From contig PCYE01000017.1 of the NCBI GenBank assembly GCA_002762865.1, positions 1-52,405 on the forward strand: a DNA stretch of 52,405 nucleotides. The letters are read 5' to 3'. A model generated the notes under the pieces. The model was not told the origin of the DNA, did not search any database, and saw nothing but the letters and a program-made list of their open reading frames with translations. Every line of letters begins with the position of its first letter. Position 1 is the stretch's first letter. The DNA comes from Candidatus Woesearchaeota archaeon CG10_big_fil_rev_8_21_14_0_10_33_12 (GTDB taxonomy: Archaea > Nanobdellota > Nanobdellia > Woesearchaeales > CG1-02-33-12). The position numbers were made by a program, and so were the translations under genes. This document shows positions 1 through 52,405 of this stretch, in pieces.

Positions 1-797
1 TAAAACGCTTAGGATGTCCAAGATGGCTTCACCATTTTGGACCAAAAAAATATGAGTTCTGGCAACATGCTGTTGCCTTGCTTGTAAAGCAGGAATGCAG
101 GCTTGGTTATCGTCGGGTAAGCAGATTGCTTAGATTGTTGGGGTTTAATGTTCCAACATATTCTGCGCTTGCCAAGATGGTCAAGAGAATTCCTCTCGTT
201 TTATGGCAGAACATTCTCAAGCTAACAGCCAGCTTTAAAGTGCACATTATCTCTATTGACGGCACAGGAATGTCCAGACCGCTGCCAAGCCCATACTATT
301 ACAGAAGAATTGACAAGCCATATCCTGTGGAAATACCTCTAAAACTGAGCATGGCAATTGGCACAAGAAGGAAGAAAATAGCTGCACTAAGGTTAAGGGC
401 TAAAACAGTACATGATATTAAAGATGCAAAGTATCTTATCAAAAGGTTGCCCACAAAACCAGATAAACTAATAGCTGATAAAGGATATGATGCTGAATGG
501 CTTCATAGATATTGCCATAATTTATCTATGGAGGCAGTAATACCTATGAGAGATTATGGAAATAAGCTAATTTACAGGGGAAAAAGCTTGCGAAGACAGT
601 GCAGAAAAAACTTCAGTAAAAGAACATATCATAGAAGGGAAATGTCTGAGTCTGTTTTTTCATCATTCAAAAGAAGGTTTGGTCCTAGCTTAAGCTCTGT
701 TAAAATATCAGCTCAAAGAGCTGAAGTATATTGTAGGGCTATTGCCTACAATATAATTTGTTGTTTTTCAGGACTTTTTCAACGCAGCCCTCAATAA
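1..797 (+). mobile_element. IS4/IS5-family (DDE_Tnp_1-like) transposase gene, 5'-truncated by the window edge
   Basis: The reading frame of ORF 78..797 stays open back to nt 3 (KRLGCPRWLHHFGPKKYEFWQH...), so the true start lies outside the window. DDE-type motifs are present: IISIDGTGM, LIADKGYDAEW, YHRREMSESVFSSFKRRFG. Terminal inverted repeats cannot be defined from this window. Confidence 0.7.
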
Positions 798-867
798 TAG
801 AAAACTATTAATACATAAGAAACAAAAAATAAAAAAGAGCATATAAATCTTTTAAAAAAACAAAAAG

Positions 868-875
868 TTTATATA
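868..875 (+). promoter_or_regulatory. archaeal TATA box (TTTATATA) with A-rich BRE-like stretch upstream of the 923 gene cluster
   Basis: TTTATATA lies 48 nt before ATG 923. A GAGG ribosome-binding site sits at 907-910. The box overlaps the 12-bp palindrome TATACTAGTATA (872-883). Confidence 0.4.
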
Positions 876-922
876 CTAGTATACATATTTGGTAAATTAA
901 GTAAAAGAGGTAAATGTAAAAA

Positions 923-1147
923 ATGGCAAAAGACATTCCAAAAGCAACAATCGCTGTTTTGCTTGTTCTAACAATTCTGGTTTCAATAATAGGCACATGG
1001 ACTGTATTGGAGTCTATAAGTCAAGGAGAAAAAATTCCTGGTGAAATGACCTCAACATCACAAGGCAATATTAACCTAAATATAGAGAAACCGCATGAAC
1101 CGGTAAAAACAGACGATACAGCAACTATTATGTTAACAATTAAATAA
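923..1147 (+). CDS. small N-terminally anchored secreted/surface protein (74 aa)
   Basis: Short charged N-terminus followed by one hydrophobic helix (KATIAVLLVLTILVSIIGTWTVL). First gene of a same-strand string of envelope proteins. No recognisable catalytic motif. Confidence 0.5.
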   Translation: MAKDIPKATIAVLLVLTILVSIIGTWTVLESISQGEKIPGEMTSTSQGNINLNIEKPHEPVKTDDTATIMLTIK

Positions 1148-1164
1148 AATAAGGAGGATAAAAA

Positions 1165-1788
1165 ATGGATGAGATATCAAATAAAACATTGGCAATCTTG
1201 CTCATTGGAGCAATAGTCATTTCTTTGGGAGGAACATTAATCAGTTTAAATAGGTTGGCTAGGATAAGAATTCCAGGTATAACTGGATTTGCAGAAACAG
1301 ATACGGCTACTTTGGATGTTACAATAAGTGACACAACACAAGTCAACTGGACAACAAGTACTATAGGTTGGGGAAGTGGAACAGTTGTTTACCAAAAAAG
1401 ATGTGAATTAAATAGTTATGCTACTCCTGATGCGGCAAACTGCACAGATTTTACTCCAAACACTGATGGTCTTGTTTTGGAGAATACTGGAAATAAGAAT
1501 GTTTCCCTGAATATAAGCACCAGCAAGGATGCTGCTGGATTCATCGGTGGAACTGCCCCAGGATATCAATGGAATGCAAGCGACCTTGAACCAGGTTCAT
1601 GTATTGAATCAGCAGGATTTGATGCCGCTACTTGGTATAGTGGTTCAACTACCCATAAAGAAGTATGTAGCAATTTCCAGGCAGGAGAAGGTATAGATTC
1701 AATGAACTTTGATGTAAGGGTAATAATAGCTGATGATGCAGTAGGAACAAAATCAGATACAATAACTGCTACAGCAACAGGTATTTAA
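1165..1788 (+). CDS. N-terminally anchored surface protein (207 aa) carrying a P-G-ITGFA post-helix motif
   Basis: GGAGG (1153-1157) lies 7 nt upstream of the ATG. N-terminal helix KTLAILLIGAIVISLGGTLISL is followed by IPGITGFAETDTATLDVTI. Thr/Asn-rich with several N-x-S/T sequons. Confidence 0.6.
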   Translation: MDEISNKTLAILLIGAIVISLGGTLISLNRLARIRIPGITGFAETDTATLDVTISDTTQVNWTTSTIGWGSGTVVYQKRCELNSYATPDAANCTDFTPNTDGLVLENTGNKNVSLNISTSKDAAGFIGGTAPGYQWNASDLEPGSCIESAGFDAATWYSGSTTHKEVCSNFQAGEGIDSMNFDVRVIIADDAVGTKSDTITATATGI

Positions 1789-1829
1789 GCATTTTTTTCT
1801 TTTTTTAATAATTTTTTTAGGAGGAGGCA

Positions 1830-3011
1830 ATGAGCAAATTAAGTAAATCTGTATTCTTTATTTTTGTATTAATTTTTATATCTGTTTTTGCAAAATCTGT
1901 TTTTGCAGTTGGCCTAATAGCATCTCCTAATAGGATAATTGATTTTGAGCCGGGGATTGAAAAAACTTTTTACTTTGAGGTAACTTCCTCAAGATATGAT
2001 GTTAATGTTTCTATATATGGCTATTTGTCAGAGTATGCAGCTATCAGCAAGAAATTAATAAAATCAAAAGATACAGACAGGACATTCACAGTAACAGTGA
2101 AACTTCCGGAAAAAGAGGAAGGATTAAAGCCAGGGCACCATAAAATATGGGTATCAGCAAAAGAGATATTGGGCACTGCAGAATCAGGGGGAAATGTCGG
2201 AACCTCTTCAAATGTAATAGTTTATATTTTGGTTAATATTCTTAATGAAAACAAGTATGTTGAGGTTGAACTCAGTGCACCAAATGTCAACCTTAATGAG
2301 CCAGTTGATTTTGCTGTTAATGTAAAAAGTTTTGGAAAGGAGGATATAAGCAAAATAAATGCAGCAATAGATGTTTACAGCCCGGATAATGAAAAGATTG
2401 CCACGGTTTACACAGAAGAAAAGCCATTAAAGTCTAACACAGAGGAAACCCTGCATGCACAGCTTAGCACAACAGGATATCCTTCAGGAACATATATGGC
2501 TATTGCAAAATTAAATTATGATGGTAAAACAAAACAAGCCAATAATACGTTTAAAATAGGAGAGCTTAATATAAAAATAATTAATTATACAAAAGAGTTT
2601 GAAAAAGATAAAATAAATAAATTTGATGTTGAGATAGAGAGTGACTGGGGCAATAAGATAGAGAATGTTTATGGTAAAATAAAGATAAATAACAAAAGTA
2701 TTCAAACACCTAACATAGATTTAGGTTCTTGGGAGAAAAAAACAATAACTGCTTATTGGGATACTAACAATATTGAAATTGGCTCCTATGATGCTGAGAT
2801 GACAGTTTATTATGAGGACAAAACAACAGTAGAAACAGGCATGGTTAATGTCATTGAGAAAAAAGAAGCATTTGTTGAAAACCCAAGTGTAATAAGCCTT
2901 AGTACAACAACAATCTTAATACTAATTATTATCCTGCTTATTATTATAGATATTGTTTGGATTATCAAAAAAGGAAAAAGTAAAGAAAAGCAAAAGACAG
3001 GAAAGAAGTGA
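1830..3011 (+). CDS. secreted CARDB/Ig-like beta-sandwich surface protein with C-terminal TM anchor (393 aa)
   Basis: AGGAGGAGG SD at 1819-1827. Signal-peptide-like N-terminus (VFFIFVLIFISVFAKSVFAVG). C-terminal hydrophobic helix plus Lys-rich tail (ILILIIILLIIIDIVWIIKKGKSKEK). Repeated beta-rich modules in between. Confidence 0.6.
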   Translation: MSKLSKSVFFIFVLIFISVFAKSVFAVGLIASPNRIIDFEPGIEKTFYFEVTSSRYDVNVSIYGYLSEYAAISKKLIKSKDTDRTFTVTVKLPEKEEGLKPGHHKIWVSAKEILGTAESGGNVGTSSNVIVYILVNILNENKYVEVELSAPNVNLNEPVDFAVNVKSFGKEDISKINAAIDVYSPDNEKIATVYTEEKPLKSNTEETLHAQLSTTGYPSGTYMAIAKLNYDGKTKQANNTFKIGELNIKIINYTKEFEKDKINKFDVEIESDWGNKIENVYGKIKINNKSIQTPNIDLGSWEKKTITAYWDTNNIEIGSYDAEMTVYYEDKTTVETGMVNVIEKKEAFVENPSVISLSTTTILILIIILLIIIDIVWIIKKGKSKEKQKTGKK

Positions 3012-3436
3012 TTACAGTGAAAAAAAATTATTTTTTTATTTTATTGTTTGTTATTGCAATAATAAGCATAACTGCAACAATGCTTTTTTATTCATTTTAC
3101 ATAATAGTAGATATAAGAGAATTCAATATGACTCTTATGGTAGGGGACCATGCTGGGTTTGATGTAGATAGTGAGAGATTAGCCTTTGGGATGGCTAGTC
3201 CTGGAGACAATTCATGCACAAGATATATTTTTGTATCAAATAAAAAAGATTATCCCTTAAATGTTTATATTAATTTTTATGGCAAACTCGCAGAATGGGT
3301 TACTGTATCAGACAATTACTTTATTTTAGAGCCAGGTGAGGAAAAGAAACTATCATTCTCAGCAAGTGCACCAGAAGGTTCAGCTTACGGCAACTATACT
3401 GGCACAGCAAGATTTACTTTTAAGAAAATTGTTTAA
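3008..3436 (+). CDS. small membrane-anchored beta-sandwich protein (142 aa, GTG start)
   Basis: The start overlaps the stop of the upstream gene (GTGA). N-terminal TM helix (YFFILLFVIAIISITATMLFYSFYII). The C-terminal domain resembles the CARDB/NEW3-like module (FILEPGEEKKLSFSASAPEGSAYGNYTG). Confidence 0.5.
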   Translation: MITVKKNYFFILLFVIAIISITATMLFYSFYIIVDIREFNMTLMVGDHAGFDVDSERLAFGMASPGDNSCTRYIFVSNKKDYPLNVYINFYGKLAEWVTVSDNYFILEPGEEKKLSFSASAPEGSAYGNYTGTARFTFKKIV

Positions 3437-3492
3437 ATGATTTGCTGGATTTTTAGCTCTGATAATTTTAGTTGATAATCAACAACAAAAGG

Positions 3493-3500
3493 TTTATATA
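3493..3500 (+). promoter_or_regulatory. TATA box (TTTATATA) for the 3529/4085 transcription unit, flanked by TGATAAT repeats
   Basis: The TATA box ends 28 nt before ATG 3529, which suggests a leaderless or near-leaderless mRNA. GTTGATAAT occurs at 3471-3479 and 3509-3517, and TGATAAT also at 3460-3466. Confidence 0.4.
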
Positions 3501-3528
3501 TGAGTTATGTTGATAATAAACATAAACC

Positions 3529-4098
3529 ATGTTTTCAGAAATTAAAAAAGAGATAAAACAACTAAGAGAAATCTGCAGGGAAAAAGAGGTTGTTGATGTA
3601 GTTCTGCTAAGGTGTAGTGAAAAAGAAAAAACAAGCAAAATTGATTTGACAATAGTCTTTAAGGATAAAAAAACTGATTATAACAATAAGATTTTTCTTA
3701 AAATAAAAAAAATTTTTAATAAAAATCAAGCAAAGGTTAATATTAATTCTTTGCTTGCTGAGGATTTGTTTAAAGAGCCACTTTTTTTGGAGTTAGTCCA
3801 AAATGGGTTCAGCATAAAAAATAGTAAGCTTATCAGTAAAACACTTGATGTAGAAACCCTTGTTTTATTGACATATGATTTAAAGACACTTGACCATTCT
3901 AAAAAAACCCTTTTTGGTTATGCATTGAAAGGGAGGAAAGGCCAAAAAGGTTTCTTAGACCATTTAAATGGAAATGTTGTTGGAAGAAACAATGTTTTGA
4001 TTCCAATAAATAAGCTTAGTGAGTTAAAGGAATTTTTGAATACATGGCAGGTCAAATATTTTATTCAAAAATTTCTGAGGATACATGAAGGGGAATAA
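3529..4098 (+). CDS. hypothetical cytoplasmic protein (189 aa)
   Basis: Lys-rich soluble ORF that overlaps the start of the 960-aa adhesin gene by 14 nt, which implies co-transcription. No motif I can assign with confidence. Confidence 0.45.
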   Translation: MFSEIKKEIKQLREICREKEVVDVVLLRCSEKEKTSKIDLTIVFKDKKTDYNNKIFLKIKKIFNKNQAKVNINSLLAEDLFKEPLFLELVQNGFSIKNSKLISKTLDVETLVLLTYDLKTLDHSKKTLFGYALKGRKGQKGFLDHLNGNVVGRNNVLIPINKLSELKEFLNTWQVKYFIQKFLRIHEGE

Positions 4099-6967
4099 AA
4101 TAAGAAAAAAGGAAAGAGAAAATGGCTGGAGAAAAATAAAGAGCAAACACCATCTCTCAAATAATATAGTTGCCTTGCTAGTATTATTATTCATGTTGAC
4201 ATCTCTATTTTTTAACTTGATTATTTATAAAAATACAGAAACTCCTGCTAAACTTCCTAAAATAACTGGCAAGGCTTCAGAAGCAACAATCCGTCTTTGT
4301 ATAGGTGCACCGCCACCATATGTAACTGTTATTTACCCAGATGGTGGGGAAGTTATAAACGGAACAATAGTTGTGAATGCAACTGCAACACAAGCAGATG
4401 AAGATGAAGATACCAACTTAACTTTTACTTATGCTAATTTTGAGCACCTTATTGGAATTGATATTGATGAAAGTGATATATATTACAACCACAGCTGGGA
4501 TACAACAGCAATAGATGACGGAAACTGTAATTATAAAATATTTGCTCAGGCATATAGCAACAAGTCTGTATGTGGGGGAGTTTCAGGCACTGATGGTTCT
4601 AATTCTTATTTTTCAGTAAACAACATAGATGTTGAGCCAACCTGGAATAATTTCAAGAATAATCTAACAACTAATTTCTCAGAGTTTGAAAACTCATTAG
4701 AACTAGGCGATTGGACAATGATAGAAAATGCAACAATTGGTATTCTAGAAAAAGGATTAATAAATTTCTTAGCTCAAACAATAAACTTTGATGATGCTGA
4801 CTTTGATTCACATATTAACATATCATTTAATTATATCAGCCTTGATTCATCTGCTGATGCACTGCCATGCCTGAATAGGCCCGCAATACTGACTTTAAAT
4901 AATATAAGCTTTATACAGCCAAAAATACTAGCAGATAGTGAAAATTGCTCAAGCCCTCAATGCACAATAATAAATTATTCCAATGGAAATTTGGTATTTA
5001 GTGTAACAGATTTCTTATATTCCTATTCTTCTGTTGAGAATGCAAGTTTAAATCTTAATATATGGTACCAGCCAGAGAATATTACAAAATACATAAATGA
5101 AAATGTAACATTTTTTGCTAATCTTAGTGACAGTGCTTATGCCAATCCTATTAATGGAACAGGAACATACTGCAATATTAAATTCAACCTGACAGGTGAC
5201 TATACATCCTTTATTGATATGAACTTTAATCACAGTTCTTTATTATATGAATATAACAGGTCTTTTAGCTCGCCAGGAACATTTAATTACATTGTTTTCT
5301 GTAATGATTCTTATTATAATCTTGGAACAATAAGCAAAACAGATAATTTCACAATAACCAACAGGGATCCTGTTTTAATCTCAATTATGCCCAATGAGAC
5401 ATGGAATGAGGACACAATACTTACTGGCCGTGACCTGGATGATTACTTTATAGAGCCTGATGGAGAAACATTAACATTCATAAGTACAAGCATTCCAAAT
5501 ATTAATGTTTCAATAAACAATGTAACACATGTTGTTACATATATTCCTCAGGCAAATTTCTATGGCAACAGGACAATAAAGTTTTATGCATATGATCCTC
5601 ATAATGCCAGAGCAGAAAGCAATATAGTTTATTTGTTTGTAATAGACGTCCCAGAACCTACTCCTTCTACTAGTGGAGGTGGTGGTGGAGGGGGAACAAG
5701 AATAATATGTGAGGAATATTGGGAATGTACTAATTGGGGAGCATGCCTTCCATCAGGGATAAAGACAAGAACATGCAATGATCTTGCGGAATGTGGAACA
5801 GAGTTTAAGAAACCATTTGAGAGCATGGACTGTGAGTATATTGGAACATGCTCTGACCTTATAAAAAACTGCCATGAAGATTTATGTGAAATAGGTGTAG
5901 ATTGCGGAGGATCATGTCCTGCCTGTCCAACATGTTTTGACGGCATACAAAACCAGGGCGAAACAGGGATTGATTGCGGCGGCCCATGCCCTCTATGTAA
6001 AACATGTTTTGACGGCATACAAAACCAGGGCGAAACAGGGATTGATTGCGGCGGGCCTTGCCCTGCATGCCCAAGCTGTTCTGATGGAATAAAAAACTGC
6101 CATGATAGTCTGTGTGAAGAAGGTGTAGATTGTGGAGGACCATGCTCGGTATGCAAGGAAATAGAAATTCCTGCTGTTGTTAAAAGAGCTGTATGGCCAA
6201 CTATTTTACTATTAGGTATGCTTATTTCAGCAACAATATTTGTTATAATCAAATATCATAAGTATTACCAGCCTTTCATTGCAAAAATATTAATGAAGTT
6301 TATGCCTTTAATTGAGTTGTTTAAGAGAAAGAAAAAGATTGTGCCAGAGGAATTAAGAGTAAGGGAATCAATATTATCAAGATTAGACAAGCTTGAGAAA
6401 AACATTGATAAGAAAAGCATAGAAGAGCTTTCAAAGGAATTTGTTAGAATAATTAGAGATTTCTTGAATGAACTGCTAAAGATAGATTATGAGTTTACAT
6501 ATGAGGAATTCTGCAAGGAAATAGAAAAACACAAAATTTCAATGCCATTAAGGATAATGCTCATAACCTTTTTCAAAAAAATATCTGAAATAAGCTACAA
6601 GGGCTATAAGATGAAAAAGCCAGAGTTAAAGGAATTAATTAAAGAGGCAAAAATTATAGTCAAGTTTGGCTCAGAGGAATACTTGGAAGGGAAAACAGAA
6701 AAAGAAGAGCCAAAGGAAAAGGGATTAAAGAAAAAACAAAAGATTAAGAAAGAATCCATGTTAATGCTGGAAATATACAAGGATTTGATTAAAGCAAAAA
6801 AATCAATAAGAGAATCAGATATTGATTCTGTAAAGCTTGCTTACCTCAGGATAAAAGAGCTTTATGAAGAGCTGCCTGTTAATAAAAAAAGAAAAATCTA
6901 TAAAAAAATTGCTGGGCTATATGGCAAGATAAAGGAAAAAGAGCTGGGTAAGATTAAAATAAATTAA
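4085..6967 (+). CDS. 960-aa type-I-like surface adhesin: N-terminal helix, sequon-rich ectodomain, poly-Gly linker, Cys-rich modules, TM helix, Lys-rich cytoplasmic tail
   Basis: N-terminal helix (IVALLVLLFMLTSLFFNLIIY) followed by LPKITGKA. Many N-x-S/T sequons. SGGGGGGGT linker (about 5672-5698). Four C-x-DG-x-N...DCGG-x-C-x-x-C modules (5849-6160). TM helix VWPTILLLGMLISATIFVII (about 6191-6255). About 235-aa charged tail. Confidence 0.8.
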   Translation: MKGNKIRKKERENGWRKIKSKHHLSNNIVALLVLLFMLTSLFFNLIIYKNTETPAKLPKITGKASEATIRLCIGAPPPYVTVIYPDGGEVINGTIVVNATATQADEDEDTNLTFTYANFEHLIGIDIDESDIYYNHSWDTTAIDDGNCNYKIFAQAYSNKSVCGGVSGTDGSNSYFSVNNIDVEPTWNNFKNNLTTNFSEFENSLELGDWTMIENATIGILEKGLINFLAQTINFDDADFDSHINISFNYISLDSSADALPCLNRPAILTLNNISFIQPKILADSENCSSPQCTIINYSNGNLVFSVTDFLYSYSSVENASLNLNIWYQPENITKYINENVTFFANLSDSAYANPINGTGTYCNIKFNLTGDYTSFIDMNFNHSSLLYEYNRSFSSPGTFNYIVFCNDSYYNLGTISKTDNFTITNRDPVLISIMPNETWNEDTILTGRDLDDYFIEPDGETLTFISTSIPNINVSINNVTHVVTYIPQANFYGNRTIKFYAYDPHNARAESNIVYLFVIDVPEPTPSTSGGGGGGGTRIICEEYWECTNWGACLPSGIKTRTCNDLAECGTEFKKPFESMDCEYIGTCSDLIKNCHEDLCEIGVDCGGSCPACPTCFDGIQNQGETGIDCGGPCPLCKTCFDGIQNQGETGIDCGGPCPACPSCSDGIKNCHDSLCEEGVDCGGPCSVCKEIEIPAVVKRAVWPTILLLGMLISATIFVIIKYHKYYQPFIAKILMKFMPLIELFKRKKKIVPEELRVRESILSRLDKLEKNIDKKSIEELSKEFVRIIRDFLNELLKIDYEFTYEEFCKEIEKHKISMPLRIMLITFFKKISEISYKGYKMKKPELKELIKEAKIIVKFGSEEYLEGKTEKEEPKEKGLKKKQKIKKESMLMLEIYKDLIKAKKSIRESDIDSVKLAYLRIKELYEELPVNKKRKIYKKIAGLYGKIKEKELGKIKIN
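5930..6073 (+). repeat. near-perfect 72-bp (24-codon) tandem duplication inside the Cys-rich region
   Basis: ACATGTTTTGACGGCATACAAAACCAGGGCGAAACAGGGATTGATTGCGGCGG... occurs at 5930 and again at 6002. It encodes CFDGIQNQGETGIDCGGPCP(L/A)C twice. Only a few mismatches, all near the 3' end of the unit. Confidence 0.95.
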
Positions 6968-6977
6968 ACAATTAAAA

Positions 6978-9900
6978 ATGAAAAAGGCAAAAAAAGAAAT
7001 AAATAAGAAACAGTTGAAGTCAATAGTAACTCTGTTTTTAGTACTTAGTGTTATATATTCTGTTGCCCTAACAAACCAAAGAGGGGTTGAACCCTTTATA
7101 CAAGGGATTAGCAAGGGCACAAATAACCTTATTAATTTTGTCCGAAACCCAAGCATAACTGGCTTTGCTACAATCTTTGCCAACAACCAACCATATTTTG
7201 ACCCAAGTCCCCCTGATTATAACCTTACAGAAGATGTGCTCTTTGAGGTTCAGTTAAATGCAACTGACCCAGATAATGATACAATTATCTTTACAGATAA
7301 TTCTGATGCGCCTGAAGTTAACTGGTTAGTATTTAGTATGAATGGCACTGGCTTTATTTCTTTCACACCAACAAATGATGATGTTGGTGGTCATACAGTA
7401 GGAATTAGTATTGAGGATAGCATTAATGATCCTGTAACAGAGAATGTTATTTTCAGTGTGATTAATGTTAATGATCCACCACATATAGTAAACTGGACAC
7501 CAGTAAGCCTGACTCCAGGGACAACAGAAAACAACAGCATTGGTTTCTCATTTGAGTATAATGCAACAGATCCAGACTTGCCATATGGTGATATTTTAAT
7601 TACAAGATGGATTGTTGATGGAGTTATTGATTCAATAACAGTTAATGAAACCAGCGGCTCTTGGAGCTTTACAACAGGATTTTGCGAGCCCCGCAATAGA
7701 AATATAACCCTTGAAGTAAGTGATACATCAAATGAGACAGATATTGTAACATGGAATCTAAGCATAACCAATGTCAATAGAGAGCCGGCATGGAATGGAA
7801 CAATCAATAATATACTTTGGGAGGAAGATAATAATTTAATAAATAATATAAGCCTAGACAATTATTTCTATGACTCTGATTATAGCGAGTGTGGTGATAA
7901 TCCAAGCTTTTCATCAACAGGCAACACAAACATAACAATAAGCATAGACTCATCAACACCACATAGTGTAAGCTTTTATCCTGACTCAGACTGGTTTGGT
8001 ACAGAAGAAGTATTTTTCACAATAGATGATAGCTATGCAACAGCAGATAGCAACAATTTAACATTAAATGTTACTAATGTTCAGGATCCTCCAGAAATAG
8101 AGTTAATACCAGACCAACAAGCATATACCTATGTTTTGTTTAGTTATCAGGTAAATGCATCTGACACTGATAATGATATATTAACATATTATGATAACAC
8201 AACCTTGTTTAACATTAGCTCAATAACAGGGCTTATTAGCTTTACTCCAACAGCTGATAATATTGGCAATTACTCAATAAATATAACAGTAGGTGATGAA
8301 ATAGATAATGCATCTACATTAATGAGTCTTTCAATTCTTAATAATACTGTTCCAGTAATTGATCCAATAGCTAACCAGAATGTTGAAGAGAACACCTTAT
8401 TTGAATTAACAGTAAATGGATCTGATGCTGATGGGGATATCCTTGCATTCTCAAGCAATTATAGCAAAATGCTGAATCCTATATGGAGCAATGCAACATC
8501 TGCAAAATTCAGCTTTACTCCTCTTGACGGAGATAATGGAAACCATACAATACTTGTCACAGTAACTGATGCAAGAGGTGCAACAGATTCAACAACCTTT
8601 GTACTTGAGGTAATAGATGTCAATAACCCTCCTGTGCTTGATCCAATAGGAAACAGGATAGCAAAAATAAACCATACATTCAGCTTAAAAGCAAATGCAT
8701 CTGATCCTGACAATGGTGATACATTAATGTTTAGTAATAATGATACTGCCCTTTTTACAATACATTGGTCAACAGGCATGATTGGGTTTACCCCAGATGA
8801 TGGTGATGAAGGAAACCATTCAGTAAATATTTCAGTAACAGATGATGCAACAATACCAAAAATAGATTATGAAGTTGTGATATTTGAAGTCACAAAAAAT
8901 AGGGCTCCTGTAATTGACCCTATAGGTAACCAAACTGCAACAGAAGACTCAGAATTCAATCTAACAGTAACAGCATCTGACCTTGATGAAGATCCCTTAA
9001 TATTTAGTGACAATGCTTCTTTTTTTGATATTAATTCTTCAACAGGATTTATCAGCTTTATACCAAATGCAAGCCAGGTTGGTGTTTATCAGATACAAAT
9101 CAATGCAACAGATAGTGACAACGCAACAGGAACAGCAACTTTCTGGCTGAATATCAGCGAGGTAAATGATGCCCCTTATTTTTATCCTGCTCTTGCAAAT
9201 CAGACAGCAATAGAAGGAATCTTATTTTATTATGATATTAATGCAACAGATGAAGAAGGTGATACATTAACTTTCAGCAACAATAACACAGCCTTGTTTA
9301 CTATTGATCCTAATACAGGAGTTATATCTTTTACCCCAACAAATGATGATGTTGGGAATTATTCAATAAACATTTCAGTAACTGACAACAATAGCATAGC
9401 AAGCTCTGTTATAATACTCACAATATTAAACATTAACAATGCCCCAAATATAATCTCATACACTCCTGTTAACTTAACACCAAACACAGCAGAGAATTCA
9501 TCATTGCAGTTTAACACAACAGCAGAAGATGAGGATTTAATTCATGGGGATAGTTTAGCATATACATGGTATCTAGATTCTGTTAACCAGTCATCAAACC
9601 ACTCATGGCTTTATGAGCCTGACTTTGCAGCAGCTGGGCAACATAACATAACAGTAATAGTTTCTGATAACTCTAATGAAACAGACAGCGTAACATGGAA
9701 TGCTAGTGTCAGCAATACAAACAGGCTTCCAAGGTTTGGGATAAATACACAAACAACTGAAGCAGATTTCAGCTCTGGAACAAATAGCAACACAAACACA
9801 ACAGTACAGAGTGGAGATGTAATACTAAATAAACAGGATGGAACCAATTATTATGCATCTGGCACATTCACTTCTTCTGCAATAGATCTTTTGGCAGAGG

Positions 9901-11177
9901 GCAATATGAATATAACCTATATCAACTGGACAGCAACGATGCCTGCTGGAACAAATATAACACTACAAACAAGAACATCAGCAACAGAAGCTGGCTTAAC
10001 TAATGCAAGCTGGAGTTCTGTCTATATTAATAATTCATTAGTTGAATCTGAGGATTATCAATATATACAATACAGGGCAAATCTCACAACAACAAACACC
10101 TCTGTAACACCAACCTTGCATGATATAACAATTAATTATGTTATATCTGATTTCACAGGCAATGAAAACACAATATATGTCAATTGGGTAGACCTTGATG
10201 ATTATTTTTATGAAGATGATGCAGATGACACAATAACATATGATGTTAGTGGAAACTTATATATAGATATATCCATAGGAACTACCACCCATCAGGTTAT
10301 GCTCACCCCTGTAAGTGACTGGTATGGCTCAGAAACAATATTCTTTACAATGAATGACAGCTATAATACAACAAGAAGCAATGACATAACATTGACATTT
10401 GTGGAATATGAAGGTATAACACCTGGTGCAACAATAATCTATAGTAGTGGCGGAGGAGGGGGATCATCAACAACAATAATCAAGACAAAAAAAGTGGAAG
10501 TAGAAAAACCATATTCATTTAACTTAATCACTCCGCAAACAATGACTATGTACCAAAATGACACAGTAATTGCACCAATAACCTTAAACAATTATGGGGA
10601 GAATACATTAAATGAAATAAGCCTTAGTGCATCTGTTAACAACACTATTATTAAGTTAAGGTTTACAAAAGACTATTTTGCAACAATAGAAAAAAAGAGC
10701 TCTGTTGAAACAAGCCTTATCATAGAAGCATATACTGCCCTTGGTTCTTATGAGGTAGTTGTGTTTGCAAATGTAAAAGACCCGGAGTTTAATGATTCTG
10801 CCAAGTTCCTTATGAGCTCTATAGAGCTTGGCCAATGGAGCCAAAATGAGTTTGACACAAAAATAGCATTCACAAGGGATTTGCTTGAGGAAAATCCAGA
10901 GTGCCTTGAACTGAATGAACAGCTTATAGAAGCGCAAAGATTAATGGAAAAATCTGATTATAAGAGAGCACAGTTGTTAATACAGTCAGTTGTTGATACC
11001 TGCAAATATTTAATAACCACAAAAGAGCCAATAATAGAAGAACCAACCACTGAGAAACCTATTGGAGAAAGAACAAAGATTATTGCAGCAGGCATAGGGA
11101 TATTGTTTATTATAATATTGCTTCTTTATTTAATTGCTCGTAGTGGACCAAAGAGAAGTCATAGAAGAGTGCATTAA
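6978..11177 (+). CDS. 1399-aa giant surface adhesin with cadherin-like / He_PIG-type repeats and C-terminal TM anchor
   Basis: N-terminal helix followed by NPSITGFA. At least 8 repeats of about 95-100 aa (about 7179-9720) with the pattern N(D/N)(P/A)P..(D)PI.NQ...E...F.L.V.A.D.D.D.L.FS.N...F.I...TG.ISFTP....GN..I.I.V.D. GGGGGSS linker. CARDB-like module. Terminal helix IIAAGIGILFIIILLLYLIA plus RSGPKRSHRRVH. Dozens of N-x-S/T sequons. Confidence 0.85.
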   Translation: MKKAKKEINKKQLKSIVTLFLVLSVIYSVALTNQRGVEPFIQGISKGTNNLINFVRNPSITGFATIFANNQPYFDPSPPDYNLTEDVLFEVQLNATDPDNDTIIFTDNSDAPEVNWLVFSMNGTGFISFTPTNDDVGGHTVGISIEDSINDPVTENVIFSVINVNDPPHIVNWTPVSLTPGTTENNSIGFSFEYNATDPDLPYGDILITRWIVDGVIDSITVNETSGSWSFTTGFCEPRNRNITLEVSDTSNETDIVTWNLSITNVNREPAWNGTINNILWEEDNNLINNISLDNYFYDSDYSECGDNPSFSSTGNTNITISIDSSTPHSVSFYPDSDWFGTEEVFFTIDDSYATADSNNLTLNVTNVQDPPEIELIPDQQAYTYVLFSYQVNASDTDNDILTYYDNTTLFNISSITGLISFTPTADNIGNYSINITVGDEIDNASTLMSLSILNNTVPVIDPIANQNVEENTLFELTVNGSDADGDILAFSSNYSKMLNPIWSNATSAKFSFTPLDGDNGNHTILVTVTDARGATDSTTFVLEVIDVNNPPVLDPIGNRIAKINHTFSLKANASDPDNGDTLMFSNNDTALFTIHWSTGMIGFTPDDGDEGNHSVNISVTDDATIPKIDYEVVIFEVTKNRAPVIDPIGNQTATEDSEFNLTVTASDLDEDPLIFSDNASFFDINSSTGFISFIPNASQVGVYQIQINATDSDNATGTATFWLNISEVNDAPYFYPALANQTAIEGILFYYDINATDEEGDTLTFSNNNTALFTIDPNTGVISFTPTNDDVGNYSINISVTDNNSIASSVIILTILNINNAPNIISYTPVNLTPNTAENSSLQFNTTAEDEDLIHGDSLAYTWYLDSVNQSSNHSWLYEPDFAAAGQHNITVIVSDNSNETDSVTWNASVSNTNRLPRFGINTQTTEADFSSGTNSNTNTTVQSGDVILNKQDGTNYYASGTFTSSAIDLLAEGNMNITYINWTATMPAGTNITLQTRTSATEAGLTNASWSSVYINNSLVESEDYQYIQYRANLTTTNTSVTPTLHDITINYVISDFTGNENTIYVNWVDLDDYFYEDDADDTITYDVSGNLYIDISIGTTTHQVMLTPVSDWYGSETIFFTMNDSYNTTRSNDITLTFVEYEGITPGATIIYSSGGGGGSSTTIIKTKKVEVEKPYSFNLITPQTMTMYQNDTVIAPITLNNYGENTLNEISLSASVNNTIIKLRFTKDYFATIEKKSSVETSLIIEAYTALGSYEVVVFANVKDPEFNDSAKFLMSSIELGQWSQNEFDTKIAFTRDLLEENPECLELNEQLIEAQRLMEKSDYKRAQLLIQSVVDTCKYLITTKEPIIEEPTTEKPIGERTKIIAAGIGILFIIILLLYLIARSGPKRSHRRVH

Positions 11178-11899
11178 TCCTTATTAGCAGAAACAATCTC
11201 TGTATACAAGAGGAGGATATCATCATAAACATCTTTTTTATCTTCAACATCTAACTGGTTGTATTTTTCTTTAATCTTTACATACAGCTGCTTGCTCTTT
11301 TGGATTTTATTGTTATCAAGCATATCCAATGCCTTGATGAGCATTCCATGCACTTGCTCTAATTTGCTTTTTCCAAAATGTATTTTAAGTTTTGAGAGTA
11401 TAGGCTGTATTAAGATTAATAAAATATTTTGTTTCTTCCCAGATTCTTTTTTTTGCATTGCTGGTTTATTAATTCTAAGGAATTTTAGTATTTTATCAAG
11501 CCTTGTCTCTTTAACTTTCTGTTCATTAAATGTCAATTTTTCAAATAATTTTAAAAATTCATTTAATAATTTCTTTAACTCTGAATCAGGCAATCTTTCA
11601 TCGCTATATTCAACAACAGACAATTTTTTTAAGAAAAAAATTATTTTTTCTTTCAAATTTTTGTCTATCCTTCTTCTCTCTAACTCATTGCCTAACTCCT
11701 CAAATGTAAATTCATACTTAATCTTGAATAATTCAGCAAAAAAAAGCCTTATAACATGAAAAAATTGTATAAAATTGTCATCTTTATTTTTTTTAGAAAA
11801 ATGTTTTCTGAATGCCCCTATTCTTTTAAGAGTATTATTTTTTACTAGTTCAAGCCTGTCAGGTTTCTTTTTTTTTCTCTTGAAAAGATTTAAATACAT
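11174..11899 (-). CDS. soluble 241-aa protein paralogous to the cytoplasmic tail of the 960-aa adhesin (possible DUF4129-like helical domain)
   Basis: Colinear similarity to residues about 745-950 of ORF 4085..6967: LFKRKKKKPDRLEL vs LFKRKKKIVPEEL; FFAELFKIKYEFTFEELGNELERRRI vs FLNELLKIDYEFTYEEFCKEIEKHKI; LYVKIKEKYNQLDVEDKKDVYDDILLLY vs AYLRIKELYEELPVNKKRKIYKKIAGLY. TTTATATA on the minus strand (11925-11932) lies 25 nt upstream of the ATG. Confidence 0.7.
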   Translation of the reverse strand: MYLNLFKRKKKKPDRLELVKNNTLKRIGAFRKHFSKKNKDDNFIQFFHVIRLFFAELFKIKYEFTFEELGNELERRRIDKNLKEKIIFFLKKLSVVEYSDERLPDSELKKLLNEFLKLFEKLTFNEQKVKETRLDKILKFLRINKPAMQKKESGKKQNILLILIQPILSKLKIHFGKSKLEQVHGMLIKALDMLDNNKIQKSKQLYVKIKEKYNQLDVEDKKDVYDDILLLYTEIVSANKD

Positions 11900-11973
11900 C
11901 TTAGTTTAGATTATTAAATATTCATATATAAATCTATCGTGTAATATTTTACTCTTTTTAAGTAGAACAACAA

Positions 11974-11983
11974 AATATAAATA
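11974..11983 (+). promoter_or_regulatory. TATA-like box (AATATAAATA) for the moxR operon, leaderless geometry
   Basis: Centre lies about 28 nt upstream of ATG 12006. No SD sequence in between. Confidence 0.4.
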
Positions 11984-12005
11984 TTAGGAATTGCTTGATT
12001 AATGT

Positions 12006-12992
12006 ATGGATGAGAAAAAGTTTGCTGAAAAAATAATCAATAACCAGAAACTTATTGATAAAATAAAGAAAGAAATCTCAAATGTAGTTGTTGGCCAAGA
12101 AAAAGTGATTAATGGATTCTTAAGAGCTCTGTTATCAGATGGCCATGTGCTTGTAGAGGGCGTTCCTGGGCTTGCTAAAACACTTATTGTAAGGACATTA
12201 TCTAGTGTTATGGGCTGTGACTTTAGCAGGATTCAGTTCACTCCAGACCTTTTACCAACAGATATAATAGGTATAACAGCTTATGAAAGGGAAAAGGGTT
12301 TTTATGTTCTTAAGGGGCCAATATTCAGCAATTTTATTCTTGCTGATGAGATAAACAGGGCTCCTCCAAAAGTGCAGTCTGCCTTGCTTGAATGCATGCA
12401 GGAAAAACAGGTAACTATTGGGAAAGAAACATTTAATATGCCCCCACCTTTTTTTGTTCTTGCAACACAAAATCCATTGGAGCAGATAGGTGTTTATCCA
12501 CTGCCAGAGGCACAGATTGACAGGTTCTTGTTCAAGATTAACATAAGCTACCCAAACATTAAGGAAGAACAAATTATACTTAATAACAATATAACAATAA
12601 AGAAGTTTGATGATTTCAACTTAAAATCAATGGTATCTCCTGAAAAAATCTTGGAATTGCAGGCAGATGTAAAAAAGATTTACCTCGACAAGAAGATTGA
12701 AAAGTATATTATCCAGATAGTTGATGCAACAAGGAATCCTGATAAGTACAAGATTAAGCTAGGACATTATATAGAATGGGGTGCTTCCCCAAGGGCATCC
12801 ATTGGACTGTTTATTGCATCAAAGGCAGAGGCATTAATGCAGGGAAAAACATTTGTAACACCTCAATATGTAAAAGAGGTTGCATATGATGTTCTAAGGC
12901 ACAGGATTAGTTTAAATTATGAAGCGCAGTCAGAGAACATAAAGATTGAAGATGTAATCTCAGAGATTCTAGCAAGAGTGCCTGTTCCATAA
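12006..12992 (+). CDS. MoxR-family AAA+ ATPase
   Basis: Walker A GVPGLAKT and Walker B ILADEINRAPPKVQSALLECMQE. The FTPDLLPTDIIG and ATQNP...PEAQ(I)DRF motifs are characteristic of MoxR/COG0714. Confidence 0.9.
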   Translation: MDEKKFAEKIINNQKLIDKIKKEISNVVVGQEKVINGFLRALLSDGHVLVEGVPGLAKTLIVRTLSSVMGCDFSRIQFTPDLLPTDIIGITAYEREKGFYVLKGPIFSNFILADEINRAPPKVQSALLECMQEKQVTIGKETFNMPPPFFVLATQNPLEQIGVYPLPEAQIDRFLFKINISYPNIKEEQIILNNNITIKKFDDFNLKSMVSPEKILELQADVKKIYLDKKIEKYIIQIVDATRNPDKYKIKLGHYIEWGASPRASIGLFIASKAEALMQGKTFVTPQYVKEVAYDVLRHRISLNYEAQSENIKIEDVISEILARVPVP

Positions 12993-13006
12993 ATTATATT
13001 TAAAAA

Positions 13007-13894
13007 ATGGAAGAATTAAAGCTAAACTTAAAACCCCTTATTAAAAGATTGGAAGTACATACTAAAAGAGGGCTTACAAGCACTTTAACAGGCTCTTATA
13101 AAAGCACATTTAAAGGCAAGGGTCTTGACTTTGTAGGATACAGACCTTATGATATTGGTGATGACGCTAATATGATTGACTGGAAAGCAACCTTGAGGTC
13201 ACAGGATTTATTAGTTAAGATTCTTGTGGAGGAAAGGAATGTTAATATTGTCTTTTTAGTTGATGTTAGTTCAAGCATGTCTTTTGCATCCATTGATAAG
13301 CTGAAAAATGAGTATGCAGCAGAGCTTGTTGCCTCGTTGAGTTTTGCAGCTATACAGGCAGGTGATTCAGTTGGTTTGGTTATGTTTAATGATAAGATAG
13401 TCAAATTCCTTCCTCCAAATATGGGCAATAAGCAATATTTCATGATAATAAACTCATTGTCTAACCCAAAACTCTATGACGGAAAATTTGATTTTATAAA
13501 GGTGATAAATGATTTGATAAATTCTTTCAAAAAAGGGGCAATAATTGTTATTGTATCGGACTTTATTGGGCTTGGTAAAGATTGGGAAAATTATTTAAGA
13601 GCTGTATCTGAAAAATTTGAAGTAATTGGCATAATGGTTAGAGATCCTAGAGATTATGAAATACCAGCAGATGTTGGCCAGATTGTTATTTCAGACCCTT
13701 ATTCTGACAAAGAGGTATTGATAGATACAGCAAAAATAAAAGATGAATATGAATCTGTTGTTAAAGAGCAAATAAAACATATAAAAGAGACTTTTATAAA
13801 TTCAAAATCAGATTTTTTAGAGTTAAGAACAGATAAGCCTTTCCTAGATTATATAATAAAATTTTTTTTGATGAGGAATAAGAGGCGAATATGA
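13007..13894 (+). CDS. DUF58 family protein (vWA-like, MoxR partner)
   Basis: YRPYDIGDDANMIDWKATLRSQDLLVK signature, then VFLVDVSSSM (MIDAS-like). Lies directly downstream of moxR, the canonical gene order. Confidence 0.85.
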   Translation: MEELKLNLKPLIKRLEVHTKRGLTSTLTGSYKSTFKGKGLDFVGYRPYDIGDDANMIDWKATLRSQDLLVKILVEERNVNIVFLVDVSSSMSFASIDKLKNEYAAELVASLSFAAIQAGDSVGLVMFNDKIVKFLPPNMGNKQYFMIINSLSNPKLYDGKFDFIKVINDLINSFKKGAIIVIVSDFIGLGKDWENYLRAVSEKFEVIGIMVRDPRDYEIPADVGQIVISDPYSDKEVLIDTAKIKDEYESVVKEQIKHIKETFINSKSDFLELRTDKPFLDYIIKFFLMRNKRRI

Positions 13895-14847
13895 TTACAA
13901 TAAACTTTACTAACATTTATTACCTCTGGCTTTTGGTAAGCATACCTCTGCTTATTATAACCCACTTCTTTGTTTTAGGTTACCTTAAGAGAAGGGCAGT
14001 AAAGTTTGCTAATTTTGAAGCTATAAAAAGGGTTACCGGAACAAAATTTGATATAAAAAATACAAGAACAATATCAAAAAATATGTTTTTATTGATTGTA
14101 AGAATTTTTGTTTTATTGCTCCTTATATTCTCTGTAGCAGGCCCTGTCCTGTGGTACAGCGGCCAGGGCAGTGAGTTTGATTTTGTCCTTGCTATAGATG
14201 CTTCAAGTTCAATGTTGGCAGATGATTTTATACCGTACAGGCTTGATGCTGCGAGAAAGGCTTCTTCATTGTTTGTTGAAAGCTTAAAAGCAAGAACAAT
14301 GGTAGGCATTGTTTCTTTTGCAGGAACAAGCTTTGTTGAGCAGGATTTAATAGATAATATGAAAAAGACAGAAGAGGTTATTAATAATATAAGAATTAAG
14401 AGTGTTGGAGGAACTGATATAGGGGGTGCAATAACAACTTCAACAAACCTTTTGTTAAATCAGGAAAACTCAAGGGTTATTATCCTGCTGACAGATGGGC
14501 AGAGTACTGTTGGAACACCTCTCGATGTGGCTATTGAATATGCAAACAAAAATTATGTAACAATTAACACTATAGGCATTGGTACAGAAGAAGGGGGGAC
14601 ATTCATAAAAGGTGACTTGCTTTCAAAACTTGATGAGCCAACATTGATTGAAATAGCTCAAAAAACCGGAGGGAAATACTATAAGGCTGAGAATGAGGAA
14701 GAATTAGCCAATGCTTTTGATGATATCTCCTCCTCTACAGAAGAAAAAATACCTATAGACTTATCAATGGGTTTTATGATGACTGCCCTGGCACTATTGT
14801 TTCTTGAGTGGGGCATGATAAATACAAAATACAGAACATTGCCATAG
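13891..14847 (+). CDS. BatA-like membrane-anchored von Willebrand factor A protein
   Basis: 4-nt start/stop overlap with the DUF58 gene. Two N-terminal TM helices and one C-terminal TM helix. MIDAS motif LAIDASSSM plus GGTDIG and LLTDGQ. Confidence 0.85.
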   Translation: MITINFTNIYYLWLLVSIPLLIITHFFVLGYLKRRAVKFANFEAIKRVTGTKFDIKNTRTISKNMFLLIVRIFVLLLLIFSVAGPVLWYSGQGSEFDFVLAIDASSSMLADDFIPYRLDAARKASSLFVESLKARTMVGIVSFAGTSFVEQDLIDNMKKTEEVINNIRIKSVGGTDIGGAITTSTNLLLNQENSRVIILLTDGQSTVGTPLDVAIEYANKNYVTINTIGIGTEEGGTFIKGDLLSKLDEPTLIEIAQKTGGKYYKAENEEELANAFDDISSSTEEKIPIDLSMGFMMTALALLFLEWGMINTKYRTLP

Positions 14848-14977
14848 TTTTCGTAATTTCTTTAAGTATCCTGAAAATATGCTTATTTTTTTTGAAAAAC
14901 CCATATAAAGAATTATTTCTAACTTTATTGTATAATCTTTTTTAAAAAGAAGATTAAAAAATTTAGGAGGTTAAAAA

Positions 14978-15157
14978 ATGGAATTTAGCGAGAAAAGACT
15001 GGAACAGATAAAGAACATGCCAATAGTTGAGAGCAAGGTTTTAAAGAGTAAGGATGGAAAGTTTGTTATGCACAAGACAGTCATAACAGATATAAAGCCT
15101 GTAAAATACTATGAAGCTGTTCTTGAAAAAGCTCCGGAAGAATTAGCAGAAGAGTAA
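14978..15157 (+). CDS. small 59-aa protein missing from the ORF track (below its length cutoff)
   Basis: AGGAGG (14965-14970) lies 7 nt upstream of ATG 14978. Translation: MEFSEKRLEQIKNMPIVESKVLKSKDGKFVMHKTVITDIKPVKYYEAVLEKAPEELAEE, stop TAA at 15155-15157. It fills an otherwise empty 316-nt gap. Confidence 0.5.
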   Translation: MEFSEKRLEQIKNMPIVESKVLKSKDGKFVMHKTVITDIKPVKYYEAVLEKAPEELAEE

Positions 15158-15163
15158 TTTTTA

Positions 15164-15820
15164 CTAAAAATCTTTTAAGCTCTTTTGTTTCTTTTTTTTA
15201 TTAATATTTTTCCATGAAGCCCACTCTTTCCTGAAAATTTTCGGATAATTATCATAGTTTTTTTTCAGAAAATCTATTGTGACAGGATCAGAGGGATATC
15301 CAGAGCCAATTGGCTCTTTTATTTTCTTTTGTATTTCTTTTATTTCTTTATCTCTTGTAACCTTTGCAATTATTGATGCTGCTGACACAACAGCATATTT
15401 AAAATCTGCTTTATGCTCTACAACAAGCTCTGTTTTTATGTTTTTCAAATACCCTTTTAAAAAATTTTTATATGCCGGGATATTGTTGCTAGGGCAGTCA
15501 ACTATTGCTTTTTCTGGCTTTAAAGAGTTTATAATCTCTGCAGACTTAATAGCCTCTAACCAGTTAAGGTTAAGGCTTTCTGACTTAAGGGCAGAATCTA
15601 TCTCTTCTGGCTGGATTATTATTGATTTATATCCCTTTATAGTATTGATTATTTTATCAAACATTTCTTCCCTTTGCTTTGGGCTCAGCAGCTTGGAATC
15701 CTTTACCCCTAATTTTTTTAGTTTATAAAGATCTTTTTCATCTATAGATACCCCTGCTATAACCAATGGCCCAATAACAGGGCCCCTGCCTGCTTCATCA
15801 ATGCCTAATATCAACACCAT
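15164..15820 (-). CDS. rnhB: ribonuclease HII
   Basis: N-terminal GIDEAGRGPVIGPLVIAGV catalytic motif. The later DSK and SAASIIAK motifs and the 218-aa length are typical of archaeal RNase HII. Confidence 0.9.
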   Translation of the reverse strand: MVLILGIDEAGRGPVIGPLVIAGVSIDEKDLYKLKKLGVKDSKLLSPKQREEMFDKIINTIKGYKSIIIQPEEIDSALKSESLNLNWLEAIKSAEIINSLKPEKAIVDCPSNNIPAYKNFLKGYLKNIKTELVVEHKADFKYAVVSAASIIAKVTRDKEIKEIQKKIKEPIGSGYPSDPVTIDFLKKNYDNYPKIFRKEWASWKNINKKKKQKSLKDF

Positions 15821-15882
15821 AAAAATTAAAGAATAATAGACTTATTTAAATGTTGCGTGAAAAATAAAAAAATAAAAAAGAT

Positions 15883-16704
15883 TTATGCCTTAATCATTTT
15901 AAGCGCAGGGACCATATCTTTCCATGCAAGCTCAAATAAGTTCTCCAGGGCGGATGCAAAGAATGGAGTGTTTACCCAAATTCCAACATCATATGTTGGA
16001 TGCACTTCTTTATCATCTAGAACCATAAAAATTAATTCTTTGCCGTCAATAACTATAAATCTTGCATTTAGCTTTTCAATATGCCTTATTTCTGCAATTC
16101 CATTTAAGTCATTAACAGCTGCCTTACACTCTTTTGTTATTGGTGCTGCAATTCTTATTTTAACGCCCCTCTTCTTTACCTTTTCAAGGGTTCCTTTGAG
16201 AGATTCCACCTTTCTTATCAAGCCAGATGTTGTTGTTACTATTGTAACTGTTTTCTCAGCACCCCTTATTGTAAAATCAAGGTGATTGTAAAGGTTATGA
16301 CGCCCCCTTAGGGAACCTGAGAGATCACTTGGCTCAACCAGCTCAACTCCTTGCGTAAAAAGTGTTTTTAGCTCACCCAAGACCTCTGTTTTTTTCAACT
16401 CTTCTAATCTTTTTACCTTGGTTTCTGCATCTACCCTCATATTTTTCTTAGCCCTTTCAACAACCTCTTCAGGTGGAACTGCCAGGTATTTTATTGGCTT
16501 TCCAAACTTCATAACAACAAATCCCTTCTTCTCCAGTGACTCAAGAACATCATAGCTTCTTGATCTTGGGACATTTGCTATATCACTCAGCTCGCCAGCT
16601 GTTGAAACTCCTCTTGATAAAAGAGCTGTCCATATCTTTACTTCGTAAAGGTTTAGAGAAAAATACAGCCTTAGTTTGCTCAAAAATTCTTCCTTGACTA
16701 TCAT
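15883..16704 (-). CDS. TrmB-family transcriptional regulator (wHTH plus C-terminal effector domain)
   Basis: LNLYEVKIWTALLSRGVSTAGELSDIANVPRSRSYDVLESLEKKGFV is a classic TrmB wHTH. I prefer ATG 16704 (GGGAGGG SD 7-8 nt upstream) over the track's GTG at 16713. Confidence 0.8.
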   Translation of the reverse strand: MIVKEEFLSKLRLYFSLNLYEVKIWTALLSRGVSTAGELSDIANVPRSRSYDVLESLEKKGFVVMKFGKPIKYLAVPPEEVVERAKKNMRVDAETKVKRLEELKKTEVLGELKTLFTQGVELVEPSDLSGSLRGRHNLYNHLDFTIRGAEKTVTIVTTTSGLIRKVESLKGTLEKVKKRGVKIRIAAPITKECKAAVNDLNGIAEIRHIEKLNARFIVIDGKELIFMVLDDKEVHPTYDVGIWVNTPFFASALENLFELAWKDMVPALKMIKA

Positions 16705-17050
16705 TGGTTTCACCCTCCCTCTTTTATTTTTTTAATATTAACTACTATTAACATATTCTGTTTTTTTAACATTTAATAGTTATTATTTTGCATATGTAAC
16801 TACACAGTCAAAAAATATAATGATTACGATGTAGAACTATTATTTAAATGTTATCTTTTTTTAGGCAATAACTGAAGTTAGTAATTGCAATTATTTGTTT
16901 GAAAGTATTTTTGTTTAAAATTTTGTGTTTTGGGAATTGGCAAAATAGATTGTATCAACTTAAATATGTTTTGTAGGTTTTACTTAAAAACAATTTATAA
17001 ACCAGAATGATTTTGCTCACTTAAGTTGACAGCACCGACAAAACAATACA

Positions 17051-17058
17051 TTTATAAA
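17051..17058 (+). promoter_or_regulatory. TATA box (TTTATAAA) for the 17083/17444 pair, leaderless geometry
   Basis: TTTATAAATA starts at 17051, about 25-28 nt upstream of ATG 17083. No SD sequence. Confidence 0.4.
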
Positions 17059-17082
17059 TAAGTTACGCTTAGAATAAAAATA

Positions 17083-17442
17083 ATGGGTTCTAAAAAAGAG
17101 GAATTGGATTTTGAAAAAGAAGAAATGATGGATAGGTTTCAAATACTCCCTAAACGAAGACTTGCTGAAGTTGAAAAACAATTAATATTTATCCTTATTG
17201 AAAAATCAAAGATTCAAAGGGAACGCTCTATGGCTCTTCTCAATAAAGGGTTCTTGATTTTCATCACATTTATAATAATTACTTATTTAAGCAAAACCAA
17301 CAACATATTGCCTCAAATTTATATCAATATCCTCTTTATTTTTGGCATAATTGTATTGATTGCAGTTGTTGTAACTTACCAAAATACGCTATCCAAAGAG
17401 GAGAAAACTTTGGATAACCTCTTAAATAGTTTTTTAAAATAA
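17083..17442 (+). CDS. small two-TM membrane protein (119 aa)
   Basis: Charged N-terminus, then two hydrophobic helices (FLIFITFIIITYL and INILFIFGIIVLIAVVV). Its stop is 1 nt before the start of the KaiC-like gene. Confidence 0.55.
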   Translation: MGSKKEELDFEKEEMMDRFQILPKRRLAEVEKQLIFILIEKSKIQRERSMALLNKGFLIFITFIIITYLSKTNNILPQIYINILFIFGIIVLIAVVVTYQNTLSKEEKTLDNLLNSFLK

Positions 17443-17443
17443 A

Positions 17444-18136
17444 ATGGTGAAAAGAATAAAGACAGGAATACCTGGATTGGATAAAGTAATGGAGGGTGGA
17501 TTAGTTGATAATTCAGTAAACCTTCTTTCCGGGGGTACAGGTACAGGAAAAAGTATTTTTAGTTTGCAGTTCTTATTCAACGGAGCAAAGCAGTTCAATG
17601 AAAAGGGATTGTACATCTCATTGGAAGAACCAGAGGAGAGTCTTAAAGCAGATGTTGAAAAACTTGGTATGGATTTCAAAAAAGTTTCTAAGAATGTCAA
17701 ATTTATGTACATGCCTCCTTATGGGATAACTAATTTCTTAGATCCTCTTAGGGAACAGATAGAAAAATTTAAACCAGATAGGATTGTTATTGATTCTTTA
17801 ACAGCCCTTGTAATGCCACTGGAAGATGACTTTGAAAGAAAAAAAGAAATTGTTAATATTATTAAACTTCTAAAAAGGTTGAAATGCACTTCAATATTAG
17901 TATCAGAGATACCAAGCAATGGAAACATTGATTCTGATTCTGTTGGAGGATTTTCAAGGTTTGGTATAGAGGAATTTTTGTGTGATAGTCTCATAATATT
18001 ACACTATGCTGGAATAGGTGGTGAATCAGATAGAGCAATAAGAATCATAAAAATGAGACAAACAAACCATGTTAGGGGACCTATTCCAATGTCTATTGGA
18101 AAGTCAGGTATAAGTGTTCTAAAAACAAAGTATTAA
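17444..18136 (+). CDS. single-domain KaiC/RecA-superfamily ATPase (COG0467-like)
   Basis: GIPGLDKVMEGGL, Walker A SGGTGTGKS, Walker B PDRIVIDSL, and C-terminal IIKMRQTNH, all typical of archaeal KaiC-like proteins. Confidence 0.8.
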   Translation: MVKRIKTGIPGLDKVMEGGLVDNSVNLLSGGTGTGKSIFSLQFLFNGAKQFNEKGLYISLEEPEESLKADVEKLGMDFKKVSKNVKFMYMPPYGITNFLDPLREQIEKFKPDRIVIDSLTALVMPLEDDFERKKEIVNIIKLLKRLKCTSILVSEIPSNGNIDSDSVGGFSRFGIEEFLCDSLIILHYAGIGGESDRAIRIIKMRQTNHVRGPIPMSIGKSGISVLKTKY

Positions 18137-18262
18137 AATTCAAGTTCTATTATTTAAAATTCATCATTAAAGGATTTTTCTGTAATATCTTTCTTAAATT
18201 TTTAATATGTTGTAAAAAATATGAAGATTAATTAAAACATGTTGGAAAAAATAAAGAAACCT

Positions 18263-18270
18263 TTTTATAT
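18263..18270 (+). promoter_or_regulatory. TATA box (TTTTATAT) for the V4R-FIST-LuxE-LuxC string, leaderless geometry
   Basis: Centre lies about 25 nt upstream of ATG 18292. No SD sequence in between. Confidence 0.4.
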
Positions 18271-18291
18271 GCTTACATATCACAGTAGTAA

Positions 18292-18762
18292 ATGCTCTCC
18301 ACATTTTTGAAAAAATTGCTTTTTGTAAGGCAATTTTTCATGACAGACGGAAAAATAGAGATACTCGGAAAAAGGCAGGTGATGTTACCACAAGAGATTG
18401 TATCTGATTTAGAGAGAGTTAGCCCAAAGACAGAGTATAAATTCCTAAAAAAGATTTTTATGGAAAGCGTTAAGGATTATGCAAAAAAAATTGGGAGCGG
18501 GGAGGAAGGAATGTTCAAAAATGTGACTGATATTTTTGAAACATTTGGATTGGGCAGGATGGAAGTAGTGAATAATGATAACAAAAAGAAGACGTGTATC
18601 ATAAGGGTTTATGATTGCCCCCTTGTAAAAGAGATAGGTAAATCACAGATACTTACAGCAGCAATGTCAGGAATGTTTTCATTTTTGTTTAACAAAGATG
18701 TTGATGCAAAGCAATTAGCATCTAAGCAAGAGTTTGATTATTACGAGTTTGTTATAAAATAA
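18292..18762 (+). CDS. V4R-domain (4-vinyl reductase-like, COG1719-type) small-molecule-binding protein
   Basis: 156 aa. C-terminal pattern GLGRMEVV...CIIRVYDCPL...TAAMSGMFSFLF resembles V4R domains. The assignment is by eye only. Confidence 0.45.
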   Translation: MLSTFLKKLLFVRQFFMTDGKIEILGKRQVMLPQEIVSDLERVSPKTEYKFLKKIFMESVKDYAKKIGSGEEGMFKNVTDIFETFGLGRMEVVNNDNKKKTCIIRVYDCPLVKEIGKSQILTAAMSGMFSFLFNKDVDAKQLASKQEFDYYEFVIK

Positions 18763-18779
18763 AAAAGAGGCGAGGCAAA

Positions 18780-20159
18780 ATGGAAAAAAAGAATGTTTAT
18801 GCTGGAACAGGGATAAGCCGGGATGATGACCCATACAAGGCAGGAAAGGAAGCTGTTGAGATGGCAATAGAGAAAGCAGGCAAATCTCCTGAGTTTGGTG
18901 TTGTGTTTTGCTCTGGCGGAAAATACGGAAATAATGATAAAAGAATAAAAAAACTTGTCGAGGGAGCACATGATGCTTTTATGGCTGCAAACAAGAACTG
19001 CAAATGGATTGGCTGCACAACAGCAGGTGAAATAAGCAATTATGGGTTCTCAACAGATTCTTGTGTTGCTATGATTATTAATTCTCAATATATTCATTTT
19101 GGTGTAGGTGTTGGAAAAAACATAAACCTTAGGCCTAAGGAAGCTGGCCAGAGAGCTATTAAGGATGCTCTTAAGAATATAAAAACAGATAAATATATCG
19201 AACCATATGTAAGATACCTTGCAGAAAAAAAATTGCCTAACTCAGAATTAATCCAAATGAGGCCCTATTCAGTTATGATGTTAAACACAGGCTTCACAGC
19301 AAAAAAAAGAGGGAATGAAGACGATATTATTGAGGGAATAGTAAATATTATAGGATATAGAATTCCCATTATTGGAGGCAGTTCTGGAGATGATTTTAAC
19401 TTAAAGAAGACTTATTCTTTTCTCAATGGCTTAGTTTATGAAGATAGTGTTATCTGCACAATCATCAGCAGCAGCATAAAAATAGGCAGTTATGTTAGCC
19501 ATGGGTACCTCCCGACTGAGAAATCTGTTTTTATTAATAAAGCACAAGATTATACAGTTTATGAAATGGATAAAAAAAATGCTTTTGATCGCTATTCTGA
19601 GGTTATTGGGAAAACTAAAGAGAATATATGGCCCAAAACAATGAAACTCCAAAAACTAGGAAGTATCTCTACAGCGTTTATGTCTTTTGCAAAAAAACTT
19701 GGAATAGATGTTATGAAATTATCACCTGTGATAGGACTTAACTGCAATTCCCCTCTAGCCCTAGTCGAATATAAACCATATGTAAAGGGAAGATTCTGGA
19801 TTAAGGCAATAGATTCTGTTATTGACAATAAATATTTGAGGTTTACTGAAAAGGTCCCACAAGAAAATGTCTTATACCTCATGAAAACAAATAAGGAAAA
19901 ATCTTTGAATGCAGGACCTGAATCTGTAATAGGGAGCTTGAAACAAGTGGACAACGAGGCTTCATTTTCACTGATTTTTGACTGTGCCCTTCACAGATGG
20001 TTCATAGGAAAACATGCTGCAAAAAGTGTTGAATTAATTAAGAAGAACCTGAAAAATATTCCTTTTGTAGGGTTCTTCGGATATGGTGAAATATTAGATG
20101 GCAAGCATACTCTTAGTGTTGTTTCAATGGTTGCAGGTAAAAAATTAATAAGCGATTGA
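18780..20159 (+). CDS. FIST-domain sensor protein (FIST_N + FIST_C)
   Basis: Motifs PEFGVVFCSG, GCTTAGEIS and IIGGSSGDD, with a C-terminal GFFGYGEI, match the FIST N/C architecture. GAGGCGAGG SD upstream. Confidence 0.7.
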   Translation: MEKKNVYAGTGISRDDDPYKAGKEAVEMAIEKAGKSPEFGVVFCSGGKYGNNDKRIKKLVEGAHDAFMAANKNCKWIGCTTAGEISNYGFSTDSCVAMIINSQYIHFGVGVGKNINLRPKEAGQRAIKDALKNIKTDKYIEPYVRYLAEKKLPNSELIQMRPYSVMMLNTGFTAKKRGNEDDIIEGIVNIIGYRIPIIGGSSGDDFNLKKTYSFLNGLVYEDSVICTIISSSIKIGSYVSHGYLPTEKSVFINKAQDYTVYEMDKKNAFDRYSEVIGKTKENIWPKTMKLQKLGSISTAFMSFAKKLGIDVMKLSPVIGLNCNSPLALVEYKPYVKGRFWIKAIDSVIDNKYLRFTEKVPQENVLYLMKTNKEKSLNAGPESVIGSLKQVDNEASFSLIFDCALHRWFIGKHAAKSVELIKKNLKNIPFVGFFGYGEILDGKHTLSVVSMVAGKKLISD

Positions 20160-20223
20160 ATATCATTTTCAAAAAAGTGAAAAAAAGAGGTGAAAAACAA
20201 AGAAGGTTATGGAGGAGTAAAAA

Positions 20224-21411
20224 ATGAATAACAAAAATTTGATGGATTATGAAAGTATAGAAAAAATTTTGGGTTTTGAAGACCCCTTCAACATAGAGCC
20301 CTCAATCTCTAGAGAGTTAAGGTTTAAGTCCTTAAAAGCAAGTTTTGAGCACCATTACCTTAACAACAAGGTTTATAAGGGATTTTGTGAGTTAGCAAAT
20401 GTTTCACCAGCAGATATTAAGAATTATGAAGATTTAGTCTTAATTCCTCTTGTTCCCTCTGATTTTTTTAGGGACGTGTCAGCAACAGGCCGCCATGAAG
20501 ATTTAGTGCATATATCCAGTGTTCCTGATGAGCAAATAGCCAGGTATTTTACAACAAGCGGAACTGGAGGGCAACCAAGTATTTATCCTTATGATGGAAG
20601 AAGTCTTGGAACAATAAACAGATCGAATGCAATTATTTTTAAAAAGGTAGGTGGCCTAAAATCAGATGATTACATGTTATTTTTAACTCCCTCTACAGAT
20701 AAGGCTGATACAGGGATGGTTCAAGGGATGTACTTGACAATGAAAGGGATTTTTAAAGACACAGATTCTCAATTAGATTTTGCCATCCAAGATAATATTT
20801 TTGATACTAAGTCTATTGTTAATAAACTGACAAAAGCTAAGGGCAGAACAAGGCACCTTTACGGACCGCCATATGCTTATAACCAACTATGTGAGCAGAT
20901 GTCTAATCTCGGATTGGAAATGAGGCTTGATCCTGAAAGCAAAGCAATCACCACAGGCGGTTGGAAATCATTTAAAGACGAAGCAATCAGCCCTTCAGAA
21001 CTGAAAGAAAAAATCCAAAAGGCATTTGGCATTGCTCCGCAGGAAATTAGAGATGGCCTTGGATTAACAGATATAATGTCTATACTAGTTGAATGCCAAT
21101 ATGGAAATAAACATGTTCCACCATGGATAGAGGTTTCTATAAGAGATTTAAATGATCCTAGTTGGAAGACAGATGTTGCTATTGGAAAGGACGGTTTAAT
21201 AGCATTTTTAGACCCATTAATATCATCCTTCCCAGCATATATTGTTACTGGAGATGTAGGAAAGCTGACTATTAGTCAAGATGAAAAATGCAGCTGTGGT
21301 AGATATGGTGCAACTATTGAATATGTTCGAAGAGCAGGTGACCCAAGGGGCTGTGCTCTCAGACAGGAACAACTTATGACTGAAGTTGAATCAAAGAGAA
21401 AAACTAAGTAA
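20224..21411 (+). CDS. LuxE-like acyl-protein synthetase / adenylate-forming enzyme
   Basis: GGAGGAG SD upstream. N-terminal FEHHYLNNKVYKGFCEL...DLVLIPLVPSDFF, nucleotide-binding TTSGTGGQPS, and the length (395 aa) fit the LuxE family. A PaaK-like ligase is the alternative. Confidence 0.65.
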   Translation: MNNKNLMDYESIEKILGFEDPFNIEPSISRELRFKSLKASFEHHYLNNKVYKGFCELANVSPADIKNYEDLVLIPLVPSDFFRDVSATGRHEDLVHISSVPDEQIARYFTTSGTGGQPSIYPYDGRSLGTINRSNAIIFKKVGGLKSDDYMLFLTPSTDKADTGMVQGMYLTMKGIFKDTDSQLDFAIQDNIFDTKSIVNKLTKAKGRTRHLYGPPYAYNQLCEQMSNLGLEMRLDPESKAITTGGWKSFKDEAISPSELKEKIQKAFGIAPQEIRDGLGLTDIMSILVECQYGNKHVPPWIEVSIRDLNDPSWKTDVAIGKDGLIAFLDPLISSFPAYIVTGDVGKLTISQDEKCSCGRYGATIEYVRRAGDPRGCALRQEQLMTEVESKRKTK

Positions 21412-21452
21412 TTTTTATTTATTTGGTTATATTTCAGAGAGACAATCCAAAA

Positions 21453-22784
21453 ATGAAAAACAATACACTGGTTAATGGTTATTACATAAATAGCATTTCT
21501 GATACTGAAATAGAATTAGAAACTAAATTAGTTGAGAATTCTCTGGGAAAAGTCAAAGTTAAAATGCCAAAATTAAATTCTGAAACTCTTGAATGTGTTT
21601 TAAGCAATTTAAGGCTGTCCAAAGAGAGTTTAGCATCCAAAACAGACAAAGAACTTCTAAATCTATTTAACACAAACTTAGGATTATGGTTAGATAAGAA
21701 TTATGGGCCCAGAAAATGTGCTCAGGATATCCTGCCTATAACCCTCGGATATTCCCCGCAAATGGTTGAAACTACTCTAAATGGAATATTTAGTATATTA
21801 AAAAAGGATTTAAATGATTTGAAAAAAACATGGGACTCAAAGGAGCTTGCAGTTGTAGTATACCCTAATATCCCCGGGCCCCAAGTAATTACAGTATTAC
21901 ACTCATTGTTTAATAGAACACCTATATTTTGCAAATCCCCATATGAGGAACCTATTTTTAGTGCTTTATACGCTAAGTCATTAGAAGATGTTGACAAACA
22001 ACTAGCAAAATCAGTATCAGCAGTTCCTTGGGAAGGAGGTGATAAGGAGAACGCAAGTCTTGAAAAGATTCTTTATAGTGGGCTTGGAAAGAGGGATGCA
22101 GTGGTTGTATTTGGTTCATCTAAGACTGCTTCAAAAATTGATTCTCTAAAAAACAAGGAATCAGAATTGATTCAATATAGCAAAGGAATAGGAATTATCA
22201 TTATTGGGAAAGAGTATTTATCAAAAGAAAATATTGATACTACAGCCAATAATTGTGCATTTAATATATCTATGTACAATAGGAATGCCTGCTTCTCTCC
22301 ACAGGGAGTTTTAGCAGAAAGAGGGGGGGAATTTGCTCCGGAAGATTTTGCAAGTTTATTAAGTATTAAAATGACCCAGATTGCTCAACATATATTGCCA
22401 GTAGGTGATTTTTCTGGTGATGATTATGCAAGATTTGCCCAGACTCACAGGTCTGCAGAGCTAAAGAGGATATCTGGTTTTGTGGATTATTTTTCTGTTA
22501 CTGATGAGAACAAAAGAATTGTTGGAGGGGTAATATACCAAAAGAAAGGAAATTTTGAGTTGCCTCGAAGCGGGCAGAGAGTTGTAACTGTTACTCCATT
22601 CAAAGAAATTAGTGATGTAAAAACAATTCTTTCAGAATATATAGAAAACATACATACAATTGGGTTAGGAATGGATAATAAAAAGTATAAAAAATATGAC
22701 TTATTGTTTAAGGAATCAGGAGTAAGGGTAAGTCCCTTAAATGATATGCTTAAGATATCAATCAGGGATTATAAATTTGTTTAA
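21453..22784 (+). CDS. LuxC-like acyl-CoA (acyl-protein) reductase, ALDH-fold
   Basis: Size and position next to the LuxE-like gene. Candidate catalytic-Cys segment MYNRNACFSPQGV. I prefer ATG 21453 over the track's TTG at 21423. Confidence 0.6.
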   Translation: MKNNTLVNGYYINSISDTEIELETKLVENSLGKVKVKMPKLNSETLECVLSNLRLSKESLASKTDKELLNLFNTNLGLWLDKNYGPRKCAQDILPITLGYSPQMVETTLNGIFSILKKDLNDLKKTWDSKELAVVVYPNIPGPQVITVLHSLFNRTPIFCKSPYEEPIFSALYAKSLEDVDKQLAKSVSAVPWEGGDKENASLEKILYSGLGKRDAVVVFGSSKTASKIDSLKNKESELIQYSKGIGIIIIGKEYLSKENIDTTANNCAFNISMYNRNACFSPQGVLAERGGEFAPEDFASLLSIKMTQIAQHILPVGDFSGDDYARFAQTHRSAELKRISGFVDYFSVTDENKRIVGGVIYQKKGNFELPRSGQRVVTVTPFKEISDVKTILSEYIENIHTIGLGMDNKKYKKYDLLFKESGVRVSPLNDMLKISIRDYKFV

Positions 22785-22869
22785 AACGTACATAATAAAA
22801 TGTAAAAATATATAAAGGAGGATTTTGATTTATATATTTATTAAGAGTTCCTAAAAATAAAGATAAAAA

Positions 22870-23328
22870 ATGAAAACAAAACATATCTTTGTGCCAGTAT
22901 TAGACATTGGAGAGCTCTTGCCATTTGTTATCAAGAAAAAAGGAAAATTGCAGGAGAACATAAAGGAGCAGGAAAGAGCCAGGGCTGAGCTTGTTAAATT
23001 CATTGATGAGCTTGAGAAAAATTATAAGGAATCAATATACTATATGGGCATGGACATTATTGAATCAAAAACATATGAAAGGTTCATATTTGAAAATGGC
23101 GGGTTTTTTGAAGTAATGACTGAATCTCCCTTGGCTATGAATGCACATTTTGTGGATGAAAAAAAGGCAAAAAAGTTTTGTTTGACATTAAAAAAAACCA
23201 TTAAACTAATTCTAAAAGGAAATCCTATGTCAAAAATGTTCTTGGATTCCATAGAAGTACAAACTGAGGCAGACCAAAGCTTAACCTATGAAAAATGGGA
23301 CAGAATGAAAAGCATTAACAGCCCTTAA
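22870..23328 (+). CDS. hypothetical protein (152 aa)
   Basis: Clean ORF with an ATG start. No recognisable motifs. Confidence 0.45.
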   Translation: MKTKHIFVPVLDIGELLPFVIKKKGKLQENIKEQERARAELVKFIDELEKNYKESIYYMGMDIIESKTYERFIFENGGFFEVMTESPLAMNAHFVDEKKAKKFCLTLKKTIKLILKGNPMSKMFLDSIEVQTEADQSLTYEKWDRMKSINSP

Positions 23329-23368
23329 ATAGAAGATTTTAAATATTCTTGAGATTGTAATAACAACT

Positions 23369-23632
23369 ATGGACAAGCTAAGAGGCAAAAAATTAAACAG
23401 TGAAGTATACAAGATAATCAAGAAAAGCTGGCCAATACACCCTTCTGAGGTATGCAGAAAGCTTAATATAGAACCAAATGTGTCCAACATTTCTAAAATA
23501 AAGTATCATTTTGACATCCTAAGAAAAAACAAAAAGATAAGGACAACAAAAATAGATAGGGCCTTGGTTGGGTGGCCTGTTGAAATAGAAAGATTAAGAA
23601 TATTGCATGAATTCATAGAAGGTATGGATTAG
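23369..23632 (+). CDS. small winged-helix DNA-binding protein (87 aa)
   Basis: The pattern YKIIKKSWPIHPSEVCRKLNIEPNVSNISKIKYHFDILRKNKKI looks like a wHTH (helix-turn-helix plus basic wing). Confidence 0.45.
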   Translation: MDKLRGKKLNSEVYKIIKKSWPIHPSEVCRKLNIEPNVSNISKIKYHFDILRKNKKIRTTKIDRALVGWPVEIERLRILHEFIEGMD

Positions 23633-23752
23633 TTCTAATTTAAACTAGAGTCATAGACAGTGGCAGGTTATAATACACGAGTTAATACCAAACAGTTTCC
23701 CTTTTTCGGGTTTTTTTCCACGTGAAAAGAAGCTTAAAGGAGAAGCATGATA

Positions 23753-23836
23753 TTATAAGTAATCTTCCAGCTTGGTCGGCTGTTTGCGATGGGTATATTT
23801 TTCTTCTATTACTTCTCTAACTAAGCTAGTTATCTA
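23753..23836 (-). pseudogene. 3'-terminal remnant of a third copy of the small-protein family encoded at 24427..24735 and 24780..25079
   Basis: The first 33 nt (TTATAAGTAATCTTCCAGCTTGGTCGGCTGTTT) differ at 1 position from 24427-24459. The minus-strand translation (...ITSLVREVIEEKYTHRKQPTKLEDYL*) matches the family C-terminus and is cut by an in-frame TAG 27 codons upstream of its stop. Confidence 0.7.
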
Positions 23837-23872
23837 TATATATTTTCTCACATAAATTAGTTTTTAAGTGGT

Positions 23873-24379
23873 TTAACGAACACCCTTAATTAAGTAGTCA
23901 ATAGAGATTTTTGGAGAAAGATAAGAACTTCTTTTAAATGCTCTCTTTGAACCAAAGGATTCATAAAATCCTGCTATAAAATCAATATAGTGTTTTTCTA
24001 TATCAACATTAAAGAGATGGTTACTAGAATCCCTCATGCTGGTTTTCCCATTAAAGATTTGGTGTTTTACAATAAAATCATGGTCTACTTCCCAAAGATA
24101 TTTCTTTTTAAATTTTTCATTTAGGTATTTAACTACATCTTCAGCGGGCATTCCAAACAGATTCCTCGAAGGAATAATACCAAAAGATGAAGCATAAATA
24201 GCTCCTCCTAGAAAGGTATCTAAATCACTATCAAATCCCCCGTAAAGTTTAACATTTATTCCATTCATAATATCTCTTTTTCTTAACTCTTCTAGGATTT
24301 TAATGGCAGCATTATAACCTATTATCTCCTCTTTTATTTTTTCAGATCCATAAAATTTGTTAATAAATTCTCTTAGCAT
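23873..24379 (-). CDS. hypothetical protein (168 aa), co-oriented with the small-protein paralogs
   Basis: AAGGGGGG SD and TTTAAA spacer precede the ATG, the same context as the neighbouring paralogs. No recognisable domain. Confidence 0.5.
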   Translation of the reverse strand: MLREFINKFYGSEKIKEEIIGYNAAIKILEELRKRDIMNGINVKLYGGFDSDLDTFLGGAIYASSFGIIPSRNLFGMPAEDVVKYLNEKFKKKYLWEVDHDFIVKHQIFNGKTSMRDSSNHLFNVDIEKHYIDFIAGFYESFGSKRAFKRSSYLSPKISIDYLIKGVR

Positions 24380-24426
24380 TTTAAACCCCCCTTAATAAAC
24401 TAAATATGCATAAAATAAACATAATT

Positions 24427-24735
24427 TTATAAGTAATCTTCCAGCTTGGTTGGCTGTTTATGATCAGGAAATTTTTCTGCTATAACTTCTATTGCCAGAT
24501 TTCTTGCTAAATTTCTCATTCCCAAATTTATATATTCTTCAGCAGCTTCTCCTCCACTGACTACTGGAGAAAGAATTGAATGTATAATACCTAAGGGATT
24601 AAAAGCACCAGGGTACTTATACTCTTTAGATGGGCATATAGCAATATCATATACTTGCTCATAAGTGCATTTTTCTAGTTGAGTTCTAATTTGTTTTCCT
24701 ATTGATATCTCTCCTAAATTTGGTCCTGAACTCAT
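24427..24735 (-). CDS. small protein, paralog A (102 aa), unknown family
   Basis: Full-length similarity to ORF 24780..25079: SGPNLGEIS/SGLDLEEIL, GGEAAEEY/GEEAAEEY, AIEVIAEKFPDHKQPTKLEDYL/AIKVIAEKYPNLKQPTQLENYL. AGAGGGA SD upstream. Confidence 0.6.
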   Translation of the reverse strand: MSSGPNLGEISIGKQIRTQLEKCTYEQVYDIAICPSKEYKYPGAFNPLGIIHSILSPVVSGGEAAEEYINLGMRNLARNLAIEVIAEKFPDHKQPTKLEDYL

Positions 24736-24779
24736 TTAAGTCCCTCTTAAAGATTTATTATACATAAATTAACCCCATA

Positions 24780-25079
24780 TTATAAGTAATTTTCCAGTTG
24801 AGTTGGCTGTTTAAGATTGGGATATTTTTCTGCTATAACCTTTATTGCTAAAGTGCTCATCACCCGAGCATTATATTCTTCAGCAGCTTCTTCTCCGAAG
24901 TTCCGCAGAGAAAATATCTTCACAAAGGAATTAATAACACTTATGCCCTTTGGTTTAGGGTTAGATGTAGCAAGCTTATATAATTTCTCATAATTATATT
25001 TTCTTAACTTAGTTTTAATTTTTTTTCTTCTTAATATCTCTTCTAAATCTAATCCTGAATCACAACAAAATAATATCAT
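24780..25079 (-). CDS. small protein, paralog B (99 aa), unknown family
   Basis: See paralog A. GAGGGG SD lies 6 nt upstream of the ATG. A minus-strand TTTTATATA box lies further upstream. Confidence 0.6.
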   Translation of the reverse strand: MILFCCDSGLDLEEILRRKKIKTKLRKYNYEKLYKLATSNPKPKGISVINSFVKIFSLRNFGEEAAEEYNARVMSTLAIKVIAEKYPNLKQPTQLENYL

Positions 25080-25236
25080 TTAAACCCCTCGATGAATAAA
25101 TCAAGTTATATAAAACAAATGAAGTTTATAAAACTTTTGGTTTGTTGCTACTTATAAATAGATTAATAATTTTAGGTTATGTTCCAGATTATTCAGTTTT
25201 ACAGCAAAAGTTTTTGTTTATGATTTTAAATGAAAA

Positions 25237-25249
25237 GTTTTAAATAAAT
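25237..25249 (+). promoter_or_regulatory. TATA-like box (TTTTAAATAAATA) for pta-ackA, leaderless geometry
   Basis: Centre lies about 27 nt upstream of ATG 25270. No SD sequence. Confidence 0.35.
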
Positions 25250-25269
25250 AAAAGAAAGTCAGTCTGATT

Positions 25270-26250
25270 ATGAGGGTTTTGGATAGTATAATAAAAAAGG
25301 CCGTAAAAAATCCCAAGAAAATTGTTTTTCCAGAAGCACTAGATGAAAGGATTTTAAGGGCTTCTGAGATTATTTTAAAGCAGGGGATTGCCAAGGTTAT
25401 TCTTCTGGGCAATCCAAAAGAAATCTTAAGAAAGATTGATGCACTTAAGCTAAACCTGAAGGGTGTTGAAATTATTAATCACCTTAAATCAGAAAAATTT
25501 GATTTTTATGCAGAAAAGCTTTTTGAGCTGAGAAAAGAAAAAGGCATAAGTTTGGATGATGCCAAGAAAATGCTGAAAAATGGGCTTTATTTCGGCACAA
25601 TGATGCTGCAGACTGGTGATGCTGATGGTCTCATTGGAGGGGCATCACATTCAACCGCAGACACAATAAGGGCTGCTTTCCAGATAATAAAAACAAAAAA
25701 AAGTGTCAAAAAAGTATCCGGGGCAATGCTCATGATAAAAGATGAAAAAGTTCTGCTCTTTGCTGACTGCGCTGTTATTCCAGATCCAACTTCAGATGAG
25801 TTAGCTGAGATAGCAAGACTATCAATTGAAACCTTTGAAAATCTTTTTAATAAAAAAGCAAAGGCAGGCATGCTCTCATATTCAACAGCTGGCTCTGGAA
25901 ACGGAGAGGATGTGGAAAGGGTAAGAGAGGCTGTAAAGATTGCCAGAAAATCCGGATTAAATGTTGTTGGTGAAATCCAGGCAGACGCTGCGCTTATAGA
26001 AAATGTCTGCGAAATAAAATGCCCTGAAATTAATTGCAGGGAAAAAATCAATGTGCTTGTGTTTCCAGGCCTTAACTCAAGCAATATCTCATACAAGCTT
26101 GTTGAAAGGTTAGGAGAGGTAAGGGCAGTTGGACCAATATTGCAGGGCCTTAAAAAGCCAATGAACGATCTTTCAAGGGGATGCTCTGTTCAGGATATTG
26201 TTGACCTAACTGCAATAACAGTTGTGCAGGCCCAGAATATAAAAAAGTGA
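25270..26250 (+). CDS. pta: phosphate acetyltransferase (short PTA_PTB form)
   Basis: 326 aa. Motifs KIVFPEALDERIL, GDADGLIGGASHSTADT, VFPGLNSSNISYKL and PILQGLKKPMNDLSRG are typical of Pta. Confidence 0.9.
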   Translation: MRVLDSIIKKAVKNPKKIVFPEALDERILRASEIILKQGIAKVILLGNPKEILRKIDALKLNLKGVEIINHLKSEKFDFYAEKLFELRKEKGISLDDAKKMLKNGLYFGTMMLQTGDADGLIGGASHSTADTIRAAFQIIKTKKSVKKVSGAMLMIKDEKVLLFADCAVIPDPTSDELAEIARLSIETFENLFNKKAKAGMLSYSTAGSGNGEDVERVREAVKIARKSGLNVVGEIQADAALIENVCEIKCPEINCREKINVLVFPGLNSSNISYKLVERLGEVRAVGPILQGLKKPMNDLSRGCSVQDIVDLTAITVVQAQNIKK

Positions 26251-26254
26251 TAGA

Positions 26255-27436
26255 ATGAAAATATTAGTATTAAACTCTGGCTCAAGTTCTCTGAAATTCC
26301 AGCTTTTTGAGATTAAAGAAAAAGAAGATGTTCTGATTAAGGGAATTGCTGACGGCATTGGTTTAAAAGATTCTTTTATTTTATATGAAATAAAAAACAA
26401 AATAAAGAGGATAAAAAAGAAAATTAAAAATCATAGGGAAGCATTAAAGGATGTTCTTGATATAATTTTGGCTGAGGATATAATCAACTCATTTAATGAA
26501 ATAAAAGCAATAGGCCACAGGGCAGTTCATGGCGGCGAGGATTTTAAAGAGCCTGTTATAGTCAATGATAAGGTTATGAAAAAGATAGATGAGTTAAGCA
26601 GTCTTGCTCCATTGCATAACCCTGCAAACCTTATTGGGATGAAAGTATGCAAAGAGCTTTTGTCTAAGATAAAACAGGTTGCTGTTTTTGACACTGGATT
26701 TCATAGTAGTATGCATGAAAAAGCATTTATCTATGGGATTCCATATACATATTATAAAAAATATGGCATAAGGCGCTATGGTTTTCACGGGACATCGCAT
26801 CATTATGTTTCAAAAAAAGCAGCTGAAATCTTAAACAAAGATTATAAAAAATTAAAGATAATATCCTGCCATCTTGGCAATGGCTCAAGCATTGCTGCTG
26901 TTATGAACGGCAAGAGCATTGATACCTCAATGGGATTTACTCCCCTTGAAGGAATTGTCATGGGGACAAGGTCTGGCGATATTGACCCTGCAATAATTCC
27001 TTTTTTGATGAAAAAGGAAAAGCTTTCTGTCAAGGAAATTGATGACATGTTAAATAAAAAATCAGGCTTATTCGGAATATCCGGGATAAGCCCTGATGTC
27101 AGGGTTTTATGGTCCAGTGAAAAAAAAGGAAATAAAAAAGCAGGCCTTGCACTTGATATTCTTGGGTATAGGATTGCAAAATACATTGGAGCTTACATAG
27201 CTGCAATGAACGGTGTTGATGCAATTGTGTTTACAGCAGGAATAGGGGAAAACGCATTCTATATAAGGGAGAGGGTTCTGAAGCATTTTGAATATCTTGG
27301 CCTTAAGATTAATAAAACAAGAAACAAAAACAATGAAACAATAATCTCAGCAGATAATTCTAAAATCAAGGCCATGGTAATCCCAACAAACGAAGAACTC
27401 CAGATAGCAAGAGAGACCTTTGAGCTGGTAAAGTAA
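26255..27436 (+). CDS. ackA: acetate kinase
   Basis: MKILVLNSGSSSLKFQLF, GHRAVHGG, FDTGFH, RYGFHGTSH, CHLGNGSSI and VFTAGIGEN are canonical AckA motifs. The gene starts 4 nt after the pta stop. Confidence 0.95.
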   Translation: MKILVLNSGSSSLKFQLFEIKEKEDVLIKGIADGIGLKDSFILYEIKNKIKRIKKKIKNHREALKDVLDIILAEDIINSFNEIKAIGHRAVHGGEDFKEPVIVNDKVMKKIDELSSLAPLHNPANLIGMKVCKELLSKIKQVAVFDTGFHSSMHEKAFIYGIPYTYYKKYGIRRYGFHGTSHHYVSKKAAEILNKDYKKLKIISCHLGNGSSIAAVMNGKSIDTSMGFTPLEGIVMGTRSGDIDPAIIPFLMKKEKLSVKEIDDMLNKKSGLFGISGISPDVRVLWSSEKKGNKKAGLALDILGYRIAKYIGAYIAAMNGVDAIVFTAGIGENAFYIRERVLKHFEYLGLKINKTRNKNNETIISADNSKIKAMVIPTNEELQIARETFELVK

Positions 27437-27443
27437 TTAAAAA

Positions 27444-28505
27444 TTAATAATTTAACTTGTATCTTAGGATTGCAGCTATCCCGCCAAGGCCGTCCAGCTT
27501 CTTGCCGCCGTCATGATCTGAGCCGATTATATTAACAGTGCCTTTCATGCTTTCTGTGTTTTTCATCATCGGGTCTATTTTTTCATAAGTTTTGTTTAAT
27601 CTTGTCTTTTGTATTAGGCCGTCTGTAACCAATAGTTTTTCAACAGCCCCTGCAGTAACAGCTTTTTCTGTTTCTTTAAGGCCATAAACAGCAAGGCTGT
27701 TTTTTGAGATTTCCTCTAATAACAATTCAACAAGTTTCAGCTCTTTTGCAACCCTCTGCTGGCTCAGGACATTTTTTACTTCAGGCCTTTTCAGGACTTC
27801 ATCAATTGCCTCTTTTCCAGAGCAGGAGCATGTTGCCAATGTGATTTTTTTCTTGATTTCATCATTCTTTATGTTTTTCATCAAATCCTCTTTCCAGAAT
27901 GCAGGGCTTGCCAGTATTATATTTTCAATTTTATATCGCTCAGCATAATCATAAAGCTTGTTTACAACATCACCATAAAAATTTCCTGTTTTTGCTTTCA
28001 GGTCTGCTTTTTTCTCAACATCTCCCTTAATCTCAGACAGCAGGCTAAATCCCTGTTTTTTTAGAAGGCCAAAGCATACTTCATCCCTGTCAAGAACGCA
28101 GATAAGTATTTTCTTGGTTTCAACTGATGCCTGTTTTATTTTTTCAATCTGAAAGCTTAGCCATTGCTTTTTTATAACAGTAATAACAGTTCCTGGCTCA
28201 AGGTTGAATGTATGATAAGAACCTTTTTGTATGTCTTCCGGACCCTGCGTTATAGTTCCGGAAACCCTTAAAATTGAAGAATATTCATGAAATTCAACAT
28301 TTTCAACCCTTATTTCAATGAAAATAGTTTTCTTAACAATATTCACCTTTCTTTGGTCGCTCTCGCCAATTTTTATTTTCCTTACAGTCTTGCCTCTAAC
28401 AAGATCTTCTGGCTCTATTATATGGCTTAAACACCAAAGGTCATCCATATTCTCTATTTTGAATTTTGCTTCTCCTTTCTTCAAATCAAAGGATATTTGT
28501 TTCAT
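27444..28505 (-). CDS. pelA: Pelota (Dom34) ribosome-rescue factor
   Basis: 353 aa. N-terminal ...KIENMDDLWCLSHII, with central and C-terminal eRF1-like domains (LLVTDGL...). Typical of archaeal Pelota. Confidence 0.85.
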   Translation of the reverse strand: MKQISFDLKKGEAKFKIENMDDLWCLSHIIEPEDLVRGKTVRKIKIGESDQRKVNIVKKTIFIEIRVENVEFHEYSSILRVSGTITQGPEDIQKGSYHTFNLEPGTVITVIKKQWLSFQIEKIKQASVETKKILICVLDRDEVCFGLLKKQGFSLLSEIKGDVEKKADLKAKTGNFYGDVVNKLYDYAERYKIENIILASPAFWKEDLMKNIKNDEIKKKITLATCSCSGKEAIDEVLKRPEVKNVLSQQRVAKELKLVELLLEEISKNSLAVYGLKETEKAVTAGAVEKLLVTDGLIQKTRLNKTYEKIDPMMKNTESMKGTVNIIGSDHDGGKKLDGLGGIAAILRYKLNY

Positions 28506-28565
28506 ACCTCTAAAATAGGAAAACTTATATATATTAAGTTATCTATTTAAGACAGGTGATTATAA

Positions 28566-29777
28566 ATGAGTTTACATATAAAAAGCAAAAAAGCTAACGG
28601 CAATACTATTACTAGCGCTGGTGGTGCAATGGGATTTATATCCCTTATGGTTGGATTGATTATATTATATATCATATTTCTGCCACCAGGGGAAAGGGCA
28701 AAATTATTAGGGGAAAATGAGAGTGTTGAAGAAGAAGATAATGTTAGTGTAGAAACTGAAGAAAATGTTTTATTGCTTGAGTATCCAGGAAGGATTGATT
28801 ACCTGAAAGAAAAAGAGTATGAGCATGATATCTCGCCTTTTTATTTATATAAAACAACAAATGCAGAGGAGCTTGATACAATCAATCCATTTATAATAAG
28901 GCATGGCCTATTTGATGAGGTAATAAAAGATGTTCCTTTTAAGATATCAGACTTGAAAAATACAGAAAATGTTTTATTATCATTTACAGCAAAAAAGTAT
29001 AATGGATTACTAACTATAAAATTAAATGATGTTAATATATTTGAGAGCGAGATAACAACATCAAATCCAAAGCCAATAAAACTCAAAAAAGATTATCTTG
29101 AAGAGGATAATATGTTAGAGTTTAGTGTTTCCGGAACAGGAGCTAAGTTCTGGTCAACAAATATTTACAGCCTTGATGACATTAGGATAGTTGGTGATGT
29201 TGCTGATATAAGCAGGCAGGAAAGCAAAAACATATTCTTCATAAGCGAGAATGAAAAACTAAATCTTGAGATAGCCAAACTCAGATTTTTGCCTCAATGC
29301 AAACCAGAGGATGTTGGGAAGCTTGATATTTTAATTAATTACCAAAATGTTTTTTCTGGCGTGCCTGATTGCGGGGGCATAAATGTTTATAGTTTTTCAA
29401 CAAATGTTTTGTATACTGGGGATAATAACATTGTTTTTAAAACAGATAAAGGCTCTTACCTTATTGAGCAGATAAAGGTGCAGACAAGCCTTAGAGAGCT
29501 AATATACCCCACCTATTATTTTGAGATTAATGAAACAACAATTGAAAAAATTAAAGGAGACACATATGATGCTGTACTCTCTATTGAATTTGTTGATGAC
29601 AAAAAAAACAAGGAAATGAATCTCAATATAAACAACAGAATGACTTCTGTCGATACAGAGGAAGCAAAATATTTGAAAAAAATAGATGATTACCTAAGAG
29701 AAGGCAACAACTTCATAAAAATAGAGCCATTGTCAATGCTTGATATTATTGAGCTGAAAGTGGAGCTTGAAAAATAA
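28566..29777 (+). CDS. N-terminally anchored extracellular protein with three internal beta-sandwich-like repeats (403 aa)
   Basis: TM helix GAMGFISLMVGLIILYIIFL. Three repeats follow the pattern L.I.(L/I)N...(I/V)F/.......L..G.N.I.F.....Y.I..I.V (LLTIKLNDVNIFESE..., LDILINYQNVFSGV..., MNLNINNRMTSV...). Confidence 0.55.
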   Translation: MSLHIKSKKANGNTITSAGGAMGFISLMVGLIILYIIFLPPGERAKLLGENESVEEEDNVSVETEENVLLLEYPGRIDYLKEKEYEHDISPFYLYKTTNAEELDTINPFIIRHGLFDEVIKDVPFKISDLKNTENVLLSFTAKKYNGLLTIKLNDVNIFESEITTSNPKPIKLKKDYLEEDNMLEFSVSGTGAKFWSTNIYSLDDIRIVGDVADISRQESKNIFFISENEKLNLEIAKLRFLPQCKPEDVGKLDILINYQNVFSGVPDCGGINVYSFSTNVLYTGDNNIVFKTDKGSYLIEQIKVQTSLRELIYPTYYFEINETTIEKIKGDTYDAVLSIEFVDDKKNKEMNLNINNRMTSVDTEEAKYLKKIDDYLREGNNFIKIEPLSMLDIIELKVELEK

Positions 29778-29805
29778 TTTTTTATTTTTCTAAAAAGAGG
29801 GATTT

Positions 29806-32241
29806 ATGGCAAGTGCAAAGGATGTTGGGAAAAATTTTTTAAGTTGGATGAATAAAGGTTTGACTGCTAATCCTTCAATAACCCTTTTTATTGTTATTAG
29901 TCTTGTTATTCATTTAATTGATGTTTTTTCAGACTTCAGAAATACTAATTTTAGAATATTTGCTTATTTAGTATTAACAATAGCTGCATGGCTTAGCCTG
30001 TTTAAAGACCAAGAAAATCCAGGAGTTATTAATATTGCCAACATTAAAGTCCCTGTTATATTATCATCAATTGCAATATTTGCTCCTTATTTAGGGGGAG
30101 TTCTCCCTTTTTTAGGCAGTTCACAATCATTTCAGACAGCAATTATATTTTTTCCAGCTTGGGTACTGTTCCTTTGTTTTGCAATGGGGCAAAATTGGTT
30201 TATTATTATATGCAGGTGGATTATAGTATTATTATTATTGTTTCTTGTTTTTCCGACTATTATTAATGGATTTATAAATGATTTGAGAATAGGTGAAATT
30301 GAAACAGGCATTAATGTGCAGCAAACAATCTCAAATACTATGAGGGATTTAAGCTATGGAGTTAATAGTGCCTTAACAAATATTGGAAAAGCATGGAAAG
30401 ATGCCTATAATAGCCTTATAAAAACAGCCACAGGTGATTATTACACTGGAAAGGTTGATGAGTATGAGGATGAGCCAGTGGGTGTTTATCTTGAGGACCT
30501 GCAGGCAGCCGATTCAAAATTCTTTGAGGGAGAGAAAATAACAGTCTGGGCTGTTCTAAAAGCAAAAACATTGGGGGATAAAGAAATAAACATAAATGTT
30601 TCATGCTATGCAAAAGAAGGGAATAAAAAAGTAGGAGGGAGTATAATTCCCCAGAATGAATTTAACATAGCAACAGAAGAAGAAGAATATCTTGACTGTA
30701 CATTTGATAAGCTTAATCCTGGCAAGATGGATGTAACTTTTAATGCAGAATTTAATTTTGAGACAATGGCTTACCTTAAGACATATTTTATGGATAAGGA
30801 AAGTCTAAGGGCTTTGACAAGAGAGGGAATTGATGTATTCAGCCATTACAAAATCAGCAATATAAACCCAATAGCAATATATACAAATGGTCCTGTAGGC
30901 ATAGGAATGAGAACAGCTGAGCCTTTGCCGGTAGGGGTTTACAGTGATAAAGAAAATATCCCTTTTTTCTTTGGAATAACCATAGAAAACAACTGGGAAG
31001 GAACAATCAAAAAAGTGACAGGTTTGGAAATTCAGGTTCATGACAGCTTAGAGCTGACAAACTGTGACCATGTGTTTGAGTTCAAGGAAAATGAGGATGG
31101 TTATAATATATATAGCCTTGTTCCTGACAAGAGAACAGAAGACATAAAAACAAGAAAATTCCATTCTATCCAGTGCAGGTTAAACCCTGTTGACCCAAAG
31201 AGCCTGCTTGGCAATGAGCCAATAACAACAAGATATTTTAGGGTTACAGCCAGCTATGTTTATGAGCTTGAAAAATCAGTGCCAGTCGAGGTTGAAAAAG
31301 TAGAAGACTACAAAAGCCCAGAAGAAGAGGTAATGACTTCAGATGAGAAAGCACAAGAATTTAAGGATAAACTGAATGAGATGGTAGATGGAAAAACAAA
31401 TAATGAGATTGCATGCAATGTAATAAGCAAATGCAGTGATTATGATGCAAACTATTATGACAAGCTCGGCTTTAATGATCAGACTTGGTGTGATACAAAC
31501 CCTTGTAATTTAGACTGTTATTCAGCTTTCGAGAAAAGTGGTGATGAAGTTTCCTATGATTCATGCAAGGAATGCCCATATTATATGACTATTCAAGATC
31601 TACCAAGGGAAGATTACTGCAATATATACCTTGCCGAAGATTATTGTGAAAAAGATATTTGTAATTTTAGAGATTATAATATTGAATGCCAATGGTATGA
31701 TAATAAATGTATGATGGGTTTTCTCAAAAAAGAGGAATGGAAAGATTATGATGAAAGTGAAGTAAAAGCTAAACTAAGGGAGGCTGCTCAAGAAAATAAT
31801 ATCCCCCCAGAAATTTTATTAGGAGTAGCTTATACTGAAACTGGAGGCACATTTAATAAAGATTTGATTGGTGATGAAGGTGATAGTATAGGTTTAATGC
31901 AAATAAATTTTGGTTTGCATAAGAATGAATGTAATCTTGAAAGTAAAGATGAATTGTTTGACATAAATAAAAACATAGAGTGTAGTATTAAGATATTAAA
32001 AAACCATTATAATAATTTTTGTTCAGTATCAGGAAGTGAAAGATTTAGAAATAAAGTGGATGATGAAGAAAATGGATGTATAAATCCTATTTTTAATGAA
32101 AAATATAAATCATACTCCTATGAATATGGTTGTTGGAATATGGCATTAAGAGCTTATAACGGTTTTGGATGTCAGAATGAAATAATCGCTGGATATGTTG
32201 AGAGGGTTAGAAACAACATAAAAGAACAGGGATTTGATTAA
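29806..32241 (+). CDS. 811-aa polytopic membrane protein with extracellular beta-rich domain, Cys-rich linker and C-terminal family-1 lytic transglycosylase (SLT) domain
   Basis: About 5-6 N-terminal TM helices (residues about 25-150). C-terminal motifs AYTETGG (candidate catalytic Glu, nt 31837-31839), GLMQIN (31891-31908) and RAYNGFG (32152-32169) correspond to SLT motifs ES / GLMQ / AYNxG. Confidence 0.7.
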   Translation: MASAKDVGKNFLSWMNKGLTANPSITLFIVISLVIHLIDVFSDFRNTNFRIFAYLVLTIAAWLSLFKDQENPGVINIANIKVPVILSSIAIFAPYLGGVLPFLGSSQSFQTAIIFFPAWVLFLCFAMGQNWFIIICRWIIVLLLLFLVFPTIINGFINDLRIGEIETGINVQQTISNTMRDLSYGVNSALTNIGKAWKDAYNSLIKTATGDYYTGKVDEYEDEPVGVYLEDLQAADSKFFEGEKITVWAVLKAKTLGDKEININVSCYAKEGNKKVGGSIIPQNEFNIATEEEEYLDCTFDKLNPGKMDVTFNAEFNFETMAYLKTYFMDKESLRALTREGIDVFSHYKISNINPIAIYTNGPVGIGMRTAEPLPVGVYSDKENIPFFFGITIENNWEGTIKKVTGLEIQVHDSLELTNCDHVFEFKENEDGYNIYSLVPDKRTEDIKTRKFHSIQCRLNPVDPKSLLGNEPITTRYFRVTASYVYELEKSVPVEVEKVEDYKSPEEEVMTSDEKAQEFKDKLNEMVDGKTNNEIACNVISKCSDYDANYYDKLGFNDQTWCDTNPCNLDCYSAFEKSGDEVSYDSCKECPYYMTIQDLPREDYCNIYLAEDYCEKDICNFRDYNIECQWYDNKCMMGFLKKEEWKDYDESEVKAKLREAAQENNIPPEILLGVAYTETGGTFNKDLIGDEGDSIGLMQINFGLHKNECNLESKDELFDINKNIECSIKILKNHYNNFCSVSGSERFRNKVDDEENGCINPIFNEKYKSYSYEYGCWNMALRAYNGFGCQNEIIAGYVERVRNNIKEQGFD

Positions 32242-32245
32242 GAAG

Positions 32246-33178
32246 ATGAATATTAAGCAAAATAAAAATACTGGAATTATTTTATTAATTATAACTACAT
32301 TAATTTTCTCAGGATGCATACAAAATCCTTTTGTAAAAACAACAACGCAGGATGACTTCAGAACAGGAAGCCAGGGAATACTAATGGAATTCTTGACTAA
32401 TGCCCCTCCAAGTGAGACATATGAAGAGTACCCATTCCAGGTAGGGGTTATTTTAGAAAATGTTGGAGCATATGATACCAAAAATGGTTTTATTTCTTTC
32501 ACAATTGAAGAGGATTATATGGAGCTAATGAACCAAAATGATGATGTTGTTAGCTTTAGCCTAAAGGGCAAGTCTGTTTCCCTCCCAACAGGAGACCAGT
32601 TAGTAAAAATAATAAAAGCAAATACAAAAAAAATAGACGAACAAAGTGAAAAACATGATTCAACAGTATTAGCAAATGTGTGCTATCAATACCAAACAAA
32701 AAAAGATGTTACAATCTGTATAGATACAGATATTTATAATCTTAAAGAAATGCAAAAAGTATGTAATATTAAAGACATAACCTTAACTCCTCAGGGAGCT
32801 CCTGTTGCAATAACAAAGATAGAGAGCGAGATGCTTCCAGCAGAGGATGATAACCTAATAAAGCCAGCATTTAAAATTCAGATAAAGAATGTTGGCAATG
32901 GGGAGGTTATTGACAAGGGTAAGATATCTGATATATGCTCATCAGAGCCAGTAGATTATAAGGAATTAAATACAGTTGATATAAAAGTCATGCTTTCCAA
33001 TGAAGAGCTTGAATGCAAGCCAACACCTTTAAAGCTAAAATCTAATGAAGATGAGGTTAGGTGCATTCTTGAGAAAGGCATTCCAAAAGACAGGGCAACC
33101 TATACTAGTCCATTGACAATTGAGCTGGACTATGGCTATACATACTCTATATCAACTAAGGTTGTAATAAGAAAATAG
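32246..33178 (+). CDS. lipoprotein, paralog 1 of a three-member family
   Basis: Lipobox LIFSGC. Shared family motifs: RTGSQGILMEF..APPSETY, CYQYQT......CI, GAPVAITKIE, LTIELDYGYTYSIS. I prefer ATG 32246 over the track's TTG at 32234. Confidence 0.65.
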   Translation: MNIKQNKNTGIILLIITTLIFSGCIQNPFVKTTTQDDFRTGSQGILMEFLTNAPPSETYEEYPFQVGVILENVGAYDTKNGFISFTIEEDYMELMNQNDDVVSFSLKGKSVSLPTGDQLVKIIKANTKKIDEQSEKHDSTVLANVCYQYQTKKDVTICIDTDIYNLKEMQKVCNIKDITLTPQGAPVAITKIESEMLPAEDDNLIKPAFKIQIKNVGNGEVIDKGKISDICSSEPVDYKELNTVDIKVMLSNEELECKPTPLKLKSNEDEVRCILEKGIPKDRATYTSPLTIELDYGYTYSISTKVVIRK

Positions 33179-33225
33179 TTTTTAATAGAAAGTTTTAAAT
33201 ACAAATCAAGGGATTATATAACAAA

Positions 33226-34173
33226 ATGAGAAAAATTATATTGGTAATCCTTATATTATTCTTGTTCTTAAGTTTTGGATGCACCACAAAAACAGGAGAA
33301 ACTGATGTTGATTACAGAACTGGGACTCAGGGAATTGTTATGAATTTCATGACAGATATACCTCCAGCCAAGATGTATGATGATATGCCAATTGACCTTG
33401 TTGTAGAGATAAAAAACAAAGGGGCTTATCCACAGCCAACAAGCATTACTGGCTGGGCAATTATCACAACCTCTGGCACAAATGGGATTGGAACCTTTTA
33501 TTTAAGTGGTTTTGATGACACCCTTATAATGGGCATGCCAAAACAGATGTCAGTTTCTAACCTTGAGGGGAAAAACCCTTACAACCTGGAAGGAGGTTAT
33601 GATGTGATTTCATTTAGGGGCAATATAATAAATTTTGACAGCAGGAATATTGATAGTTATAATGCAAACTTTCTTGTTACATCATGCTATAATTATGAAA
33701 CAATAACTTCCCAAACAATCTGTGTTGATCCAGAGCCCTATTCAGCAAAGGAAAAAACAAAAGTTTGTACCATCCCACCTAGTTATTCTTTATCAGGAGG
33801 CCAGGGTGCTCCTGTTGCTGTAACAAAAATAGAAGAGGCTGTGCTCTCAAACAAAATACAATTCAAGGTATATATAAAGAATCTTGGAGACGGCAAGATT
33901 GTTGACAAGAATAGGCTTAATATTGACTGCCCATATTCGCTGGACTATACAAACCTCAATAAGGTTTATGTAAGCGGCCGTGTTTCTGGCTACAGCCTCA
34001 GCTGCAAGCCAAATAACCCAATTAATTTAATAAATGGAGAGGGAAGTGTTGTATGCACTGTTCCAAAACCAGCAATGAGCAAGTCAGCATATACCACCCC
34101 ATTGCAGGTTAAATTAGAGTATGGCTATTCATCATCAATACAAAGAAGTGTTGAAATATTAAACACACCCTGA
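33226..34173 (+). CDS. lipoprotein, paralog 2
   Basis: Lipobox LSFGC. Motifs: RTGTQGIVMNF..IPPAKMY, CYNYET......CV, GAPVAVTKIEE, LQVKLEYGYSSSIQ. Confidence 0.65.
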   Translation: MRKIILVILILFLFLSFGCTTKTGETDVDYRTGTQGIVMNFMTDIPPAKMYDDMPIDLVVEIKNKGAYPQPTSITGWAIITTSGTNGIGTFYLSGFDDTLIMGMPKQMSVSNLEGKNPYNLEGGYDVISFRGNIINFDSRNIDSYNANFLVTSCYNYETITSQTICVDPEPYSAKEKTKVCTIPPSYSLSGGQGAPVAVTKIEEAVLSNKIQFKVYIKNLGDGKIVDKNRLNIDCPYSLDYTNLNKVYVSGRVSGYSLSCKPNNPINLINGEGSVVCTVPKPAMSKSAYTTPLQVKLEYGYSSSIQRSVEILNTP

Positions 34174-34228
34174 TTAACAGAAAAATTTATATAATCAAAT
34201 AATGTATTAAAAACCGGAGGCTTGAAAA

Positions 34229-35152
34229 ATGAAAAATTATGTTAATATAATATTAATATTGGCTTTACTGATTTTTGCATCTGGATGCGGAAAAGAAACA
34301 GCTCCTTCTAAGGAAAGCCCATTTATTGGCGGAACAACAGGTCTTTTGATAAGTTATGATGAGGGTGCACCTCCTGCAGAGGTCTATGATGGAGGAGACT
34401 TTGATTTTGAAGTTGTTGTCAAGCTAAAGAATGATGGCGAACAAAGTGTAAGCAAGGATAAGGTGGAGGTAAGCCTTAGTGGAATTGACCCAAGGGAATT
34501 TGGATTATCAGATTCAAATTTTGTTAAACACCCTGATGAGGACTTAGAAAAGACTTACAAGGATTCTGAGGGAAACAAGATAGAAGGAACAACAACTTGG
34601 GTGGTATTTTCTGGATTAAATCACCGTGAAAGCTTAATTGGGAACACTCCTTATACAGTAAGGGCAGAGGTATGTTATAATTATGCAACAGATATAAACT
34701 CAATGCTTTGCATAAAAAAAGGCCAGATTGATAAAGAAGGAGATATCTGTAAGATTACTGAGGAAAAAGCTGTTTTTAACTCAGGCGGACCAGTACAGGT
34801 TACAAGCTTTAAAGAAACTCCTAAAGGGAGTAATAAGTTTAACTTTCAGTTTACAATAAAACCTAAGGGAAATGGGGGAATATACAAAAAAGATTCTAAC
34901 TGCGAGTATACAAGGGCAAATGAAAACAAGATTTTTGTGAGCGTTGATACAGGAATGAGTGGCTTAACCTGTGTTGGTTTAGATGGTGGCGCTACAAGTG
35001 GTTATATAACTTTATATAGCGGAGAACGTACGATAACCTGCACCCAGGATACAGAAACAAACACAAACTTTGAAAAACCAGTTAATATAAAATTAGAATA
35101 TGATTATGAAGAAGATATATCAACACAGGTTTTGGTAAAACATTCTACTTAA
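34229..35152 (+). CDS. lipoprotein, paralog 3 (more divergent)
   Basis: GGAGG SD and lipobox FASGC. Motifs: [24 protein letters not shown]......[27 protein letters not shown]. Confidence 0.65.
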
Positions 35153-36114
35153 TTTTCTTTTTTTATTCCTATTAAAGTAACCTGACTTAGAAGCGCTTCT
35201 AGCTGCAAAAATTCGTCAGAGCCTTCAACCATCCTGAACTCTATCTCGCCGCATTTGTCTATTAAAAACATCTTTTTTCTTGGCTCAATATCAAGGTTTA
35301 ATATTTCTTTCTGAATCTGCTTTATTACATCAAAGCCAGACAATCCATACTCAAGCATTATATCCAATAATTTGTTTCTTGCATCCTTGAATTTATTTTT
35401 TAAGGCAAGGTTTAATACTTCATCTATTTCTTTTGGCCTTGCAACAGAGGCCATTGAATAAATAAGTTCCTCTGTTATCTCATTTGAGAGTGCTGCACAG
35501 CTTTGCAGTATGTTTTCCATCCTCCTGCAGTCCCCGTTGCTGATTTCATATAATGCTTCTTTTGCTTCATCATTCATTTTCAATGATTCTGATTTTACAA
35601 TACTCTCAATGATCTCTATAATATCTTTTTTAATTAAAAACTTAAACCTAAATATAGCACATCTTGATTGTATTGGTTCTATAATTTTACTGCTGTAGTT
35701 GCAGCTGAGAATAAATCTGCATGTGCGAGTGTAATTCTCCATTGTCCTTCTTAAAGCCTGCTGTGCTTCTTTTGTCAAGGCATCTGACTCATCAAGGTAG
35801 ATTATCTTAAACGGCACATCGCCAATTGCCCTTGTCCTGGCAAAATCCTTTACCTTGTTTCTTACAACATCAATCCCTCTTTCATCAGAGGCATTTAATT
35901 CAAGAATATTCTCGTGCCAGCTGTCACCAAACAATTTTTTTGATATTACCAAAGCCAGGCTTGTCTTGCCTGTCCCTGCTGGCCCAGAAAACAATAAATG
36001 AGGCATATTTTTTTGCTTAACAAATGCCTTTGCCTTTTTGACTATTTCCTTTTGGCCTTTTATATCAGAGAATTCTTTTGGCCTATATTTTTCAGTCCAG
36101 ATTGTGTTTTCCAT
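35149..36114 (-). CDS. rfcS: replication factor C small subunit
   Basis: [16 protein letters not shown], Walker [10 protein letters not shown], Walker [12 protein letters not shown], and the SRC motif QSRCAIFRF. Confidence 0.95.
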
Positions 36115-36162
36115 AAAGGAAGCTAAATAAGCTTTATTTAAATATTTATCCCAAAAAAAGAA

Positions 36163-36426
36163 TTAAATTATATCCTCTTCTGCTATAACAATAAAATCTC
36201 CCATAGCTATTACTGCACTGAAAGGTATTAGTATTTCGCCTTCCTTGTTTTTTTCAAGCTCTAGCTTTTCTGTGTATGTTGTTGGATTGCCTAAGACTAT
36301 GTTGATAAGTTCTCCAGATCTTGTTTCAAATATAATATCCCCTACCTCACCAAATCGCTTTCCAGTTTTGCTAACAACAGTTTTACCTATTAATTGTTTT
36401 GAGAATTTTTTATCTTCTTCAGCCAT
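36163..36426 (-). CDS. PRC-barrel domain protein
   Basis: The segments LIGKTVVSKTGKRFGEVGDIIFETRSGELINIVL and ILIPFSAVIAMGDFIVI are PRC-barrel-like. ATG 36426 with a GGTGGA SD is preferred over the track's GTG at 36435. Confidence 0.65.
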   Translation of the reverse strand: MAEEDKKFSKQLIGKTVVSKTGKRFGEVGDIIFETRSGELINIVLGNPTTYTEKLELEKNKEGEILIPFSAVIAMGDFIVIAEEDII

Positions 36427-36560
36427 TACATCCACCCTTACATGATTTTTAATGTTATCTTAAATGGTTAAGTTATATTTAAATCTTTTGGAAATAAAAT
36501 CTTAATATGGGGTAAAAACCAAAAAACTTTTAATGTTATCCACTATTTATTCTAATTAAA

Positions 36561-37634
36561 ATGGATATAACTGCAAAATTAGAGCTTATAAAGCAGGTTG
36601 GAGAGGAAATTCTTACAGAAGAAGAGCTGAAAACATTATTGGAAACAAAAGAGCATCCAACAGCTTACGACGGTTTTGAGCCTTCTGGACAGATACACGT
36701 TGCCCAGGGGGTTATGAGGGCTATTAATGTTAATAAGATGATTAAGGCTGGCATTGACTTTAAGATGTATGTAGCAGATTGGCATGGCTGGGCAAATAAT
36801 AAGCTGGGGGGAGATTTAGAGAAAATACAAACATGCGGGGATTATTTCATTGAAATATGGAAAGTTTGTGGTATGAATGTTGATAAGGTTAAGTTCATAA
36901 GAGCTTCTGAGATTGTAAATAGCATGGAATACTGGAAAAAGGTAATGCAGGTTGCAAGAAACACTACAATAAAAAGAATAACAAGATGCGGCCAAATAAT
37001 GGGAAGAAATGATGCTGAGATGCAACAGGCATCCCAAATACTTTATCCCTGCATGCAGTGTGCTGATGTATTTGAGCTTAAGGCAGATATAACCGAGCTT
37101 GGCATGGATCAGAGAAAAGTAAATATCCTTGCCCGTGAGATTGGCCCAAAGATTGGTTGGTGGAAACCAGTTGTTATAAATCATCATATGCTTCTCGGTC
37201 TTGGAAAGCCTGCAAGCAACAAAACCGGAGTTGAGCGTGCTATTGACTTAAAAATGTCAAAATCAAAACCAGATGCTGCAATATTCATGACAGATTCAGA
37301 AGAGGAAATAAAAAGAAAAATCAACAAAGCATACTGTCCTGAGAAAATAATAGATGAAAATCCATTGATAGAATATGCAAAATACATTATCTTTGAGAAG
37401 TTTGATAAAATGAAAATTGAGAGGCAAAAAAAGTTTGGCGGCGACCTTGAACTTAATGGTTATGATGAGCTTGTCAAAGTTTTTGAGAAAGGTGATTTGC
37501 ATCCAATGGATTTAAAGCCAGCAGTTGCAACTTACATAAACAAGCTTGTAGAGCCAGTAAGAGAACATTTTGAAAAAAACAAAAAAGCAAATGAACTTCT
37601 TGAAAAAGTCAAAAGCTTTAAGGTTACAAGATAA
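36561..37634 (+). CDS. tyrS: tyrosyl-tRNA synthetase, archaeal type
   Basis: YDGFEPSGQIHVAQG (HIGH region), KMSKSKP (KMSKS loop), and the C-terminal AYCPEKIIDENPLIEYAKY...FGGDLELNGYDEL...DLHPMDLK, which closely parallels Methanocaldococcus TyrRS as I recall it. Confidence 0.85.
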   Translation: MDITAKLELIKQVGEEILTEEELKTLLETKEHPTAYDGFEPSGQIHVAQGVMRAINVNKMIKAGIDFKMYVADWHGWANNKLGGDLEKIQTCGDYFIEIWKVCGMNVDKVKFIRASEIVNSMEYWKKVMQVARNTTIKRITRCGQIMGRNDAEMQQASQILYPCMQCADVFELKADITELGMDQRKVNILAREIGPKIGWWKPVVINHHMLLGLGKPASNKTGVERAIDLKMSKSKPDAAIFMTDSEEEIKRKINKAYCPEKIIDENPLIEYAKYIIFEKFDKMKIERQKKFGGDLELNGYDELVKVFEKGDLHPMDLKPAVATYINKLVEPVREHFEKNKKANELLEKVKSFKVTR

Positions 37635-37639
37635 AAAAA

Positions 37640-38818
37640 TTAATTTGAAGTATTTATTTTTGAAACTCCTACCTTCCATCTGGTTATTAAATAAGACAGA
37701 AGGAAAGGAACTATAAAATTAAATGCTATTGTGGCTCCGATTAATACAGAATATAAACCTAATTGTATCAATCCTTTTTCAAATAATAGCTTTATAATCA
37801 CAATACTTGTGCTTAATTTTACACATAGGCTAACTCCCAACACAATTGATTTTTTTGTGCCTAATTCTTTCTTTCCCACCAAGTAGCTGCCTGATATCTT
37901 AGCTATATTTGTCATAACCATGATAAGAAGAATTAACATGGGAAATTTTAAGAGGTAACCTATATCAGTATCTGCTCCTACCCACAGGAAGAATACTGGT
38001 GCAAAAAGCCCATAAGCCATTGTTCTGATTTCTGAACCAATTAAATTAAGGATTTTGTCAGGAATTATATTTTTCAGGGCAATTCCTGCTAAGAGTGCAC
38101 CTAATGCTGCTGACTCAACAAACTGCCCTATTCCAATAAACAAAAAAATAAAAAATATGACTAAGAGAAAGAATGATGGTATATCCTTGTATTTAAATGA
38201 TGTTAAGGACTTACGGAATCTAGTTAATATAAAAACTAATCCAAAGAGTGAACATAATATTAATAGGTTTATCCAGATATTAAAATGAGTATGACCCACT
38301 GAACGGCCTATTATTACTGAAGCAACAACAATAGTCAAGACTTCAATAATATCATCTAAAACACCAATACTAAGAATTGTCTGCCCAAGTTTTGTTTTTG
38401 TAAGGTTGAACTCATCAAGTATTGGCAAGAGAACTGCTTCCCCAACTGTTGCAAATGATGAGGCCACTAAAACTGAAATAAGCCATGAAACTCCAAAAAC
38501 ATAATGAACCAATAATGTTCCAAATAAAGTTTCTGTAAAAATAATAACAAAAGTAGTTTTAAATATAAAACCTCGGTTCTTTAGTAATTTCTTTATATCT
38601 AATTCAAATCCAATAATGAAGAGAAGAAAAAACATGCCTAATTCTGCTAAAAAAATAAATGAAGAGGAATCAGTGACTTCCGTAAATGGATTATAGGCTG
38701 CCAAGCCAAGCCCAATTAATAAAGCTGAAAAAATCCATGGAATACGTATTTTTTCTAATAGCCTTCCAAGAAGAAATGTTAATAAAAATACTCCTGCTAA
38801 AAACAATATTAGCTCCAT
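37640..38818 (-). CDS. cation:proton antiporter (CPA2 / Kef-NapA type Na+/H+ exchanger family)
   Basis: 392 aa with about 11-12 TM helices. The N-terminal LLGRLLEKIRIPWIFSALLIGLGL and GLE(L/F)D-like (IGFELDI) motifs are typical of the Na_H_exchanger family. Confidence 0.75.
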   Translation of the reverse strand: MELILFLAGVFLLTFLLGRLLEKIRIPWIFSALLIGLGLAAYNPFTEVTDSSSFIFLAELGMFFLLFIIGFELDIKKLLKNRGFIFKTTFVIIFTETLFGTLLVHYVFGVSWLISVLVASSFATVGEAVLLPILDEFNLTKTKLGQTILSIGVLDDIIEVLTIVVASVIIGRSVGHTHFNIWINLLILCSLFGLVFILTRFRKSLTSFKYKDIPSFFLLVIFFIFLFIGIGQFVESAALGALLAGIALKNIIPDKILNLIGSEIRTMAYGLFAPVFFLWVGADTDIGYLLKFPMLILLIMVMTNIAKISGSYLVGKKELGTKKSIVLGVSLCVKLSTSIVIIKLLFEKGLIQLGLYSVLIGATIAFNFIVPFLLSYLITRWKVGVSKINTSN

Positions 38819-39064
38819 AATCTGTAGTTTAGTTTAATAATATAAAAATTTATTGCTTAGTAACTATTTTTATTAATTATCAGTACCTCCAATTAGAAAA
38901 TAGCTACTTTTAAGTTTAGAGAAAAATAAAAATAAAATAAGTACCGGTACTTATGTTGTGTAAACAACATGAATGGTATAACAGCTTTATAGGTTAATGC
39001 AAAAATCATAGATTTCTGCTTGCAGATTACATCTGCAATCGGAAATACTGAATCATACAAAAAA

Positions 39065-39072
39065 CTTATAAA
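39065..39072 (+). promoter_or_regulatory. TATA box (CTTATAAA) for the tRNA gene
   Basis: Ends 24 nt upstream of tRNA position +1 (39097), the canonical archaeal spacing. Confidence 0.5.
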
Positions 39073-39096
39073 CAAGCATAAAAACCCCATTATTAC

Positions 39097-39171
39097 AGCG
39101 GGGTGGGGCAGTCAGGAGTGCCCGATGGGCCCATAACCCATAGGTCAAAGGTTCAAATCCTTTCCCCGCTA
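39097..39171 (+). tRNA. initiator tRNA-Met (anticodon CAU), archaeal type, no encoded CCA, no intron
   Basis: Manual cloverleaf. Acceptor AGCGGGG/CCCCGCU with A1:U72. D stem GGGC/GCCC. Anticodon stem AUGGG/CCCAU with three consecutive G:C pairs (29-31:39-41). Anticodon loop CCCAUAA, variable loop AGGUC, T arm AAAGG-UUCAAAU-CCUUU, discriminator A. Confidence 0.9.
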
Positions 39172-39214
39172 TCCTTTACAAAAGGATAGAACCCAAAGTG
39201 TGCGACATTTCGCT

Positions 39215-39261
39215 TCGCTTCAGTCCCACGAGACTCTTGAAGCGATTGTAGATTATTTTTT
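39215..39261 (+). terminator. GC-rich hairpin (8-bp stem TCGCTTCA/TGAAGCGA, 15-nt loop) followed by an oligo-T tract downstream of the tRNA
   Basis: Stem at 39215-39222 / 39238-39245. T-run at 39255-39261. A second 7-bp hairpin ATCCTTT-ACA-AAAGGAT (39171-39187) abuts the tRNA 3' end. Confidence 0.35.
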
Positions 39262-39339
39262 CTCATTTAACTTTTATTATCTTTTATCTTATTTTAATAA
39301 AACACAAATTTAATAAACAAATAAAGTTTTAAGCTAAAT

Positions 39340-39900
39340 ATGTATATTTCAAAACTCTTTGATTTAACCTTGTTTGAGACAAAATACAAACAGCAGGTTA
39401 TTGAGCTGGTTGCTTATTCTCTTATTGCCTTTTTTATCCCTTTCTTTGTAGGCCACCCGCAGCTGTTAGTCGGAACAGCTGTTAATATGGCATTGATACT
39501 ATCCAGCCTTTCGCTAAAAAGAAACTTTCTATTGCCTGTTATCTTCATGCCAAGCATCGCAGTCCTGTCAAGAGGGATGATTTTTGGGCCTTTTACAATC
39601 TTCTTGGTTTACTTCATCCCTTTCATATGGGCTGGAAACTTCATGCTTGCAATGTTCTTTAAAGGCCTTTACCTAAAAAGTAAAACAAACTATTTTGTCA
39701 CACTATTATCAGGCAGTTTTGCAAAGGCCATTTTCCTTTTTTTAACAGCCCTACTTTTCTTTAAATTAAATCTAATACCAGAAATATTCCTTAAAACAAT
39801 GGGTATCCTGCAGTTCACAACAGCAATTTGTGGAGGAATGGCTGCGTTTGCAATAATAAAATCAAGAGAAAGAATAAATAATTTTAAGCAGGCAATCTAA
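39340..39900 (+). CDS. integral membrane protein (186 aa, about 5-6 TM), function unknown
   Basis: Hydrophobic throughout (FFIPFFVGHPQLLVGTAVNMALILSS...). No secure family assignment. Confidence 0.55.
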   Translation: MYISKLFDLTLFETKYKQQVIELVAYSLIAFFIPFFVGHPQLLVGTAVNMALILSSLSLKRNFLLPVIFMPSIAVLSRGMIFGPFTIFLVYFIPFIWAGNFMLAMFFKGLYLKSKTNYFVTLLSGSFAKAIFLFLTALLFFKLNLIPEIFLKTMGILQFTTAICGGMAAFAIIKSRERINNFKQAI

Positions 39901-40199
39901 TCATGAAACCTGTGCTCAATCATTCTTTCAACCTTATTAAAGGCCATATGCAATGCCTTTGCAAGCTCCCACTCAGCTGCCTTTGAATCAAATGTTCTTG
40001 TAGGCGCAACAACCTTTAAACTTACACTATATTTTTTCCTGTTACCTGTCTTTTCATAACTCTTTATATGCATTACAACAGAAGTTAAATTCTTAATAGC
40101 CCTCTGTATCTTTCCATAATATTCCTTGGCCAGCCTGTTAACAGTCTCTACCTCTTTGTCATCCAATTCCTTTATTCCGATTATTTTTATTTGTTCCAT
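39897..40199 (-). CDS. HPF/RaiA (S30AE)-like ribosome-associated protein, about 100 aa
   Basis: Predicted beta-alpha-beta-beta-beta-alpha layout (IKIIGI / EVETVNRLAKEYYGKIQRAI / VVMHIKSYE / YSVSLKVV / FDSKAA / ELAKALHMAFNKVERMIEH), like ribosome hibernation factors. The track gives the start as 40211. The third ATG (40199) has the best TATA spacing. Confidence 0.4.
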   Translation of the reverse strand: MEQIKIIGIKELDDKEVETVNRLAKEYYGKIQRAIKNLTSVVMHIKSYEKTGNRKKYSVSLKVVAPTRTFDSKAAEWELAKALHMAFNKVERMIEHRFHD

Positions 40200-40235
40200 A
40201 TGAATCATCATATAGTTAATCTTTATATATCTTAT

Positions 40236-40423
40236 TGGTAATTCATCTCCTCCAAAATCTAATTAATTAAATATTTATTTTTTGTGGTAATTAACTCCAA
40301 ACTAGATTATTTTAGTGGTAATTAACAGTAAAACTTATAAATAAGTGGTAATTAATAGTTATTATTAATACATGTGGTAATTAAAAGTATAAAGGATTGC
40401 TATTAAACATATGTGGTAATTAA
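40236..40423 (+). promoter_or_regulatory. array of five perfect GTGGTAATTAA direct repeats (plus one degenerate copy) across the pheS promoter and start codon
   Basis: Perfect 11-mers at 40284, 40315, 40345, 40374 and 40413, with spacings of 31, 30, 29 and 39 nt. Degenerate TGGTAATTCA at 40236. Three copies extend to GTGGTAATTAAnAGT. The last copy ends 1 nt before ATG 40425. The motif occurs nowhere else in the window. Confidence 0.8.
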
Positions 40424-40424
40424 C

Positions 40425-42131
40425 ATGGTTTACAGGAAACAGGTTGAGATAAAAGGCCAAAAATACTGGTATCTGTTTCATACTGTAAGAAGTGGAGATA
40501 AATACCTTAAGAAATCAAAATATATAGGAAAAGAGCTGCCAAAAAACATTGAAGAGATTGAAAAAAAATTTTCAGAAGAAGTTAAGATGGAAAAAGAAGA
40601 GATACCAAAAGAGATAAGAGAGCTGGCTGAAACATTGCATCCTTATGAGAGAAAGATTCTTCCATTTCTTAAAGATAACAAATCATTAAAAGAGTTAGTA
40701 AAGGCCTCAAAAATGCAGGAAATAGAGGTTATGAGGGCATTGCAGTGGCTTGAGAACAAGAATATTCTTTCAATAAAAAAAGAGCTTAAAGAGGTTATAA
40801 GCCTGGGCAGTAATGGCAAGTTGTATCTGCAGAATGACTTGCCTGAAAAAAGATTTCTTAAGGCAATTAATGGAATAATTTCTGTTGACAAAATAAAGGA
40901 AAAAGCTGGCCTTGAAAAAGACGAGATAAACGTCTGCCTGGGACTGTTAAGAAGAAAAGCAGCAATAGAGATAATACCTGGAATGAAAATCAAGATAACT
41001 GATAATGGAAAAAAATTACTGCAAAAGCCAGGTTTTGAAGAGCTTTTCCTAAAGCAGCTGCCTCTTGAATCAAAAAACTTAACACAGGAGCAGAAGTATG
41101 CCTTTAATGAGTTAAAGAAAAGAAAAGGAATAATAAAAACAGATATTGTTACAGAAAGAAATATTGAACTAGCAGGGCTTTACAATGATCTGATAAAAGC
41201 AAAGATTTCATTTAAGAACATAATCGACGAGCTTTCTCCGGCAATAATAAAAGACAGCTCATGGAGAAACAAAAGCTTCAGGAGATATGACATAAAGATT
41301 AATGTTCCTTCTATCTCAGGAGGAAGAAGGCATTTTGTAAACGAGGCAGTTGAATACATAAAAAAAGTGTGGCTTGAGATGGGCTTTAAGGAGATGCAGG
41401 GCCCTTTATTGCAGACATCATTCTGGAATTTTGATGCATTATTTACAGCACAGGATCATCCTGCCAGGGAGATGCAGGACACTTTCTTTATCAAAAATCC
41501 TGAGAAAGGAAAGCTTCCTGAAAAAAGGTTTGTTGACGGAGTAAAAAATGCACATGAAAACGGCTTTAAAACAGGAAGCTTGGGCTGGCGCTATAAATGG
41601 AATCCAGAAACAGCAATGAAAAATGTTCTGAGAACGCATACAACTGTTTTGTCTGCAAGAACAATTGCTTCTCTGAAAAAAGATGACCTGCCTGCAAAAT
41701 ATTTTACAGTCGGAAAATGCTTCAGAAATGAGACAGTTGACTGGTGCCACTTGTTTGAATTATGCCAGGTTGAGGGAATTGTTGTTGACCCAGATGTTAA
41801 TTTCAAAAATCTTGTCGGATATTTGACAGAGTTTTACAAAAAGCTCGGTTATGATAAAGTAAGGATAAGGCCAGGCTATTTTCCATACACAGAGATGAGC
41901 GCAGAAGTGGATGTTTTTCATCCTGTAAGAAAAGAGTGGGTTGAACTTGGGGGTTCTGGAATATTCAGGCCAGAGGTTGTAAAGCCATTATTAGGAATTG
42001 AGGTTCCTGTCCTGGCATGGGGCTTGGGAATGGAAAGGGCAATCTCAATGTATTACAATATAAATGATATTCGCGATTTGTACAGAAATGATTTAAAGCA
42101 ATTAAGGGAAATGAAAGCATGGTTGAAATAA
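40425..42131 (+). CDS. pheS: phenylalanyl-tRNA synthetase alpha subunit, archaeal/eukaryal type, with an extra N-terminal extension
   Basis: The C-terminal class II core (FWNFDALFTAQDHPAREMQDTFF, LRTHTT, GKCFRNE, GIVV, GGSGIFRPEV, AWGLGMERA) is preceded by wHTH-like repeats. ATG 40425 is preferred over the track's GTG at 40413, which lies inside a repeat. Confidence 0.9.
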   Translation: MVYRKQVEIKGQKYWYLFHTVRSGDKYLKKSKYIGKELPKNIEEIEKKFSEEVKMEKEEIPKEIRELAETLHPYERKILPFLKDNKSLKELVKASKMQEIEVMRALQWLENKNILSIKKELKEVISLGSNGKLYLQNDLPEKRFLKAINGIISVDKIKEKAGLEKDEINVCLGLLRRKAAIEIIPGMKIKITDNGKKLLQKPGFEELFLKQLPLESKNLTQEQKYAFNELKKRKGIIKTDIVTERNIELAGLYNDLIKAKISFKNIIDELSPAIIKDSSWRNKSFRRYDIKINVPSISGGRRHFVNEAVEYIKKVWLEMGFKEMQGPLLQTSFWNFDALFTAQDHPAREMQDTFFIKNPEKGKLPEKRFVDGVKNAHENGFKTGSLGWRYKWNPETAMKNVLRTHTTVLSARTIASLKKDDLPAKYFTVGKCFRNETVDWCHLFELCQVEGIVVDPDVNFKNLVGYLTEFYKKLGYDKVRIRPGYFPYTEMSAEVDVFHPVRKEWVELGGSGIFRPEVVKPLLGIEVPVLAWGLGMERAISMYYNINDIRDLYRNDLKQLREMKAWLK

Positions 42132-42132
42132 A

Positions 42133-43779
42133 ATGCCTACAATAACTTTAGACAAAAAGGATGTAATGAAACTTGTTGGAAAGGAAATCCCTGATGACAG
42201 GCTGAAAGACAGAATCTCAATGCTTGGAACTGACTTGGAAAAGGTTAGTGATTCTGAGATTATAGTAGAAATATTTCCCAACAGGCCTGATTTATTGTCT
42301 GAAGAGGGCTTTGCAAGGGCATTATCATCTTTTATTGGGGTTAAGACAGGATTAAGAAAATATGATGTCAAGAAATCTTTGTTTAAGGTTAAGGTTGAAA
42401 AGTCTGTTGAAAATGTGAGGCCTTTCATAAGATGCGCTGTTCTTAAAAATGTTAATCTTAGTGATGAGGCAATAAAGAGTTTAATGCAGCTGCAGGAAAA
42501 ACTGCACTTAACACATGGAAGAAAAAGAAGAAAAGTTGCAATAGGTGTTCATGACTTTGATGTTATAAAATTTCCATTGGTTTACAAAGCTGTAAAACCA
42601 GATTTAATATCCTTTGTTCCATTAGGCATGACAGCTGAGATGAATCTTGCTCAGATCCTGTCAAAACATCCAAAGGGAAGGGATTATGCATTCTGCTTGG
42701 ATGGGCTTGAAAAATATCCTGTGATAATTGATGCAAAAAATGATGTTGTCTCTTTTCCGCCGATTATCAATGGGATTGTAACACAGGTCAGAGAAGAAAC
42801 AAAAAATCTTTTTGTTGACGTGACTGGAACTGATGTCAATGCAGTTACACAAGCTTTGAATATTTTGGTTGCAAGCTTAGCAGATAGGGGAGCAGAGATT
42901 TATTCTCTTGATGTCGGCGGGATTGTTAGCCCTGATTTAATCCCGAGAAAAATGAAAGTTGAGTTAAGTTATGTTAATAAGCTATTGGGGCTTAGTTTAA
43001 AGCAAAAAGAATTTGAGGAACTGCTCTCAAAAATGGGCCTTGGCTATGATAAGGAAGTATTGATTCCTGCTTACCGTGGTGATATAATCCATCCGGTTGA
43101 TGTTGTTGAAGCAGCTGCAATTGCATACGGCTATGAAAATTTTCAGCCAGAGATACCAAACCTTGTTACAATCGCAGAGGAAAATCCATTTGAAAAATTC
43201 AAGAGTAAGATAGCTGAACTTCTTGTTGGTCTTGGAATGATTGAGACAAATACTTATCATATAACCAATAAAGAAAGTTTGAATAAAAAAATGAATCTTG
43301 AGCTTAGCTGTGTTGAGCTTTCAAATGCGCTTACAACTGATTATGATGTCTTGAGGTCATGGATAACTCCAAGTTTAATGGATGTTTTAAGGAACAACAG
43401 AAACAGGGAATTTCCCCAGAAAATATTTGAGATGGGAATATGCTTTAAAGAAAACAATGAAACAGAGACCGGAGTTGAAGAATTCACAAGGCTGGCTGTT
43501 TTAATCTCACATACAAAAGCAAACTTCACAGAAATAAAACAAATGCTTGATTATTTGTTTAATATTCTTTGCCTGGAATACAAAACTGAAGATACAGAAC
43601 ATACAAGCTTTATCAGGGGAAGGGTTGGCCGTGTTGTTGTTGATGGAAAGAAGCTGGCCTACATAGGAGAACTATCGCCAGAGGTCATAACAAACTGGGA
43701 ATTGGAGATGCCAGTTGCAGCCCTTGAATTAAACTTAACAGAGCTTTTTGAATTAATTCTTAAACAAAAAACCTTATAA
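42133..43779 (+). CDS. pheT: phenylalanyl-tRNA synthetase beta subunit, archaeal type
   Basis: Starts 1 nt after the pheS stop. MPTITL.K.D...L.G, EIFPNRPDLLSEEG, B3/4 and B5 regions, and the 548-aa length are typical of archaeal PheT. Confidence 0.9.
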   Translation: MPTITLDKKDVMKLVGKEIPDDRLKDRISMLGTDLEKVSDSEIIVEIFPNRPDLLSEEGFARALSSFIGVKTGLRKYDVKKSLFKVKVEKSVENVRPFIRCAVLKNVNLSDEAIKSLMQLQEKLHLTHGRKRRKVAIGVHDFDVIKFPLVYKAVKPDLISFVPLGMTAEMNLAQILSKHPKGRDYAFCLDGLEKYPVIIDAKNDVVSFPPIINGIVTQVREETKNLFVDVTGTDVNAVTQALNILVASLADRGAEIYSLDVGGIVSPDLIPRKMKVELSYVNKLLGLSLKQKEFEELLSKMGLGYDKEVLIPAYRGDIIHPVDVVEAAAIAYGYENFQPEIPNLVTIAEENPFEKFKSKIAELLVGLGMIETNTYHITNKESLNKKMNLELSCVELSNALTTDYDVLRSWITPSLMDVLRNNRNREFPQKIFEMGICFKENNETETGVEEFTRLAVLISHTKANFTEIKQMLDYLFNILCLEYKTEDTEHTSFIRGRVGRVVVDGKKLAYIGELSPEVITNWELEMPVAALELNLTELFELILKQKTL

Positions 43780-43814
43780 ATAATAAGTATTATTTTAATT
43801 AAAGAGGTGATATT

Positions 43815-43997
43815 ATGGCAAAAGTTAAAGAAAGGTGTTGTGGAGGATTTCCAACATTTGCAGTTATTTTGCTTGTGGTTGGAATAATATGGCTTTTGAA
43901 TGATTTGAATGTAATCATGGTGAATATTCCATGGGTGCCAATGGTTTTAATAATCGTTGCAATTGGAATGATTTACAACAAATTTAAAAAAGCTTAG
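43815..43997 (+). CDS. small two-TM membrane protein with N-terminal CC motif (60 aa)
   Basis: AGAGGTG SD upstream. MAKVKERCCGGFPTFAVILLVVGIIWLL...VLIIVAIGMIY. Lies immediately upstream of zupT. Confidence 0.5.
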   Translation: MAKVKERCCGGFPTFAVILLVVGIIWLLNDLNVIMVNIPWVPMVLIIVAIGMIYNKFKKA

Positions 43998-44007
43998 GCA
44001 AAAATAA

Positions 44008-44772
44008 ATGGATGCTTCCCAAATCTGGATACCTTTGTTTATTACTTTTCTTGCAGGCATATCCACAGGAATAGGAAGCCTCATTTCCCTTTTTATCAAA
44101 AAGTTTAAAGACAGTTACCTTCACTTTTTTCTTGGATTATCAGCGGGCGTAATGATTTATGTCTCTTTTGCAGAACTTCTTCCTGAGGCAGTTGAAAACC
44201 TTGGGTTTATTCTTGGAAATGCAGGATTCTTTATAGGGATTTTTTTTATTTTATTTATTGATTTTAAAATTCCTCATGAGTATATAGAAGAGCATGTCAG
44301 TAAGAATGTATGCAAGAGAGAGCGCAGGCTCATGAAGGCAGGTGTTTTTACTGCTGTGGGAATTGCAATACACAACTTTCCCGAAGGAATTGCTGTGTTT
44401 ATGAGTTCTTTAAGTGACTTATCCTTAGGAATTCCATTAGCTGTTGCAATAGCAATACATAATATTCCGGAAGGCATAGCAGTTGCAATGCCTATTTATT
44501 ATGCAACAAAAGACAGGAAAAAGGCCTTTAAATTTTCGCTTCTTTCAGGCCTTGCAGAGCCATTAGGAGCTTTGATTGGAATCTTAATACTGCTTCCTTT
44601 TTTAACGCCGCAGATATTGTTTTTCTTTTTGGCATTTGTTGCAGGCATAATGGTTTTCATAAGCTTTGATGAATTGTTGCCAATATGCTTTAAGGAAGAT
44701 AGTAGTCATGTGCCAATCCTTGGTTTAATAACAGGAATGCTTATCATGGCTTCAAGTTTATATCTTCTTTAG
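44008..44772 (+). CDS. zupT: ZIP-family zinc transporter ZupT
   Basis: Duplicated AIHNFPEGIAV / AIHNIPEGIAVA motifs. 254 aa with about 8 TM helices. Confidence 0.9.
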   Translation: MDASQIWIPLFITFLAGISTGIGSLISLFIKKFKDSYLHFFLGLSAGVMIYVSFAELLPEAVENLGFILGNAGFFIGIFFILFIDFKIPHEYIEEHVSKNVCKRERRLMKAGVFTAVGIAIHNFPEGIAVFMSSLSDLSLGIPLAVAIAIHNIPEGIAVAMPIYYATKDRKKAFKFSLLSGLAEPLGALIGILILLPFLTPQILFFFLAFVAGIMVFISFDELLPICFKEDSSHVPILGLITGMLIMASSLYLL

Positions 44773-45425
44773 AAATCATGTTCCTTTTCATATTCTTTAA
44801 AATATCTTTCTCTTAGCTGATTTATTTCCTTCATAATAGGAATATTAACTCCTTTTTCTTCAAGAATATCAAGCCGTTCTCCAACCCATGTAATCCATAC
44901 ATCCTGTCTGCTTTTTTTGATTTGATTTTTTAATTCATTAAGAATAATTTCCCATTTTATTCCTCTCTTTGCGAGACTAATGCAGTCTTCTAAGTCACCT
45001 TCTCTTTCAGTCATTGTTTTGAATAGGAAAATATCCTCATTGGAGCAAAAATTTAGTTTAATTTTTTCAAGATCAATAAAGGTAATTGCTCTTTCCATCA
45101 TCCCATTTGAAATAGAAAATCTTCCGCAAATTTCTTTCTGGAACAGATCAATCCTAAAGTCATCCCTTATGAATATCTGGTTTAAGTTCATATTCTTATA
45201 TTCAATATTGGGAATTTTTACTGTGAAGTTTATAGAATTTAATGCGTTTTTTAAAATCATAAATTCTTCTTTTGTTTCTATAACTAAATCTATATCTTTT
45301 GTTGCTGGTTTTAATCCCTGCTGTAGCAACACTGCTCCACCTATCACAAAGATTTTTACTTTCTTTCTTAATGAAGCATCTATCTCTTTAAACAATTTCT
45401 CTATCTGCTTAAATTCTGATATCAT
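44769..45425 (-). CDS. AbiEii/DUF6036-like nucleotidyltransferase (putative toxin)
   Basis: NTase signature VIGGAVLLQQGLKPATKDIDLVI (GG-x-A...T-x-DIDL). Its start overlaps the stop of the upstream wHTH gene by 17 nt. Confidence 0.55.
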   Translation of the reverse strand: MISEFKQIEKLFKEIDASLRKKVKIFVIGGAVLLQQGLKPATKDIDLVIETKEEFMILKNALNSINFTVKIPNIEYKNMNLNQIFIRDDFRIDLFQKEICGRFSISNGMMERAITFIDLEKIKLNFCSNEDIFLFKTMTEREGDLEDCISLAKRGIKWEIILNELKNQIKKSRQDVWITWVGERLDILEEKGVNIPIMKEINQLRERYFKEYEKEHDF

Positions 45426-46272
45426 ACATATCTGCCCTTTCTTTTATTTCCTGAAGTGTTGGATAATTTGAAAATTTATTGCCTTTCAAAATTAAGTTTA
45501 GTCTATCAATTATAGGATGTTTTACTAATAGCTCTTTTTTGAATTTAAGGTAAAACAATGAAATAAATATTAAGTATCTTACTGTTTTTTCTTTTTCAGC
45601 TATATCTAATGAATGCATAAAAATAATCTTTTTTGATAATTTTCTTTTAGGGAGGGTGTAATAGTTTGTTGTAAGGAACAATTTTATCCCAAAATTTTCA
45701 AAACAGGAGAATGCAGTTAGAGTTGCATTTATCTTGCTTTTATTTGCAAAAACTAATTCTTTGTCTGTTTTTTTGTATATTATTGAATTTGCAGGAATTT
45801 TTTTATCAATGGTTTCTAAAAACTTGTTGTATTCTTCAAGAAATTCTTTTAGTTTATCCCATACTTTTATATTTAAAACATAATTTTTCTTTTCTTTTCT
45901 TACTATGCTCATATTGTAGAATTGCTTCATCTTTTGATAAATAACGCTCTTTTTAAGATTTATTTCTTTTGCGATTTGCTTAATGTTTTTTGGACTTAAT
46001 ATTGCAACAAGTATCTTAATTCCATTTCCTGATAACACTTTTATAAGGTTAGGATGTTGTGATAATAAATTTAATAAAAAAGCATTATGTGTTGTTTTTT
46101 TTGCTGTTATTATCCCTCTTGATACTTCTATAAACCCCTTTTCTATAAGATTTTTGCTTGTTCTGTATATTTGCTTATCACTTTTTTTTATAGCATGGGC
46201 TATTTCAGTAATTTTTGTATTTCCGCTTGCAATCTGCTCAAGCACCCTTAATTCAGGTTTTGATAAGTTCAT
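45409..46272 (-). CDS. double-wHTH regulator with C-terminal domain (AbiEi-like putative antitoxin)
   Basis: Two wHTH units (PELRVLEQIASGNTKITEIAHAIKKSDKQIYRTSKNLIEKGFIE and GIKILVAILSPKNIKQIAKEINLKKSVIYQKMKQFYNMSIV) plus a C-terminal domain of about 150 aa. Confidence 0.5.
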   Translation of the reverse strand: MNLSKPELRVLEQIASGNTKITEIAHAIKKSDKQIYRTSKNLIEKGFIEVSRGIITAKKTTHNAFLLNLLSQHPNLIKVLSGNGIKILVAILSPKNIKQIAKEINLKKSVIYQKMKQFYNMSIVRKEKKNYVLNIKVWDKLKEFLEEYNKFLETIDKKIPANSIIYKKTDKELVFANKSKINATLTAFSCFENFGIKLFLTTNYYTLPKRKLSKKIIFMHSLDIAEKEKTVRYLIFISLFYLKFKKELLVKHPIIDRLNLILKGNKFSNYPTLQEIKERADMYDIRI

Positions 46273-46430
46273 ATTTCCACAAAAACATTACTTATTTATA
46301 TACTTTTCGTATTTATATGGAATTATTTACTTAATCAGCTATTTTTCAGTTAAACTTATACACTCCTTTTATTACCGAAAGATTTAAATAGTAAAGCTTA
46401 CTTTACGTTAAGCATACTTTACATTTGAAG

Positions 46431-46628
46431 ATGGAACTCAGGAAAAATAAATTGCAGGATTGCAGGAAAAAAGCTTATTTGAGCCAGGAAAAGCTTGCTG
46501 AAAAGGCAGGAGTCACAAGGCAGACAATAATTTCAATAGAAAGCAGCAGGTATGTGCCGTCTTTACAGCTGGCATTAAAGCTTGCAAAAATCTTCAAATG
46601 CAGAGTAGAGGACTTATTCAGCCTGTGA
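46431..46628 (+). CDS. XRE-family HTH transcriptional regulator (65 aa)
   Basis: LSQEKLAEKAGVTRQTIISIESSRYVPSLQLALKLAKIF is a canonical Cro/C1-type HTH. ATG 46431 is preferred over the track's TTG at 46425. Confidence 0.85.
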   Translation: MELRKNKLQDCRKKAYLSQEKLAEKAGVTRQTIISIESSRYVPSLQLALKLAKIFKCRVEDLFSL

Positions 46629-46637
46629 GGTGTTAAA

Positions 46638-47036
46638 ATGGAAAAATCAAAAGGAACAATATTAAGGTATGGAATGTCAGTCTTATTTTTAGCTCTCGGA
46701 GTATTGTTTAATTCATTTAATGTAGGAAGCAGGAATTTTCTTAGCTTTGGCAGTGTTGGAAACTGGCTGATTTACATTGGATTTGTTTCTCTGATGATTG
46801 TAACAATAAGAACTTTAAGTAAAAAAGAAAGGAAAGCTGACGAAAGAAACTATTTTATTGCTGCAAAAGCAAACCGAATTACATTTATCATGATAATCTT
46901 GGCTGCATTTATCATCATGGTCTGTGACGGGATAAAAACAATAACTCTTTCATACCATATGTTCATGAGTTTTTTTGTATGCGGGATTATACTGGCTTAT
47001 TTTGTCTCATACAAAATACTGGAGAAATACCATTAG
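46638..47036 (+). CDS. four-TM membrane protein partnered with the XRE regulator (DUF2178-like arrangement)
   Basis: GAGGTG SD. Starts 9 nt after the XRE stop. Four hydrophobic helices. Confidence 0.55.
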   Translation: MEKSKGTILRYGMSVLFLALGVLFNSFNVGSRNFLSFGSVGNWLIYIGFVSLMIVTIRTLSKKERKADERNYFIAAKANRITFIMIILAAFIIMVCDGIKTITLSYHMFMSFFVCGIILAYFVSYKILEKYH

Positions 47037-47081
47037 GGTTATAGTTAAATTTATATAATATCTTATTCAGTAGAAAATAAA

Positions 47082-47525
47082 ATGAAGAGAATAATGCCTC
47101 CAACCTATTTTATGTTTTTGCTTGCTTTGTCTGTTTTGCTTCATTTCTTTTTTCCTTTAGTTAGATTTTCTTATTTTCCTTACAATTATATAGGTATTTT
47201 GCTGATAATCTTTGGAATTTTTCTTAACCTTAAGGCAGACTCAATGTTCACAAAAAGCAGGACAACTGTTAAGCCATATTTAATACCAAGCTCTTTTCAT
47301 GTTTCAGGCCCATTCAAAATAAGCAGGCATCCAATGTACTTGGGAATGTTCTTGATTTTGTTTGGAGCCGCATTAATCATGGGCTTTTTGACTGCTTTTG
47401 TACTTTCTTTTGTTTTTGTTGCATTAATGGAAATTCTTTTTATCCCACAAGAAGAGAAAAACATGGAAAAGGCCTTTGGAAAGAAATATTTGGAATACAA
47501 AAAAAGAGTGAGATGCTGGATATAA
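47082..47525 (+). CDS. ICMT/PEMT-family membrane methyltransferase
   Basis: GPFKISRHPMYLGMFLILFGAALIMG, followed by the C-terminal EEKNMEKAFGKKYLEYKKRV, is typical of the isoprenylcysteine carboxyl / phospholipid methyltransferase family. Confidence 0.7.
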   Translation: MKRIMPPTYFMFLLALSVLLHFFFPLVRFSYFPYNYIGILLIIFGIFLNLKADSMFTKSRTTVKPYLIPSSFHVSGPFKISRHPMYLGMFLILFGAALIMGFLTAFVLSFVFVALMEILFIPQEEKNMEKAFGKKYLEYKKRVRCWI

Positions 47526-47667
47526 TCCTGATAAGAAGGTTAGAAATTTCATATAACATATGCTGTTTATGAAGTTTGCTGAGTGAGTGTAGCGTTTGAG
47601 TTTAAGCGTAAAATATAAATACTTATTAAAAATACAGCATATTGATATAAAAAACGCAGAAGTCAAA

Positions 47668-49026
47668 ATGAACGAGATAGAAAAATATAATAAAATAATT
47701 AGTGAAAACAATCACCAAAATCAAAATAAAAAAACACAAAATCCAAAAAAATTTCTTTTTGTGACTATTGATAACCTTATAGCAAATATTGCTTGGCGTA
47801 TTAAAATAGAGGGTCATCAGGTCAAGTATTATGTAAAGAATCCTGATGACAAGGAAGTTGGGATGGGTTTTGTTGATATGATAGAAGACTGGAAAAAAGA
47901 GGTAGACTGGGCCGATATTATTGTTTTTGATGATGTGTTAGGTCAAGGAGCAAAAGCAAAGGAACTGAGAGATAAAGGAAAGTTAGTTGTAGGCGGAACT
48001 CCTTATACTGACAGGCTTGAGGATGATAGAAATTTTGGGCAAGAGGAATTAAAAAAACTGGGTATAAACATACTTCCTTCAAGGATATTCACAAGTTTTG
48101 AAGAAGCAATTCAATTTGTTAAAGAAAATCCTGATAGGTATGTGCTAAAACCTTGCGGTGAGGCCGCCAATATCAAAGGACTCCTTTTTATAGGGGAGGA
48201 AAAGGATGGCAGGGATGTTATACAAGTACTTGGAGATTATCACAAGGCTTGGTCAAAGAAGATTCCTTCATTTCAATTGCAAAAATGGATATTTGGTGTA
48301 GAAATTGCTGTTGGAGCTTTCTTTAACGGAAAATCGTTTATATATCCAATTAATGTAAATTTTGAACATAAGAAGCTTTTTCCAGGGGACTTAGGACCTT
48401 CAACAGGAGAAATGGGAACATCAATGTTCTGGTCTTGTCCGAATAAGTTGTTTAATATGACTTTGAAAAAAATGGAACCTAAACTTGCAGAAGAAGGGTA
48501 TATTGGTTATATTGATTTAAATTGTATTGTCAATAGTAGGGGCATTTATCCTCTTGAATTTACAAGCAGATTTGGATATCCTTGCATATTTATACAAGAG
48601 GAGGGTATGTTAAGTCCCATAGGTGATTTTTTGTACGGGCTTGCTCAAGGGAATTCACCTAATTTAAAAGTAAAATCAGGATTCCAAATAGGCATTAGAA
48701 TTGTTGTGCCTCCCTTCCCATTTACAGATAAAGAAACTTTTGAAGTAAAATCCAAAGACTCTATAATATACTTTAAAAAACCTACTGAGGGAGTGCATAT
48801 TGAAGATGTTAAATTAGTAAATGATGAGTGGGTGGTTACTGGAACTTCAGGAGTCGTATTAGTTGTATGCGGATGCGGACAAACTATGCAGCAAGCAAGA
48901 CATCAGGCTTACCAAAGGATTAAGAATATATCTATTCCCCATATGTATTATAGAGATGATATCGGAGAAAGCTGGTCTGAAGATAGTGATAAATTACATA
49001 CATGGGGATATTTAATAGAACAATAA
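47668..49026 (+). CDS. divergent PurD-like ATP-grasp protein (phosphoribosylamine-glycine ligase family)
   Basis: YVLKPCGEAANIKG, PGDLGPSTGEMGT (compare PurD D-x-GPNTGGMG) and LEFTSRFGYPC (compare EFN-x-RFGDPE). ATG 47668 is preferred over the track's TTG at 47596. Confidence 0.6.
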   Translation: MNEIEKYNKIISENNHQNQNKKTQNPKKFLFVTIDNLIANIAWRIKIEGHQVKYYVKNPDDKEVGMGFVDMIEDWKKEVDWADIIVFDDVLGQGAKAKELRDKGKLVVGGTPYTDRLEDDRNFGQEELKKLGINILPSRIFTSFEEAIQFVKENPDRYVLKPCGEAANIKGLLFIGEEKDGRDVIQVLGDYHKAWSKKIPSFQLQKWIFGVEIAVGAFFNGKSFIYPINVNFEHKKLFPGDLGPSTGEMGTSMFWSCPNKLFNMTLKKMEPKLAEEGYIGYIDLNCIVNSRGIYPLEFTSRFGYPCIFIQEEGMLSPIGDFLYGLAQGNSPNLKVKSGFQIGIRIVVPPFPFTDKETFEVKSKDSIIYFKKPTEGVHIEDVKLVNDEWVVTGTSGVVLVVCGCGQTMQQARHQAYQRIKNISIPHMYYRDDIGESWSEDSDKLHTWGYLIEQ

Positions 49027-49106
49027 ATAATAAAGTAATCCTAATCCCTGGTTTCTATCAAATTTTATGAGAGGATTTGCAATCTATGCCAAAGATTCTA
49101 AAAGCT

Positions 49107-50058
49107 TTAGTTATTCATATTTCTAACTAATTTCCTTAGAAGAATATTAATAACCCATGGATGCAGCCTAAGGGATTCTGGCTTAAACTGGATAAGCATA
49201 TATTTGCCTTCTTTAATGTTTTTTCTTATATAATCATTTAGGTTATTTTCATCAAAGTTTTCTTTGCTTATCAGGTTTGCATAAGTATTAAAATAAATGC
49301 CAATTATATGCGCATCAGGATTTGAAACAAGCGGAATATTGTATTTTTCTGACCATTTCTCTGCTTTTTTATTGTAAAAATAGCAGGCAGGAAACAGGTA
49401 TTGAGCCATTAATCTCTATGCCATCAAGAATATCTGCATATTTTTTTATATTTTCTTCCCCCATACCCCCCAGTATAAGAACTGCTGGATGTGGAGCCAT
49501 AATCAGGGCACCCTGCTCCTTAAGCTCATTAATAATATTTTCTAATGGCTGGTAGCTGTCTGGCTTATTAGCATAACCAATTCCCAAAACTTCAACACCC
49601 TCCTGCGCCATTATTTCTGATGCTTTTAATAAATAAACAATATCTTTTTTATTGTCATTATCATTATCAAATGAGTCAATAATCTTTAATGTATAATTAT
49701 TAACTTTTTCTAAATCAAAATTAAAACCTGATTCTTTATCAGCACAGGACTCAAGAATATTAAAAAAATTATTGTTATTGTGGTCACTAACAGCAATAAT
49801 AGAATAATCCTCTTTAAAGGAATCATTAATCAACTCATCAATAGTTTTTATCCCATCAGAATAAACAGTATGCATATGAAAAGAAGAGATATTATATTTT
49901 TGAGTAATCTCAGCCTTGTTTTTAATAAATTCCTCCTGTTTTTCTTTATTATAAACATCACTTCTAGCTACAAACCCTGTGTAGATTATTCCTGCAATTA
50001 TTGTTCCTGCAACAACATTCCTGATATACCTTATTATCTTGTTTTTCATAGAAACCAA
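49107..50058 (-). pseudogene. membrane-anchored PHP-domain phosphoesterase split by a 1-nt frameshift
   Basis: ORF 49369..50058 carries the N-terminal PHP motifs (FHMHTVYSDG, AVSDHNN, GIEING). ORF 49107..49409, in the adjacent frame, carries the C-terminal part (NKKAEKWSEKYNIPLVSNPDAH). The frames overlap over 49369-49409. Confidence 0.65.
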
Positions 50059-50078
50059 TGATTTGATTTTATACTAGT

Positions 50079-50843
50079 TTAGCGGTTACCTCTCCATATA
50101 CCTGGTTTAGTTATAAGATGCTTTTTATTATGTTCCATTAACTCATAGGGCTTTTTTTTTGTGTGAACCTCTCCATTAACTGAATACCATATCCCCCCAT
50201 CTTCTTCATCTTCCCATTCCCTTGGTTGGGCTATCCATCTGTCAGATGTTGCTATGTCATAACCTTTTTCAATAGCATCCTTTGCAGTTTCACGAACACA
50301 TCCCATTGCATTTATTCCCATAAGATAAAGCTTTTTTATATTTTTATCCTGTAATTTAAGGTTTAAGTTTGTTTGATCAAATGCACTGTCTTTAGGTTTT
50401 TCAATTAAATCTTTATTCTGAAGCTTATCAACAATCCAGGATATTTCTTCACTAATATCCCCACAATCCTTAAATTTGACAACAATAGTGTATATGCCCT
50501 CCTGAATAGAGTATTCTAACATTTCTCTTTGGTATCTAATTATTCTTTTCTTATCCTTGTTATGTATATCCTCCAGAAACTCTTCTTGCATGTCTATCAA
50601 GAGAAAAGCAATATCCTTTTCAGCACTTATTCTTTCATGCAGCTTACTGTAATCCCTAACATTTAGGATTGACTCATCAATGTAAAAATTACCCCTGTAT
50701 TTTACCTTATATCTCTCAGGGCATTTAAACCTTAAGACTTCTTTATTATTAGTTAGATGATTATTAGCAATATTCTTTTTGATTTTATTTGATAGCTTAC
50801 CCAGAATATTTTTAATGCCCCTATTTATATGAGTTGAAGTCAT
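50079..50843 (-). CDS. isochorismatase-family cysteine hydrolase with an N-terminal extension of about 75 aa
   Basis: Candidate D-K-C triad context: FLLIDMQEEF, EKPKDSAF, LYLMGINAMGCVRETAKDA. Confidence 0.65.
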   Translation of the reverse strand: MTSTHINRGIKNILGKLSNKIKKNIANNHLTNNKEVLRFKCPERYKVKYRGNFYIDESILNVRDYSKLHERISAEKDIAFLLIDMQEEFLEDIHNKDKKRIIRYQREMLEYSIQEGIYTIVVKFKDCGDISEEISWIVDKLQNKDLIEKPKDSAFDQTNLNLKLQDKNIKKLYLMGINAMGCVRETAKDAIEKGYDIATSDRWIAQPREWEDEEDGGIWYSVNGEVHTKKKPYELMEHNKKHLITKPGIWRGNR

Positions 50844-51005
50844 TTTTATCTTAAAATATAATACAGGGTATTTAAATCTTACTATTTAATCTACTTAAAA
50901 GTAGTAAAGATAGTATAATCCAAATATAAATTTTAATTTTAGATGATTCGGCCAAGACCTAAGCAAACAAAAGCCTTTAAATACTAATATTTCTTTTTCT
51001 TTTTT

Positions 51006-51605
51006 ATGGAAGAGCAAATTCTCATAGATAAGGAAACACTTAAGGCAATTGCCGTAGATACAAGGCTTAACATACTTAAGCTTCTTTCAAAAAAGAAATA
51101 CACTCTTTCAGATATTTCTGAAATCCTTGGTTTTGGAAACTCAACAGTAAAAGAGCATCTTGATATTTTGTCAAAAGCCGGATTAATAAAAAAAGAGGAT
51201 ACAGAAAGGAAATGGAAGTATTATTCCCTTACATTTAAGGGAAAAATGCTGATAGAGCCAAGGGAGATAAAAGTTCTTTTTGCATTTATAACAACCTTGA
51301 TTGCAGCTATTGGAATAGCTTTTGTCTTTGCAAAAAATTTCCTAGTGAAAGAAGCACAGACTTTTGCTGCAGAAGCACCAAGGGCATTAGTGCCAAATCT
51401 TATGGAAGCAGCAAAGGATGTAAACGGAGAAATTGTTCAGGCTGTAGAAGAGACAGTAATCACAGGAACCCAGATATCTTCTTATAATCTGTCAATAATA
51501 ATGTTTGTAGTGCTTTTGGTTTTAATTGCACTGAGCGCATTCTTTTTTGGAATGCTTCTGAAGAAACCGCAATTAATAATAACAAAAGGAGGTAATAAAA
51601 AATGA
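51006..51605 (+). CDS. ArsR-family wHTH regulator fused to two C-terminal TM helices
   Basis: LKAIAVDTRLNILKLLSKKKYTLSDISEILGFGNSTVKEHLDILSKAGLIKK (ArsR HTH). TM helices VLFAFITTLIAAIGIAFVFA and LSIIMFVVLLVLIALSAFFFGML. Confidence 0.75.
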   Translation: MEEQILIDKETLKAIAVDTRLNILKLLSKKKYTLSDISEILGFGNSTVKEHLDILSKAGLIKKEDTERKWKYYSLTFKGKMLIEPREIKVLFAFITTLIAAIGIAFVFAKNFLVKEAQTFAAEAPRALVPNLMEAAKDVNGEIVQAVEETVITGTQISSYNLSIIMFVVLLVLIALSAFFFGMLLKKPQLIITKGGNKK

Positions 51606-52222
51606 GAAAAGAAATAATCTTAATATCAATAATAACACTGCTTTTCATAGCAGGATGCACAGCAGAAAAACCAATTGGCGGAGATAAAGATGAGCATGGG
51701 TGCCTTATTGCCGCAGGATATAGCTGGTGTGAGTCAAAGCAGAAATGCTTAAGAACATGGGAAGAAGGATGTCCATCTGAGCAAGAATTTGCCTGCGAAA
51801 CTGATGATGACTGCATTCCATTGCCATCTGACTGCCATCCAATGCTCTGCATAAACAAAGTGTATGAACTAGCATATGAAAGACCAGAAGTATGCACTGA
51901 GCTTTTTGCATTGGAAGCAGCATACAATCCGGAAGATTGCGGCTGTGTTGAAAGCAAATGTGTTAACAAAAACCTCGGCAGAGGCTTTGAAGAAGAGGGA
52001 ATGACTTTTGAAGAGGCAAAAATAATAGCAGAAGAAAGCGAGTGCACTGAAAAAGGGACTTTAACAGATAGTTCTTTTTACAACAATTACACAAGAACAT
52101 GGTGGATTGACCTTGATATGAAAGAAGAGTTTAAGCTTGATTACTGCAACCCTGCATGTGTTGTAAGTGAGGAAACAAAAACAGCAGAAATAAACTGGAG
52201 ATGCACTGGAGCTAAAATATAA
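51602..52222 (+). CDS. Cys-rich secreted lipoprotein (206 aa)
   Basis: 4-nt ATGA overlap with the ArsR gene. Lipobox LFIAGC. About 20 Cys residues arranged in clusters (DEHGCLIAAGYSWCESKQKC, ACETDDDCIPLPSDCHPMLC, CGCVESKC). Confidence 0.65.
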   Translation: MRKEIILISIITLLFIAGCTAEKPIGGDKDEHGCLIAAGYSWCESKQKCLRTWEEGCPSEQEFACETDDDCIPLPSDCHPMLCINKVYELAYERPEVCTELFALEAAYNPEDCGCVESKCVNKNLGRGFEEEGMTFEEAKIIAEESECTEKGTLTDSSFYNNYTRTWWIDLDMKEEFKLDYCNPACVVSEETKTAEINWRCTGAKI

Positions 52223-52228
52223 AAAAAG

Positions 52229-52405
52229 TTAACAACTTAAAGAAGAATCAACTGCTCTAACAACATCATCAATGTTGTATGGCTTATTAATTTGTTTAAA
52301 TCCTGCTTTTTGAACTGATTCTCTTATTTTTCCTTCAATTTCTTCATCAGCTAATACAATCACAGGTGCCTGAGCAAGCTTTAGACAGCCAATACCCTCA
52401 TCTTT
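52229..52405 (-). CDS. C-terminal part of a CheY-like receiver domain protein (5' end outside the window)
   Basis: The minus-strand frame is open to the window edge: ...KDEGIGCLKLAQAPVIVLADEEIEGKIRESVQKAGFKQINKPYNIDDVVRAVDSSLSC*. The PVIVL...KP(Y/F) pattern is typical of receiver alpha4-beta5. Confidence 0.6.
   Translation of the reverse strand, partial: KDEGIGCLKLAQAPVIVLADEEIEGKIRESVQKAGFKQINKPYNIDDVVRAVDSSLSC

What the first reader, a model, noticed from the sequence alone, without database searches (positions are those of the whole stretch)
11174..11899. Free-standing paralog of an adhesin's cytoplasmic tail, encoded tail-to-tail with the second adhesin and next to MoxR/DUF58/vWA
The 241-aa soluble protein aligns colinearly over about 190 residues with the cytoplasmic tail of the 960-aa adhesin (nt about 6313-6964). 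Shared blocks include LFKRKKK, (I/K)YEFT(Y/F)EE(F/L) and the LY..IKE.Y..L....K..Y tail. The 1399-aa adhesin ends right after its TM helix, so it has no tail. Its stop codon overlaps the stop of this gene (TTAA at 11174-11177). The Y-x-F-T-x-E-E helical pattern resembles DUF4129, a domain typically found beside DUF58 and MoxR genes, and those genes start 107 nt away. This suggests an inside-out link: MoxR/DUF58/vWA chaperone-like machinery acting on adhesin tails, or on a detachable tail subunit.
Basis: partly seen in the sequence, partly recalled or inferred. Interest (0 to 1): 0.6.

Follow-up and report, generated by a model that had tools for sequence, protein, structure and literature searches.

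The report
Adhesin-tail domain partnered with MoxR operon
A small soluble protein of a tiny DPANN archaeon is an old copy of the inner tail of the neighbouring giant surface protein, and its gene sits head-to-head with a MoxR ATPase operon across many related genera, which points to what this poorly understood ATPase machine acts on.

Summary
The 241-aa ORF (11174-11899, minus strand) aligns with the cytoplasmic tail of the 960-aa surface protein (BLASTP E 1e-23, 31% identity; z = 19.5 against shuffles). It is a real gene (dN/dS 0.14-0.19).

Both proteins carry an unnamed two-part helical domain. An N-module forms a helical bundle with a Y-E-F-T-x-x-E signature. A C-terminal three-helix "hairpin" unit follows a flexible linker.

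In a sample of 201 genomes of the phylum, 76 carry the N-module. In at least 54 of these, an N-module gene lies within 3 kb of a MoxR gene, and 50 of the 54 are divergent. These MoxRs form one clade. At least 13 genomes repeat the window's layout of a tailed giant protein plus a free copy.

DUF4129 membership is not supported by the Pfam HMM or by hhalign. Only position and gene context resemble it.

Best reading (inferred): the N-module is the cytoplasmic handle through which MoxR-DUF58 engages surface-protein tails, and the free protein is an adaptor or regulator.

This scan had already reported the same pairing on other DNA (e1-5104896, e1-1516106, e1-3367695). My tests agree with those reports independently.

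The parts
11174..11899 (-). Gene for the 241-aa soluble protein (P0001). It has a short hydrophobic plus polybasic N-terminus, an N-module, a disordered Lys-rich linker and a C-terminal three-helix unit.
   Evidence: ORF and translation. No TM helix. Orthologs at 69-88% identity almost all have the same 241-aa length. dN/dS is 0.14-0.19. AlphaFold2 mean pLDDT is 84.
11519..11785 (-). N-module of P0001 (residues about 39-127). It is a helical bundle with the signature F-F...Y-E-F-T-x-E-E-L...E-Y. E68 is conserved in 97% of 150 family members.
   Evidence: Profile match, E = 1.8e-29. Residue conservation. Helices H39-58, H66-74, H80-98 and H105-122 have pLDDT above 90.
11180..11365 (-). C-terminal three-helix 'hairpin' unit of P0001 (residues about 179-240; AKxLYxKIKxxYxxLxxxxKKxxYxxIxxLY).
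   Evidence: Alignment A1. Hairpin HMM hit, E = 1.3e-23. Helices H179-195, H199-213 and H218-240 have pLDDT above 90.
11864..11899 (-). N-terminal M-Y-L-N-L-F-K-R-K-K-K-K stretch. It matches the juxtamembrane LIELFKRKKK of the adhesin tail and is a candidate membrane-proximal or lipid-binding segment (inferred).
   Evidence: Pairwise alignment. The motif recurs at the N-terminus of many free-standing members.
4085..6967 (+). Gene for the 960-aa surface protein. It has an N-terminal anchor, an Ig-like and Cys-rich ectodomain, a TM helix at residues 704-722 and a cytoplasmic tail of about 238 aa that carries the paralogous N-module and hairpin.
   Evidence: Translation. Pfam Big_9 match. TM prediction. 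The AlphaFold2 model of residues 700-960 has mean pLDDT 87 and the same helix order as P0001.
6419..6679 (+). N-module inside the adhesin tail.
   Evidence: Profile match, E = 1.2e-25. BLASTP alignment.
6764..6940 (+). Hairpin unit at the end of the adhesin tail.
   Evidence: Hairpin HMM hit, E = 7.7e-15.
6978..11177 (+). Gene for the 1399-aa surface protein (Big_9, He_PIG, cadherin-like and PKD repeats). It ends 12 residues after its TM helix and has no tail.
   Evidence: Orthologs occupy the same position in L001 and L031-L038.
11900..12005 (.). 106-nt divergent spacer with two back-to-back TATA-like boxes. TTTATATA on the minus strand (11925-11932) ends 25 nt before the ATG of the 241-aa gene. 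ATATAAAT (11975-11982) ends 23 nt before the moxR ATG. Both genes are probably leaderless and share a control region (inferred).
   Evidence: Direct reading of the sequence.
12006..12992 (+). MoxR-type AAA+ ATPase (AAA_3 plus AAA_lid_2), soluble.
   Evidence: Pfam E = 1.6e-60. No TM helix. 52% identical to the MoxR of a Bacteroides Bat operon. Member of the clade of N-module-adjacent MoxRs.
13007..13894 (+). DUF58 protein (vWA-like fold, DxSxS motif in D-V-S-S-S), soluble.
   Evidence: Pfam E = 1.2e-49. Sequence and absence of TM helices.
13891..14847 (+). BatA-type membrane vWA protein. TM helices at 6-24, 65-83 and 287-305, with a MIDAS motif (D-A-S-S-S, GGT, TDG). The vWA domain is probably outside the cell.
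   Evidence: Pfam BatA and VWA. NCBIfam BatA. TM layout. The same TM layout is found in Borrelia BB0173, whose vWA domain was shown experimentally to face the periplasm (PMC5700661).

Best explanation
Shown. The 241-aa protein and the tail of the 960-aa surface protein belong to one unnamed family of cytoplasmic domains in DPANN (Woesearchaeota/Nanoarchaeia-type) archaea. The family has two parts: an N-module (a helical bundle of about 90 aa with a Y-E-F-T-x-x-E signature) and one or more C-terminal three-helix 'hairpin' units joined by flexible linkers. The gene that carries the N-module is a fixed, divergently transcribed partner of one specific lineage of MoxR-DUF58-BatA operons. A second, anciently diverged copy forms the tail of the adjacent giant surface protein.

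Inferred. The N-module is the cytoplasmic docking element through which the soluble MoxR AAA+ ATPase and its vWA-like partner DUF58 engage membrane-proximal proteins. By analogy with other MoxR/vWA and Rea1-MIDAS systems, where a MIDAS site captures an acidic residue of the target, the nearly invariant Glu68 (with Glu72 on the same helix face) is the candidate ligand.

The free protein probably sits at the inner membrane face through its hydrophobic plus polybasic N-terminus. It would act as an adaptor or regulator. Its N-module would face MoxR-DUF58. Its hairpin unit would pair with the hairpin units found on the tails of this and at least four other surface proteins in the genome. BatA, with its vWA domain outside, would contact the ectodomains.

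The net function would be ATP-driven assembly, activation or remodelling of an adhesin complex from inside the cell.
For: Paralogy and reality of the gene:
- BLASTP E = 1e-23 and shuffle z = 19.5.
- dN/dS 0.14-0.19.
- Orthologs at 69-88% identity almost all keep the 241-aa length.
- AlphaFold2 models of both copies are confident and show the same helix order.

Size of the family:
- 337 cluster representatives at E <= 1e-3. Most of the best 150 examined have no TM helix, and a minority follow a TM helix or lie at the end of 600-950-aa proteins.

Linkage to MoxR:
- Gene order is conserved at 57% identity.
- 31 of 41 loci found through the motif show MoxR, DUF58 or BatA within the fetched flanks, down to 25-30% identity.
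- In a sample of 201 genomes, the N-module is in 76 genomes (55 of 158 genera). In at least 54 of the 76 it lies within 3 kb of a MoxR gene, with a median of 414 nt between domain hits. 50 of the 54 are divergent.
- 20 of 21 N-module-adjacent MoxRs fall in one clade (SH-aLRT 97). The second MoxR of the same genome (contig C46) lies elsewhere in the tree and has no N-module neighbour.
- The window's layout, a tailed giant protein and a free copy 4-8 kb apart, recurs in at least 13 genomes of the sample.

Age of the duplication:
- The adhesin tails of 8 genomes group together, apart from the clade of the 241-aa protein.

Mechanistic hints:
- E68 is conserved at 97% and E72 at 83%.
- DUF58 and BatA carry DxSxS motifs. 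MoxR and DUF58 have no TM helices. The BatA TM layout matches BB0173, whose vWA domain faces the periplasm.
- The hairpin unit alone sits right after the TM helix of four other surface proteins, and occurs five times in a soluble 653-aa protein of the same genome.
- Parallel cases elsewhere: haloarchaeal plasmids encode Ig-repeat surface proteins of about 700-730 aa with a TM helix and a cytoplasmic DUF4129 tail next to DUF58 and MoxR. An actinobacterial locus has an Ig-like protein, MoxR, DUF58 and a transglutaminase-domain protein. The PFNA cluster of bifidobacteria is similar (PMC8430577). Makarova et al. predicted archaeal MoxR-vWA-Ig-protein complexes (PMC5898192).
Against: - No physical interaction has been tested. 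Everything beyond paralogy and gene linkage is inference from neighbourhood and from analogy with other MoxR/vWA systems.
- The fold is a generic helical bundle with no significant match in the PDB (best Foldseek E 0.09-0.5), so structure gives no functional clue.
- 62 or more genomes of the sample have a MoxR but no N-module, so the module is not a general MoxR requirement.
- One member of the linked MoxR clade (G062) has the tail-less adhesin directly upstream of moxR and no N-module gene.
- One genome (G001) keeps the tailed adhesin plus free copy next to a shortened MoxR and has no DUF58 or BatA in the fetched stretch.
- Divergent orientation shows shared regulation at most. It does not show one complex.
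Confidence: 0.5

Rival explanations
1. The domain is a self-associating cytoplasmic scaffold. It clusters or anchors surface-protein tails through hairpin-hairpin and bundle-bundle contacts and has no direct dealings with MoxR/DUF58. The adjacency would only reflect co-regulation within one surface island.
For: Hairpin units sit on the tails of at least five surface proteins and occur as tandem arrays in soluble proteins. MoxR-adjacent members carry 0-4 hairpins with long low-complexity linkers, as scaffold proteins do. The fold is a plain helical bundle. G001 keeps the pair beside a decayed MoxR and with no DUF58 or BatA in the fetched stretch.
Against: The part that is always kept next to MoxR is the N-module, not the hairpin. 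Some MoxR-adjacent genes are N-module only, at 119-138 aa. The linkage is to one MoxR clade and persists at 25-30% identity across at least 50 genomes. That is tighter than simple membership of an island.
Confidence: 0.2
2. The free protein is a decoy or competitive regulator. As a soluble mimic of the adhesin tail, it would titrate MoxR-DUF58, or another tail-binding factor, away from the adhesin and so set the activity state of the surface complex.
For: The free and tethered copies share the same two-module architecture and the juxtamembrane motif. The free gene shares a 106-nt control region with moxR. The tethered-plus-free pairing recurs in at least 13 genomes.
Against: In many lineages the MoxR-adjacent copy is itself membrane-anchored or carries an ectodomain (L047, L057, L061, L065, L067, L071). 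That does not fit a soluble decoy. The two copies diverged long ago to 31% identity, so they need not bind the same partner.
Confidence: 0.15
3. The N-module is a very divergent true member of DUF4129 (PF13559), and the locus is simply a DPANN version of the DUF4129-DUF58-MoxR clusters.
For: The position is the same: directly after a TM helix, on the cytoplasmic side, at the end of Ig-repeat surface proteins. The neighbours are the same, as in the haloarchaeal loci L022 and L023. By eye there is a similar helix / T-x-x-E helix / helix-ending-in-aromatic pattern. No canonical DUF4129 was found in 201 genomes of the phylum, so the niche is free.
Against: The Pfam HMM gives no hit at E <= 10 to the protein or the tail, and none at E <= 1 to 24 family members or to the whole genome. 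hhalign gives probability 0.3% locally and 0.1% globally. HMM cross-searches score at most 12 bits. The test had low power, with six DUF4129 seeds and very different amino-acid composition.
Confidence: 0.1
4. The similarity is a low-complexity artefact, or the 241-aa ORF is a decaying fragment of a former adhesin gene.
For: Both sequences are rich in Lys, Glu and Ile. The ORF abuts an adhesin gene.
Against: z = 19.5 against composition-preserving shuffles. BLASTP with composition correction gives E = 1e-23. dN/dS is 0.14-0.19. The 241-aa length is kept in dozens of orthologs. The structure prediction is confident. There is no upstream room for a longer gene, because moxR starts 106 nt away on the other strand.
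Confidence: 0.02

Closest known systems
DUF4129 (PF13559) tails in DUF4129-DUF58-MoxR and TgpA clusters, for example Bacillus TgpA-family proteins and haloarchaeal plasmid loci
   Same: A small all-helical domain on the cytoplasmic side directly after a TM helix, often at the C-end of a large surface protein. It is encoded next to DUF58 and a MoxR ATPase.
   Different: There is no detectable sequence or profile similarity. The DPANN domain has an additional hairpin unit. It also occurs as a soluble free-standing protein divergent from moxR. No transglutaminase core is present.
Bacteroides aerotolerance (Bat) operon and its spirochaete relatives (MoxR, DUF58, BatA, BatB, BatC, BatD, BatE)
   Same: The window's MoxR is 52% identical to a Bacteroides Bat-operon MoxR. 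The order MoxR-DUF58-...-BatA is the same. BatA has the same three-TM layout as Borrelia BB0173.
   Different: Only a minimal triad is present. There is no BatB, no TPR proteins BatC/BatE and no BatD. The Bat operon has no described partner like the N-module protein and no tailed adhesin. The function of Bat proteins is itself unresolved (PMC3557215, abstract listed).
Predicted archaeal secretion or membrane-remodelling complex around arCOG01314 (DUF4350), MoxR (COG0714), vWA proteins and Ig-like surface proteins (Makarova et al. 2015, PMC5898192)
   Same: An archaeal neighbourhood that joins a MoxR ATPase and vWA proteins with membrane-anchored Ig-like surface proteins. It is interpreted as one envelope complex.
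   Different: No DUF4350 match was found among the window proteins scanned. That paper, in the passages read, does not describe a cytoplasmic tail domain or a soluble paralog.
PFNA cluster of bifidobacteria (pkb2-fn3-MoxR-duf58-tgm) and the similar Actinomyces locus
   Same: A large FN3 or Ig-like surface protein is encoded directly beside MoxR and DUF58.
   Different: The partner membrane protein there is a TgpA-type transglutaminase, and a Ser/Thr kinase is part of the cluster. There is no N-module family.
MIDAS-dependent AAA+ remodelling systems: Rea1/Midasin with Rsa4/Ytm1, CbbQ-CbbO with Rubisco, NorQ-NorD (from established knowledge, not tested here)
   Same: These are the model for how it may work. 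A vWA/MIDAS domain captures an acidic residue of the target and a MoxR-type or dynein-type AAA+ ring pulls on it.
   Different: No evidence here that DUF58 binds the N-module. The analogy is the basis of the hypothesis, not a finding.

Membership tests
DUF4129 (PF13559) | Match to the Pfam HMM at or above the gathering score (24.8 bits) | tested here: not met
   There was no hit for P0001 or the tail at E <= 10, and none for 24 family members at E <= 1. A whole-genome six-frame search gave no match at E <= 1. None was found in 201 genomes of the phylum at E <= 0.001. The same search detects true DUF4129 in control genomes and in Bacillus and haloarchaeal records.
DUF4129 (PF13559) | Profile-profile similarity to bona fide DUF4129 domains | tested here: not met
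   hhalign of the 150-sequence N-module profile against six DUF4129 seeds gave probability 0.3% locally and 0.1% globally. HMM cross-searches gave at most 11.7 bits. The test had low power because the seed alignment was small.
DUF4129 (PF13559) | Cytoplasmic position right after a TM helix, and neighbourhood with DUF58 and MoxR (typical, not defining) | tested here: met
   In the tail copy the module follows the TM helix at 704-722. MoxR/DUF58 adjacency is shown.
Bat-type MoxR-DUF58-BatA operon | MoxR (AAA_3), DUF58 and a BatA-type membrane vWA protein in one co-directional cluster | tested here: met
   Pfam E-values are 1.6e-60 for MoxR and 1.2e-49 for DUF58. BatA and VWA also match. The NCBIfam BatA model gives E = 7.8e-30, below its equivalog cut-off.
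Bat-type MoxR-DUF58-BatA operon | Full Bat complement: BatB, the TPR proteins BatC and BatE, and BatD | tested here: not met
   After batA come only a 58-aa ORF, RNase HII and a TrmB regulator. Compare the Bacteroides operon.
TgpA / PFNA-type cluster | Transglutaminase-core membrane protein next to MoxR-DUF58 | tested here: not met
   No Transglut_core or DUF3488 match was found in the 960-aa or 1399-aa proteins, or in the other four neighbours scanned at E <= 0.1.
arCOG01314 (DUF4350) system of Makarova et al. 2015 | Presence of a DUF4350 / arCOG01314 membrane-anchored protein in the cluster | tested here: not met
   Pfam scans of the upstream island proteins (1165, 1830, 3008, 3529) gave no DUF4350 hit. 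The 393-aa protein has the same signal plus C-terminal TM topology but no sequence match.
HEPN domain | Four-helix bundle with the R-x(4-6)-H catalytic motif | tested here: not met
   HEPN proteins are the best compact Foldseek hits for both models (2hsb, 3mfn, 2q00; TM-score to target 0.5-0.6), but with E = 0.3-1.5. No conserved Arg or His appears among the conserved positions.
J domain (DnaJ) | Helix II - HPD loop - helix III | tested here: not met
   The hairpin profile gives only weak hits to J domains in PDB sequences (E about 0.06). There is no HPD motif in the alignment and no Foldseek support.

The most novel reading that the evidence does not exclude
The N-module would be the missing substrate-recognition handle of Bat-type MoxR-DUF58 machines. 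The MIDAS site of cytoplasmic DUF58 would capture the invariant Glu68 of the module on adhesin tails and on a free adaptor. The MoxR ring would then pull on it to switch giant surface adhesins between states from inside the cell. That would be an archaeal inside-out adhesion control, analogous in logic to integrin activation, in host-dependent DPANN archaea.
Probability: 0.2. Interest if true: 0.8.

Novelty: new variant of a known kind. Interest (0 to 1): 0.6.

Why it matters
MoxR-DUF58-vWA (Bat-type) modules are among the most widespread prokaryotic gene clusters without a known substrate or mechanism. Here one MoxR lineage has a fixed, small, well-folding partner domain. The same domain also sits on the inner tail of the adjacent giant surface protein. 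This names a concrete candidate client and a single residue (Glu68) to mutate, so the question of what these ATPases act on becomes testable with a few recombinant proteins.

DPANN archaea depend on attachment to host cells. A cytoplasmic machine coupled to their adhesins would bear directly on how they attach. The domain family has 337 cluster representatives, occurs in 55 of 158 sampled genera, and has no Pfam or NCBIfam model.

Tried and rejected
1. DUF4129 membership. The Pfam HMM and a whole-genome HMM search were negative. So were hhalign and HMM cross-searches against six true DUF4129 domains collected from Bacillus and haloarchaeal plasmid records.
It returned only Bacillus cereus-group sequences at 83-95% identity, which are useless as a diverse profile.
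3. Reaching other phyla for DUF4129 seeds through a contig titled 'Alphaproteobacteria' failed. Its genome holds no DUF4129.
4. J-domain idea for the hairpin unit: only E about 0.06 hits and no HPD motif. Rejected.
5. HEPN-like fold: recurrent but non-significant Foldseek hits, and no R-x(4-6)-H motif. Rejected as homology and kept only as a description of the topology.
6. The profile search of the large protein database with alignment A1 returned mostly close relatives.
7. The search for related loci with A1 failed because no stretch was conserved enough. It worked with the closer set A2.
8. NCBIfam and further Pfam scans of the free protein, the multi-hairpin proteins and the upstream island proteins gave nothing significant.
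10. The 'gene fission from the tail-less adhesin' idea. The genes are convergent and the duplication is ancient. Rejected.


Full report
**Observation**

The window (G000:C28) comes from a 1.05-Mb, 94%-complete genome of a DPANN archaeon, with about 33% G+C. Relatives are titled Woesearchaeota or Nanoarchaeia.

ORF 11174-11899 on the minus strand encodes 241 aa with no TM helix. It aligns colinearly with residues 743-949 of the 960-aa surface protein encoded at 4085-6967. That segment lies after the protein's TM helix at residues 704-722. BLASTP with composition-based statistics gives E = 1e-23, 31% identity and 50% positives over 234 columns.

Against 1000 shuffles that keep composition, the local alignment score has z = 19.5. 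The N-terminal part alone gives 15.9 and the C-terminal part 7.8.

Other details of the finding also hold:
- The 1399-aa protein (6978-11177) ends 12 residues after its TM helix.
- The two convergent stop codons overlap in TTAA at 11174-11177. In a relative with 57% identity the genes only abut, so the overlap reflects a compact genome and is not a feature in itself.
- moxR starts at 12006, followed by DUF58 (13007-13894) and a BatA-type vWA gene (13891-14847).

**The ORF is a real gene**

Database orthologs at 69-88% identity almost all have exactly 241 residues. dN/dS against five orthologs is 0.14-0.19. AlphaFold2 with a 38-sequence alignment gives mean pLDDT 84.

**Anatomy of the domain**

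The model of the free protein has these parts:
- helices at 15-33, 39-58, 66-74, 80-98 and 105-122, all with pLDDT above 90
- a further helix at 126-142
- a disordered Lys-rich stretch at 148-176
- a three-helix unit at 179-195, 199-213 and 218-240, with pLDDT above 90

A second model, of residues 700-960 of the adhesin, has mean pLDDT 87. It shows the TM helix, an amphipathic juxtamembrane helix and then the same order of helices.

I call the first part the N-module and the last part the hairpin unit.

In 150 non-redundant N-modules the most conserved positions are E68 (97%), Y62 (90%), F53, F64 and T65 (87% each), L69 (85%), E72 (83%), Y98 (81%) and E97 (79%).

The free protein begins M-Y-L-N-L-F-K-R-K-K-K-K. 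This matches the juxtamembrane L-I-E-L-F-K-R-K-K-K of the tail. A hydrophobic pair followed by a polybasic run recurs at the N-terminus of many free members. I infer peripheral membrane association from this. It was not tested.

**Size and shape of the family**

A full phmmer scan of 1.8 billion cluster representatives finds 337 proteins at E <= 1e-3. Of the best 150, most are proteins with no TM helix. A minority carry the domain after an N-terminal TM helix, or at the C-end of 600-950-aa proteins that have a signal anchor and a second TM helix.

No Pfam or NCBIfam model matches. Foldseek against the PDB finds nothing significant for either model (best E 0.09-0.5). The recurrent compact hits are HEPN-type four-helix bundles at TM-score 0.5-0.6 to the target. 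No conserved Arg or His appears among the conserved positions of the family, so the HEPN R-x(4-6)-H motif is not supported. A weak sequence-profile resemblance of the hairpin to J-domain helices II-III (E about 0.06) lacks the HPD motif.

**DUF4129**

- The PF13559 HMM does not hit the protein, the tail, 24 family members or the whole genome in six frames.
- It is not found in any of 201 genomes of the phylum, although the same search finds it in control genomes.
- I collected six true DUF4129 domains. One came from a Bacillus TgpA gene next to MoxR-DUF58. Five came from haloarchaeal plasmids. hhalign against the 150-sequence N-module profile gives probability 0.3%, and HMM cross-searches stay at or below 12 bits.

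The seed set is small and its composition is very different, so remote homology is not excluded. Membership cannot be claimed.

What does hold is an analogy. In Halorussus and Natrinema plasmids, an Ig-repeat surface protein of about 700-730 aa with a TM helix and a C-terminal cytoplasmic DUF4129 lies beside DUF58 and MoxR.

**Linkage to MoxR**

This is the strongest result. At 57% identity the whole order is kept: 956-aa protein, 1397-aa protein, free gene, then divergent MoxR, DUF58 and BatA.

A motif-seeded scan of one genome per species returned 41 loci, down to 24-30% identity. They fall into two groups:
- Tails of homologs of the 960-aa protein.
- A gene that is usually head-to-head with MoxR-DUF58-BatA. 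This gene is highly variable. It can be the N-module alone (119-138 aa), the N-module plus one hairpin (about 240 aa), or the N-module plus two to four hairpins joined by Ser/Asn/Pro-rich linkers (630-754 aa). It can also be a TM helix or an ectodomain plus TM helix, followed by the N-module (316-421 aa).

The constant element beside MoxR is the N-module.

In an even sample of 201 genomes of the phylum:
- The N-module profile hits 76 genomes (55 of 158 genera), with one to three copies each.
- MoxR AAA_3 hits 138 genomes.
- In at least 54 of the 76, an N-module gene lies within 3 kb of a listed MoxR hit, with a median of 414 nt between domain hits. 50 of these 54 are divergent. This is a lower bound, because 42 MoxR hits were not listed and many contigs are short.
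- At least 13 genomes also carry a second N-module at the end of a 600-3000-aa frame 4-8 kb from a shorter N-module gene, nearly always in convergent orientation. This is the layout of the window.

In a tree of 42 MoxRs from the sample and the window's own genome plus four outside sequences, 20 of 21 N-module-adjacent MoxRs form one clade (SH-aLRT 97) near a Bacteroides Bat-type MoxR. The second MoxR of the same genome (contig C46) sits in a larger vWA operon without any N-module and falls in another clade.

There are exceptions. G062 has the tail-less adhesin directly upstream of moxR and no N-module gene. G001 keeps the tailed adhesin plus free copy beside a shortened MoxR, with no DUF58 or BatA in the fetched stretch.

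**Age of the duplication**

In a tree of the domain, the tails of eight genomes group together (SH-aLRT 83), apart from the clade that holds the 241-aa protein. The two copies in the window are therefore old paralogs kept side by side, not a recent local copy. The free gene is not a split-off piece of the tail-less adhesin.

**Topology of the partners**

MoxR and DUF58 have no TM helices. DUF58 carries D-V-S-S-S. BatA has TM helices at 6-24, 65-83 and 287-305, a basic loop between the first two, and a full MIDAS motif. Borrelia BB0173 has the same layout, and its vWA domain was shown experimentally to face the periplasm (PMC5700661). The triad therefore probably spans the membrane. The ATPase and DUF58 would be inside, where the N-modules are. 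The BatA vWA domain would be outside, where the ectodomains are.

The 106-nt spacer holds two back-to-back TATA-like boxes. Each ends 23-25 nt before its ATG. This fits leaderless divergent transcription from one control region.

**The hairpin unit in the rest of the genome**

In the same genome the hairpin alone sits right after the TM helix of four other surface proteins. It also occurs five times in a soluble 653-aa protein. It looks like a general cytoplasmic tail motif of this organism's surface proteins, and a plausible protein-protein pairing unit.

**How it most likely works**

Shown: paralogy, fold class, purifying selection, and co-inheritance with one MoxR-DUF58-BatA lineage and with a tailed giant surface protein.

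Inferred: the N-module is the handle by which MoxR-DUF58 engages membrane-proximal clients. Established knowledge of Rea1-Rsa4/Ytm1, CbbQO-Rubisco and integrin I-domains shows that MIDAS sites capture an acidic side chain. On that basis, Glu68 (with Glu72 one turn further along the helix) is the candidate ligand for DUF58. The free protein would be an adaptor or regulator at the inner membrane face, bridging MoxR-DUF58 to hairpin-bearing tails. BatA would contact the ectodomains. The output would be ATP-driven assembly or remodelling of the adhesin complex.

Rivals are a MoxR-independent scaffold, a soluble decoy of the tail, and a true but very divergent DUF4129. An artefact or pseudogene reading is excluded.

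**Comparison with what is known**

The closest described things are:
- DUF4129-DUF58-MoxR and TgpA clusters
- the Bat operon
- the bifidobacterial PFNA cluster (PMC8430577)
- the archaeal MoxR-vWA-Ig-protein complex predicted by Makarova et al. (PMC5898192)

None of these describes this domain or the tethered-plus-free pairing. Full-text searches for MoxR together with Woesearchaeota, or with DUF4129, returned nothing. The single paper listed for MoxR with von Willebrand and DPANN concerns bacterial diversity-generating retroelements and was not read.

Earlier follow-up reports of this scan on other genomes reached the same reading. I re-derived the key points independently on this window. I added the MoxR-clade test, the 201-genome adjacency count, the dN/dS values, the shuffle controls and the two structure models.

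**Verdict**

This is a real, conserved and unnamed domain family. It defines a new variant of the MoxR-DUF58 envelope modules and comes with a clear, testable mechanistic hypothesis.

Noticed in passing
G000 contigs C47 (11083-13248, minus), C34 (55087-55806, minus), C4 (32333-33370, minus), C37 (988-2931, minus), C49 (6453-8411, minus): The hairpin unit alone (A-K-x-x-Y-x-x-I-x-x-x-Y-x-x-L-P-x-x-x-K-K-x-x-Y-x-x-I-x-x-L-Y) sits directly after the TM helix of four other surface proteins. It occurs five times in tandem in a soluble 653-aa protein with a Pro-rich C-end. It looks like a general cytoplasmic tail code of this organism.
   Followed up: partly
G000:C46 about 44200-51467 (minus strand): This is a second MoxR-DUF58 operon. 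It has a 262-aa TM protein, a 160-aa coiled-coil protein, a 746-aa vWA protein and a BatA-like protein, but no N-module gene. Its MoxR belongs to a different clade from the window's.
   Followed up: partly
L022 10303-12507 and L023 10347-12446 (haloarchaeal plasmids): Ig-repeat surface proteins of about 700-730 aa, annotated 'hypothetical', end in a TM helix plus a cytoplasmic DUF4129. They lie beside DUF58, two small hypothetical genes, MoxR and DUF4350. This is a haloarchaeal counterpart of the layout studied here.
   Followed up: partly
window about 14978-15154 (plus strand); also L001 6767-6943: A conserved 58-aa ORF with a GGAGG site lies just downstream of batA. It is kept at the same place in a relative with 57% identity. 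It may be a fourth gene of the operon.
   Followed up: no
L113 (G001:C2:33000-40000), ORF 3517-4284: One genome keeps the tailed adhesin and the free N-module gene next to a shortened 255-aa MoxR-like gene. That gene retains the Walker A motif and the lid but lacks the middle of the AAA domain. A Rad50/SMC-like ATPase follows in place of DUF58 and BatA.
   Followed up: no
L112 (G062:C3:1-1400): In one genome whose MoxR belongs to the N-module-linked clade, the tail-less adhesin is followed directly by moxR on the same strand. There is no N-module gene between them, which looks like a loss.
   Followed up: no
Record titles of L031-L071: Many contigs that clearly belong to Woesearchaeota-type DPANN genomes are titled 'uncultured Methanosarcinales archaeon'. 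One (L048) is titled 'Alphaproteobacteria bacterium'. These titles probably come from mislabelled or misbinned public MAGs.
   Followed up: no
window 11925-11932 and 11975-11982: Two back-to-back TATA-like boxes sit in the 106-nt spacer, each 23-25 nt before an ATG. This implies divergent, leaderless transcription of the 241-aa gene and moxR.
   Followed up: partly

Follow-up and report, generated by a model that had tools for sequence, protein, structure and literature searches.

FIST domains in bacteria are overwhelmingly the input domains of signalling proteins. To our knowledge, the only characterised prokaryotic example is NosP, which senses NO via haem, and the only solved FIST structure is that of FBXO22. 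Bacterial NosP is a stand-alone FIST sensor that controls an adjacent kinase (NosP/NosK/NosR). FBXO22 captures alkyl and aryl aldehydes as a hemithioacetal on Cys326, assisted by Glu362, a reaction known from synthetic degraders (PMC12407915). A hub role in archaeal signal transduction has been ascribed to KaiC-like ATPases (Makarova, Galperin & Koonin 2017, as cited in PMC5847659), while the catalytic residues of the LuxC-LuxE pair of the bacterial lux operon are backed by mutagenesis (PMC9157457).

Here, we describe an archaeal locus in which these protein families meet. What appears to be new is that an enzyme pair predicted to convert an acid to a reactive aldehyde is joined with sensor, ATPase and DNA-binding proteins in a conserved DPANN cluster. 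The original prediction held that no role had been described for such a gene string, and in the literature searched we found neither a description of the module nor a report of a KaiC neighbourhood with FIST and LuxE/LuxC, though the work on KaiC hubs may hold an earlier mention.

Gene content and start signals

The window, a stretch of 52,405 nucleotides (Candidatus Woesearchaeota contig PCYE01000017.1), carries the four ORFs of the original prediction, V4R, FIST, LuxE and LuxC, all on the forward strand. As a unit, however, these four genes are incomplete, as KaiC upstream and p152 and p87 downstream also belong to it:

17083-17442, + strand: 119-aa protein with two predicted transmembrane segments (residues 48-66 and 73-91)
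17444-18136, + strand: single-domain KaiC-like ATPase, 230 aa (Pfam PF06745, E=5e-59)
18262-18269, + strand: TTTTTATA, TATA-like box, candidate promoter of a leaderless transcript
18292-18762, + strand: V4R/Bet3-fold gene, 156 aa
18780-20159, + strand: FIST gene, 459 aa
20224-21411, + strand: LuxE gene, 395 aa
21453-22784, + strand: LuxC gene from ATG (443 aa), or from TTG 21423 (453 aa)
22870-23328, + strand: p152, orphan 152-aa domain protein, conserved module member
23369-23632, + strand: p87, small winged-helix (ArsR/MarR-like) putative DNA-binding protein, conserved position

The spacers of 17, 64 and 41 nt were borne out, the last being counted from the LuxC ATG at 21453, which is the start chosen by public gene callers (443 aa); the mechanical ORF opens at TTG 21423, 11 nt past the end of LuxE. 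A leaderless-type TATA box had been proposed ahead of the string, and TTTTTATA, centred 26.5 nt 5′ of the V4R ATG and preceded by a purine-rich stretch, is a candidate for this promoter role, with no Shine-Dalgarno (SD) site between box and ATG. Within the window, TATA-like boxes at -36 to -22 were seen for 18/49 genes compared to 7.5% of random positions, and SD-like sites at -17 to -6 for 14/49 genes compared to 6.2%. Since both signals are enriched, we take both to mark real gene-start classes in this genome. The GGAGG-type sites expected before the internal genes are there for FIST (GAGGCGAGG) and LuxE (GGAGGAG) but not for LuxC, which has no convincing SD site. In agreement with the original prediction, luxA, luxB, luxD and lipid genes are all missing from the Pfam list of neighbouring genes. 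At 2.5 kb downstream, the window encodes pta and ackA, which are genes of fermentation.

In the KaiC-like ATPase, the Walker A motif (GGTGTGKS) is intact, IVIDSL resembles Walker B, and the SLEE glutamates are present. FIST-LuxE-LuxC has a KaiC homologue next to it in some 17 distinct loci, the homologue lying to either side of the set and on either strand. The 119-aa gene, with a weak DUF2304 match, stops 1 nt before the KaiC start; present only in the window and in locus L010, it may encode a membrane partner for KaiC that is specific to the lineage, and its membership of the module is uncertain. At the other end, p152 has no match in Pfam, NCBIfam or PDB and is present in at least 12 module loci, being translationally coupled to V4R in relatives. 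Its domain forms 78 representative clusters among 1.84e9 proteins, in three architectures, and elsewhere is membrane-anchored or the cytoplasmic tail of giant surface proteins. The p87 gene has a TATA-like box of its own at -31; in most relatives it opens the module and lies immediately 5′ of FIST. Its family shows weak matches to HTH_20, HTH_5, HTH_24, HTH_12 and MarR, and to PDB 5duk, a "putative DNA binding protein" (E=0.006).

Conservation across DPANN lineages

The module is made up of seven gene families (winged-helix p87, FIST, LuxE, LuxC, p152, V4R and the KaiC-like ATPase) and recurs in shuffled order across Woese-, Aenigmat- and Micrarchaeota; the neighbourhood conservation check thus found the four genes first noted co-localised in distant DPANN lineages. 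In a scan anchored on LuxE, FIST lies directly upstream of LuxE-LuxC in 10 of 11 archaeal species-level loci, with a KaiC homologue adjacent in 8. Anchoring on FIST instead, LuxE was present in 17 of the 19 loci with enough sequence, and the recurring order was p87>FIST>LuxE>LuxC>p152>V4R>KaiC<, the window and L010 differing from the other loci. A bacterial control gave the opposite picture, with FIST, KaiC, V4R, p87 or p152 in 0/69 LuxE loci and LuxC likewise absent within 10 kb of LuxE in 69/69.

Individual members are exchanged. LuxC is swapped in some loci for a PF00171 ALDH which keeps the catalytic Cys and lacks ELGG; two loci, L128 and L129, have an ALDH and no LuxE, yet L129 retains FIST, p152, V4R and p87 besides its ALDH. 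A reading centred on LuxE therefore holds only in part, as the most constant partner of FIST is an ALDH-fold enzyme (LuxC or Aldedh), not LuxE. In L127 and L128, HTH::FIST fusions are encoded beside KaiC and LuxE/LuxC or ALDH. The member that varies most is V4R, which is found at different positions among loci and, in Aenigmat- and Micrarchaeota, is replaced (together with p152) by an unrelated 122-aa protein.

Such clustering might reflect inherited gene order without functional meaning, given that most loci come from uncultured DPANN archaea of similar sediments and groundwater and that several contigs (L001-L005) are near-identical copies. We nevertheless give this explanation next to no credence. 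The set persists at 19-40% protein identity in three phyla and is missing from all 69 bacterial LuxE loci, the flanking genes are unlike in each lineage, and 4-nt overlaps between neighbouring module genes, including FIST/LuxE, are common. Shuffled order, differing flanks, these overlaps, the analogue swaps and the HTH::FIST fusions together argue for functional linkage rather than inherited synteny.

Signature residues and predicted folds

Profile searches place the two enzymes in the families originally proposed and not with PaaK or among generic ALDHs: LuxE matches PF04443 over its full length (E=2e-37) and LuxC matches PF05893 (E=1e-35), with the motifs TTSGTGGQPS and NACFSPQ found as quoted. 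LuxE is of the acyl-protein synthetase type and contains, besides this adenylation motif, Lys248 in GGWK, Arg370 and a C-terminal acyl-acceptor Cys377 in RGCAL (nt 21352-21354). Its profile A1 matches Photobacterium phosphoreum LuxE (7xc6_E) over the full length (E=8e-82), aligning Lys238, Arg355 and Cys364 of the latter with Lys248, Arg370 and Cys377. LuxC, an ALDH-fold enzyme of the acyl-thioester reductase type, has its catalytic Cys280 in NACFSPQ (nt 22290-22292), opposite QACFSTQ of 7xc6_A (phmmer, E=2e-7); a motif check found the ELGG general-base motif to be absent. In the nearest genome, a Ca. Woesearchaeota MAG, LuxE is 91% identical and synteny is full, while the closest non-archaeal LuxE sequences are bacterial, at 29-35% identity.

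The FIST protein consists of FIST_N and FIST_C (Pfam FIST, E=3e-36; FIST_C, E=8e-19). The earlier remark that FIST and V4R have no output domain is right in that FIST stands alone but incomplete, since output domains come in trans (p87, KaiC) and, in some relatives, in cis (HTH::FIST). The LuxE-linked FIST clade is invariant both at Cys402 (nt 19983-19985) and at Glu437 (nt 20088-20090) (alignments A3, A4 and A5). The sole PDB match of profile A4 is FBXO22 (E=4e-4), and the alignment is in register, placing Cys402 opposite Cys326 and Glu437 opposite Glu362. FBXO22 also accounts for the top Foldseek matches of the AlphaFold model (pLDDT 92.7; E=2e-9), which in addition resembles Toblerone-fold hydrolases (E about 6e-6). 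Because the Cys/Glu dyad is general in FIST_C (42/48 and 48/48 in a broad alignment) and also occurs in distant FIST proteins without an ALDH-fold neighbour, it is not specific evidence for aldehyde sensing.

The V4R label had to be reached indirectly. In Pfam, the 156-aa protein itself does not reach the V4R threshold, but 10/33 of its homologues match PF02830 (best E=6e-14), its orthologue in L012 reaches 50 bits where the cut-off is 31, and its AlphaFold model (pLDDT 81) matches PoxR/MopR/DmpR sensor domains, palmitate-bound TRAPPC3/Bet3 and the V4R protein MJ1460 (Foldseek E=1e-6 to 1e-4; TM of V4R-family matches, 0.5-0.7). The window copy is degenerate: the Zn-binding Cys cluster that the family carries at its C terminus is gone ("A-KQ-AS-KQEFDYYEF" in place of "C-KE-SC-A-G---C-F" in orthologues). 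We predict the protein to bind a hydrophobic ligand.

Proposed role and comparison with described systems

With a probability of roughly 0.4, we propose that a carboxylate reductase made up of two enzymes is coupled, in this module, to machinery for signalling and regulation, so that an aldehyde signal would be made and sensed on the spot. LuxE would adenylate a carboxylic acid, probably hydrophobic or fatty, that it receives from V4R (with p152) as a ligand-binding pair, and would then bind the acyl group in thioester linkage at its C-terminal Cys377; the residues for this are observed, and the chemistry is suggested by the solved homologue. From there, the acyl group would move to the observed Cys280 of LuxC, and NAD(P)H-dependent reduction would release a free aldehyde. 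The co-translated FIST protein may capture this aldehyde, or the acyl group, reversibly via Cys402/Glu437, as the alignment with FBXO22 and its hemithioacetal suggests. Gene linkage, the HTH::FIST fusions and the analogy with NosP suggest that ligand-bound FIST would then alter the adjacent KaiC-like ATPase and p87, which would set transcription. A scavenged lipid or host-derived acid may serve as biological input. The term "sensor-coupled acyl activation/reduction module" is supported, by HMM searches and co-localisation alike, though incomplete; the substrate, the product and all interactions of the module we infer. Several points count against our proposal: the dyad is general in FIST_C, NosP responds to NO through haem, the FBXO22 reaction comes from synthetic degraders, the ALDH loci without LuxE (L128, L129) have no obvious thioester source, and archaeal membranes are not made from fatty acids.

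Regulated metabolism in place of signalling is a possible but doubtful alternative, in which LuxE-LuxC would reduce scavenged fatty or other acids to aldehyde intermediates, for example on the way to alcohols, in order to remodel the membrane or envelope of a DPANN cell auxotrophic for lipids, with FIST, V4R, KaiC and p87 as ordinary regulators that sense substrate or cell state and switch the operon on. Both enzymes keep every catalytic residue of a true fatty-acid reductase, V4R-fold proteins bind palmitate or phenols, p87 with its own promoter-like box resembles a classical small repressor, and the occurrence of the p152 domain on membrane and surface proteins would fit an envelope-related role. 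However, the module has no conserved aldehyde user (alcohol dehydrogenase, aminotransferase, luciferase or decarbonylase), three or four regulators would be an unusually large number for two enzymes, FIST is tied to the enzymes by translational coupling instead of standing apart, and L129 keeps FIST, ALDH, p152, V4R and p87 without LuxE.

Another view, which we consider unlikely, takes FIST not for a sensor but for part of the reductase, with a catalytic or carrier function in which Cys402/Glu437 accepts or delivers the acyl group. FIST could then replace LuxD in function, or be an intermediate that LuxE S-acylates and LuxC reductively clears; the outcome would be an acyl relay of three proteins or a protein S-acylation switch that can be reversed. 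FIST-LuxE coupling and the Toblerone-fold likeness would equally fit FIST as an enzyme subunit or acyl carrier. The constant adjacency with 4-nt FIST/LuxE overlaps, the missing luxD, the hydrolase resemblance (E about 6e-6), a Cys-Glu pair plausible as a nucleophile-base dyad and the fact that LuxE, an acyl-protein synthetase, by definition moves acyl groups between cysteines all point this way. Against it stand the predominance of signalling input domains among bacterial FIST proteins, exemplified by NosP-type operons, the HTH::FIST fusions, which suggest a sensor, and the solved LuxC-LuxE complex, in which LuxE passes the acyl group straight to LuxC with no third protein. Less probable still is a reversed flow for aldehyde removal or energy conservation, with FIST sensing toxic or fermentative aldehydes, the ALDH-fold enzyme oxidising an aldehyde to an enzyme thioester, and LuxE in reverse, or other enzymes, recovering energy or freeing the acid. 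Variants with a PF00171 ALDH for LuxC and no LuxE would fit, as would pta and ackA 2.5 kb downstream in the window, and all ALDH-fold partners lack the hydrolytic ELGG, making a thioester their likely product; but LuxE-type enzymes are known solely in the ATP-consuming sense, pta and ackA are not conserved beside the module in other lineages, and the module has no CoA-handling gene.

If local aldehyde signalling is indeed the role, a small DPANN archaeon of the symbiotic type may make and sense its own aldehyde signal, as the conserved cluster suggests. The enzymes are closest to those of the P. phosphoreum lux operon (PDB 7XC6; PMC9157457). In both, LuxE and LuxC are adjacent and belong to one and the same pair of Pfam families, LuxE has no ANL C-terminal subdomain and finishes with a mobile (K/R)GCxL acyl-cysteine motif, and the Lys/Arg adenylation pair and the acylated LuxC Cys are conserved. 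Unlike the lux operon, the archaeal locus is set among FIST, V4R, p152, KaiC and winged-helix genes in an archaeal host, scores far below the NCBI lux equivalog cut-offs (127 against 550 bits; 56 against 750) and lacks luxA, luxB and luxD, which argues against light production. Bacterial stand-alone LuxE homologues (Mycobacterium, Streptomyces, Paenibacillus, Chloroflexi) likewise carry PF04443, in a different conserved context of LuxE, class-V aminotransferase and AMP-binding enzyme. The 156-aa protein shares the fold of the V4R/TRAPPC3(Bet3)/PoxR-MopR-DmpR family, whose internal cavity binds palmitate or phenols, and mouse TRAPPC3 likewise lacks the Zn-binding Cys cluster; pairing with the orphan p152 sets it apart from that family.

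FBXO22 differs from archaeal FIST as a eukaryotic F-box E3 ligase subunit with about 10% sequence identity and no genetically linked aldehyde-producing enzyme. As in the KaiC hubs, to the extent that they are described in the citing source, a single-domain KaiC-family ATPase with intact motifs sits beside small sensor-type proteins. By its score, the archaeal FIST is no NosP orthologue (90 bits, with the cut-off at 450): NosP-type operons, also found in Omnitrophica relatives, pair FIST with a histidine kinase and response regulator rather than with a KaiC-like ATPase and winged-helix protein, the ligand is haem/NO rather than the proposed aldehyde or acyl group from neighbouring enzymes, and the FIST_C cysteine, invariant in the archaeal LuxE-linked clade, is missing in the NosP-type relatives examined. 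What the two have in common is a stand-alone FIST_N+FIST_C protein with no output domain of its own, encoded beside a signalling ATPase that it presumably controls.

Gene string and its two enzymes

The window is AT-rich (∼33% GC), and the original prediction had singled out four same-strand genes in it, coding for V4R-like, FIST, LuxE, and LuxC proteins. All four open reading frames are present; they are listed here with three neighbors whose relationship to them is taken up below.

17444-18136 (+), KaiC-like ATPase, upstream of the V4R gene; Pfam and motifs
18292-18762 (+), V4R-like gene, 156 aa; ORF
18780-20159 (+), FIST gene; ORF and Pfam
20224-21411 (+), LuxE gene; ORF and Pfam
21423/21453-22784 (+), LuxC gene, two candidate starts; ORF and Pfam
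22870-23328 (+), p152, orphan-domain protein of 152 aa
23369-23632 (+), p87, small putative winged-helix protein

The spacers of 17, 64, and 41 nt described for the four genes were likewise found, the last of them when LuxC starts at ATG 21453, which gives a 443-aa protein and is the start used by public gene callers; the mechanical ORF start is TTG 21423. A TATA box had been proposed ahead of the string, and a TTTTTATA box is indeed centered 26.5 nt 5′ of the first (V4R) ATG, where a Shine-Dalgarno (SD) site is absent. The GGAGG-type sites said to precede the internal genes are found at FIST and LuxE, but LuxC has no convincing SD. Such archaeal start signals were judged by their enrichment over the 49 genes of the window: a TATA-like box lies at positions -36 to -22 in 18/49 genes versus 7.5% of random positions, and a GGAGG-type site at -17 to -6 in 14/49 versus 6.2%. 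Two gene-start classes are present, with the V4R gene in the TATA-like class and FIST and LuxE in the GGAGG class.

The reported lack of luxA, luxB, luxD, and lipid genes nearby was borne out by the Pfam families of neighboring genes. That is, the three lux families are absent from the 24 genes around the module, none of them is conserved in any related locus, and there are no lipid genes among the neighbors in the window. The entire region is syntenic in the nearest genome, a Ca. Woesearchaeota MAG whose LuxE is 91% identical.

HMM searches confirmed the identity proposed for the two enzymes, with both scores well above gathering. LuxE matches PF04443 with E=2e-37 (129.6 bits; cut-off 24.9), its residues 2-383 spanning model positions 7-388 of 391 and hence the full length, while LuxC matches PF05893 with E=1e-35 (123.8 bits; cut-off 21). 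A LuxE profile of 37 sequences (A1) also recovers P. phosphoreum LuxE (PpLuxE) from the solved complex (7xc6_E) over its full length (E=8e-82). Lys248 (in GGWK), Arg370, and Cys377 (in RGCAL) do not vary among the 37 homologues; their aligned PpLuxE counterparts, Lys238, Arg355, and Cys364, were assigned to adenylation and self-acylation by mutagenesis (PMC9157457). The window protein ends 18 residues past the acyl-acceptor Cys377, a (K/R)GCxL motif replacing the ANL C-terminal subdomain. In LuxC, NACFSPQ aligns to QACFSTQ of the P. phosphoreum LuxC chain (7xc6_A), the acylated-cysteine site, and fits an ACFS(T/P)Q motif. NCBIfam concurs with Pfam on the families, with scores far under the equivalog cut-offs for bioluminescence LuxE (NF052244, 127.6 bits; cut-off 550), bioluminescence LuxC (NF052251, 56.5 bits; cut-off 750), and NosP (NF041558, to which FIST scores 89.9 bits; cut-off 450). 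Judged by these scores, the window LuxE is a PF04443 family member and not the lux-operon orthologue.

Several other features were seen around the module. Two very large ORFs, 4085-11177 (+) and 12006-14847 (+), code for proteins of 960 and 1399 aa, from both of which the p152 domain is absent; the 1399-aa product, with its Big_9, He_PIG, and cadherin-like repeats, is presumably an adhesin at the cell surface. A MoxR AAA+/DUF58/BatA-VWA trio follows them. Two adjacent small paralogous ORFs of 102 and 99 aa, at 24427-24735 (-) and 24780-25079 (-), have a common C-terminal motif (GEEAAEEY...LA..VIAEK(F/Y)P..KQPT.LE.YL), with a 168-aa ORF downstream on the same strand (23873-24379, -); public gene calls record no Pfam match for any of the three. 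The phosphotransacetylase and acetate kinase genes (pta-ackA; 25270-27436, +), 1.6 kb 3′ of the module, fit a fermentative, acetate-forming lifestyle, and their position next to the module is not conserved in other lineages. In sister contig L002, ackA and the pelota gene are separated by two inserted genes, one radical-SAM and one of 347 aa without Pfam match.

Conservation and variants of the module

Scanning one genome per species with LuxE as the anchor yielded 11 archaeal and 69 bacterial loci. The archaeal loci come from Woese-, Aenigmat-, and Micrarchaeota as well as unclassified archaea, with LuxE 37-48% and FIST 19-65% identical. FIST lies directly 5′ of LuxE-LuxC in 10 of the 11, and a KaiC homologue adjoins in 8, so the core of the string put forward in the original prediction, FIST-LuxE-LuxC, is co-localized across Woese-, Aenigmat-, and Micrarchaeota loci. 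A FIST-anchored metagenome scan, which used a tighter alignment (A5) and was independent of LuxE, found LuxE in 17 of 19 loci whose sequence was long enough and whose FIST was ≥33% identical, and in none of four loci with distant FISTs.

The bacterial loci served as a control, and HMMs for FIST, KaiC, V4R, p87, p152, and LuxC found none of these in any of the 69. What these loci (L021-L089; e.g., L069 9887-14735 and L057 9887-14518) do contain is LuxE in a trio with a class-V aminotransferase and an AMP-binding (FAAL/DIP2-like) enzyme, with Mycobacterium, Streptomyces, and Paenibacillus among its hosts. This stand-alone LuxE trio is a different LuxE context, of which we found no description in the literature searched. 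Having other partners, these relatives are uninformative on the function of the archaeal module.

Using iteratively built HMMs, we observed a recurring gene order, p87 > FIST > LuxE > LuxC > p152 > V4R > KaiC(<), with frequent 4-nt gene overlaps. In the window, and likewise in L010, a close relative, the same set is reordered as TM119 > KaiC > V4R > FIST > LuxE > LuxC > p152 > p87, where TM119 is a 119-aa protein with two predicted TM segments. In Aenigmat- and Micrarchaeota, an unrelated 122-aa protein, translationally coupled to FIST, replaces V4R and p152; a Roadblock/LC7 assignment for it was dropped, the likeness being by eye only and Pfam, NCBIfam, and PDB giving no match. The functional unit is larger than four genes. 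Moreover, the genes flanking it differ in every archaeal lineage, which argues that the linkage is functional and not residual synteny. Five further loci depart from the common arrangement.

L127: KaiC > HTH::FIST fusion > divergent LuxE (C-terminal KGCGL) > LuxC
L128: KaiC > KaiC > HTH::FIST fusion > PF00171 ALDH
L129: p87 > FIST > ALDH > p152 > V4R; no LuxE
L112: ALDH in the LuxC position
L109: p87 > FIST > protein with TTGTS motif > ALDH-like protein

From these variants, the invariant core is a winged-helix protein, FIST, and an ALDH-fold enzyme. The catalytic Cys is kept in all ALDH-fold partners, whereas the ELGG motif, the general base in hydrolytic ALDHs, is missing from every one of them, a pattern that suggests thioester chemistry throughout. 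The L127 and L128 fusions, in which the HTH is N-terminal, tie FIST to a DNA-binding output. The 418-aa protein of L109 was considered as a LuxE and left unassigned, as it goes undetected by the LuxE HMM and has only the TTGTS adenylation-like motif.

Some relatives merit separate mention. The closest LuxE outside the Woesearchaeota population (64% identity) is at L006, binned as "FCB group bacterium"; there, an IS21-type element (IstB and Mu-type transposase; 9097-11688) splits LuxE from LuxC and the FIST gene is absent, making the locus a copy in decay or else a fragment that was transferred or mis-binned. In an Aenigmatarchaeota MAG (L019 1083-2227), LuxE is spread over two overlapping ORFs of 302 and 104 aa, through a frameshift, which would make it a pseudogene, or through an error of assembly. 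The L129 module sits on a 340-kb contig between PqqD/radical-SAM-SPASM and YcaO/nitroreductase pairs (2966-5671 and 11870-13935), which are RiPP-type peptide-modification genes.

Sensor and output proteins

For FIST, the family label withstood the HMM check, with FIST_N (PF08495; E=3e-36, 125.3 bits, cut-off 23.2) and FIST_C (PF10442; E=8e-19, 68.5 bits, cut-off 28.5) both above gathering score. Cys402 (FDCALHR) and Glu437 (GYGE) are invariant in LuxE-linked FIST proteins, and in a broad alignment of 48 FIST sequences the former position is Cys in 42 and the latter Glu in all 48. Single-sequence PDB searches gave nothing useful for either V4R or FIST, so profiles were required; the sole PDB match of the 48-sequence FIST profile was FBXO22 (E=4e-4), in a register that, counted along the full-length chain, places Cys402 on Cys326 and Glu437 on Glu362. 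FBXO22 is also the top structural match (E=2e-9) of the FIST AlphaFold model (pLDDT 92.7). The next-best matches are Toblerone-fold cyclic amide hydrolases (barbiturase and cyanuric acid hydrolase; E ∼6e-6), a hint that the FIST fold might be related to an enzyme fold.

In FBXO22, Cys326 reacts with alkyl and aryl aldehydes to a reversible hemithioacetal, assisted by Glu362 (PMC12407915). The matching dyad, in a FIST co-translated with two enzymes that together would form an aldehyde, points to possible capture of the LuxE-LuxC product by FIST. We also tried the FIST_C cysteine as a predictor of an ALDH-fold neighbor and abandoned it: among four distant FISTs tested, the two with the Cys have no such neighbor, and the two without it are located in NosP-type kinase operons. 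This makes the dyad unspecific as evidence for aldehyde sensing; as far as these sequences go, it is a general FIST_C feature.

The V4R label stood by fold and family but not by the window protein itself, which has no match to PF02830 above the gathering score. Ten of 33 homologues do match, the orthologue at sister locus L012 scores 50.4 bits (cut-off 31), and the AlphaFold model of the 156-aa protein (pLDDT 81) has the V4R/TRAPPC3 two-layer alpha/beta fold. Foldseek matched this model to the phenol-sensor domains of PoxR/MopR/DmpR, palmitate-bound TRAPPC3/Bet3, and MJ1460. A C-terminal Zn-binding Cys cluster is kept in the orthologues of L012, L091, L092, L098, L100, L105, and L108; in the window and L010 these cysteines are replaced by A, S, or Y, and mouse TRAPPC3 has lost the cluster as well.

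The KaiC-like ATPase is a single-domain protein (PF06745; E=5e-59, 200 bits, cut-off 26.6) with intact Walker A (GGTGTGKS), Walker B (IVIDSL), and catalytic-glutamate (SLEE) motifs, scoring under every cut-off of the NCBIfam KaiC subfamilies. The window p87 matches no wHTH family; members of its family match HTH_20, HTH_5, HTH_24, HTH_12, and MarR weakly (E=5e-5 to 3e-2), and in the PDB the family finds the putative DNA-binding protein 5duk (E=0.006).

As to p152, no match emerged from Pfam, from NCBIfam, or from the PDB when searched with a profile, and an exhaustive search of 1.84 billion representative proteins returned a tiny family of 78 clusters (P0256-P0333). Its members have three architectures: soluble proteins of ∼150 aa; ∼225-aa proteins, with TM-like segments after the domain in 28 of 30; and five giant Cys-rich proteins (687-1548 aa; Ig-like domains detected in one) in which the domain forms a cytoplasmic C-terminal tail directly after the membrane anchor. 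The ∼225-aa relatives were rejected as p152::p87 fusions, since none of the 78 matches the p87 HMM and the extension is a transmembrane segment. Given its placement in the three architectures, p152 looks like an undescribed membrane-proximal cytoplasmic domain of DPANN archaea, which in turn hints at communication of the module with the cell envelope.

Possible function and relation to known systems

The most likely reading, to which we give a probability of about 40%, is that an aldehyde made by LuxE-LuxC is sensed by FIST and the signal passed to KaiC and p87. From the observed residues and gene linkage we infer all of its chemical and regulatory steps. LuxE would adenylate a hydrophobic carboxylic acid and load the acyl group onto its own Cys377, from where it would pass to Cys280 of LuxC for reduction to the aldehyde; Cys402 of FIST would then capture the aldehyde or acyl group, and FIST with its captured ligand would modulate KaiC and the winged-helix p87.

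A regulated salvage pathway whose sensors read the substrate is possible too, if a step less probable. We are doubtful that FIST is a subunit with an acyl-relay or LuxD-like part. An oxidative system for the removal of aldehydes seems improbable. Least credible by far is synteny without meaning, which is contradicted by the mapping of the module, by the bacterial control (0/69), and by variant loci L127-L129.

Building on aldehyde sensing by FIST, a wider and more tentative proposal is that the FIST_C dyad acts as a reversible covalent sensor of aldehydes (as hemithioacetal) or acyl groups from DPANN archaea to human FBXO22. The module might then be a self-contained circuit in which LuxE-LuxC make aldehyde from a scavenged, perhaps host-derived, acid, FIST reads it, and KaiC and the winged-helix protein transmit. 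If true, this would provide the first natural ligand class for the FIST clade and a natural rationale for the aldehyde reactivity of FBXO22; for DPANN archaea, it would be the first description of a metabolite-signaling pathway. Should the module be no more than a regulated salvage route, archaea would nonetheless gain their first assigned LuxC/LuxE-type carboxylate reductase system.

The original prediction knew of no described archaeal role for such a gene string, and our full-text searches, with a 2017 KaiC-hub paper outside their scope, found no such module: no paper joins FIST with LuxE/LuxC, DPANN or Woesearchaeota with LuxE, LuxC, or fatty-acid reductase, or KaiC with FIST or LuxE. While the family of each part is known, what appears new is the combination, its conservation across DPANN phyla, the orphan p152 domain, and the link of FIST to aldehydes. 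To our knowledge, FIST ligands have been unclear since the domain was defined, haem/NO alone being established, and for NosP only; a FIST clade almost always joined to an aldehyde-forming or -handling enzyme, with the Cys/Glu pair of FBXO22, offers a testable ligand hypothesis. DPANN archaea have tiny genomes and obtain lipids from hosts, and a conserved seven-gene set for acid-to-aldehyde conversion and signaling suggests unrecognized sensing or processing of host-derived compounds. KaiC-like ATPases have been proposed as archaeal signaling hubs with few known inputs, and the module offers a defined input for one of them.

Two known systems invite comparison. NosP, which senses NO through haem, has an adjacent histidine kinase or response regulator, whereas the archaeal module has no HisKA or REC gene and its FIST is not at equivalog level. 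Similarly, luxA/luxB and luxD belong to the bacterial lux operon (luxCDABE), while the archaeal module has none of them.

Follow-up and report, generated by a model that had tools for sequence, protein, structure and literature searches.

Organization of the locus

Inspection of the 52,405-nucleotide stretch of DNA analyzed here (the window) reveals five co-directional open reading frames on the + strand between positions 28566 and 35152, referred to as g1 to g5 and separated by gaps of 28, 4, 47 and 55 nt (Table 1); these coordinates reproduce entirely the layout described in an earlier note on this sequence. The start of g3 was taken at the ATG codon; an alternative TTG start at 32234 would give an 8-nt overlap with g2. 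The g5 stop overlaps by 4 nt with the 3' end of the convergent gene for the RFC small subunit. Ahead of g1, an A/T-rich TATA-like stretch (ttatatatattaa, 28525–28537) and a purine-rich SD-like aggtga (28554–28559) constitute a putative control region within the 60-nt divergent spacer common to g1 and pelota; such motifs are common by composition, since the genome has a GC content of ~33%. The g2 protein is 100% identical to AUJ83_02240 from Candidatus Woesearchaeota archaeon CG1_02_33_12, and the window matches that MAG.

Table 1. Coordinates of the five genes, of their domains and of the flanking genes
Feature	Residues	Nucleotides	Strand	Remarks or basis
pelota (eRF1-like), conserved left border of module		27444–28505	−	Pfam
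Putative g1 control region		28525–28559	+	read from sequence
g1		28566–29777	+	403 aa
g1 β-rich repeat R1	66–205	28761–29180	+	hhalign
g1 β-rich repeat R2	206–312	29181–29501	+	hhalign
g1 β-rich repeat R3	313–403	29502–29774	+	hhalign
g2		29806–32241	+	811 aa
g2 five TM helices	~18–160	29857–30285	+	hydropathy
g2 long helix	171–219	30316–30462	+	
g2 β-sandwich 1	226–330	30481–30795	+	AlphaFold
g2 β-sandwich 2	364–497	30895–31296	+	AlphaFold
g2 Cys-rich linker, 12 Cys	~536–636	31411–31713	+	Cys count
g2 SLT/GH23 domain	658–740 (Pfam); fold reaches ~800	31777–32025	+	
g3, position-1 lipoprotein paralogue		32246–33178	+	310 aa from ATG; lipobox-like IFSGC; position-1 orthogroup
g4, position-2 lipoprotein paralogue		33226–34173	+	315 aa; lipobox-like LSFGC (Cys19)
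g5, position-3 lipoprotein paralogue		34229–35152	+	307 aa; lipobox-like FASGC; position-3 orthogroup
RFC small subunit, conserved right border		35149–36114	−	Pfam, synteny
PRC-barrel protein, conserved right border		36163–36435	−	Pfam, synteny

Architecture of the encoded proteins

The most conserved of the five proteins, g1, starts with a K-K-A-N/Q motif, a hydrophobic helix (residues ~17–40, nt 28614–28685), a conserved LPP.ER..LL sequence and an acidic linker; [KR][KR][AGS]Q and a hydrophobic core are found at the N-terminus of 76 of 81 orthologues. Comparison of its β-rich repeats by hhalign relates R1 to R2 (E 9.5e-5) and R2 to R3 (E 0.008) but gives no significant match between R1 and R3, so that the triple repeat proposed earlier is supported in part. 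Pfam, NCBIfam and PDB sequence searches yielded no named family for g1; its sub-threshold Pfam matches, under every cut-off, are exclusively to CBM-like jelly-roll families (DUF4979, DUF6805, PL4 CBM-like, Sialidase N, GH2_N2), and its 596 homologues, from Woesearchaeota/Nanoarchaeia, are all hypothetical proteins.

The paralogy claimed for g3, g4 and g5 is borne out by BLASTP, with 34% identity for g3/g4 (E 8e-45), 26% for g4/g5 (E 2e-17) and 24% for g3/g5 (E 8e-10). The sequence motifs listed as common to them are found in the alignment, although g5 has only degenerate forms of RTG(S/T)QGI and of the beginning of the terminal motif. The announced lipoboxes are present at the N-termini as lipobox-like sequences, the cysteine of which is invariant in the family alignment (59 sequences), and a relaxed lipobox pattern occurs in 126 of 141 homologues. 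As in the archaeal lipobox proteins lipidated by AliA/AliB in Haloferax volcanii (PMC12462473), the signal peptide ends in this motif with its invariant Cys; unlike in these substrates, the residues at −3/−2 are non-canonical (F-S, S-F, A-S). AliA, an archaeal lipoprotein lipidation enzyme family, has been reported in DPANN (PMC12462473), and the three proteins are probably lipidated. The AlphaFold model of g4 (pLDDT 90.2, pTM 0.83) comprises two β-sandwiches (residues ~37–167 and ~197–312), and the protein has six further conserved Cys. Foldseek retrieved generic Ig-like pairs only (TM ≤0.24), and the modeled fold is a generic tandem Ig/CARDB-like sandwich. Searches by sequence in Pfam, NCBIfam and PDB gave no named family for g3–g5, and the mature domain, belonging to none of the described lipoprotein families, is still unnamed after profile searches and Foldseek, as it was in the earlier note. 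The best Foldseek/Pfam neighbors of the lipoproteins and the g2 ectodomain, namely integrin alpha leg domains, CARDB domains and Enterococcus WxLIP (PDB 9i25/9i1y), show likeness of fold class only, with TM values of 0.2–0.24 and all Pfam scores below cut-off. The lipoprotein family comprises 3674 clusters, some homologues carrying C-terminal Cys-rich or Ig/fn3-like arrays; this end of the protein is therefore probably exposed and distal to the membrane anchor.

The muramidase-like domain noticed in the 811-residue g2 corresponds to Pfam SLT PF01464 (36.1 bits for a cut-off of 21.3), with PDB profile matches to Slt70, MltC and MltE (E 5e-8 to 1e-5) and intact catalytic motifs: the Glu aligned to Slt70 E478, GLMQ, and AYN.G aligned to AYNAG. 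In these respects it resembles the family-1 lytic transglycosylases (E. coli Slt70, MltC, MltE; CAZy GH23), but its host is a murein-free archaeon and the domain is placed behind a 5-TM anchor, two β-sandwiches and a 12-Cys linker. Residues 1–520 were modeled with a pLDDT of 84. The TM bundle is poorly conserved, a profile built on it missing many orthologues.

The suggestion that the g2 ectodomain holds a fourth, diverged copy of the lipoprotein domain fared less simply. It was not significant in profile comparisons (E 0.11 with 3 sequences, E 0.086 with 59) nor by hmmsearch (≤5.5 bits), whereas hhalign of the lipoprotein family against a divergent g2 clade gave E 6e-4 across 95 columns in its favor. 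It is also supported by the AlphaFold models of both proteins, which consist of two β-sandwiches, each closed by a hairpin of ~24 residues bearing the motifs noted earlier, and retrieve the same set of Foldseek hits (integrin alpha legs, VPS26, TG2, C5/CVF, CEP192 SPD-2).

Conservation of the module and exchange of the g2 C-terminal tail

The order pelota (−), g1, g2, lipoproteins, RFC (−) recurs in 80 species-level genomes, with pelota upstream of g1 in 74 of the 80 loci, and is kept at only ~30–45% protein identity between species-level Woesearchaeal genomes. The 36 complete intervals contain g2 in 35 cases and exactly three lipoproteins in 32, all on one strand. Lipoproteins have their best hit at the same position in 109 of 111 comparisons, which implies non-redundant subunits, and the three positions are separate ancient orthogroups. 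The order of the 403-residue protein, the 811-residue protein and the lipoprotein triplet, which was to be checked in related genomes, is conserved, and together with the position-specific orthogroups it strongly supports the claim of the earlier note that this is a dedicated module and not a random set of surface proteins; of the two outcomes jointly named there as contrary to its reading, assignment of the lipoprotein domain to a known family and lack of conserved order, neither was observed. One could still consider unrelated surface genes lying side by side or mis-called ORFs, as function is deduced only and AT-rich genomes yield long spurious ORFs. Homologues numbering in the hundreds to thousands, confident AlphaFold models and an order conserved at ~30% identity leave this hardly any probability, the synteny and orthogroup results refuting it for practical purposes. 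We propose that the five genes form a cell-envelope module that is restricted to Woesearchaeales-type archaea and inherited vertically. Median identities to the window are 29% for g2, 34–37% for the lipoproteins and 44% for g1 versus 54% for pelota and 72% for RFC; the module thus evolves faster than its housekeeping neighbors, as exposed proteins do.

Examination of 45 g2 homologues reveals different C-terminal tails: SLT (20), Amidase_2 (3), M23 (2), NlpC/P60 (2) and others; an SLT+M23 variant is found within the canonical locus. Among the 51 complete g2 sequences at species level, 24 have the SLT domain and 10 stop directly after the second sandwich; a recognizable murein hydrolase is absent from g2 in about half of the species. 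The core function can therefore not lie in murein cleavage, and the conserved core must serve a purpose independent of it; the conserved part of g2 is the TM and double-sandwich scaffold, with SLT as one of several exchangeable tails.

These data bear on a rather unlikely but substantial alternative, a housekeeping envelope scaffold in the form of a membrane-proximal layer or an S-layer anchor or spacer for the cell's own integrity, shape or division, the hydrolase being a secondary addition, bacteriolytic or defensive, in certain lineages. The core (g1, TM and ectodomain of g2, lipoproteins) is indeed near-universal and the tail optional, the module keeps the same chromosomal place among pelota, RFC and TyrRS and is inherited vertically, archaeal envelope proteins are usually built from tandem Ig/CARDB-like sandwiches, and Haloferax lipoproteins influence shape and growth (PMC12462473). 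On the other hand, models and profiles matched neither the MSTP-like class, proposed as S-layer proteins of Nanoarchaeota (10.1101/2024.05.28.596244), nor any S-layer family; the repeated, independent joining of at least five different murein-hydrolase families to a single scaffold would be puzzling were the latter unrelated to murein, and the faster evolution suits an exposed interaction surface.

Related systems and possible function

Gram-positive conjugation hydrolases (PrgK, TraG of pIP501, TcpG) possess an N-terminal membrane anchor followed by SLT, M23 and/or NlpC/P60-CHAP type domains, and bacterial secretion and conjugation machines come with dedicated lytic transglycosylases (VirB1, PrgK, TcpG). 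The g2 homologues show the same hydrolase repertoire, and the g1 N-terminus is class-III-signal-like ([KR][AG]Q and a hydrophobic stretch), as would befit a secretion, conjugation or type-IV-filament apparatus with g2 as VirB6-like polytopic protein plus VirB1/PrgK-like wall-opening enzyme and g1 as pilin-like subunit. We consider this very improbable: unlike these systems, the module is devoid of T4SS genes, its scaffold domains are unrelated and the target wall would be that of another cell, the archaeon itself lacking any murein wall that would need opening. Neither an ATPase nor a platform protein, prepilin peptidase or coupling protein was found in the window or the conserved flanks of the 80 loci, g1 and g2 match no T4SS or TFF family, and the statement that no secretion ATPase is adjacent agrees with the Pfam scan of window ORFs of at least 100 aa, which detected no secretion or pilus ATPase.

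SusE and SusF of Bacteroides starch utilization are lipid-anchored tandem β-sandwich proteins, encoded as paralogues beside a surface glycan hydrolase. Likewise, g3–g5 are tandem β-sandwich paralogues with predicted lipid anchors adjoining a surface glycan hydrolase gene; they differ by the absence of a SusC/D-type transporter, by the domain of life and membrane, and by the lack of any sequence or significant fold match. A Sus-type scavenging of murein, in which g1 and the lipoproteins would bind free peptidoglycan fragments or necromass for g2 to cut, the products being imported by transporters encoded elsewhere, for nutrition and not cell-cell contact, would account for the combination of a surface-tethered glycan hydrolase, tandem β-sandwich lipoproteins and a CBM-like protein, and Woesearchaeota are proposed as recyclers of cell-wall material in passages of two reports (PMC9723730; PMC11537232). 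It is nevertheless improbable, as neither the window nor the 80 related loci have a transporter, a binding-protein fold or a muropeptide-catabolic gene in or beside the module, the hydrolase is missing in half of the species, and the poorly conserved g2 TM bundle is unlike a transporter.

By domain type, g2 is a Woesearchaeal membrane/extracellular murein lytic transglycosylase comparable to the large extracellular SLT-domain proteins of Woesearchaeota/Pacearchaeota (fam00969, Castelle et al. 2021, PMC8204110; GH23 genes, Vigneron et al. 2022, PMC9723730; AR20, Castelle et al. 2015). Passages of these papers already propose that such proteins bind bacterial walls (PMC8204110; PMC9723730), and the same hypothesis, binding or degradation of the bacterial wall, applies to g2; whereas the SLT protein is treated alone in those passages, g2 is one of five genes in a fixed syntenic module.

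Tentatively, and with somewhat less than even confidence, we favor a membrane-anchored hetero-oligomeric surface platform that displays domains for glycan binding and murein cleavage to bacterial partners. Lipoproteins g3–g5 and the g2 ectodomain would be four ancient paralogues derived from one β-sandwich pair, tethered N-terminally to the cytoplasmic membrane by a predicted thioether-lipid anchor (g3–g5) or by the 5-TM bundle and long helix (g2), and their free C-terminal ends would be the site where lineages attach extra domains. In g2 this addition is usually a murein-cleaving enzyme, a GH23 lytic transglycosylase here and Amidase_2, M23, NlpC/P60 or lysozyme/GH73-like elsewhere. A pilin-like or signal-anchor helix would hold g1, whose three jelly-roll repeats weakly resemble carbohydrate-binding modules. 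The five proteins may assemble, with fixed stoichiometry, into a surface stalk or platform that keeps the glycan-binding subunit and, where present, the murein hydrolase off the archaeon's own membrane. Such an assembly could take hold of the peptidoglycan of a bacterial partner and breach it locally, whether to attach, to feed or to kill.

The overall interpretation of the earlier note is partly supported: host contact or wall remodelling may be the function, the only handles being the SLT domain, the hydrolase swapping and the weak CBM-like signals of g1, but the word machine is too strong, because neither an energy source nor a moving part is evident. Against the platform, the modeled fold is generic (TM ≤0.24) and uninformative on function, and a constant place among informational genes would suit a housekeeping role in the envelope just as well. 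To our knowledge no host is known for any Woesearchaeon, and for many Woesearchaeota an association with archaea, which have no murein, is assumed. SLT proteins were known previously, whereas the five-gene module appears to be undescribed; it provides a concrete candidate for the means by which these tiny uncultured archaea attach to bacteria or feed on them.

Gene order and conservation of the module

The module consists of g1 (403 aa), g2 (an 811-aa polytopic protein with an SLT domain) and g3, g4 and g5, three paralogous lipobox proteins of about 310 aa. Checking the open reading frames bears out the earlier description of five ORFs on one strand with gaps of 28, 4, 47 and 55 nt; the 4-nt gap between g2 and g3 presupposes an ATG start at 32246, and a TTG at 32234 is open as well. 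Promoter-like and SD-like motifs of archaeal type were spotted by eye, in a genome that is AT-rich; the window is archaeal DNA of low (about 33%) and uniform GC content. The g2 protein is 100% identical to the hypothetical protein AUJ83_02240 of Candidatus Woesearchaeota archaeon CG1_02_33_12. Pta and AckA are encoded upstream of the module, and the remaining window ORFs of at least 100 aa that were scanned correspond to housekeeping, regulatory or other surface proteins.

Positions of features in the window and in loci of related genomes
Sequence	Feature	Position	Strand	Remark
Window	DDE_Tnp_1 transposase ORF	78-797	+	left edge
Window	960-aa giant protein	4085-6967	+	Big_9, He_PIG, cadherin-like, PKD Ig repeats
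Window	1399-aa giant protein	6978-11177	+	same repeat types; beside the 960-aa protein
Window	MoxR AAA_3 ATPase, DUF58 protein, BatA/VWA protein	12006-14847	+	in series
Window	FIST-domain protein, KaiC-like ATPase	17444-20159		ahead of the LuxE/LuxC pair
Window	LuxE-like acyl-protein synthetase, LuxC-like acyl-CoA reductase	20224-22784	+	adjoining
Window	pelota	27444-28505	-	left neighbour of the five genes
Window	g1	28566-29777	+
Window	g2	29806-32241	+
Window	g3	32246-33178	+
Window	g4	33226-34173	+
Window	g5	34229-35152	+
Window	RFC small subunit	35149-36114	-	right neighbour; then PRC-barrel protein, TyrRS
Window	tRNA-Met (CAT)	39097-39171	+	sole tRNA gene in the window
Window	small membrane protein, PEMT/ICMT family	47082-47525	+	isoprenylcysteine carboxyl methyltransferase-like
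L003	RFC gene	14204-16777		intein and LAGLIDADG domains
L004	additional 92-aa gene	5932-6210		between g1 and g2
L085	second locus type	7001-10992
L087	second locus type	9-3659

Several features outside the module may be mentioned. The two giant proteins are probably adhesins and a second host-contact candidate in the same genome; a similar protein of 2190 aa is found close to the g2 paralogue of L085, a locus from a related genome. We take the MoxR/DUF58/BatA-VWA row to be the Bat/MoxR-type cluster known from bacteria. The LuxC/LuxE pair seems unexpected in an archaeon.

The same gene order was observed on three distant contigs, and it held across a wider survey of related genomes (one per GTDB species), in which a nine-sequence g1 alignment used as query retrieved 80 loci, to which our own HMMs were then applied. 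All 80 loci come from Woesearchaeota/Nanoarchaeia-type MAGs, and pelota is located upstream of g1 in 74 of them. The interval from g1 to RFC is complete in 36 loci, with all its genes on one strand; g2 is present in 35 of these, and the number of lipoprotein genes is exactly three in 32, two in 3 and four in 1. In 109 of 111 cases, a lipoprotein has its best between-genome match at the equivalent position; together with the fixed count, this indicates that the triplication predates the radiation and that every paralogue was retained. Such a retention of three paralogues is the pattern expected of non-redundant subunits in one assembly.

Many TPA 'binchicken' MAG records (L006, L007, L010, L012, L024 and others) are titled 'uncultured Methanosarcinales archaeon'. 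These loci contain the Woesearchaeal module at 40-90% identity with the same flanks and, judging from this content, the titles are probably mislabels. The RFC small subunit beside the module reaches 846-961 aa in several relatives (L003, L017, L027, L084). The window has nothing equivalent to the additional gene of L004 in its 28-nt gap between g1 and g2.

Two departures from the canonical arrangement were encountered. The loci of a divergent clade (L073, L074, L076, L077, L080 and L084, at about 1-9 kb downstream of g1) encode one to three lipoproteins and a g2 of about 590-655 aa devoid of a tail, i.e. of whatever follows the second β-sandwich; some of them have an ORF of about 314-322 aa (N-terminus MKIAILGGGSWGTALAVHLAK...) where the RFC border would be. 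The second locus type, represented by L085 and L087, includes neither g1 nor pelota and places a g2 paralogue carrying an Amidase_2 or NlpC/P60 tail ahead of one lipoprotein-family gene, after which comes a H+-pyrophosphatase gene. The pair of g2 and a lipoprotein may be the minimal unit.

The lipoproteins and the ectodomain of g2

The paralogy of g3, g4 and g5 is clear (pairwise E-values of 8e-45, 2e-17 and 8e-10), and the motifs quoted for them in the earlier note are common to all three in the alignment, although partly degenerate in g5. Each N-terminus displays a basic n-region, a hydrophobic core and a lipobox-like X-X-G-C. The lipobox cysteine is invariant in the 59-member alignment and a relaxed lipobox pattern is found in 126 of 141 homologues from related genomes, the remainder being near-misses; relative to [LVI][ASTVI][GAS]C, the lipobox-like ends of the window proteins (FSGC, SFGC, ASGC) are non-canonical at positions -3/-2. 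Six further cysteines are conserved in the family, which fits an extracellular location. The archaeal lipidation enzyme AliA is arCOG02177, and the modification expected of such lipoproteins is a thioether-archaeol on the Cys. This enzyme has been reported for DPANN generally (PMC12462473). The PEMT/ICMT-family protein of the window might act on lipid-modified proteins.

The family comprises 3674 clusters (50% identity) at E ≤1e-3 and 1826 at E ≤1e-30. The earlier note could not place it in a named family; no Pfam or NCBIfam model was found here either, and a PDB sequence search with the lipoprotein profile gave no match. Weak matches to CARDB (2 of 59 members) and Integrin_A_Ig_3 (4 of 59) are all under the Pfam cut-offs, and Foldseek searches of the lipoprotein and g2 models returned Ig-like folds at E-values of 1e-4 to 2e-7, yet with TM ≤0.24. 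A phage or mobile origin was rejected, because the BFVD Foldseek matches of the lipoprotein model are generic Ig-like folds only and PHROGs matched the SLT part of g2 only; the uniform GC content and the housekeeping flanks agree with this.

The organization of g2 was deduced from an AlphaFold model of residues 1-520 (pLDDT 84) and from hydropathy. Five transmembrane helices (residues ~18-160) are followed by a long helix (about 171-209) and by two β-sandwich domains (226-330 and 364-497); a linker with 12 cysteines connects this double-sandwich part to the SLT domain. An N-in/C-out topology is assigned because the N-terminus is basic.

It had been proposed that the g2 ectodomain holds a fourth, diverged copy of the lipoprotein domain. 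For the window's own family this likeness is not significant by sequence: hhalign gave E-values of 0.11 for the three-paralogue profile against g2 and 0.086 for the 59-sequence lipoprotein profile against the g2 family, and hmmsearch with the lipoprotein HMM reached at most 5.5 bits on 101 g2 homologues. The models of g4 (pLDDT 90.2, pTM 0.83) and g2 are alike in plan, with two sandwiches each closed by a hairpin of about 24 residues (144-167 and 289-312 in g4, 306-330 and 473-497 in g2), and the colinear motifs noted earlier, which hhalign also aligns, fall inside these hairpins. Both models have the same Foldseek neighbours, all of them generic (integrin alpha leg domains, VPS26, transglutaminase barrels, C5/CVF and CEP192 SPD-2). 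Moreover, a six-protein profile of the divergent g2 clade matches the lipoprotein family (E-value 6e-4, with 95 aligned columns in the second sandwich), and the C-terminus of this clade ('...AELEYDYLIE...') nearly equals the lipoprotein C-terminal motif. Because the model plan, the common neighbours and the divergent-clade profile agree, the fourth copy is accepted, at least for the second domain.

Exchangeable tails of g2 and the features of g1

The domain of g2 described as muramidase-like is an SLT domain (PF01464, residues 658-740; 36.1 bits, cut-off 21.3). Lytic transglycosylases of the SLT/GH23 type cleave MurNAc-GlcNAc bonds, giving 1,6-anhydroMurNAc. PDB matches of the g2-family profile are Slt70, MltC and MltE (E-values of 5e-8 to 1e-5), and the consensus motifs E-S, GLMQI and AAYNAG align with the catalytic motifs of Slt70, Glu478 corresponding to E-S. 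The window enzyme looks competent, since AYTETGG, IGLMQINF and RAYNGFG are present, with Thr rather than Ser after the Glu.

A phmmer search with the g2 tail alone gave no matches. Of the 51 complete species-level g2 sequences, ten end straight after the second sandwich, whereas the other 41 continue into a tail of 106-440 aa. SLT accounts for 24 of these tails, 6 contain fn3, and a few are lysozyme-type domains of other kinds. Among 45 metagenomic homologues we found SLT (20), Amidase_2 (3), M23 (2) and NlpC/P60 (2), with single lysozyme-like, SLT_2 and glucosaminidase cases; an SLT+M23 variant occurs within a canonical locus. At least five unrelated murein-hydrolase families have thus been grafted onto g2. 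In some lipoproteins, too, the C-terminus is extended by up to ~700 aa of Cys-rich or Ig/fn3-like sequence. These C-terminal additions on both proteins suggest that the N-termini are the membrane ends, the C-termini being free ends that display lineage-specific domains.

g1, which has 596 homologues, shows the strongest conservation among the five genes: in distant genomes it has a median identity of 44% to the window, whereas g2 stands at 29% and the lipoproteins at 34-37% (pelota 54%, RFC 72%). The triple repeat attributed to it is partly supported: R1 matches R2 (E 9.5e-5) and R2 matches R3 (E 0.008), whereas R1 against R3 is not significant; the internal repeats, with the core 'G.L.I.LN(G)..(I/V)F ... 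L..G.N.I.F', are real but weak. Profile comparison found no relation of g1 to the lipoprotein family (one aligned column), and a PDB sequence search with the g1 profile found no match. All Pfam signals are sub-threshold and of carbohydrate-binding jelly-roll type (best E 0.002): DUF4979 (7 of 34), DUF6805 (5), PL4 CBM-like (4), Sialidase N (2) and GH2_N2 (1).

In 76 of 81 orthologues, the g1 N-terminus reads [KR][KR][AGS]Q, with a 20-residue hydrophobic core beginning 0-5 residues on, followed by LPP.ERE.LL; G-G-x-N stands directly after the Q in many, and the window protein has KKAN in place of KKAQ. Such a sequence resembles an archaeal class III (prepilin-type) signal and could alternatively be a plain signal anchor. 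Neither the window nor the conserved flanks contain a prepilin peptidase, assembly ATPase or platform protein beside g1, and these may be encoded elsewhere in the genome. That the module is a secretion or pilus apparatus is highly improbable, every core component being missing: Pfam reveals no secretion or pilus ATPase among the scanned window ORFs (≥100 aa). A T4SS/TFF assignment was dismissed because no ATPase or platform gene was found there; likewise, the window has no Pfam families of VirB4/VirD4-type ATPases or of a VirB6-like protein near the wall hydrolase.

Possible roles at the cell surface

The architecture of the module is well supported, and we rate it as kin of surface-anchored murein hydrolase or adhesin assemblies. 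The best explanation of its function, put forward tentatively and short of being probable, is a membrane-anchored hetero-oligomeric surface platform, in which g1 would be the glycan-binding subunit and the g2 tail would, in many lineages, be a murein hydrolase presented to bacterial cells. The main rival, in which the module is a housekeeping scaffold of the envelope and the hydrolase an add-on, is rather unlikely in our view. It accords with the fixed place of the module among informational genes and with about half of the species having no recognisable hydrolase; it is then hard to explain why murein hydrolases were fused to this particular scaffold again and again. Nor does the module match the S-layer class proposed for Nanoarchaeota, MSTP-like/DUF1608 (10.1101/2024.05.28.596244): no S-layer protein appears among the top Pfam, PDB-sequence and Foldseek matches, and an S-layer assignment is unsupported. 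A Sus-like role in scavenging is still more doubtful, as any transporter partner is lacking.

That these archaea have SLT proteins is already known, and two papers propose that the Woesearchaeal and Pacearchaeal ones bind and degrade bacterial walls (PMC8204110; PMC9723730). The surface platform favoured here extends that idea. In the literature searched, the coverage of which is incomplete, we came across no account of the five-gene module, of the g2 ectodomain as a paralogue of the lipoproteins, of the ancient fixed triplication or of the tail swapping.

No Woesearchaeon is known to have been cultivated, and it is mainly through their SLT-domain proteins that genomes have hinted at some of these archaea targeting bacteria. 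This hint is now placed within a defined, near-universal five-gene module, which includes an unnamed protein family with thousands of members, an ancient fixed triplication pointing to a hetero-oligomer, and a scaffold, g2, that has repeatedly received different murein hydrolases; the module provides concrete reagents and predictions. It is also conceivable, if unlikely, that the module is a trans-kingdom contact organelle, in which a hetero-oligomeric stalk of four paralogous double-sandwich subunits and a glycan-binding pilin-like subunit would dock on bacteria and bore the sacculus with an exchangeable hydrolase tip; much of the very abundant Woesearchaeales would then be episymbionts or predators of bacteria, not of archaea. 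Even if it proves to be nothing more than an envelope scaffold, the module would remain the first candidate for the core of the surface architecture in Woesearchaeales.

What the first reader, a model, noticed from the sequence alone, without database searches (positions are those of the whole stretch)
31768..32206. Family-1 lytic transglycosylase (SLT) domain in an archaeon, fused to a multi-pass membrane protein
The C-terminus of the 811-aa protein shows the three SLT hallmarks in the correct order: AYTETGG (E-S/T catalytic motif), GLMQIN and RAYNGFG. It is preceded by a Cys-rich linker. Archaea lack murein, so a membrane-tethered, outward-facing murein-cleaving domain suggests one of three things: attack on or attachment to bacterial cells, activity on pseudomurein, or a repurposed glycan-binding fold. 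The fusion of an N-terminal polytopic domain with a cell-wall hydrolase also recalls the VirB6/VirB1-like logic of conjugation systems. No VirB4/VirD4 ATPase is present.
Basis: partly seen in the sequence, partly recalled or inferred. Interest (0 to 1): 0.6.

Follow-up and report, generated by a model that had tools for sequence, protein, structure and literature searches.

The report
Swappable bacterial-wall-cutting tip on archaeal protein
A tiny symbiotic-type (DPANN) archaeon carries a genuine bacterial-cell-wall-cutting enzyme domain at the outer tip of a membrane protein; such domains were already known in this group, but here the domain is an exchangeable cassette on a conserved five-gene surface module, which points to bacteria as its targets.

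Summary
Residues 645-811 of the 811-aa protein (29806-32241 +) form a real SLT/GH23 domain. It matches Pfam PF01464 at 36 bits (cut-off 21.3).

The organism is a DPANN archaeon (sources name relatives Nanoarchaeota/Woesearchaeota) with a 1.05-Mb genome and no Mur ligase. SLT domains in this group are already published (Castelle 2021, Vigneron 2022, Strock 2025), so the finding as written is not new.

Three results I did not find in the papers I searched:
- The protein is a single-copy scaffold (5 TM helices, two Ig-like domains, Cys-rich linker), found in 195 of 401 sampled genomes of the phylum.
- It always sits in the same five-gene operon.
- Its C-terminus varies. Orthologues carry SLT, NlpC/P60, M15, M23, muramidase plus amidase, a 3D domain, a weak GH73-like domain, or nothing.

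A sister contig is 88% identical in DNA on both flanks, yet the 563-nt SLT segment is replaced by a GH73-like module.

Best reading: an outward-facing, exchangeable tip enzyme against bacterial murein. No evidence supports the VirB1/VirB6 conjugation analogy. Activity and target are untested.

The parts
28566..29777 (+). Partner gene U: 403-aa protein with one N-terminal TM helix (aa 21-39) and an ectodomain of unknown fold
   Evidence: ORF and hydropathy. One orthologue sits directly upstream of the scaffold gene in 24 of 25 loci. No Pfam, NCBIfam or PDB match.
29806..32241 (+). Scaffold-SLT gene, 811 aa: TM bundle, long helix, two Ig-like domains, Cys-rich linker, SLT domain
   Evidence: ORF; 44 homologues; full-length AF2 model, pLDDT 72.
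29872..30282 (+). Membrane anchor, aa 23-159: five predicted TM helices. Inferred topology is N-terminus in, C-terminus out.
   Evidence: Hydropathy peaks and model helices H23-41, 47-64, 77-99, 107-126 and 131-159. The N-terminal tail has 3 K/R against 1 D/E. The topology is inferred, not shown.
30481..31296 (+). Conserved core, aa 226-497: two Ig-like beta-sandwich domains
   Evidence: Model pLDDT about 80-92 here. Foldseek hits are generic Ig tandems: integrin alpha, the AglB C-terminal domain and RbmA. This segment finds orthologues in 195 of 401 genomes of the phylum.
31306..31737 (+). Cys-rich linker, aa 501-644 (12 Cys), ending in ...CQWYDNKCMMGFL, the junction at which C-terminal modules are exchanged
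   Evidence: Cys positions. Low-confidence model region. Similarity to P0006 ends at aa 640. The repeat unit is duplicated in P0003, P0010 and P0011, which lack a catalytic module.
31738..32241 (+). SLT / GH23 cassette, aa 645-811 plus stop
   Evidence: Pfam. PDB profile hits MltC, EtgA and Slt70. AF2 pLDDT 92.7. All top 50 Foldseek hits are lytic transglycosylases or goose-type lysozymes. DNA similarity to the sister contig L028 is lost over window 31738-32300 only. dN/dS is 0.23 against the orthologue in L029.
31837..31839 (+). GAA codon of Glu678, the predicted catalytic acid
   Evidence: The residue is invariant in alignment A4. It aligns with the MltC residue that reads Q in the 4cfo entries. 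It lies at the end of helix 28-38 of the domain model.
31891..31908 (+). GLMQIN (SLT motif II)
   Evidence: M and Q are invariant in alignment A4.
32149..32169 (+). RAYNGFG (SLT motif III)
32234..33178 (+). Lipobox protein L1 (314 aa; ...FSGC)
   Evidence: Paralogue of L2 at E 6e-44. Three such genes follow the scaffold gene in the surveyed loci that extend far enough.
33226..34173 (+). Lipobox protein L2 (315 aa; ...SFGC)
34229..35152 (+). Lipobox protein L3 (307 aa; ...ASGC)

Best explanation
The last 167 residues of the 811-aa protein are an intact GH23 / family-1 lytic-transglycosylase-type domain.

The domain is held outside the cell on a stalk. Five TM helices anchor the protein. A long helix, two Ig-like domains and a disulfide-rich linker then project the enzyme away from the membrane.

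The protein is the second gene of a conserved five-gene surface operon. The order is a TM-anchored protein, this scaffold, then three paralogous lipoproteins. The operon is vertically inherited in this order of DPANN archaea.

The enzyme tip is an exchangeable cassette. The archaeon makes no murein or pseudomurein itself, so the tip most likely cuts the glycan strands of bacterial peptidoglycan where the archaeon touches a bacterium. That would open the wall of a host or prey cell, or help the archaeon to attach.

Shown: domain identity, conserved catalytic residues, operon conservation, cassette exchange, and purifying selection on the cassette. Inferred: outward topology, enzymatic activity, murein as the substrate, and the biological purpose.
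For: Domain identity:
- Pfam 36.1 bits against a cut-off of 21.3.
- Profile hits to MltC, EtgA and Slt70, with the Glu aligned to the MltC residue that is Q in the 4cfo entries.
- AF2 pLDDT 92.7 with the Glu at a helix end.
- All top 50 Foldseek hits are lytic transglycosylases or g-type lysozymes.
- The Glu is kept in 25 of 30 SLT modules on this scaffold.
- dN/dS is 0.23, so the domain is under purifying selection.

Extracellular location:
- Five TM helices and a net-positive N-terminus.
- 22 Cys after the TM region.
- Lipobox partner proteins.

Murein as the target:
- Orthologous scaffolds carry Peptidase_M15_4 at 42 bits.
- NlpC/P60 plus SLT.
- Peptidase_M23 at 63 bits.
- Muramidase PF11860 at 130 bits plus Amidase_2 at 90 bits, and a 3D domain.
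- A GH73-like module.
- The own genome (93.7% complete) has no Mur_ligase_M.

Cassette exchange:
- Flanks are 88.3% and 87.5% identical to L028, with no similarity across 31738-32300.
- The protein breakpoint is at aa 640.
- Core and SLT identities are incongruent: P0009 91%/42%, P0013 56%/62%.
- dS is 0.67 in the cassette against 0.22-0.29 in the scaffold.

Conserved module:
- The U-S-L-L-L order is the same in every one of the 25 surveyed loci as far as each locus extends.
- Synteny with Pelota and RFC.

Literature: the same inference was drawn for DPANN SLT proteins in general (PMC8204110, PMC9723730, PMC12352652).
Against: - No biochemical, expression or microscopy data exist.
- Many orthologous frames are about 430-700 aa, too short for a catalytic tip. 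The module's core job is therefore something other than wall cutting, and it is unknown.
- Five of the 20 long orthologues have tails with no recognisable domain.
- A few SLT modules have lost the Glu, so binding alone may suffice in some lineages.
- GH23 also contains chitinases (CAZy knowledge). A GlcNAc polymer cannot be excluded for this particular cassette.
- The topology rests on sparse charges and is predicted only.
- No bacterial partner of this archaeon is known.
Confidence: 0.65

Rival explanations
1. The SLT domain is an adhesin, not an enzyme. It binds peptidoglycan strands to hold the archaeon on a bacterial surface without cutting them.
For: Three orthologues have T or G at the catalytic column, and two more have the Glu shifted by one residue. 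Four of these five also have a degraded GLMQ motif. Castelle 2021 proposed attachment as one role (PMC8204110).
Against: In this protein all three motifs and the Glu are intact. The Glu is kept in 25 of 30 modules. The alternative modules in orthologues are catalytic families.
Confidence: 0.12
2. The domain acts on a non-murein glycan: a GlcNAc-rich polymer of the archaeon itself, or of an archaeal host (chitin-like polymer, S-layer glycan or pseudomurein).
For: GH23 includes chitinases (CAZy knowledge). The genome's second SLT protein lies directly downstream of a membrane GT2 glycosyltransferase whose sequence contains a QxxRW-type motif. Known DPANN hosts are archaea.
Against: Orthologues carry MurNAc-L-Ala amidase, M15, M23 and NlpC/P60 modules at the same position, and these need murein peptide stems. 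Pseudomurein lacks MurNAc and is beta-1,3 linked (textbook knowledge). The genome has no Mur-type ligase, so it has no pseudomurein of its own.
Confidence: 0.12
3. The protein is the wall-piercing component of a conjugation or type IV secretion-like channel (a VirB6-like polytopic part fused to VirB1-like SLT).
For: Polytopic N-terminus plus SLT. The NlpC/P60 plus SLT pairs in two orthologues resemble Gram-positive T4SS hydrolases such as PrgK and TcpG (the resemblance is from memory). Weak VirB4-like and VirD4-like hits exist elsewhere in the genome.
Against: No ATPase, relaxase or coupling protein is in the locus in any surveyed genome. The gene order is fixed between housekeeping genes across distant genomes. 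It is single copy in most genomes with a match. The VirB4-like and VirD4-like hits sit on other contigs and barely reach the cut-off.
Confidence: 0.04

Closest known systems
Family-1 lytic transglycosylases of bacteria (E. coli MltC 4c5f, Slt70 1qsa, MltE 2y8p; EPEC EtgA 4xp8); Pfam PF01464, CAZy GH23
   Same: Same fold and the same three motifs. The catalytic Glu is at the same alignment column and at the end of a helix.
   Different: The host is archaeal. The motif reads E-T rather than E-S. There are six Cys inside the domain. The domain sits at the C-terminus of a 5-TM, Ig-domain scaffold instead of on a lipoprotein or periplasmic protein. Sequence identity is only about 10-20%. Only weak Bacillus megaplasmid hits were found among plasmids and none among phages, so no close bacterial donor was seen in those two collections.
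[quoted passage not shown] 2021, PMC8204110; GH23 genes in Vigneron et al. 2022, PMC9723730)
   Same: Same lineage, same domain and the same proposed role. SLT domains 36-41% identical to this one occur in 2000-3000-aa proteins.
   Different: This one is 811 aa and sits on a different, order-wide scaffold inside a fixed five-gene operon. The cassette exchange and the range of alternative hydrolases at this position are not described in those papers, as far as I read them.
Archaeal peptidoglycan hydrolases that kill bacteria (Strock et al. 2025, PMC12352652)
   Same: Archaeal proteins with bacterial-type PG hydrolase domains. That study found them prominent and diverse in Nanoarchaeota.
   Different: Those were defined as a catalytic domain plus a known cell-wall-binding domain, and the tested ones were secreted haloarchaeal M23 enzymes. 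Here the enzyme is membrane-tethered and has no known wall-binding domain.
Polymorphic toxins and modular wall-degrading effectors (CdiA-CT, Rhs, T6SS and T7SS peptidoglycan hydrolase effectors) and modular phage lysins
   Same: A conserved N-terminal delivery part, a sharp junction and interchangeable C-terminal modules. The swap is seen between near-identical backbones.
   Different: No variable immunity gene follows the cassette; the next gene is the conserved lipoprotein. An organism without murein would not need one. The protein appears anchored rather than secreted, and no secretion-system genes are linked to it.
VirB1-type and Gram-positive T4SS hydrolases (VirB1, PrgK, TcpG)
   Same: An SLT domain, sometimes paired with an NlpC/P60- or CHAP-type peptidase, on a membrane-anchored protein.
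   Different: No T4SS context was found. The locus is chromosomal, vertically inherited and syntenic.

Membership tests
SLT domain / family-1 lytic transglycosylase (PF01464, GH23) | Profile match above the curated threshold | tested here: met
   36.1 bits against 21.3, E 5.2e-9; 38 bits in the genome scan.
SLT domain / family-1 lytic transglycosylase (PF01464, GH23) | Motif I: catalytic Glu followed by Ser or Thr, at the C-terminal end of a helix | tested here: met
   E678-T679. It aligns with the MltC residue that is Q in the 4cfo entries. It lies at the end of helix 28-38 of the domain model. It is invariant in A4.
SLT domain / family-1 lytic transglycosylase (PF01464, GH23) | Motifs II (GLMQ) and III (AYNxG) | tested here: met
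   GLMQIN at aa 696 and RAYNGFG at aa 782. M and Q are invariant in A4.
SLT domain / family-1 lytic transglycosylase (PF01464, GH23) | Lysozyme-like alpha-helical fold | tested here: met
   pLDDT 92.7. The top 50 Foldseek hits are all MltE, MltC, MltF, Slt or g-type lysozymes, with TM 0.5-0.59 and probability 1.0. Foldseek E-values are only about 2e-3.
SLT domain / family-1 lytic transglycosylase (PF01464, GH23) | Non-hydrolytic cleavage of MurNAc-GlcNAc that gives 1,6-anhydroMurNAc (as opposed to lysozyme-type hydrolysis) | not testable with these tools
   This needs muropeptide analysis. Sequence cannot separate a lytic transglycosylase from a g-type lysozyme mechanism here.
DPANN murein-like transglycosylase proteins (fam00969 of PMC8204110) | An SLT-domain protein of Pacearchaeota or Woesearchaeota that clusters with that family | tested here: inconclusive
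   The lineage and domain fit. Related SLT domains occur in 2000-3000-aa proteins. The family's member list was not available to compare, and this scaffold is much shorter.
VirB1/VirB6-type conjugation or T4SS component | Linkage to VirB4 or VirD4 ATPases and other T4SS genes | tested here: not met
   None is in the locus in any of the 25 loci surveyed. The only weak matches in the genome lie on contigs C6 and C47.
VirB1/VirB6-type conjugation or T4SS component | Location on a mobile element, with patchy distribution | tested here: not met
   The position between Pelota and RFC is fixed in distant genomes. Most genomes with a match have a single one; 195 of 401 genomes match.
Polymorphic-toxin-like modular effector | Conserved N-terminal part, sharp junction, variable C-terminal module | tested here: met
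   87% identity up to aa 640, then unrelated sequence. DNA flanks are 88% identical with a 563-nt unalignable cassette. At least seven hydrolase families occur at this position.
Polymorphic-toxin-like modular effector | A cognate immunity gene immediately downstream that varies with the toxin module | tested here: not met
   The next gene is the conserved lipoprotein L1 in both the window and L028, and no extra ORF lies between them.

The most novel reading that the evidence does not exclude
The five-gene module is a conserved host-contact apparatus of Woesearchaeales-type DPANN archaea. Its C-terminal cassette would be matched to the cell wall of the partner: murein hydrolases of different bond specificity where the partner is a bacterium, and other or no modules where it is not. 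Cassette swapping would be the way these archaea retarget between bacterial wall chemotypes. If so, the cassette type would be a genomic read-out of host identity for a large uncultured archaeal group, and would mark many of its members as episymbionts or predators of bacteria.
Probability: 0.3. Interest if true: 0.8.

Novelty: new variant of a known kind. Interest (0 to 1): 0.58.

Why it matters
The hosts and lifestyle of Woesearchaeota and Pacearchaeota-type DPANN archaea are a long-standing open question, because none of these lineages is in culture with a known partner.

Murein hydrolase domains in their genomes have been read as hints of bacterial hosts. Until now they were reported only as scattered 'large SLT proteins'.

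This follow-up shows that the hydrolase sits at one defined position of a conserved, single-copy surface module. It also shows that very close relatives have exchanged it for a different wall hydrolase. That gives a concrete, testable object:
- one short ectodomain to express and assay;
- one scaffold to localise on cells;
- one locus to survey across genomes against co-occurring bacteria.

The SLT domain on its own is not new.

Tried and rejected
- **The search for related loci** in genome contigs with the SLT alignment failed because no stretch was conserved enough. I therefore built no named phylogeny and cannot say which bacteria, if any, donated the domain.
- **The listing of cluster members** gave almost no organism names.
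- **Word-based search with the SLT region alone** found only four close relatives.
- **tblastn against phages** found nothing. Against plasmids it found only weak Bacillus megaplasmid SLT proteins, 33-36% identical over half the domain.
- **Foldseek with the full-length model** returned only generic Ig-tandem hits.
- **Partner proteins.** Profile-profile comparison found no homology between the scaffold core, the upstream protein family and the lipoprotein family. Pfam, NCBIfam and PDB profile searches gave nothing for the partner proteins.
- **MAG contamination by a bacterial contig** is rejected. Archaeal housekeeping genes flank the locus, and the same arrangement recurs in more than 20 genomes.
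- **Own murein or pseudomurein as substrate** is rejected, because the 93.7%-complete genome has no Mur_ligase_M.
Full report
**1. What is at the coordinates**

The window is low-GC (about 33%) and archaeal. Pelota lies at 27444-28505 (-) and the RFC small subunit at 35149-36114 (-). A two-subunit PheRS and a class-I Tyr/Trp-type tRNA synthetase are also present. Relatives of the proteins studied here are named Nanoarchaeota, Nanoarchaeia or Woesearchaeota by their sources. The assembly has 1.05 Mb in 53 contigs and is 93.7% complete.

ORF 29806-32241 (+) encodes 811 aa. Glu678 is the GAA codon at 31837-31839.

**2. Is it really an SLT domain?**

Yes. Several independent lines agree:
- Pfam PF01464 matches aa 658-740 at E 5.2e-9 and 36.1 bits, against a gathering cut-off of 21.3.
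- A profile of 12 SLT domains from this protein family finds E. coli MltC (4c5f, E 3.4e-8), the T3SS-associated EtgA (1.9e-7), Slt70 (1.6e-5) and MltE, followed by goose-type lysozymes.
- In that alignment the family's invariant Glu falls on the MltC residue that reads E in 4c5f and Q in the 4cfo/4cfp/4chx entries. From memory, this is the E217Q inactive mutant.
- The domain folded alone gives pLDDT 92.7 and pTM 0.88, with the Glu at the C-terminal end of helix 28-38.
- All 50 best Foldseek hits in the PDB are lytic transglycosylases (MltE, MltC, MltF, Slt, phage enzymes) or g-type lysozymes, at TM 0.5-0.59.

By the classical family-1 criteria (E-S, GLMQ, AYNxG; textbook knowledge) the domain qualifies. 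The only variation is Thr for Ser after the Glu. Whether it is a true lytic transglycosylase or a hydrolytic muramidase cannot be read from sequence.

**3. The rest of the protein**

The full-length model (pLDDT 72) and hydropathy give this layout:
- five TM helices in aa 23-159;
- a long helix, aa 171-208;
- two Ig-like beta-sandwich domains, aa 226-330 and 356-497, with pLDDT of about 80-92;
- a poorly modelled Cys-rich linker, aa 501-644, with 12 Cys;
- the SLT domain.

Foldseek on the whole model finds only generic Ig tandems.

The N-terminal tail is net positive. Of the 24 Cys, 22 lie after the membrane part. The neighbouring genes encode lipobox proteins. I therefore infer an N-in, C-out topology with the enzyme outside the cell. 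This is a prediction, not a demonstration.

**4. Genomic context: a fixed five-gene module**

The gene is flanked upstream by a 403-aa single-TM protein (U). Downstream lie three paralogous lipobox proteins of about 310 aa (L1-L3; L1/L2 E 6e-44).

The same order, U-scaffold-L-L-L, usually between Pelota and RFC, is present in loci whose scaffold is only 26-30% identical. It holds in all 25 loci I surveyed, as far as each locus extends.

The Ig-like core finds an orthologue in 195 of 401 sampled genomes of the phylum. That covers nearly all families of the same order, with weaker matches in the same class, and most genomes with a match have a single one.

This is a vertically inherited chromosomal module, not a mobile element. 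U, the scaffold core and the L proteins are not detectably related to each other. None of them matches Pfam, NCBIfam or the PDB.

**5. The C-terminus is a variable position filled by wall hydrolases**

Among the 44 homologues from the protein database:
- 17 match SLT.
- P0044 carries Peptidase_M15_4 (42 bits).
- P0022 carries NlpC/P60 (22 bits, just under its cut-off) followed by SLT.
- P0006 and P0017 carry a weak Glucosaminidase/GH73-like module. It scores 24-25 bits against a cut-off of 30.2, and the best PDB hit is the pneumococcal LytB glucosaminidase at E 0.04.
- P0003, P0010 and P0011 end after a duplicated Cys-rich repeat and have no catalytic module.

Among 20 long orthologues taken from species-representative genomes:
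- 10 match Pfam SLT above its cut-off: L008, L012, L013, L014, L015, L017, L019, L021, L022, and L026 within 0.2 bits of the cut-off.
- L010 (G070) has NlpC/P60 (25.8 bits) in Pfam plus an SLT module found with my own family HMM.
- L020 has an SLT module detectable only with my own HMM.
- L018 (G203) has Peptidase_M23 at 63 bits.
- L027 (G284) has Muramidase PF11860 at 130 bits plus Amidase_2 at 90 bits.
- L025 (G230) has a 3D domain at 27.7 bits.
- Five have no recognisable domain.

Many other orthologous frames are about 430-700 aa and too short for any tip.

So one position on one scaffold has been filled repeatedly by enzymes that cut the glycan, the amide and the peptide bonds of murein.

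**6. The exchange is recent and precise**

P0006 is 87% identical to the window protein over aa 1-640, then unrelated. At the DNA level:

| Window segment | L028 segment | Identity |
|---|---|---|
| 25198-31737 | 347-6866 | 88.3% |
| 31738-32300 (563 nt) | 6867-7504 (638 nt) | no detectable similarity |
| 32301-36158 | 7505-11350 | 87.5% |

Its left junction is the ...WYDNKC... end of the Cys-rich repeat.

Even between SLT-bearing orthologues the cassette and the backbone disagree. P0009 is 91% identical in the core but 42% in SLT, while P0013 is 56% in the core but 62% in SLT.

Against the closest SLT-bearing orthologue (L029), dN/dS by region is 0.20 (TM), 0.15 (Ig), 0.16 (linker) and 0.23 (SLT). 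The domain is thus under purifying selection. Its dS is 0.67, against 0.22-0.29 in the scaffold. That indicates an older divergence of the cassette than of its backbone, consistent with recombination. Cassette GC is 0.29, against 0.34 for the scaffold.

**7. What the enzyme most likely does**

The genome has no Mur_ligase_M match. The same search registers in 13 of 14 control genomes. Self-made murein or pseudomurein is therefore unlikely to be the substrate.

Pseudomurein lacks MurNAc, is beta-1,3 linked and has no D-amino-acid stem (textbook knowledge). Several of the alternative modules depend on murein-specific bonds: MurNAc-L-Ala amidase, M15, M23 and NlpC/P60. The common denominator of everything found at this position is bacterial peptidoglycan.

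My best reading, at about 0.65, is an outward-facing, membrane-tethered murein-cleaving tip. The archaeon would use it where it contacts a bacterium.

Three rivals remain:
- **Binding only.** This is supported by loss of the Glu in L012 (T), L017 (G) and L020 (T), and by a shifted Glu in P0040 and P0041. It does not apply to this copy, whose motifs are intact.
- **Another glycan.** GH23 includes chitinases.
- **A conjugation-like channel.** The context gives it no support.

Because many orthologues lack any tip, the conserved module must have a more basic surface role that remains unknown. The hydrolase is an accessory to it.

**8. Comparison with what is known**

SLT domains in this lineage are published. 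Castelle et al. [quoted passage not shown] Vigneron et al. 2022 use GH23 genes to argue for 'vampiristic' Woesearchaeota. Strock et al. 2025 report that peptidoglycan hydrolase homologues are prominent and diverse in Nanoarchaeota, and show killing activity for haloarchaeal enzymes. A 2024 survey notes the same domain in three DPANN MAGs.

The exhaustive protein search agrees that this SLT subtype is shared with giant 2000-3000-aa proteins, the few named ones being Woesearchaeota or Nanoarchaeota. It found no close bacterial, plasmid or phage relative.

In the papers I searched I did not find three things:
- the order-wide scaffold;
- the fixed five-gene operon;
- the cassette exchange among at least seven hydrolase families.

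**9. Verdict**

As stated, the finding is a new member of a known kind. With the scaffold and the cassette behaviour it becomes a new variant of a known kind, of moderate interest.

I had seen the conserved cluster independently and tested it.

**Limits**
- There is no activity, expression or localisation evidence.
- There is no named phylogeny.
- The partner proteins were not folded.
- The genome sample is partial.
- The GH73 call, and the NlpC/P60 call in P0022, are below the Pfam cut-offs.

Noticed in passing
own genome, contig C46:19525-19752 (locus L007:1018-2286 +): A second SLT-domain protein: 422 aa, N-terminal TM anchor, PF01464 at 25.7 bits, with motifs LLLESRFNP, GIAQM and YNLGYAG. 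It lies directly downstream of, and overlaps, a membrane GT2 glycosyltransferase whose sequence contains a QxxRW-type motif (QTLRW). This SLT might act on a glycan made by the archaeon itself.
   Followed up: partly
loci L012, L017, L020 (genomes G221, G298, G397) and proteins P0040, P0041: The SLT modules on these orthologous scaffolds have T or G at the catalytic Glu column, or the Glu shifted by one residue. Four of the five also have a degraded GLMQ motif. They carry a long extra C-terminal extension. They may be pseudo-enzymes that only bind the wall.
   Followed up: partly
window 31564-31710 (aa 587-635); proteins P0003, P0010, P0011: The linker is built from a Cys-rich repeat of about 60 aa (CP.Y.TIQ..P..DYC..YL.EDYCE.D.C.F....IEC.WYDNKC). 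The repeat is present once here and duplicated in tip-less orthologues. Its end is the junction at which cassettes are exchanged, so it may act as the recombination or folding boundary.
   Followed up: partly
own genome, C6:5991-6434 (-) and C47:9987-10223 (-): Weak VirB4-like (PF03135, 18.7 bits, in a 1025-aa frame) and VirD4-like (PF02534, 20.8 bits, in a 788-aa frame) matches lie on other contigs. They are unlinked to the SLT locus.
   Followed up: no
window 12006-14847: A MoxR-type AAA ATPase, a DUF58 protein and a BatA/VWA protein form an operon. It is inferred from the equivalent genes and Pfam hits in the syntenic locus L001. It lies upstream of two very large Ig-repeat surface proteins at 4085-6967 and 6978-11177.
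   Followed up: no
locus L028:12255-13118 (-): The sister contig that carries the GH73-like cassette has an rve-type integrase or transposase about 5 kb downstream of the module, at a point where collinearity with the window ends.
   Followed up: no
window 28566-28690 and alignment A6: The partner protein U has a strongly conserved N-terminus (M..KKAQ..AG.AA.LIALIAGLIILYILFLPP.ER) with invariant Q11, A21, Y35 and P40. It could be a processed, pilin-like signal rather than a plain anchor. I did not test this.
   Followed up: no
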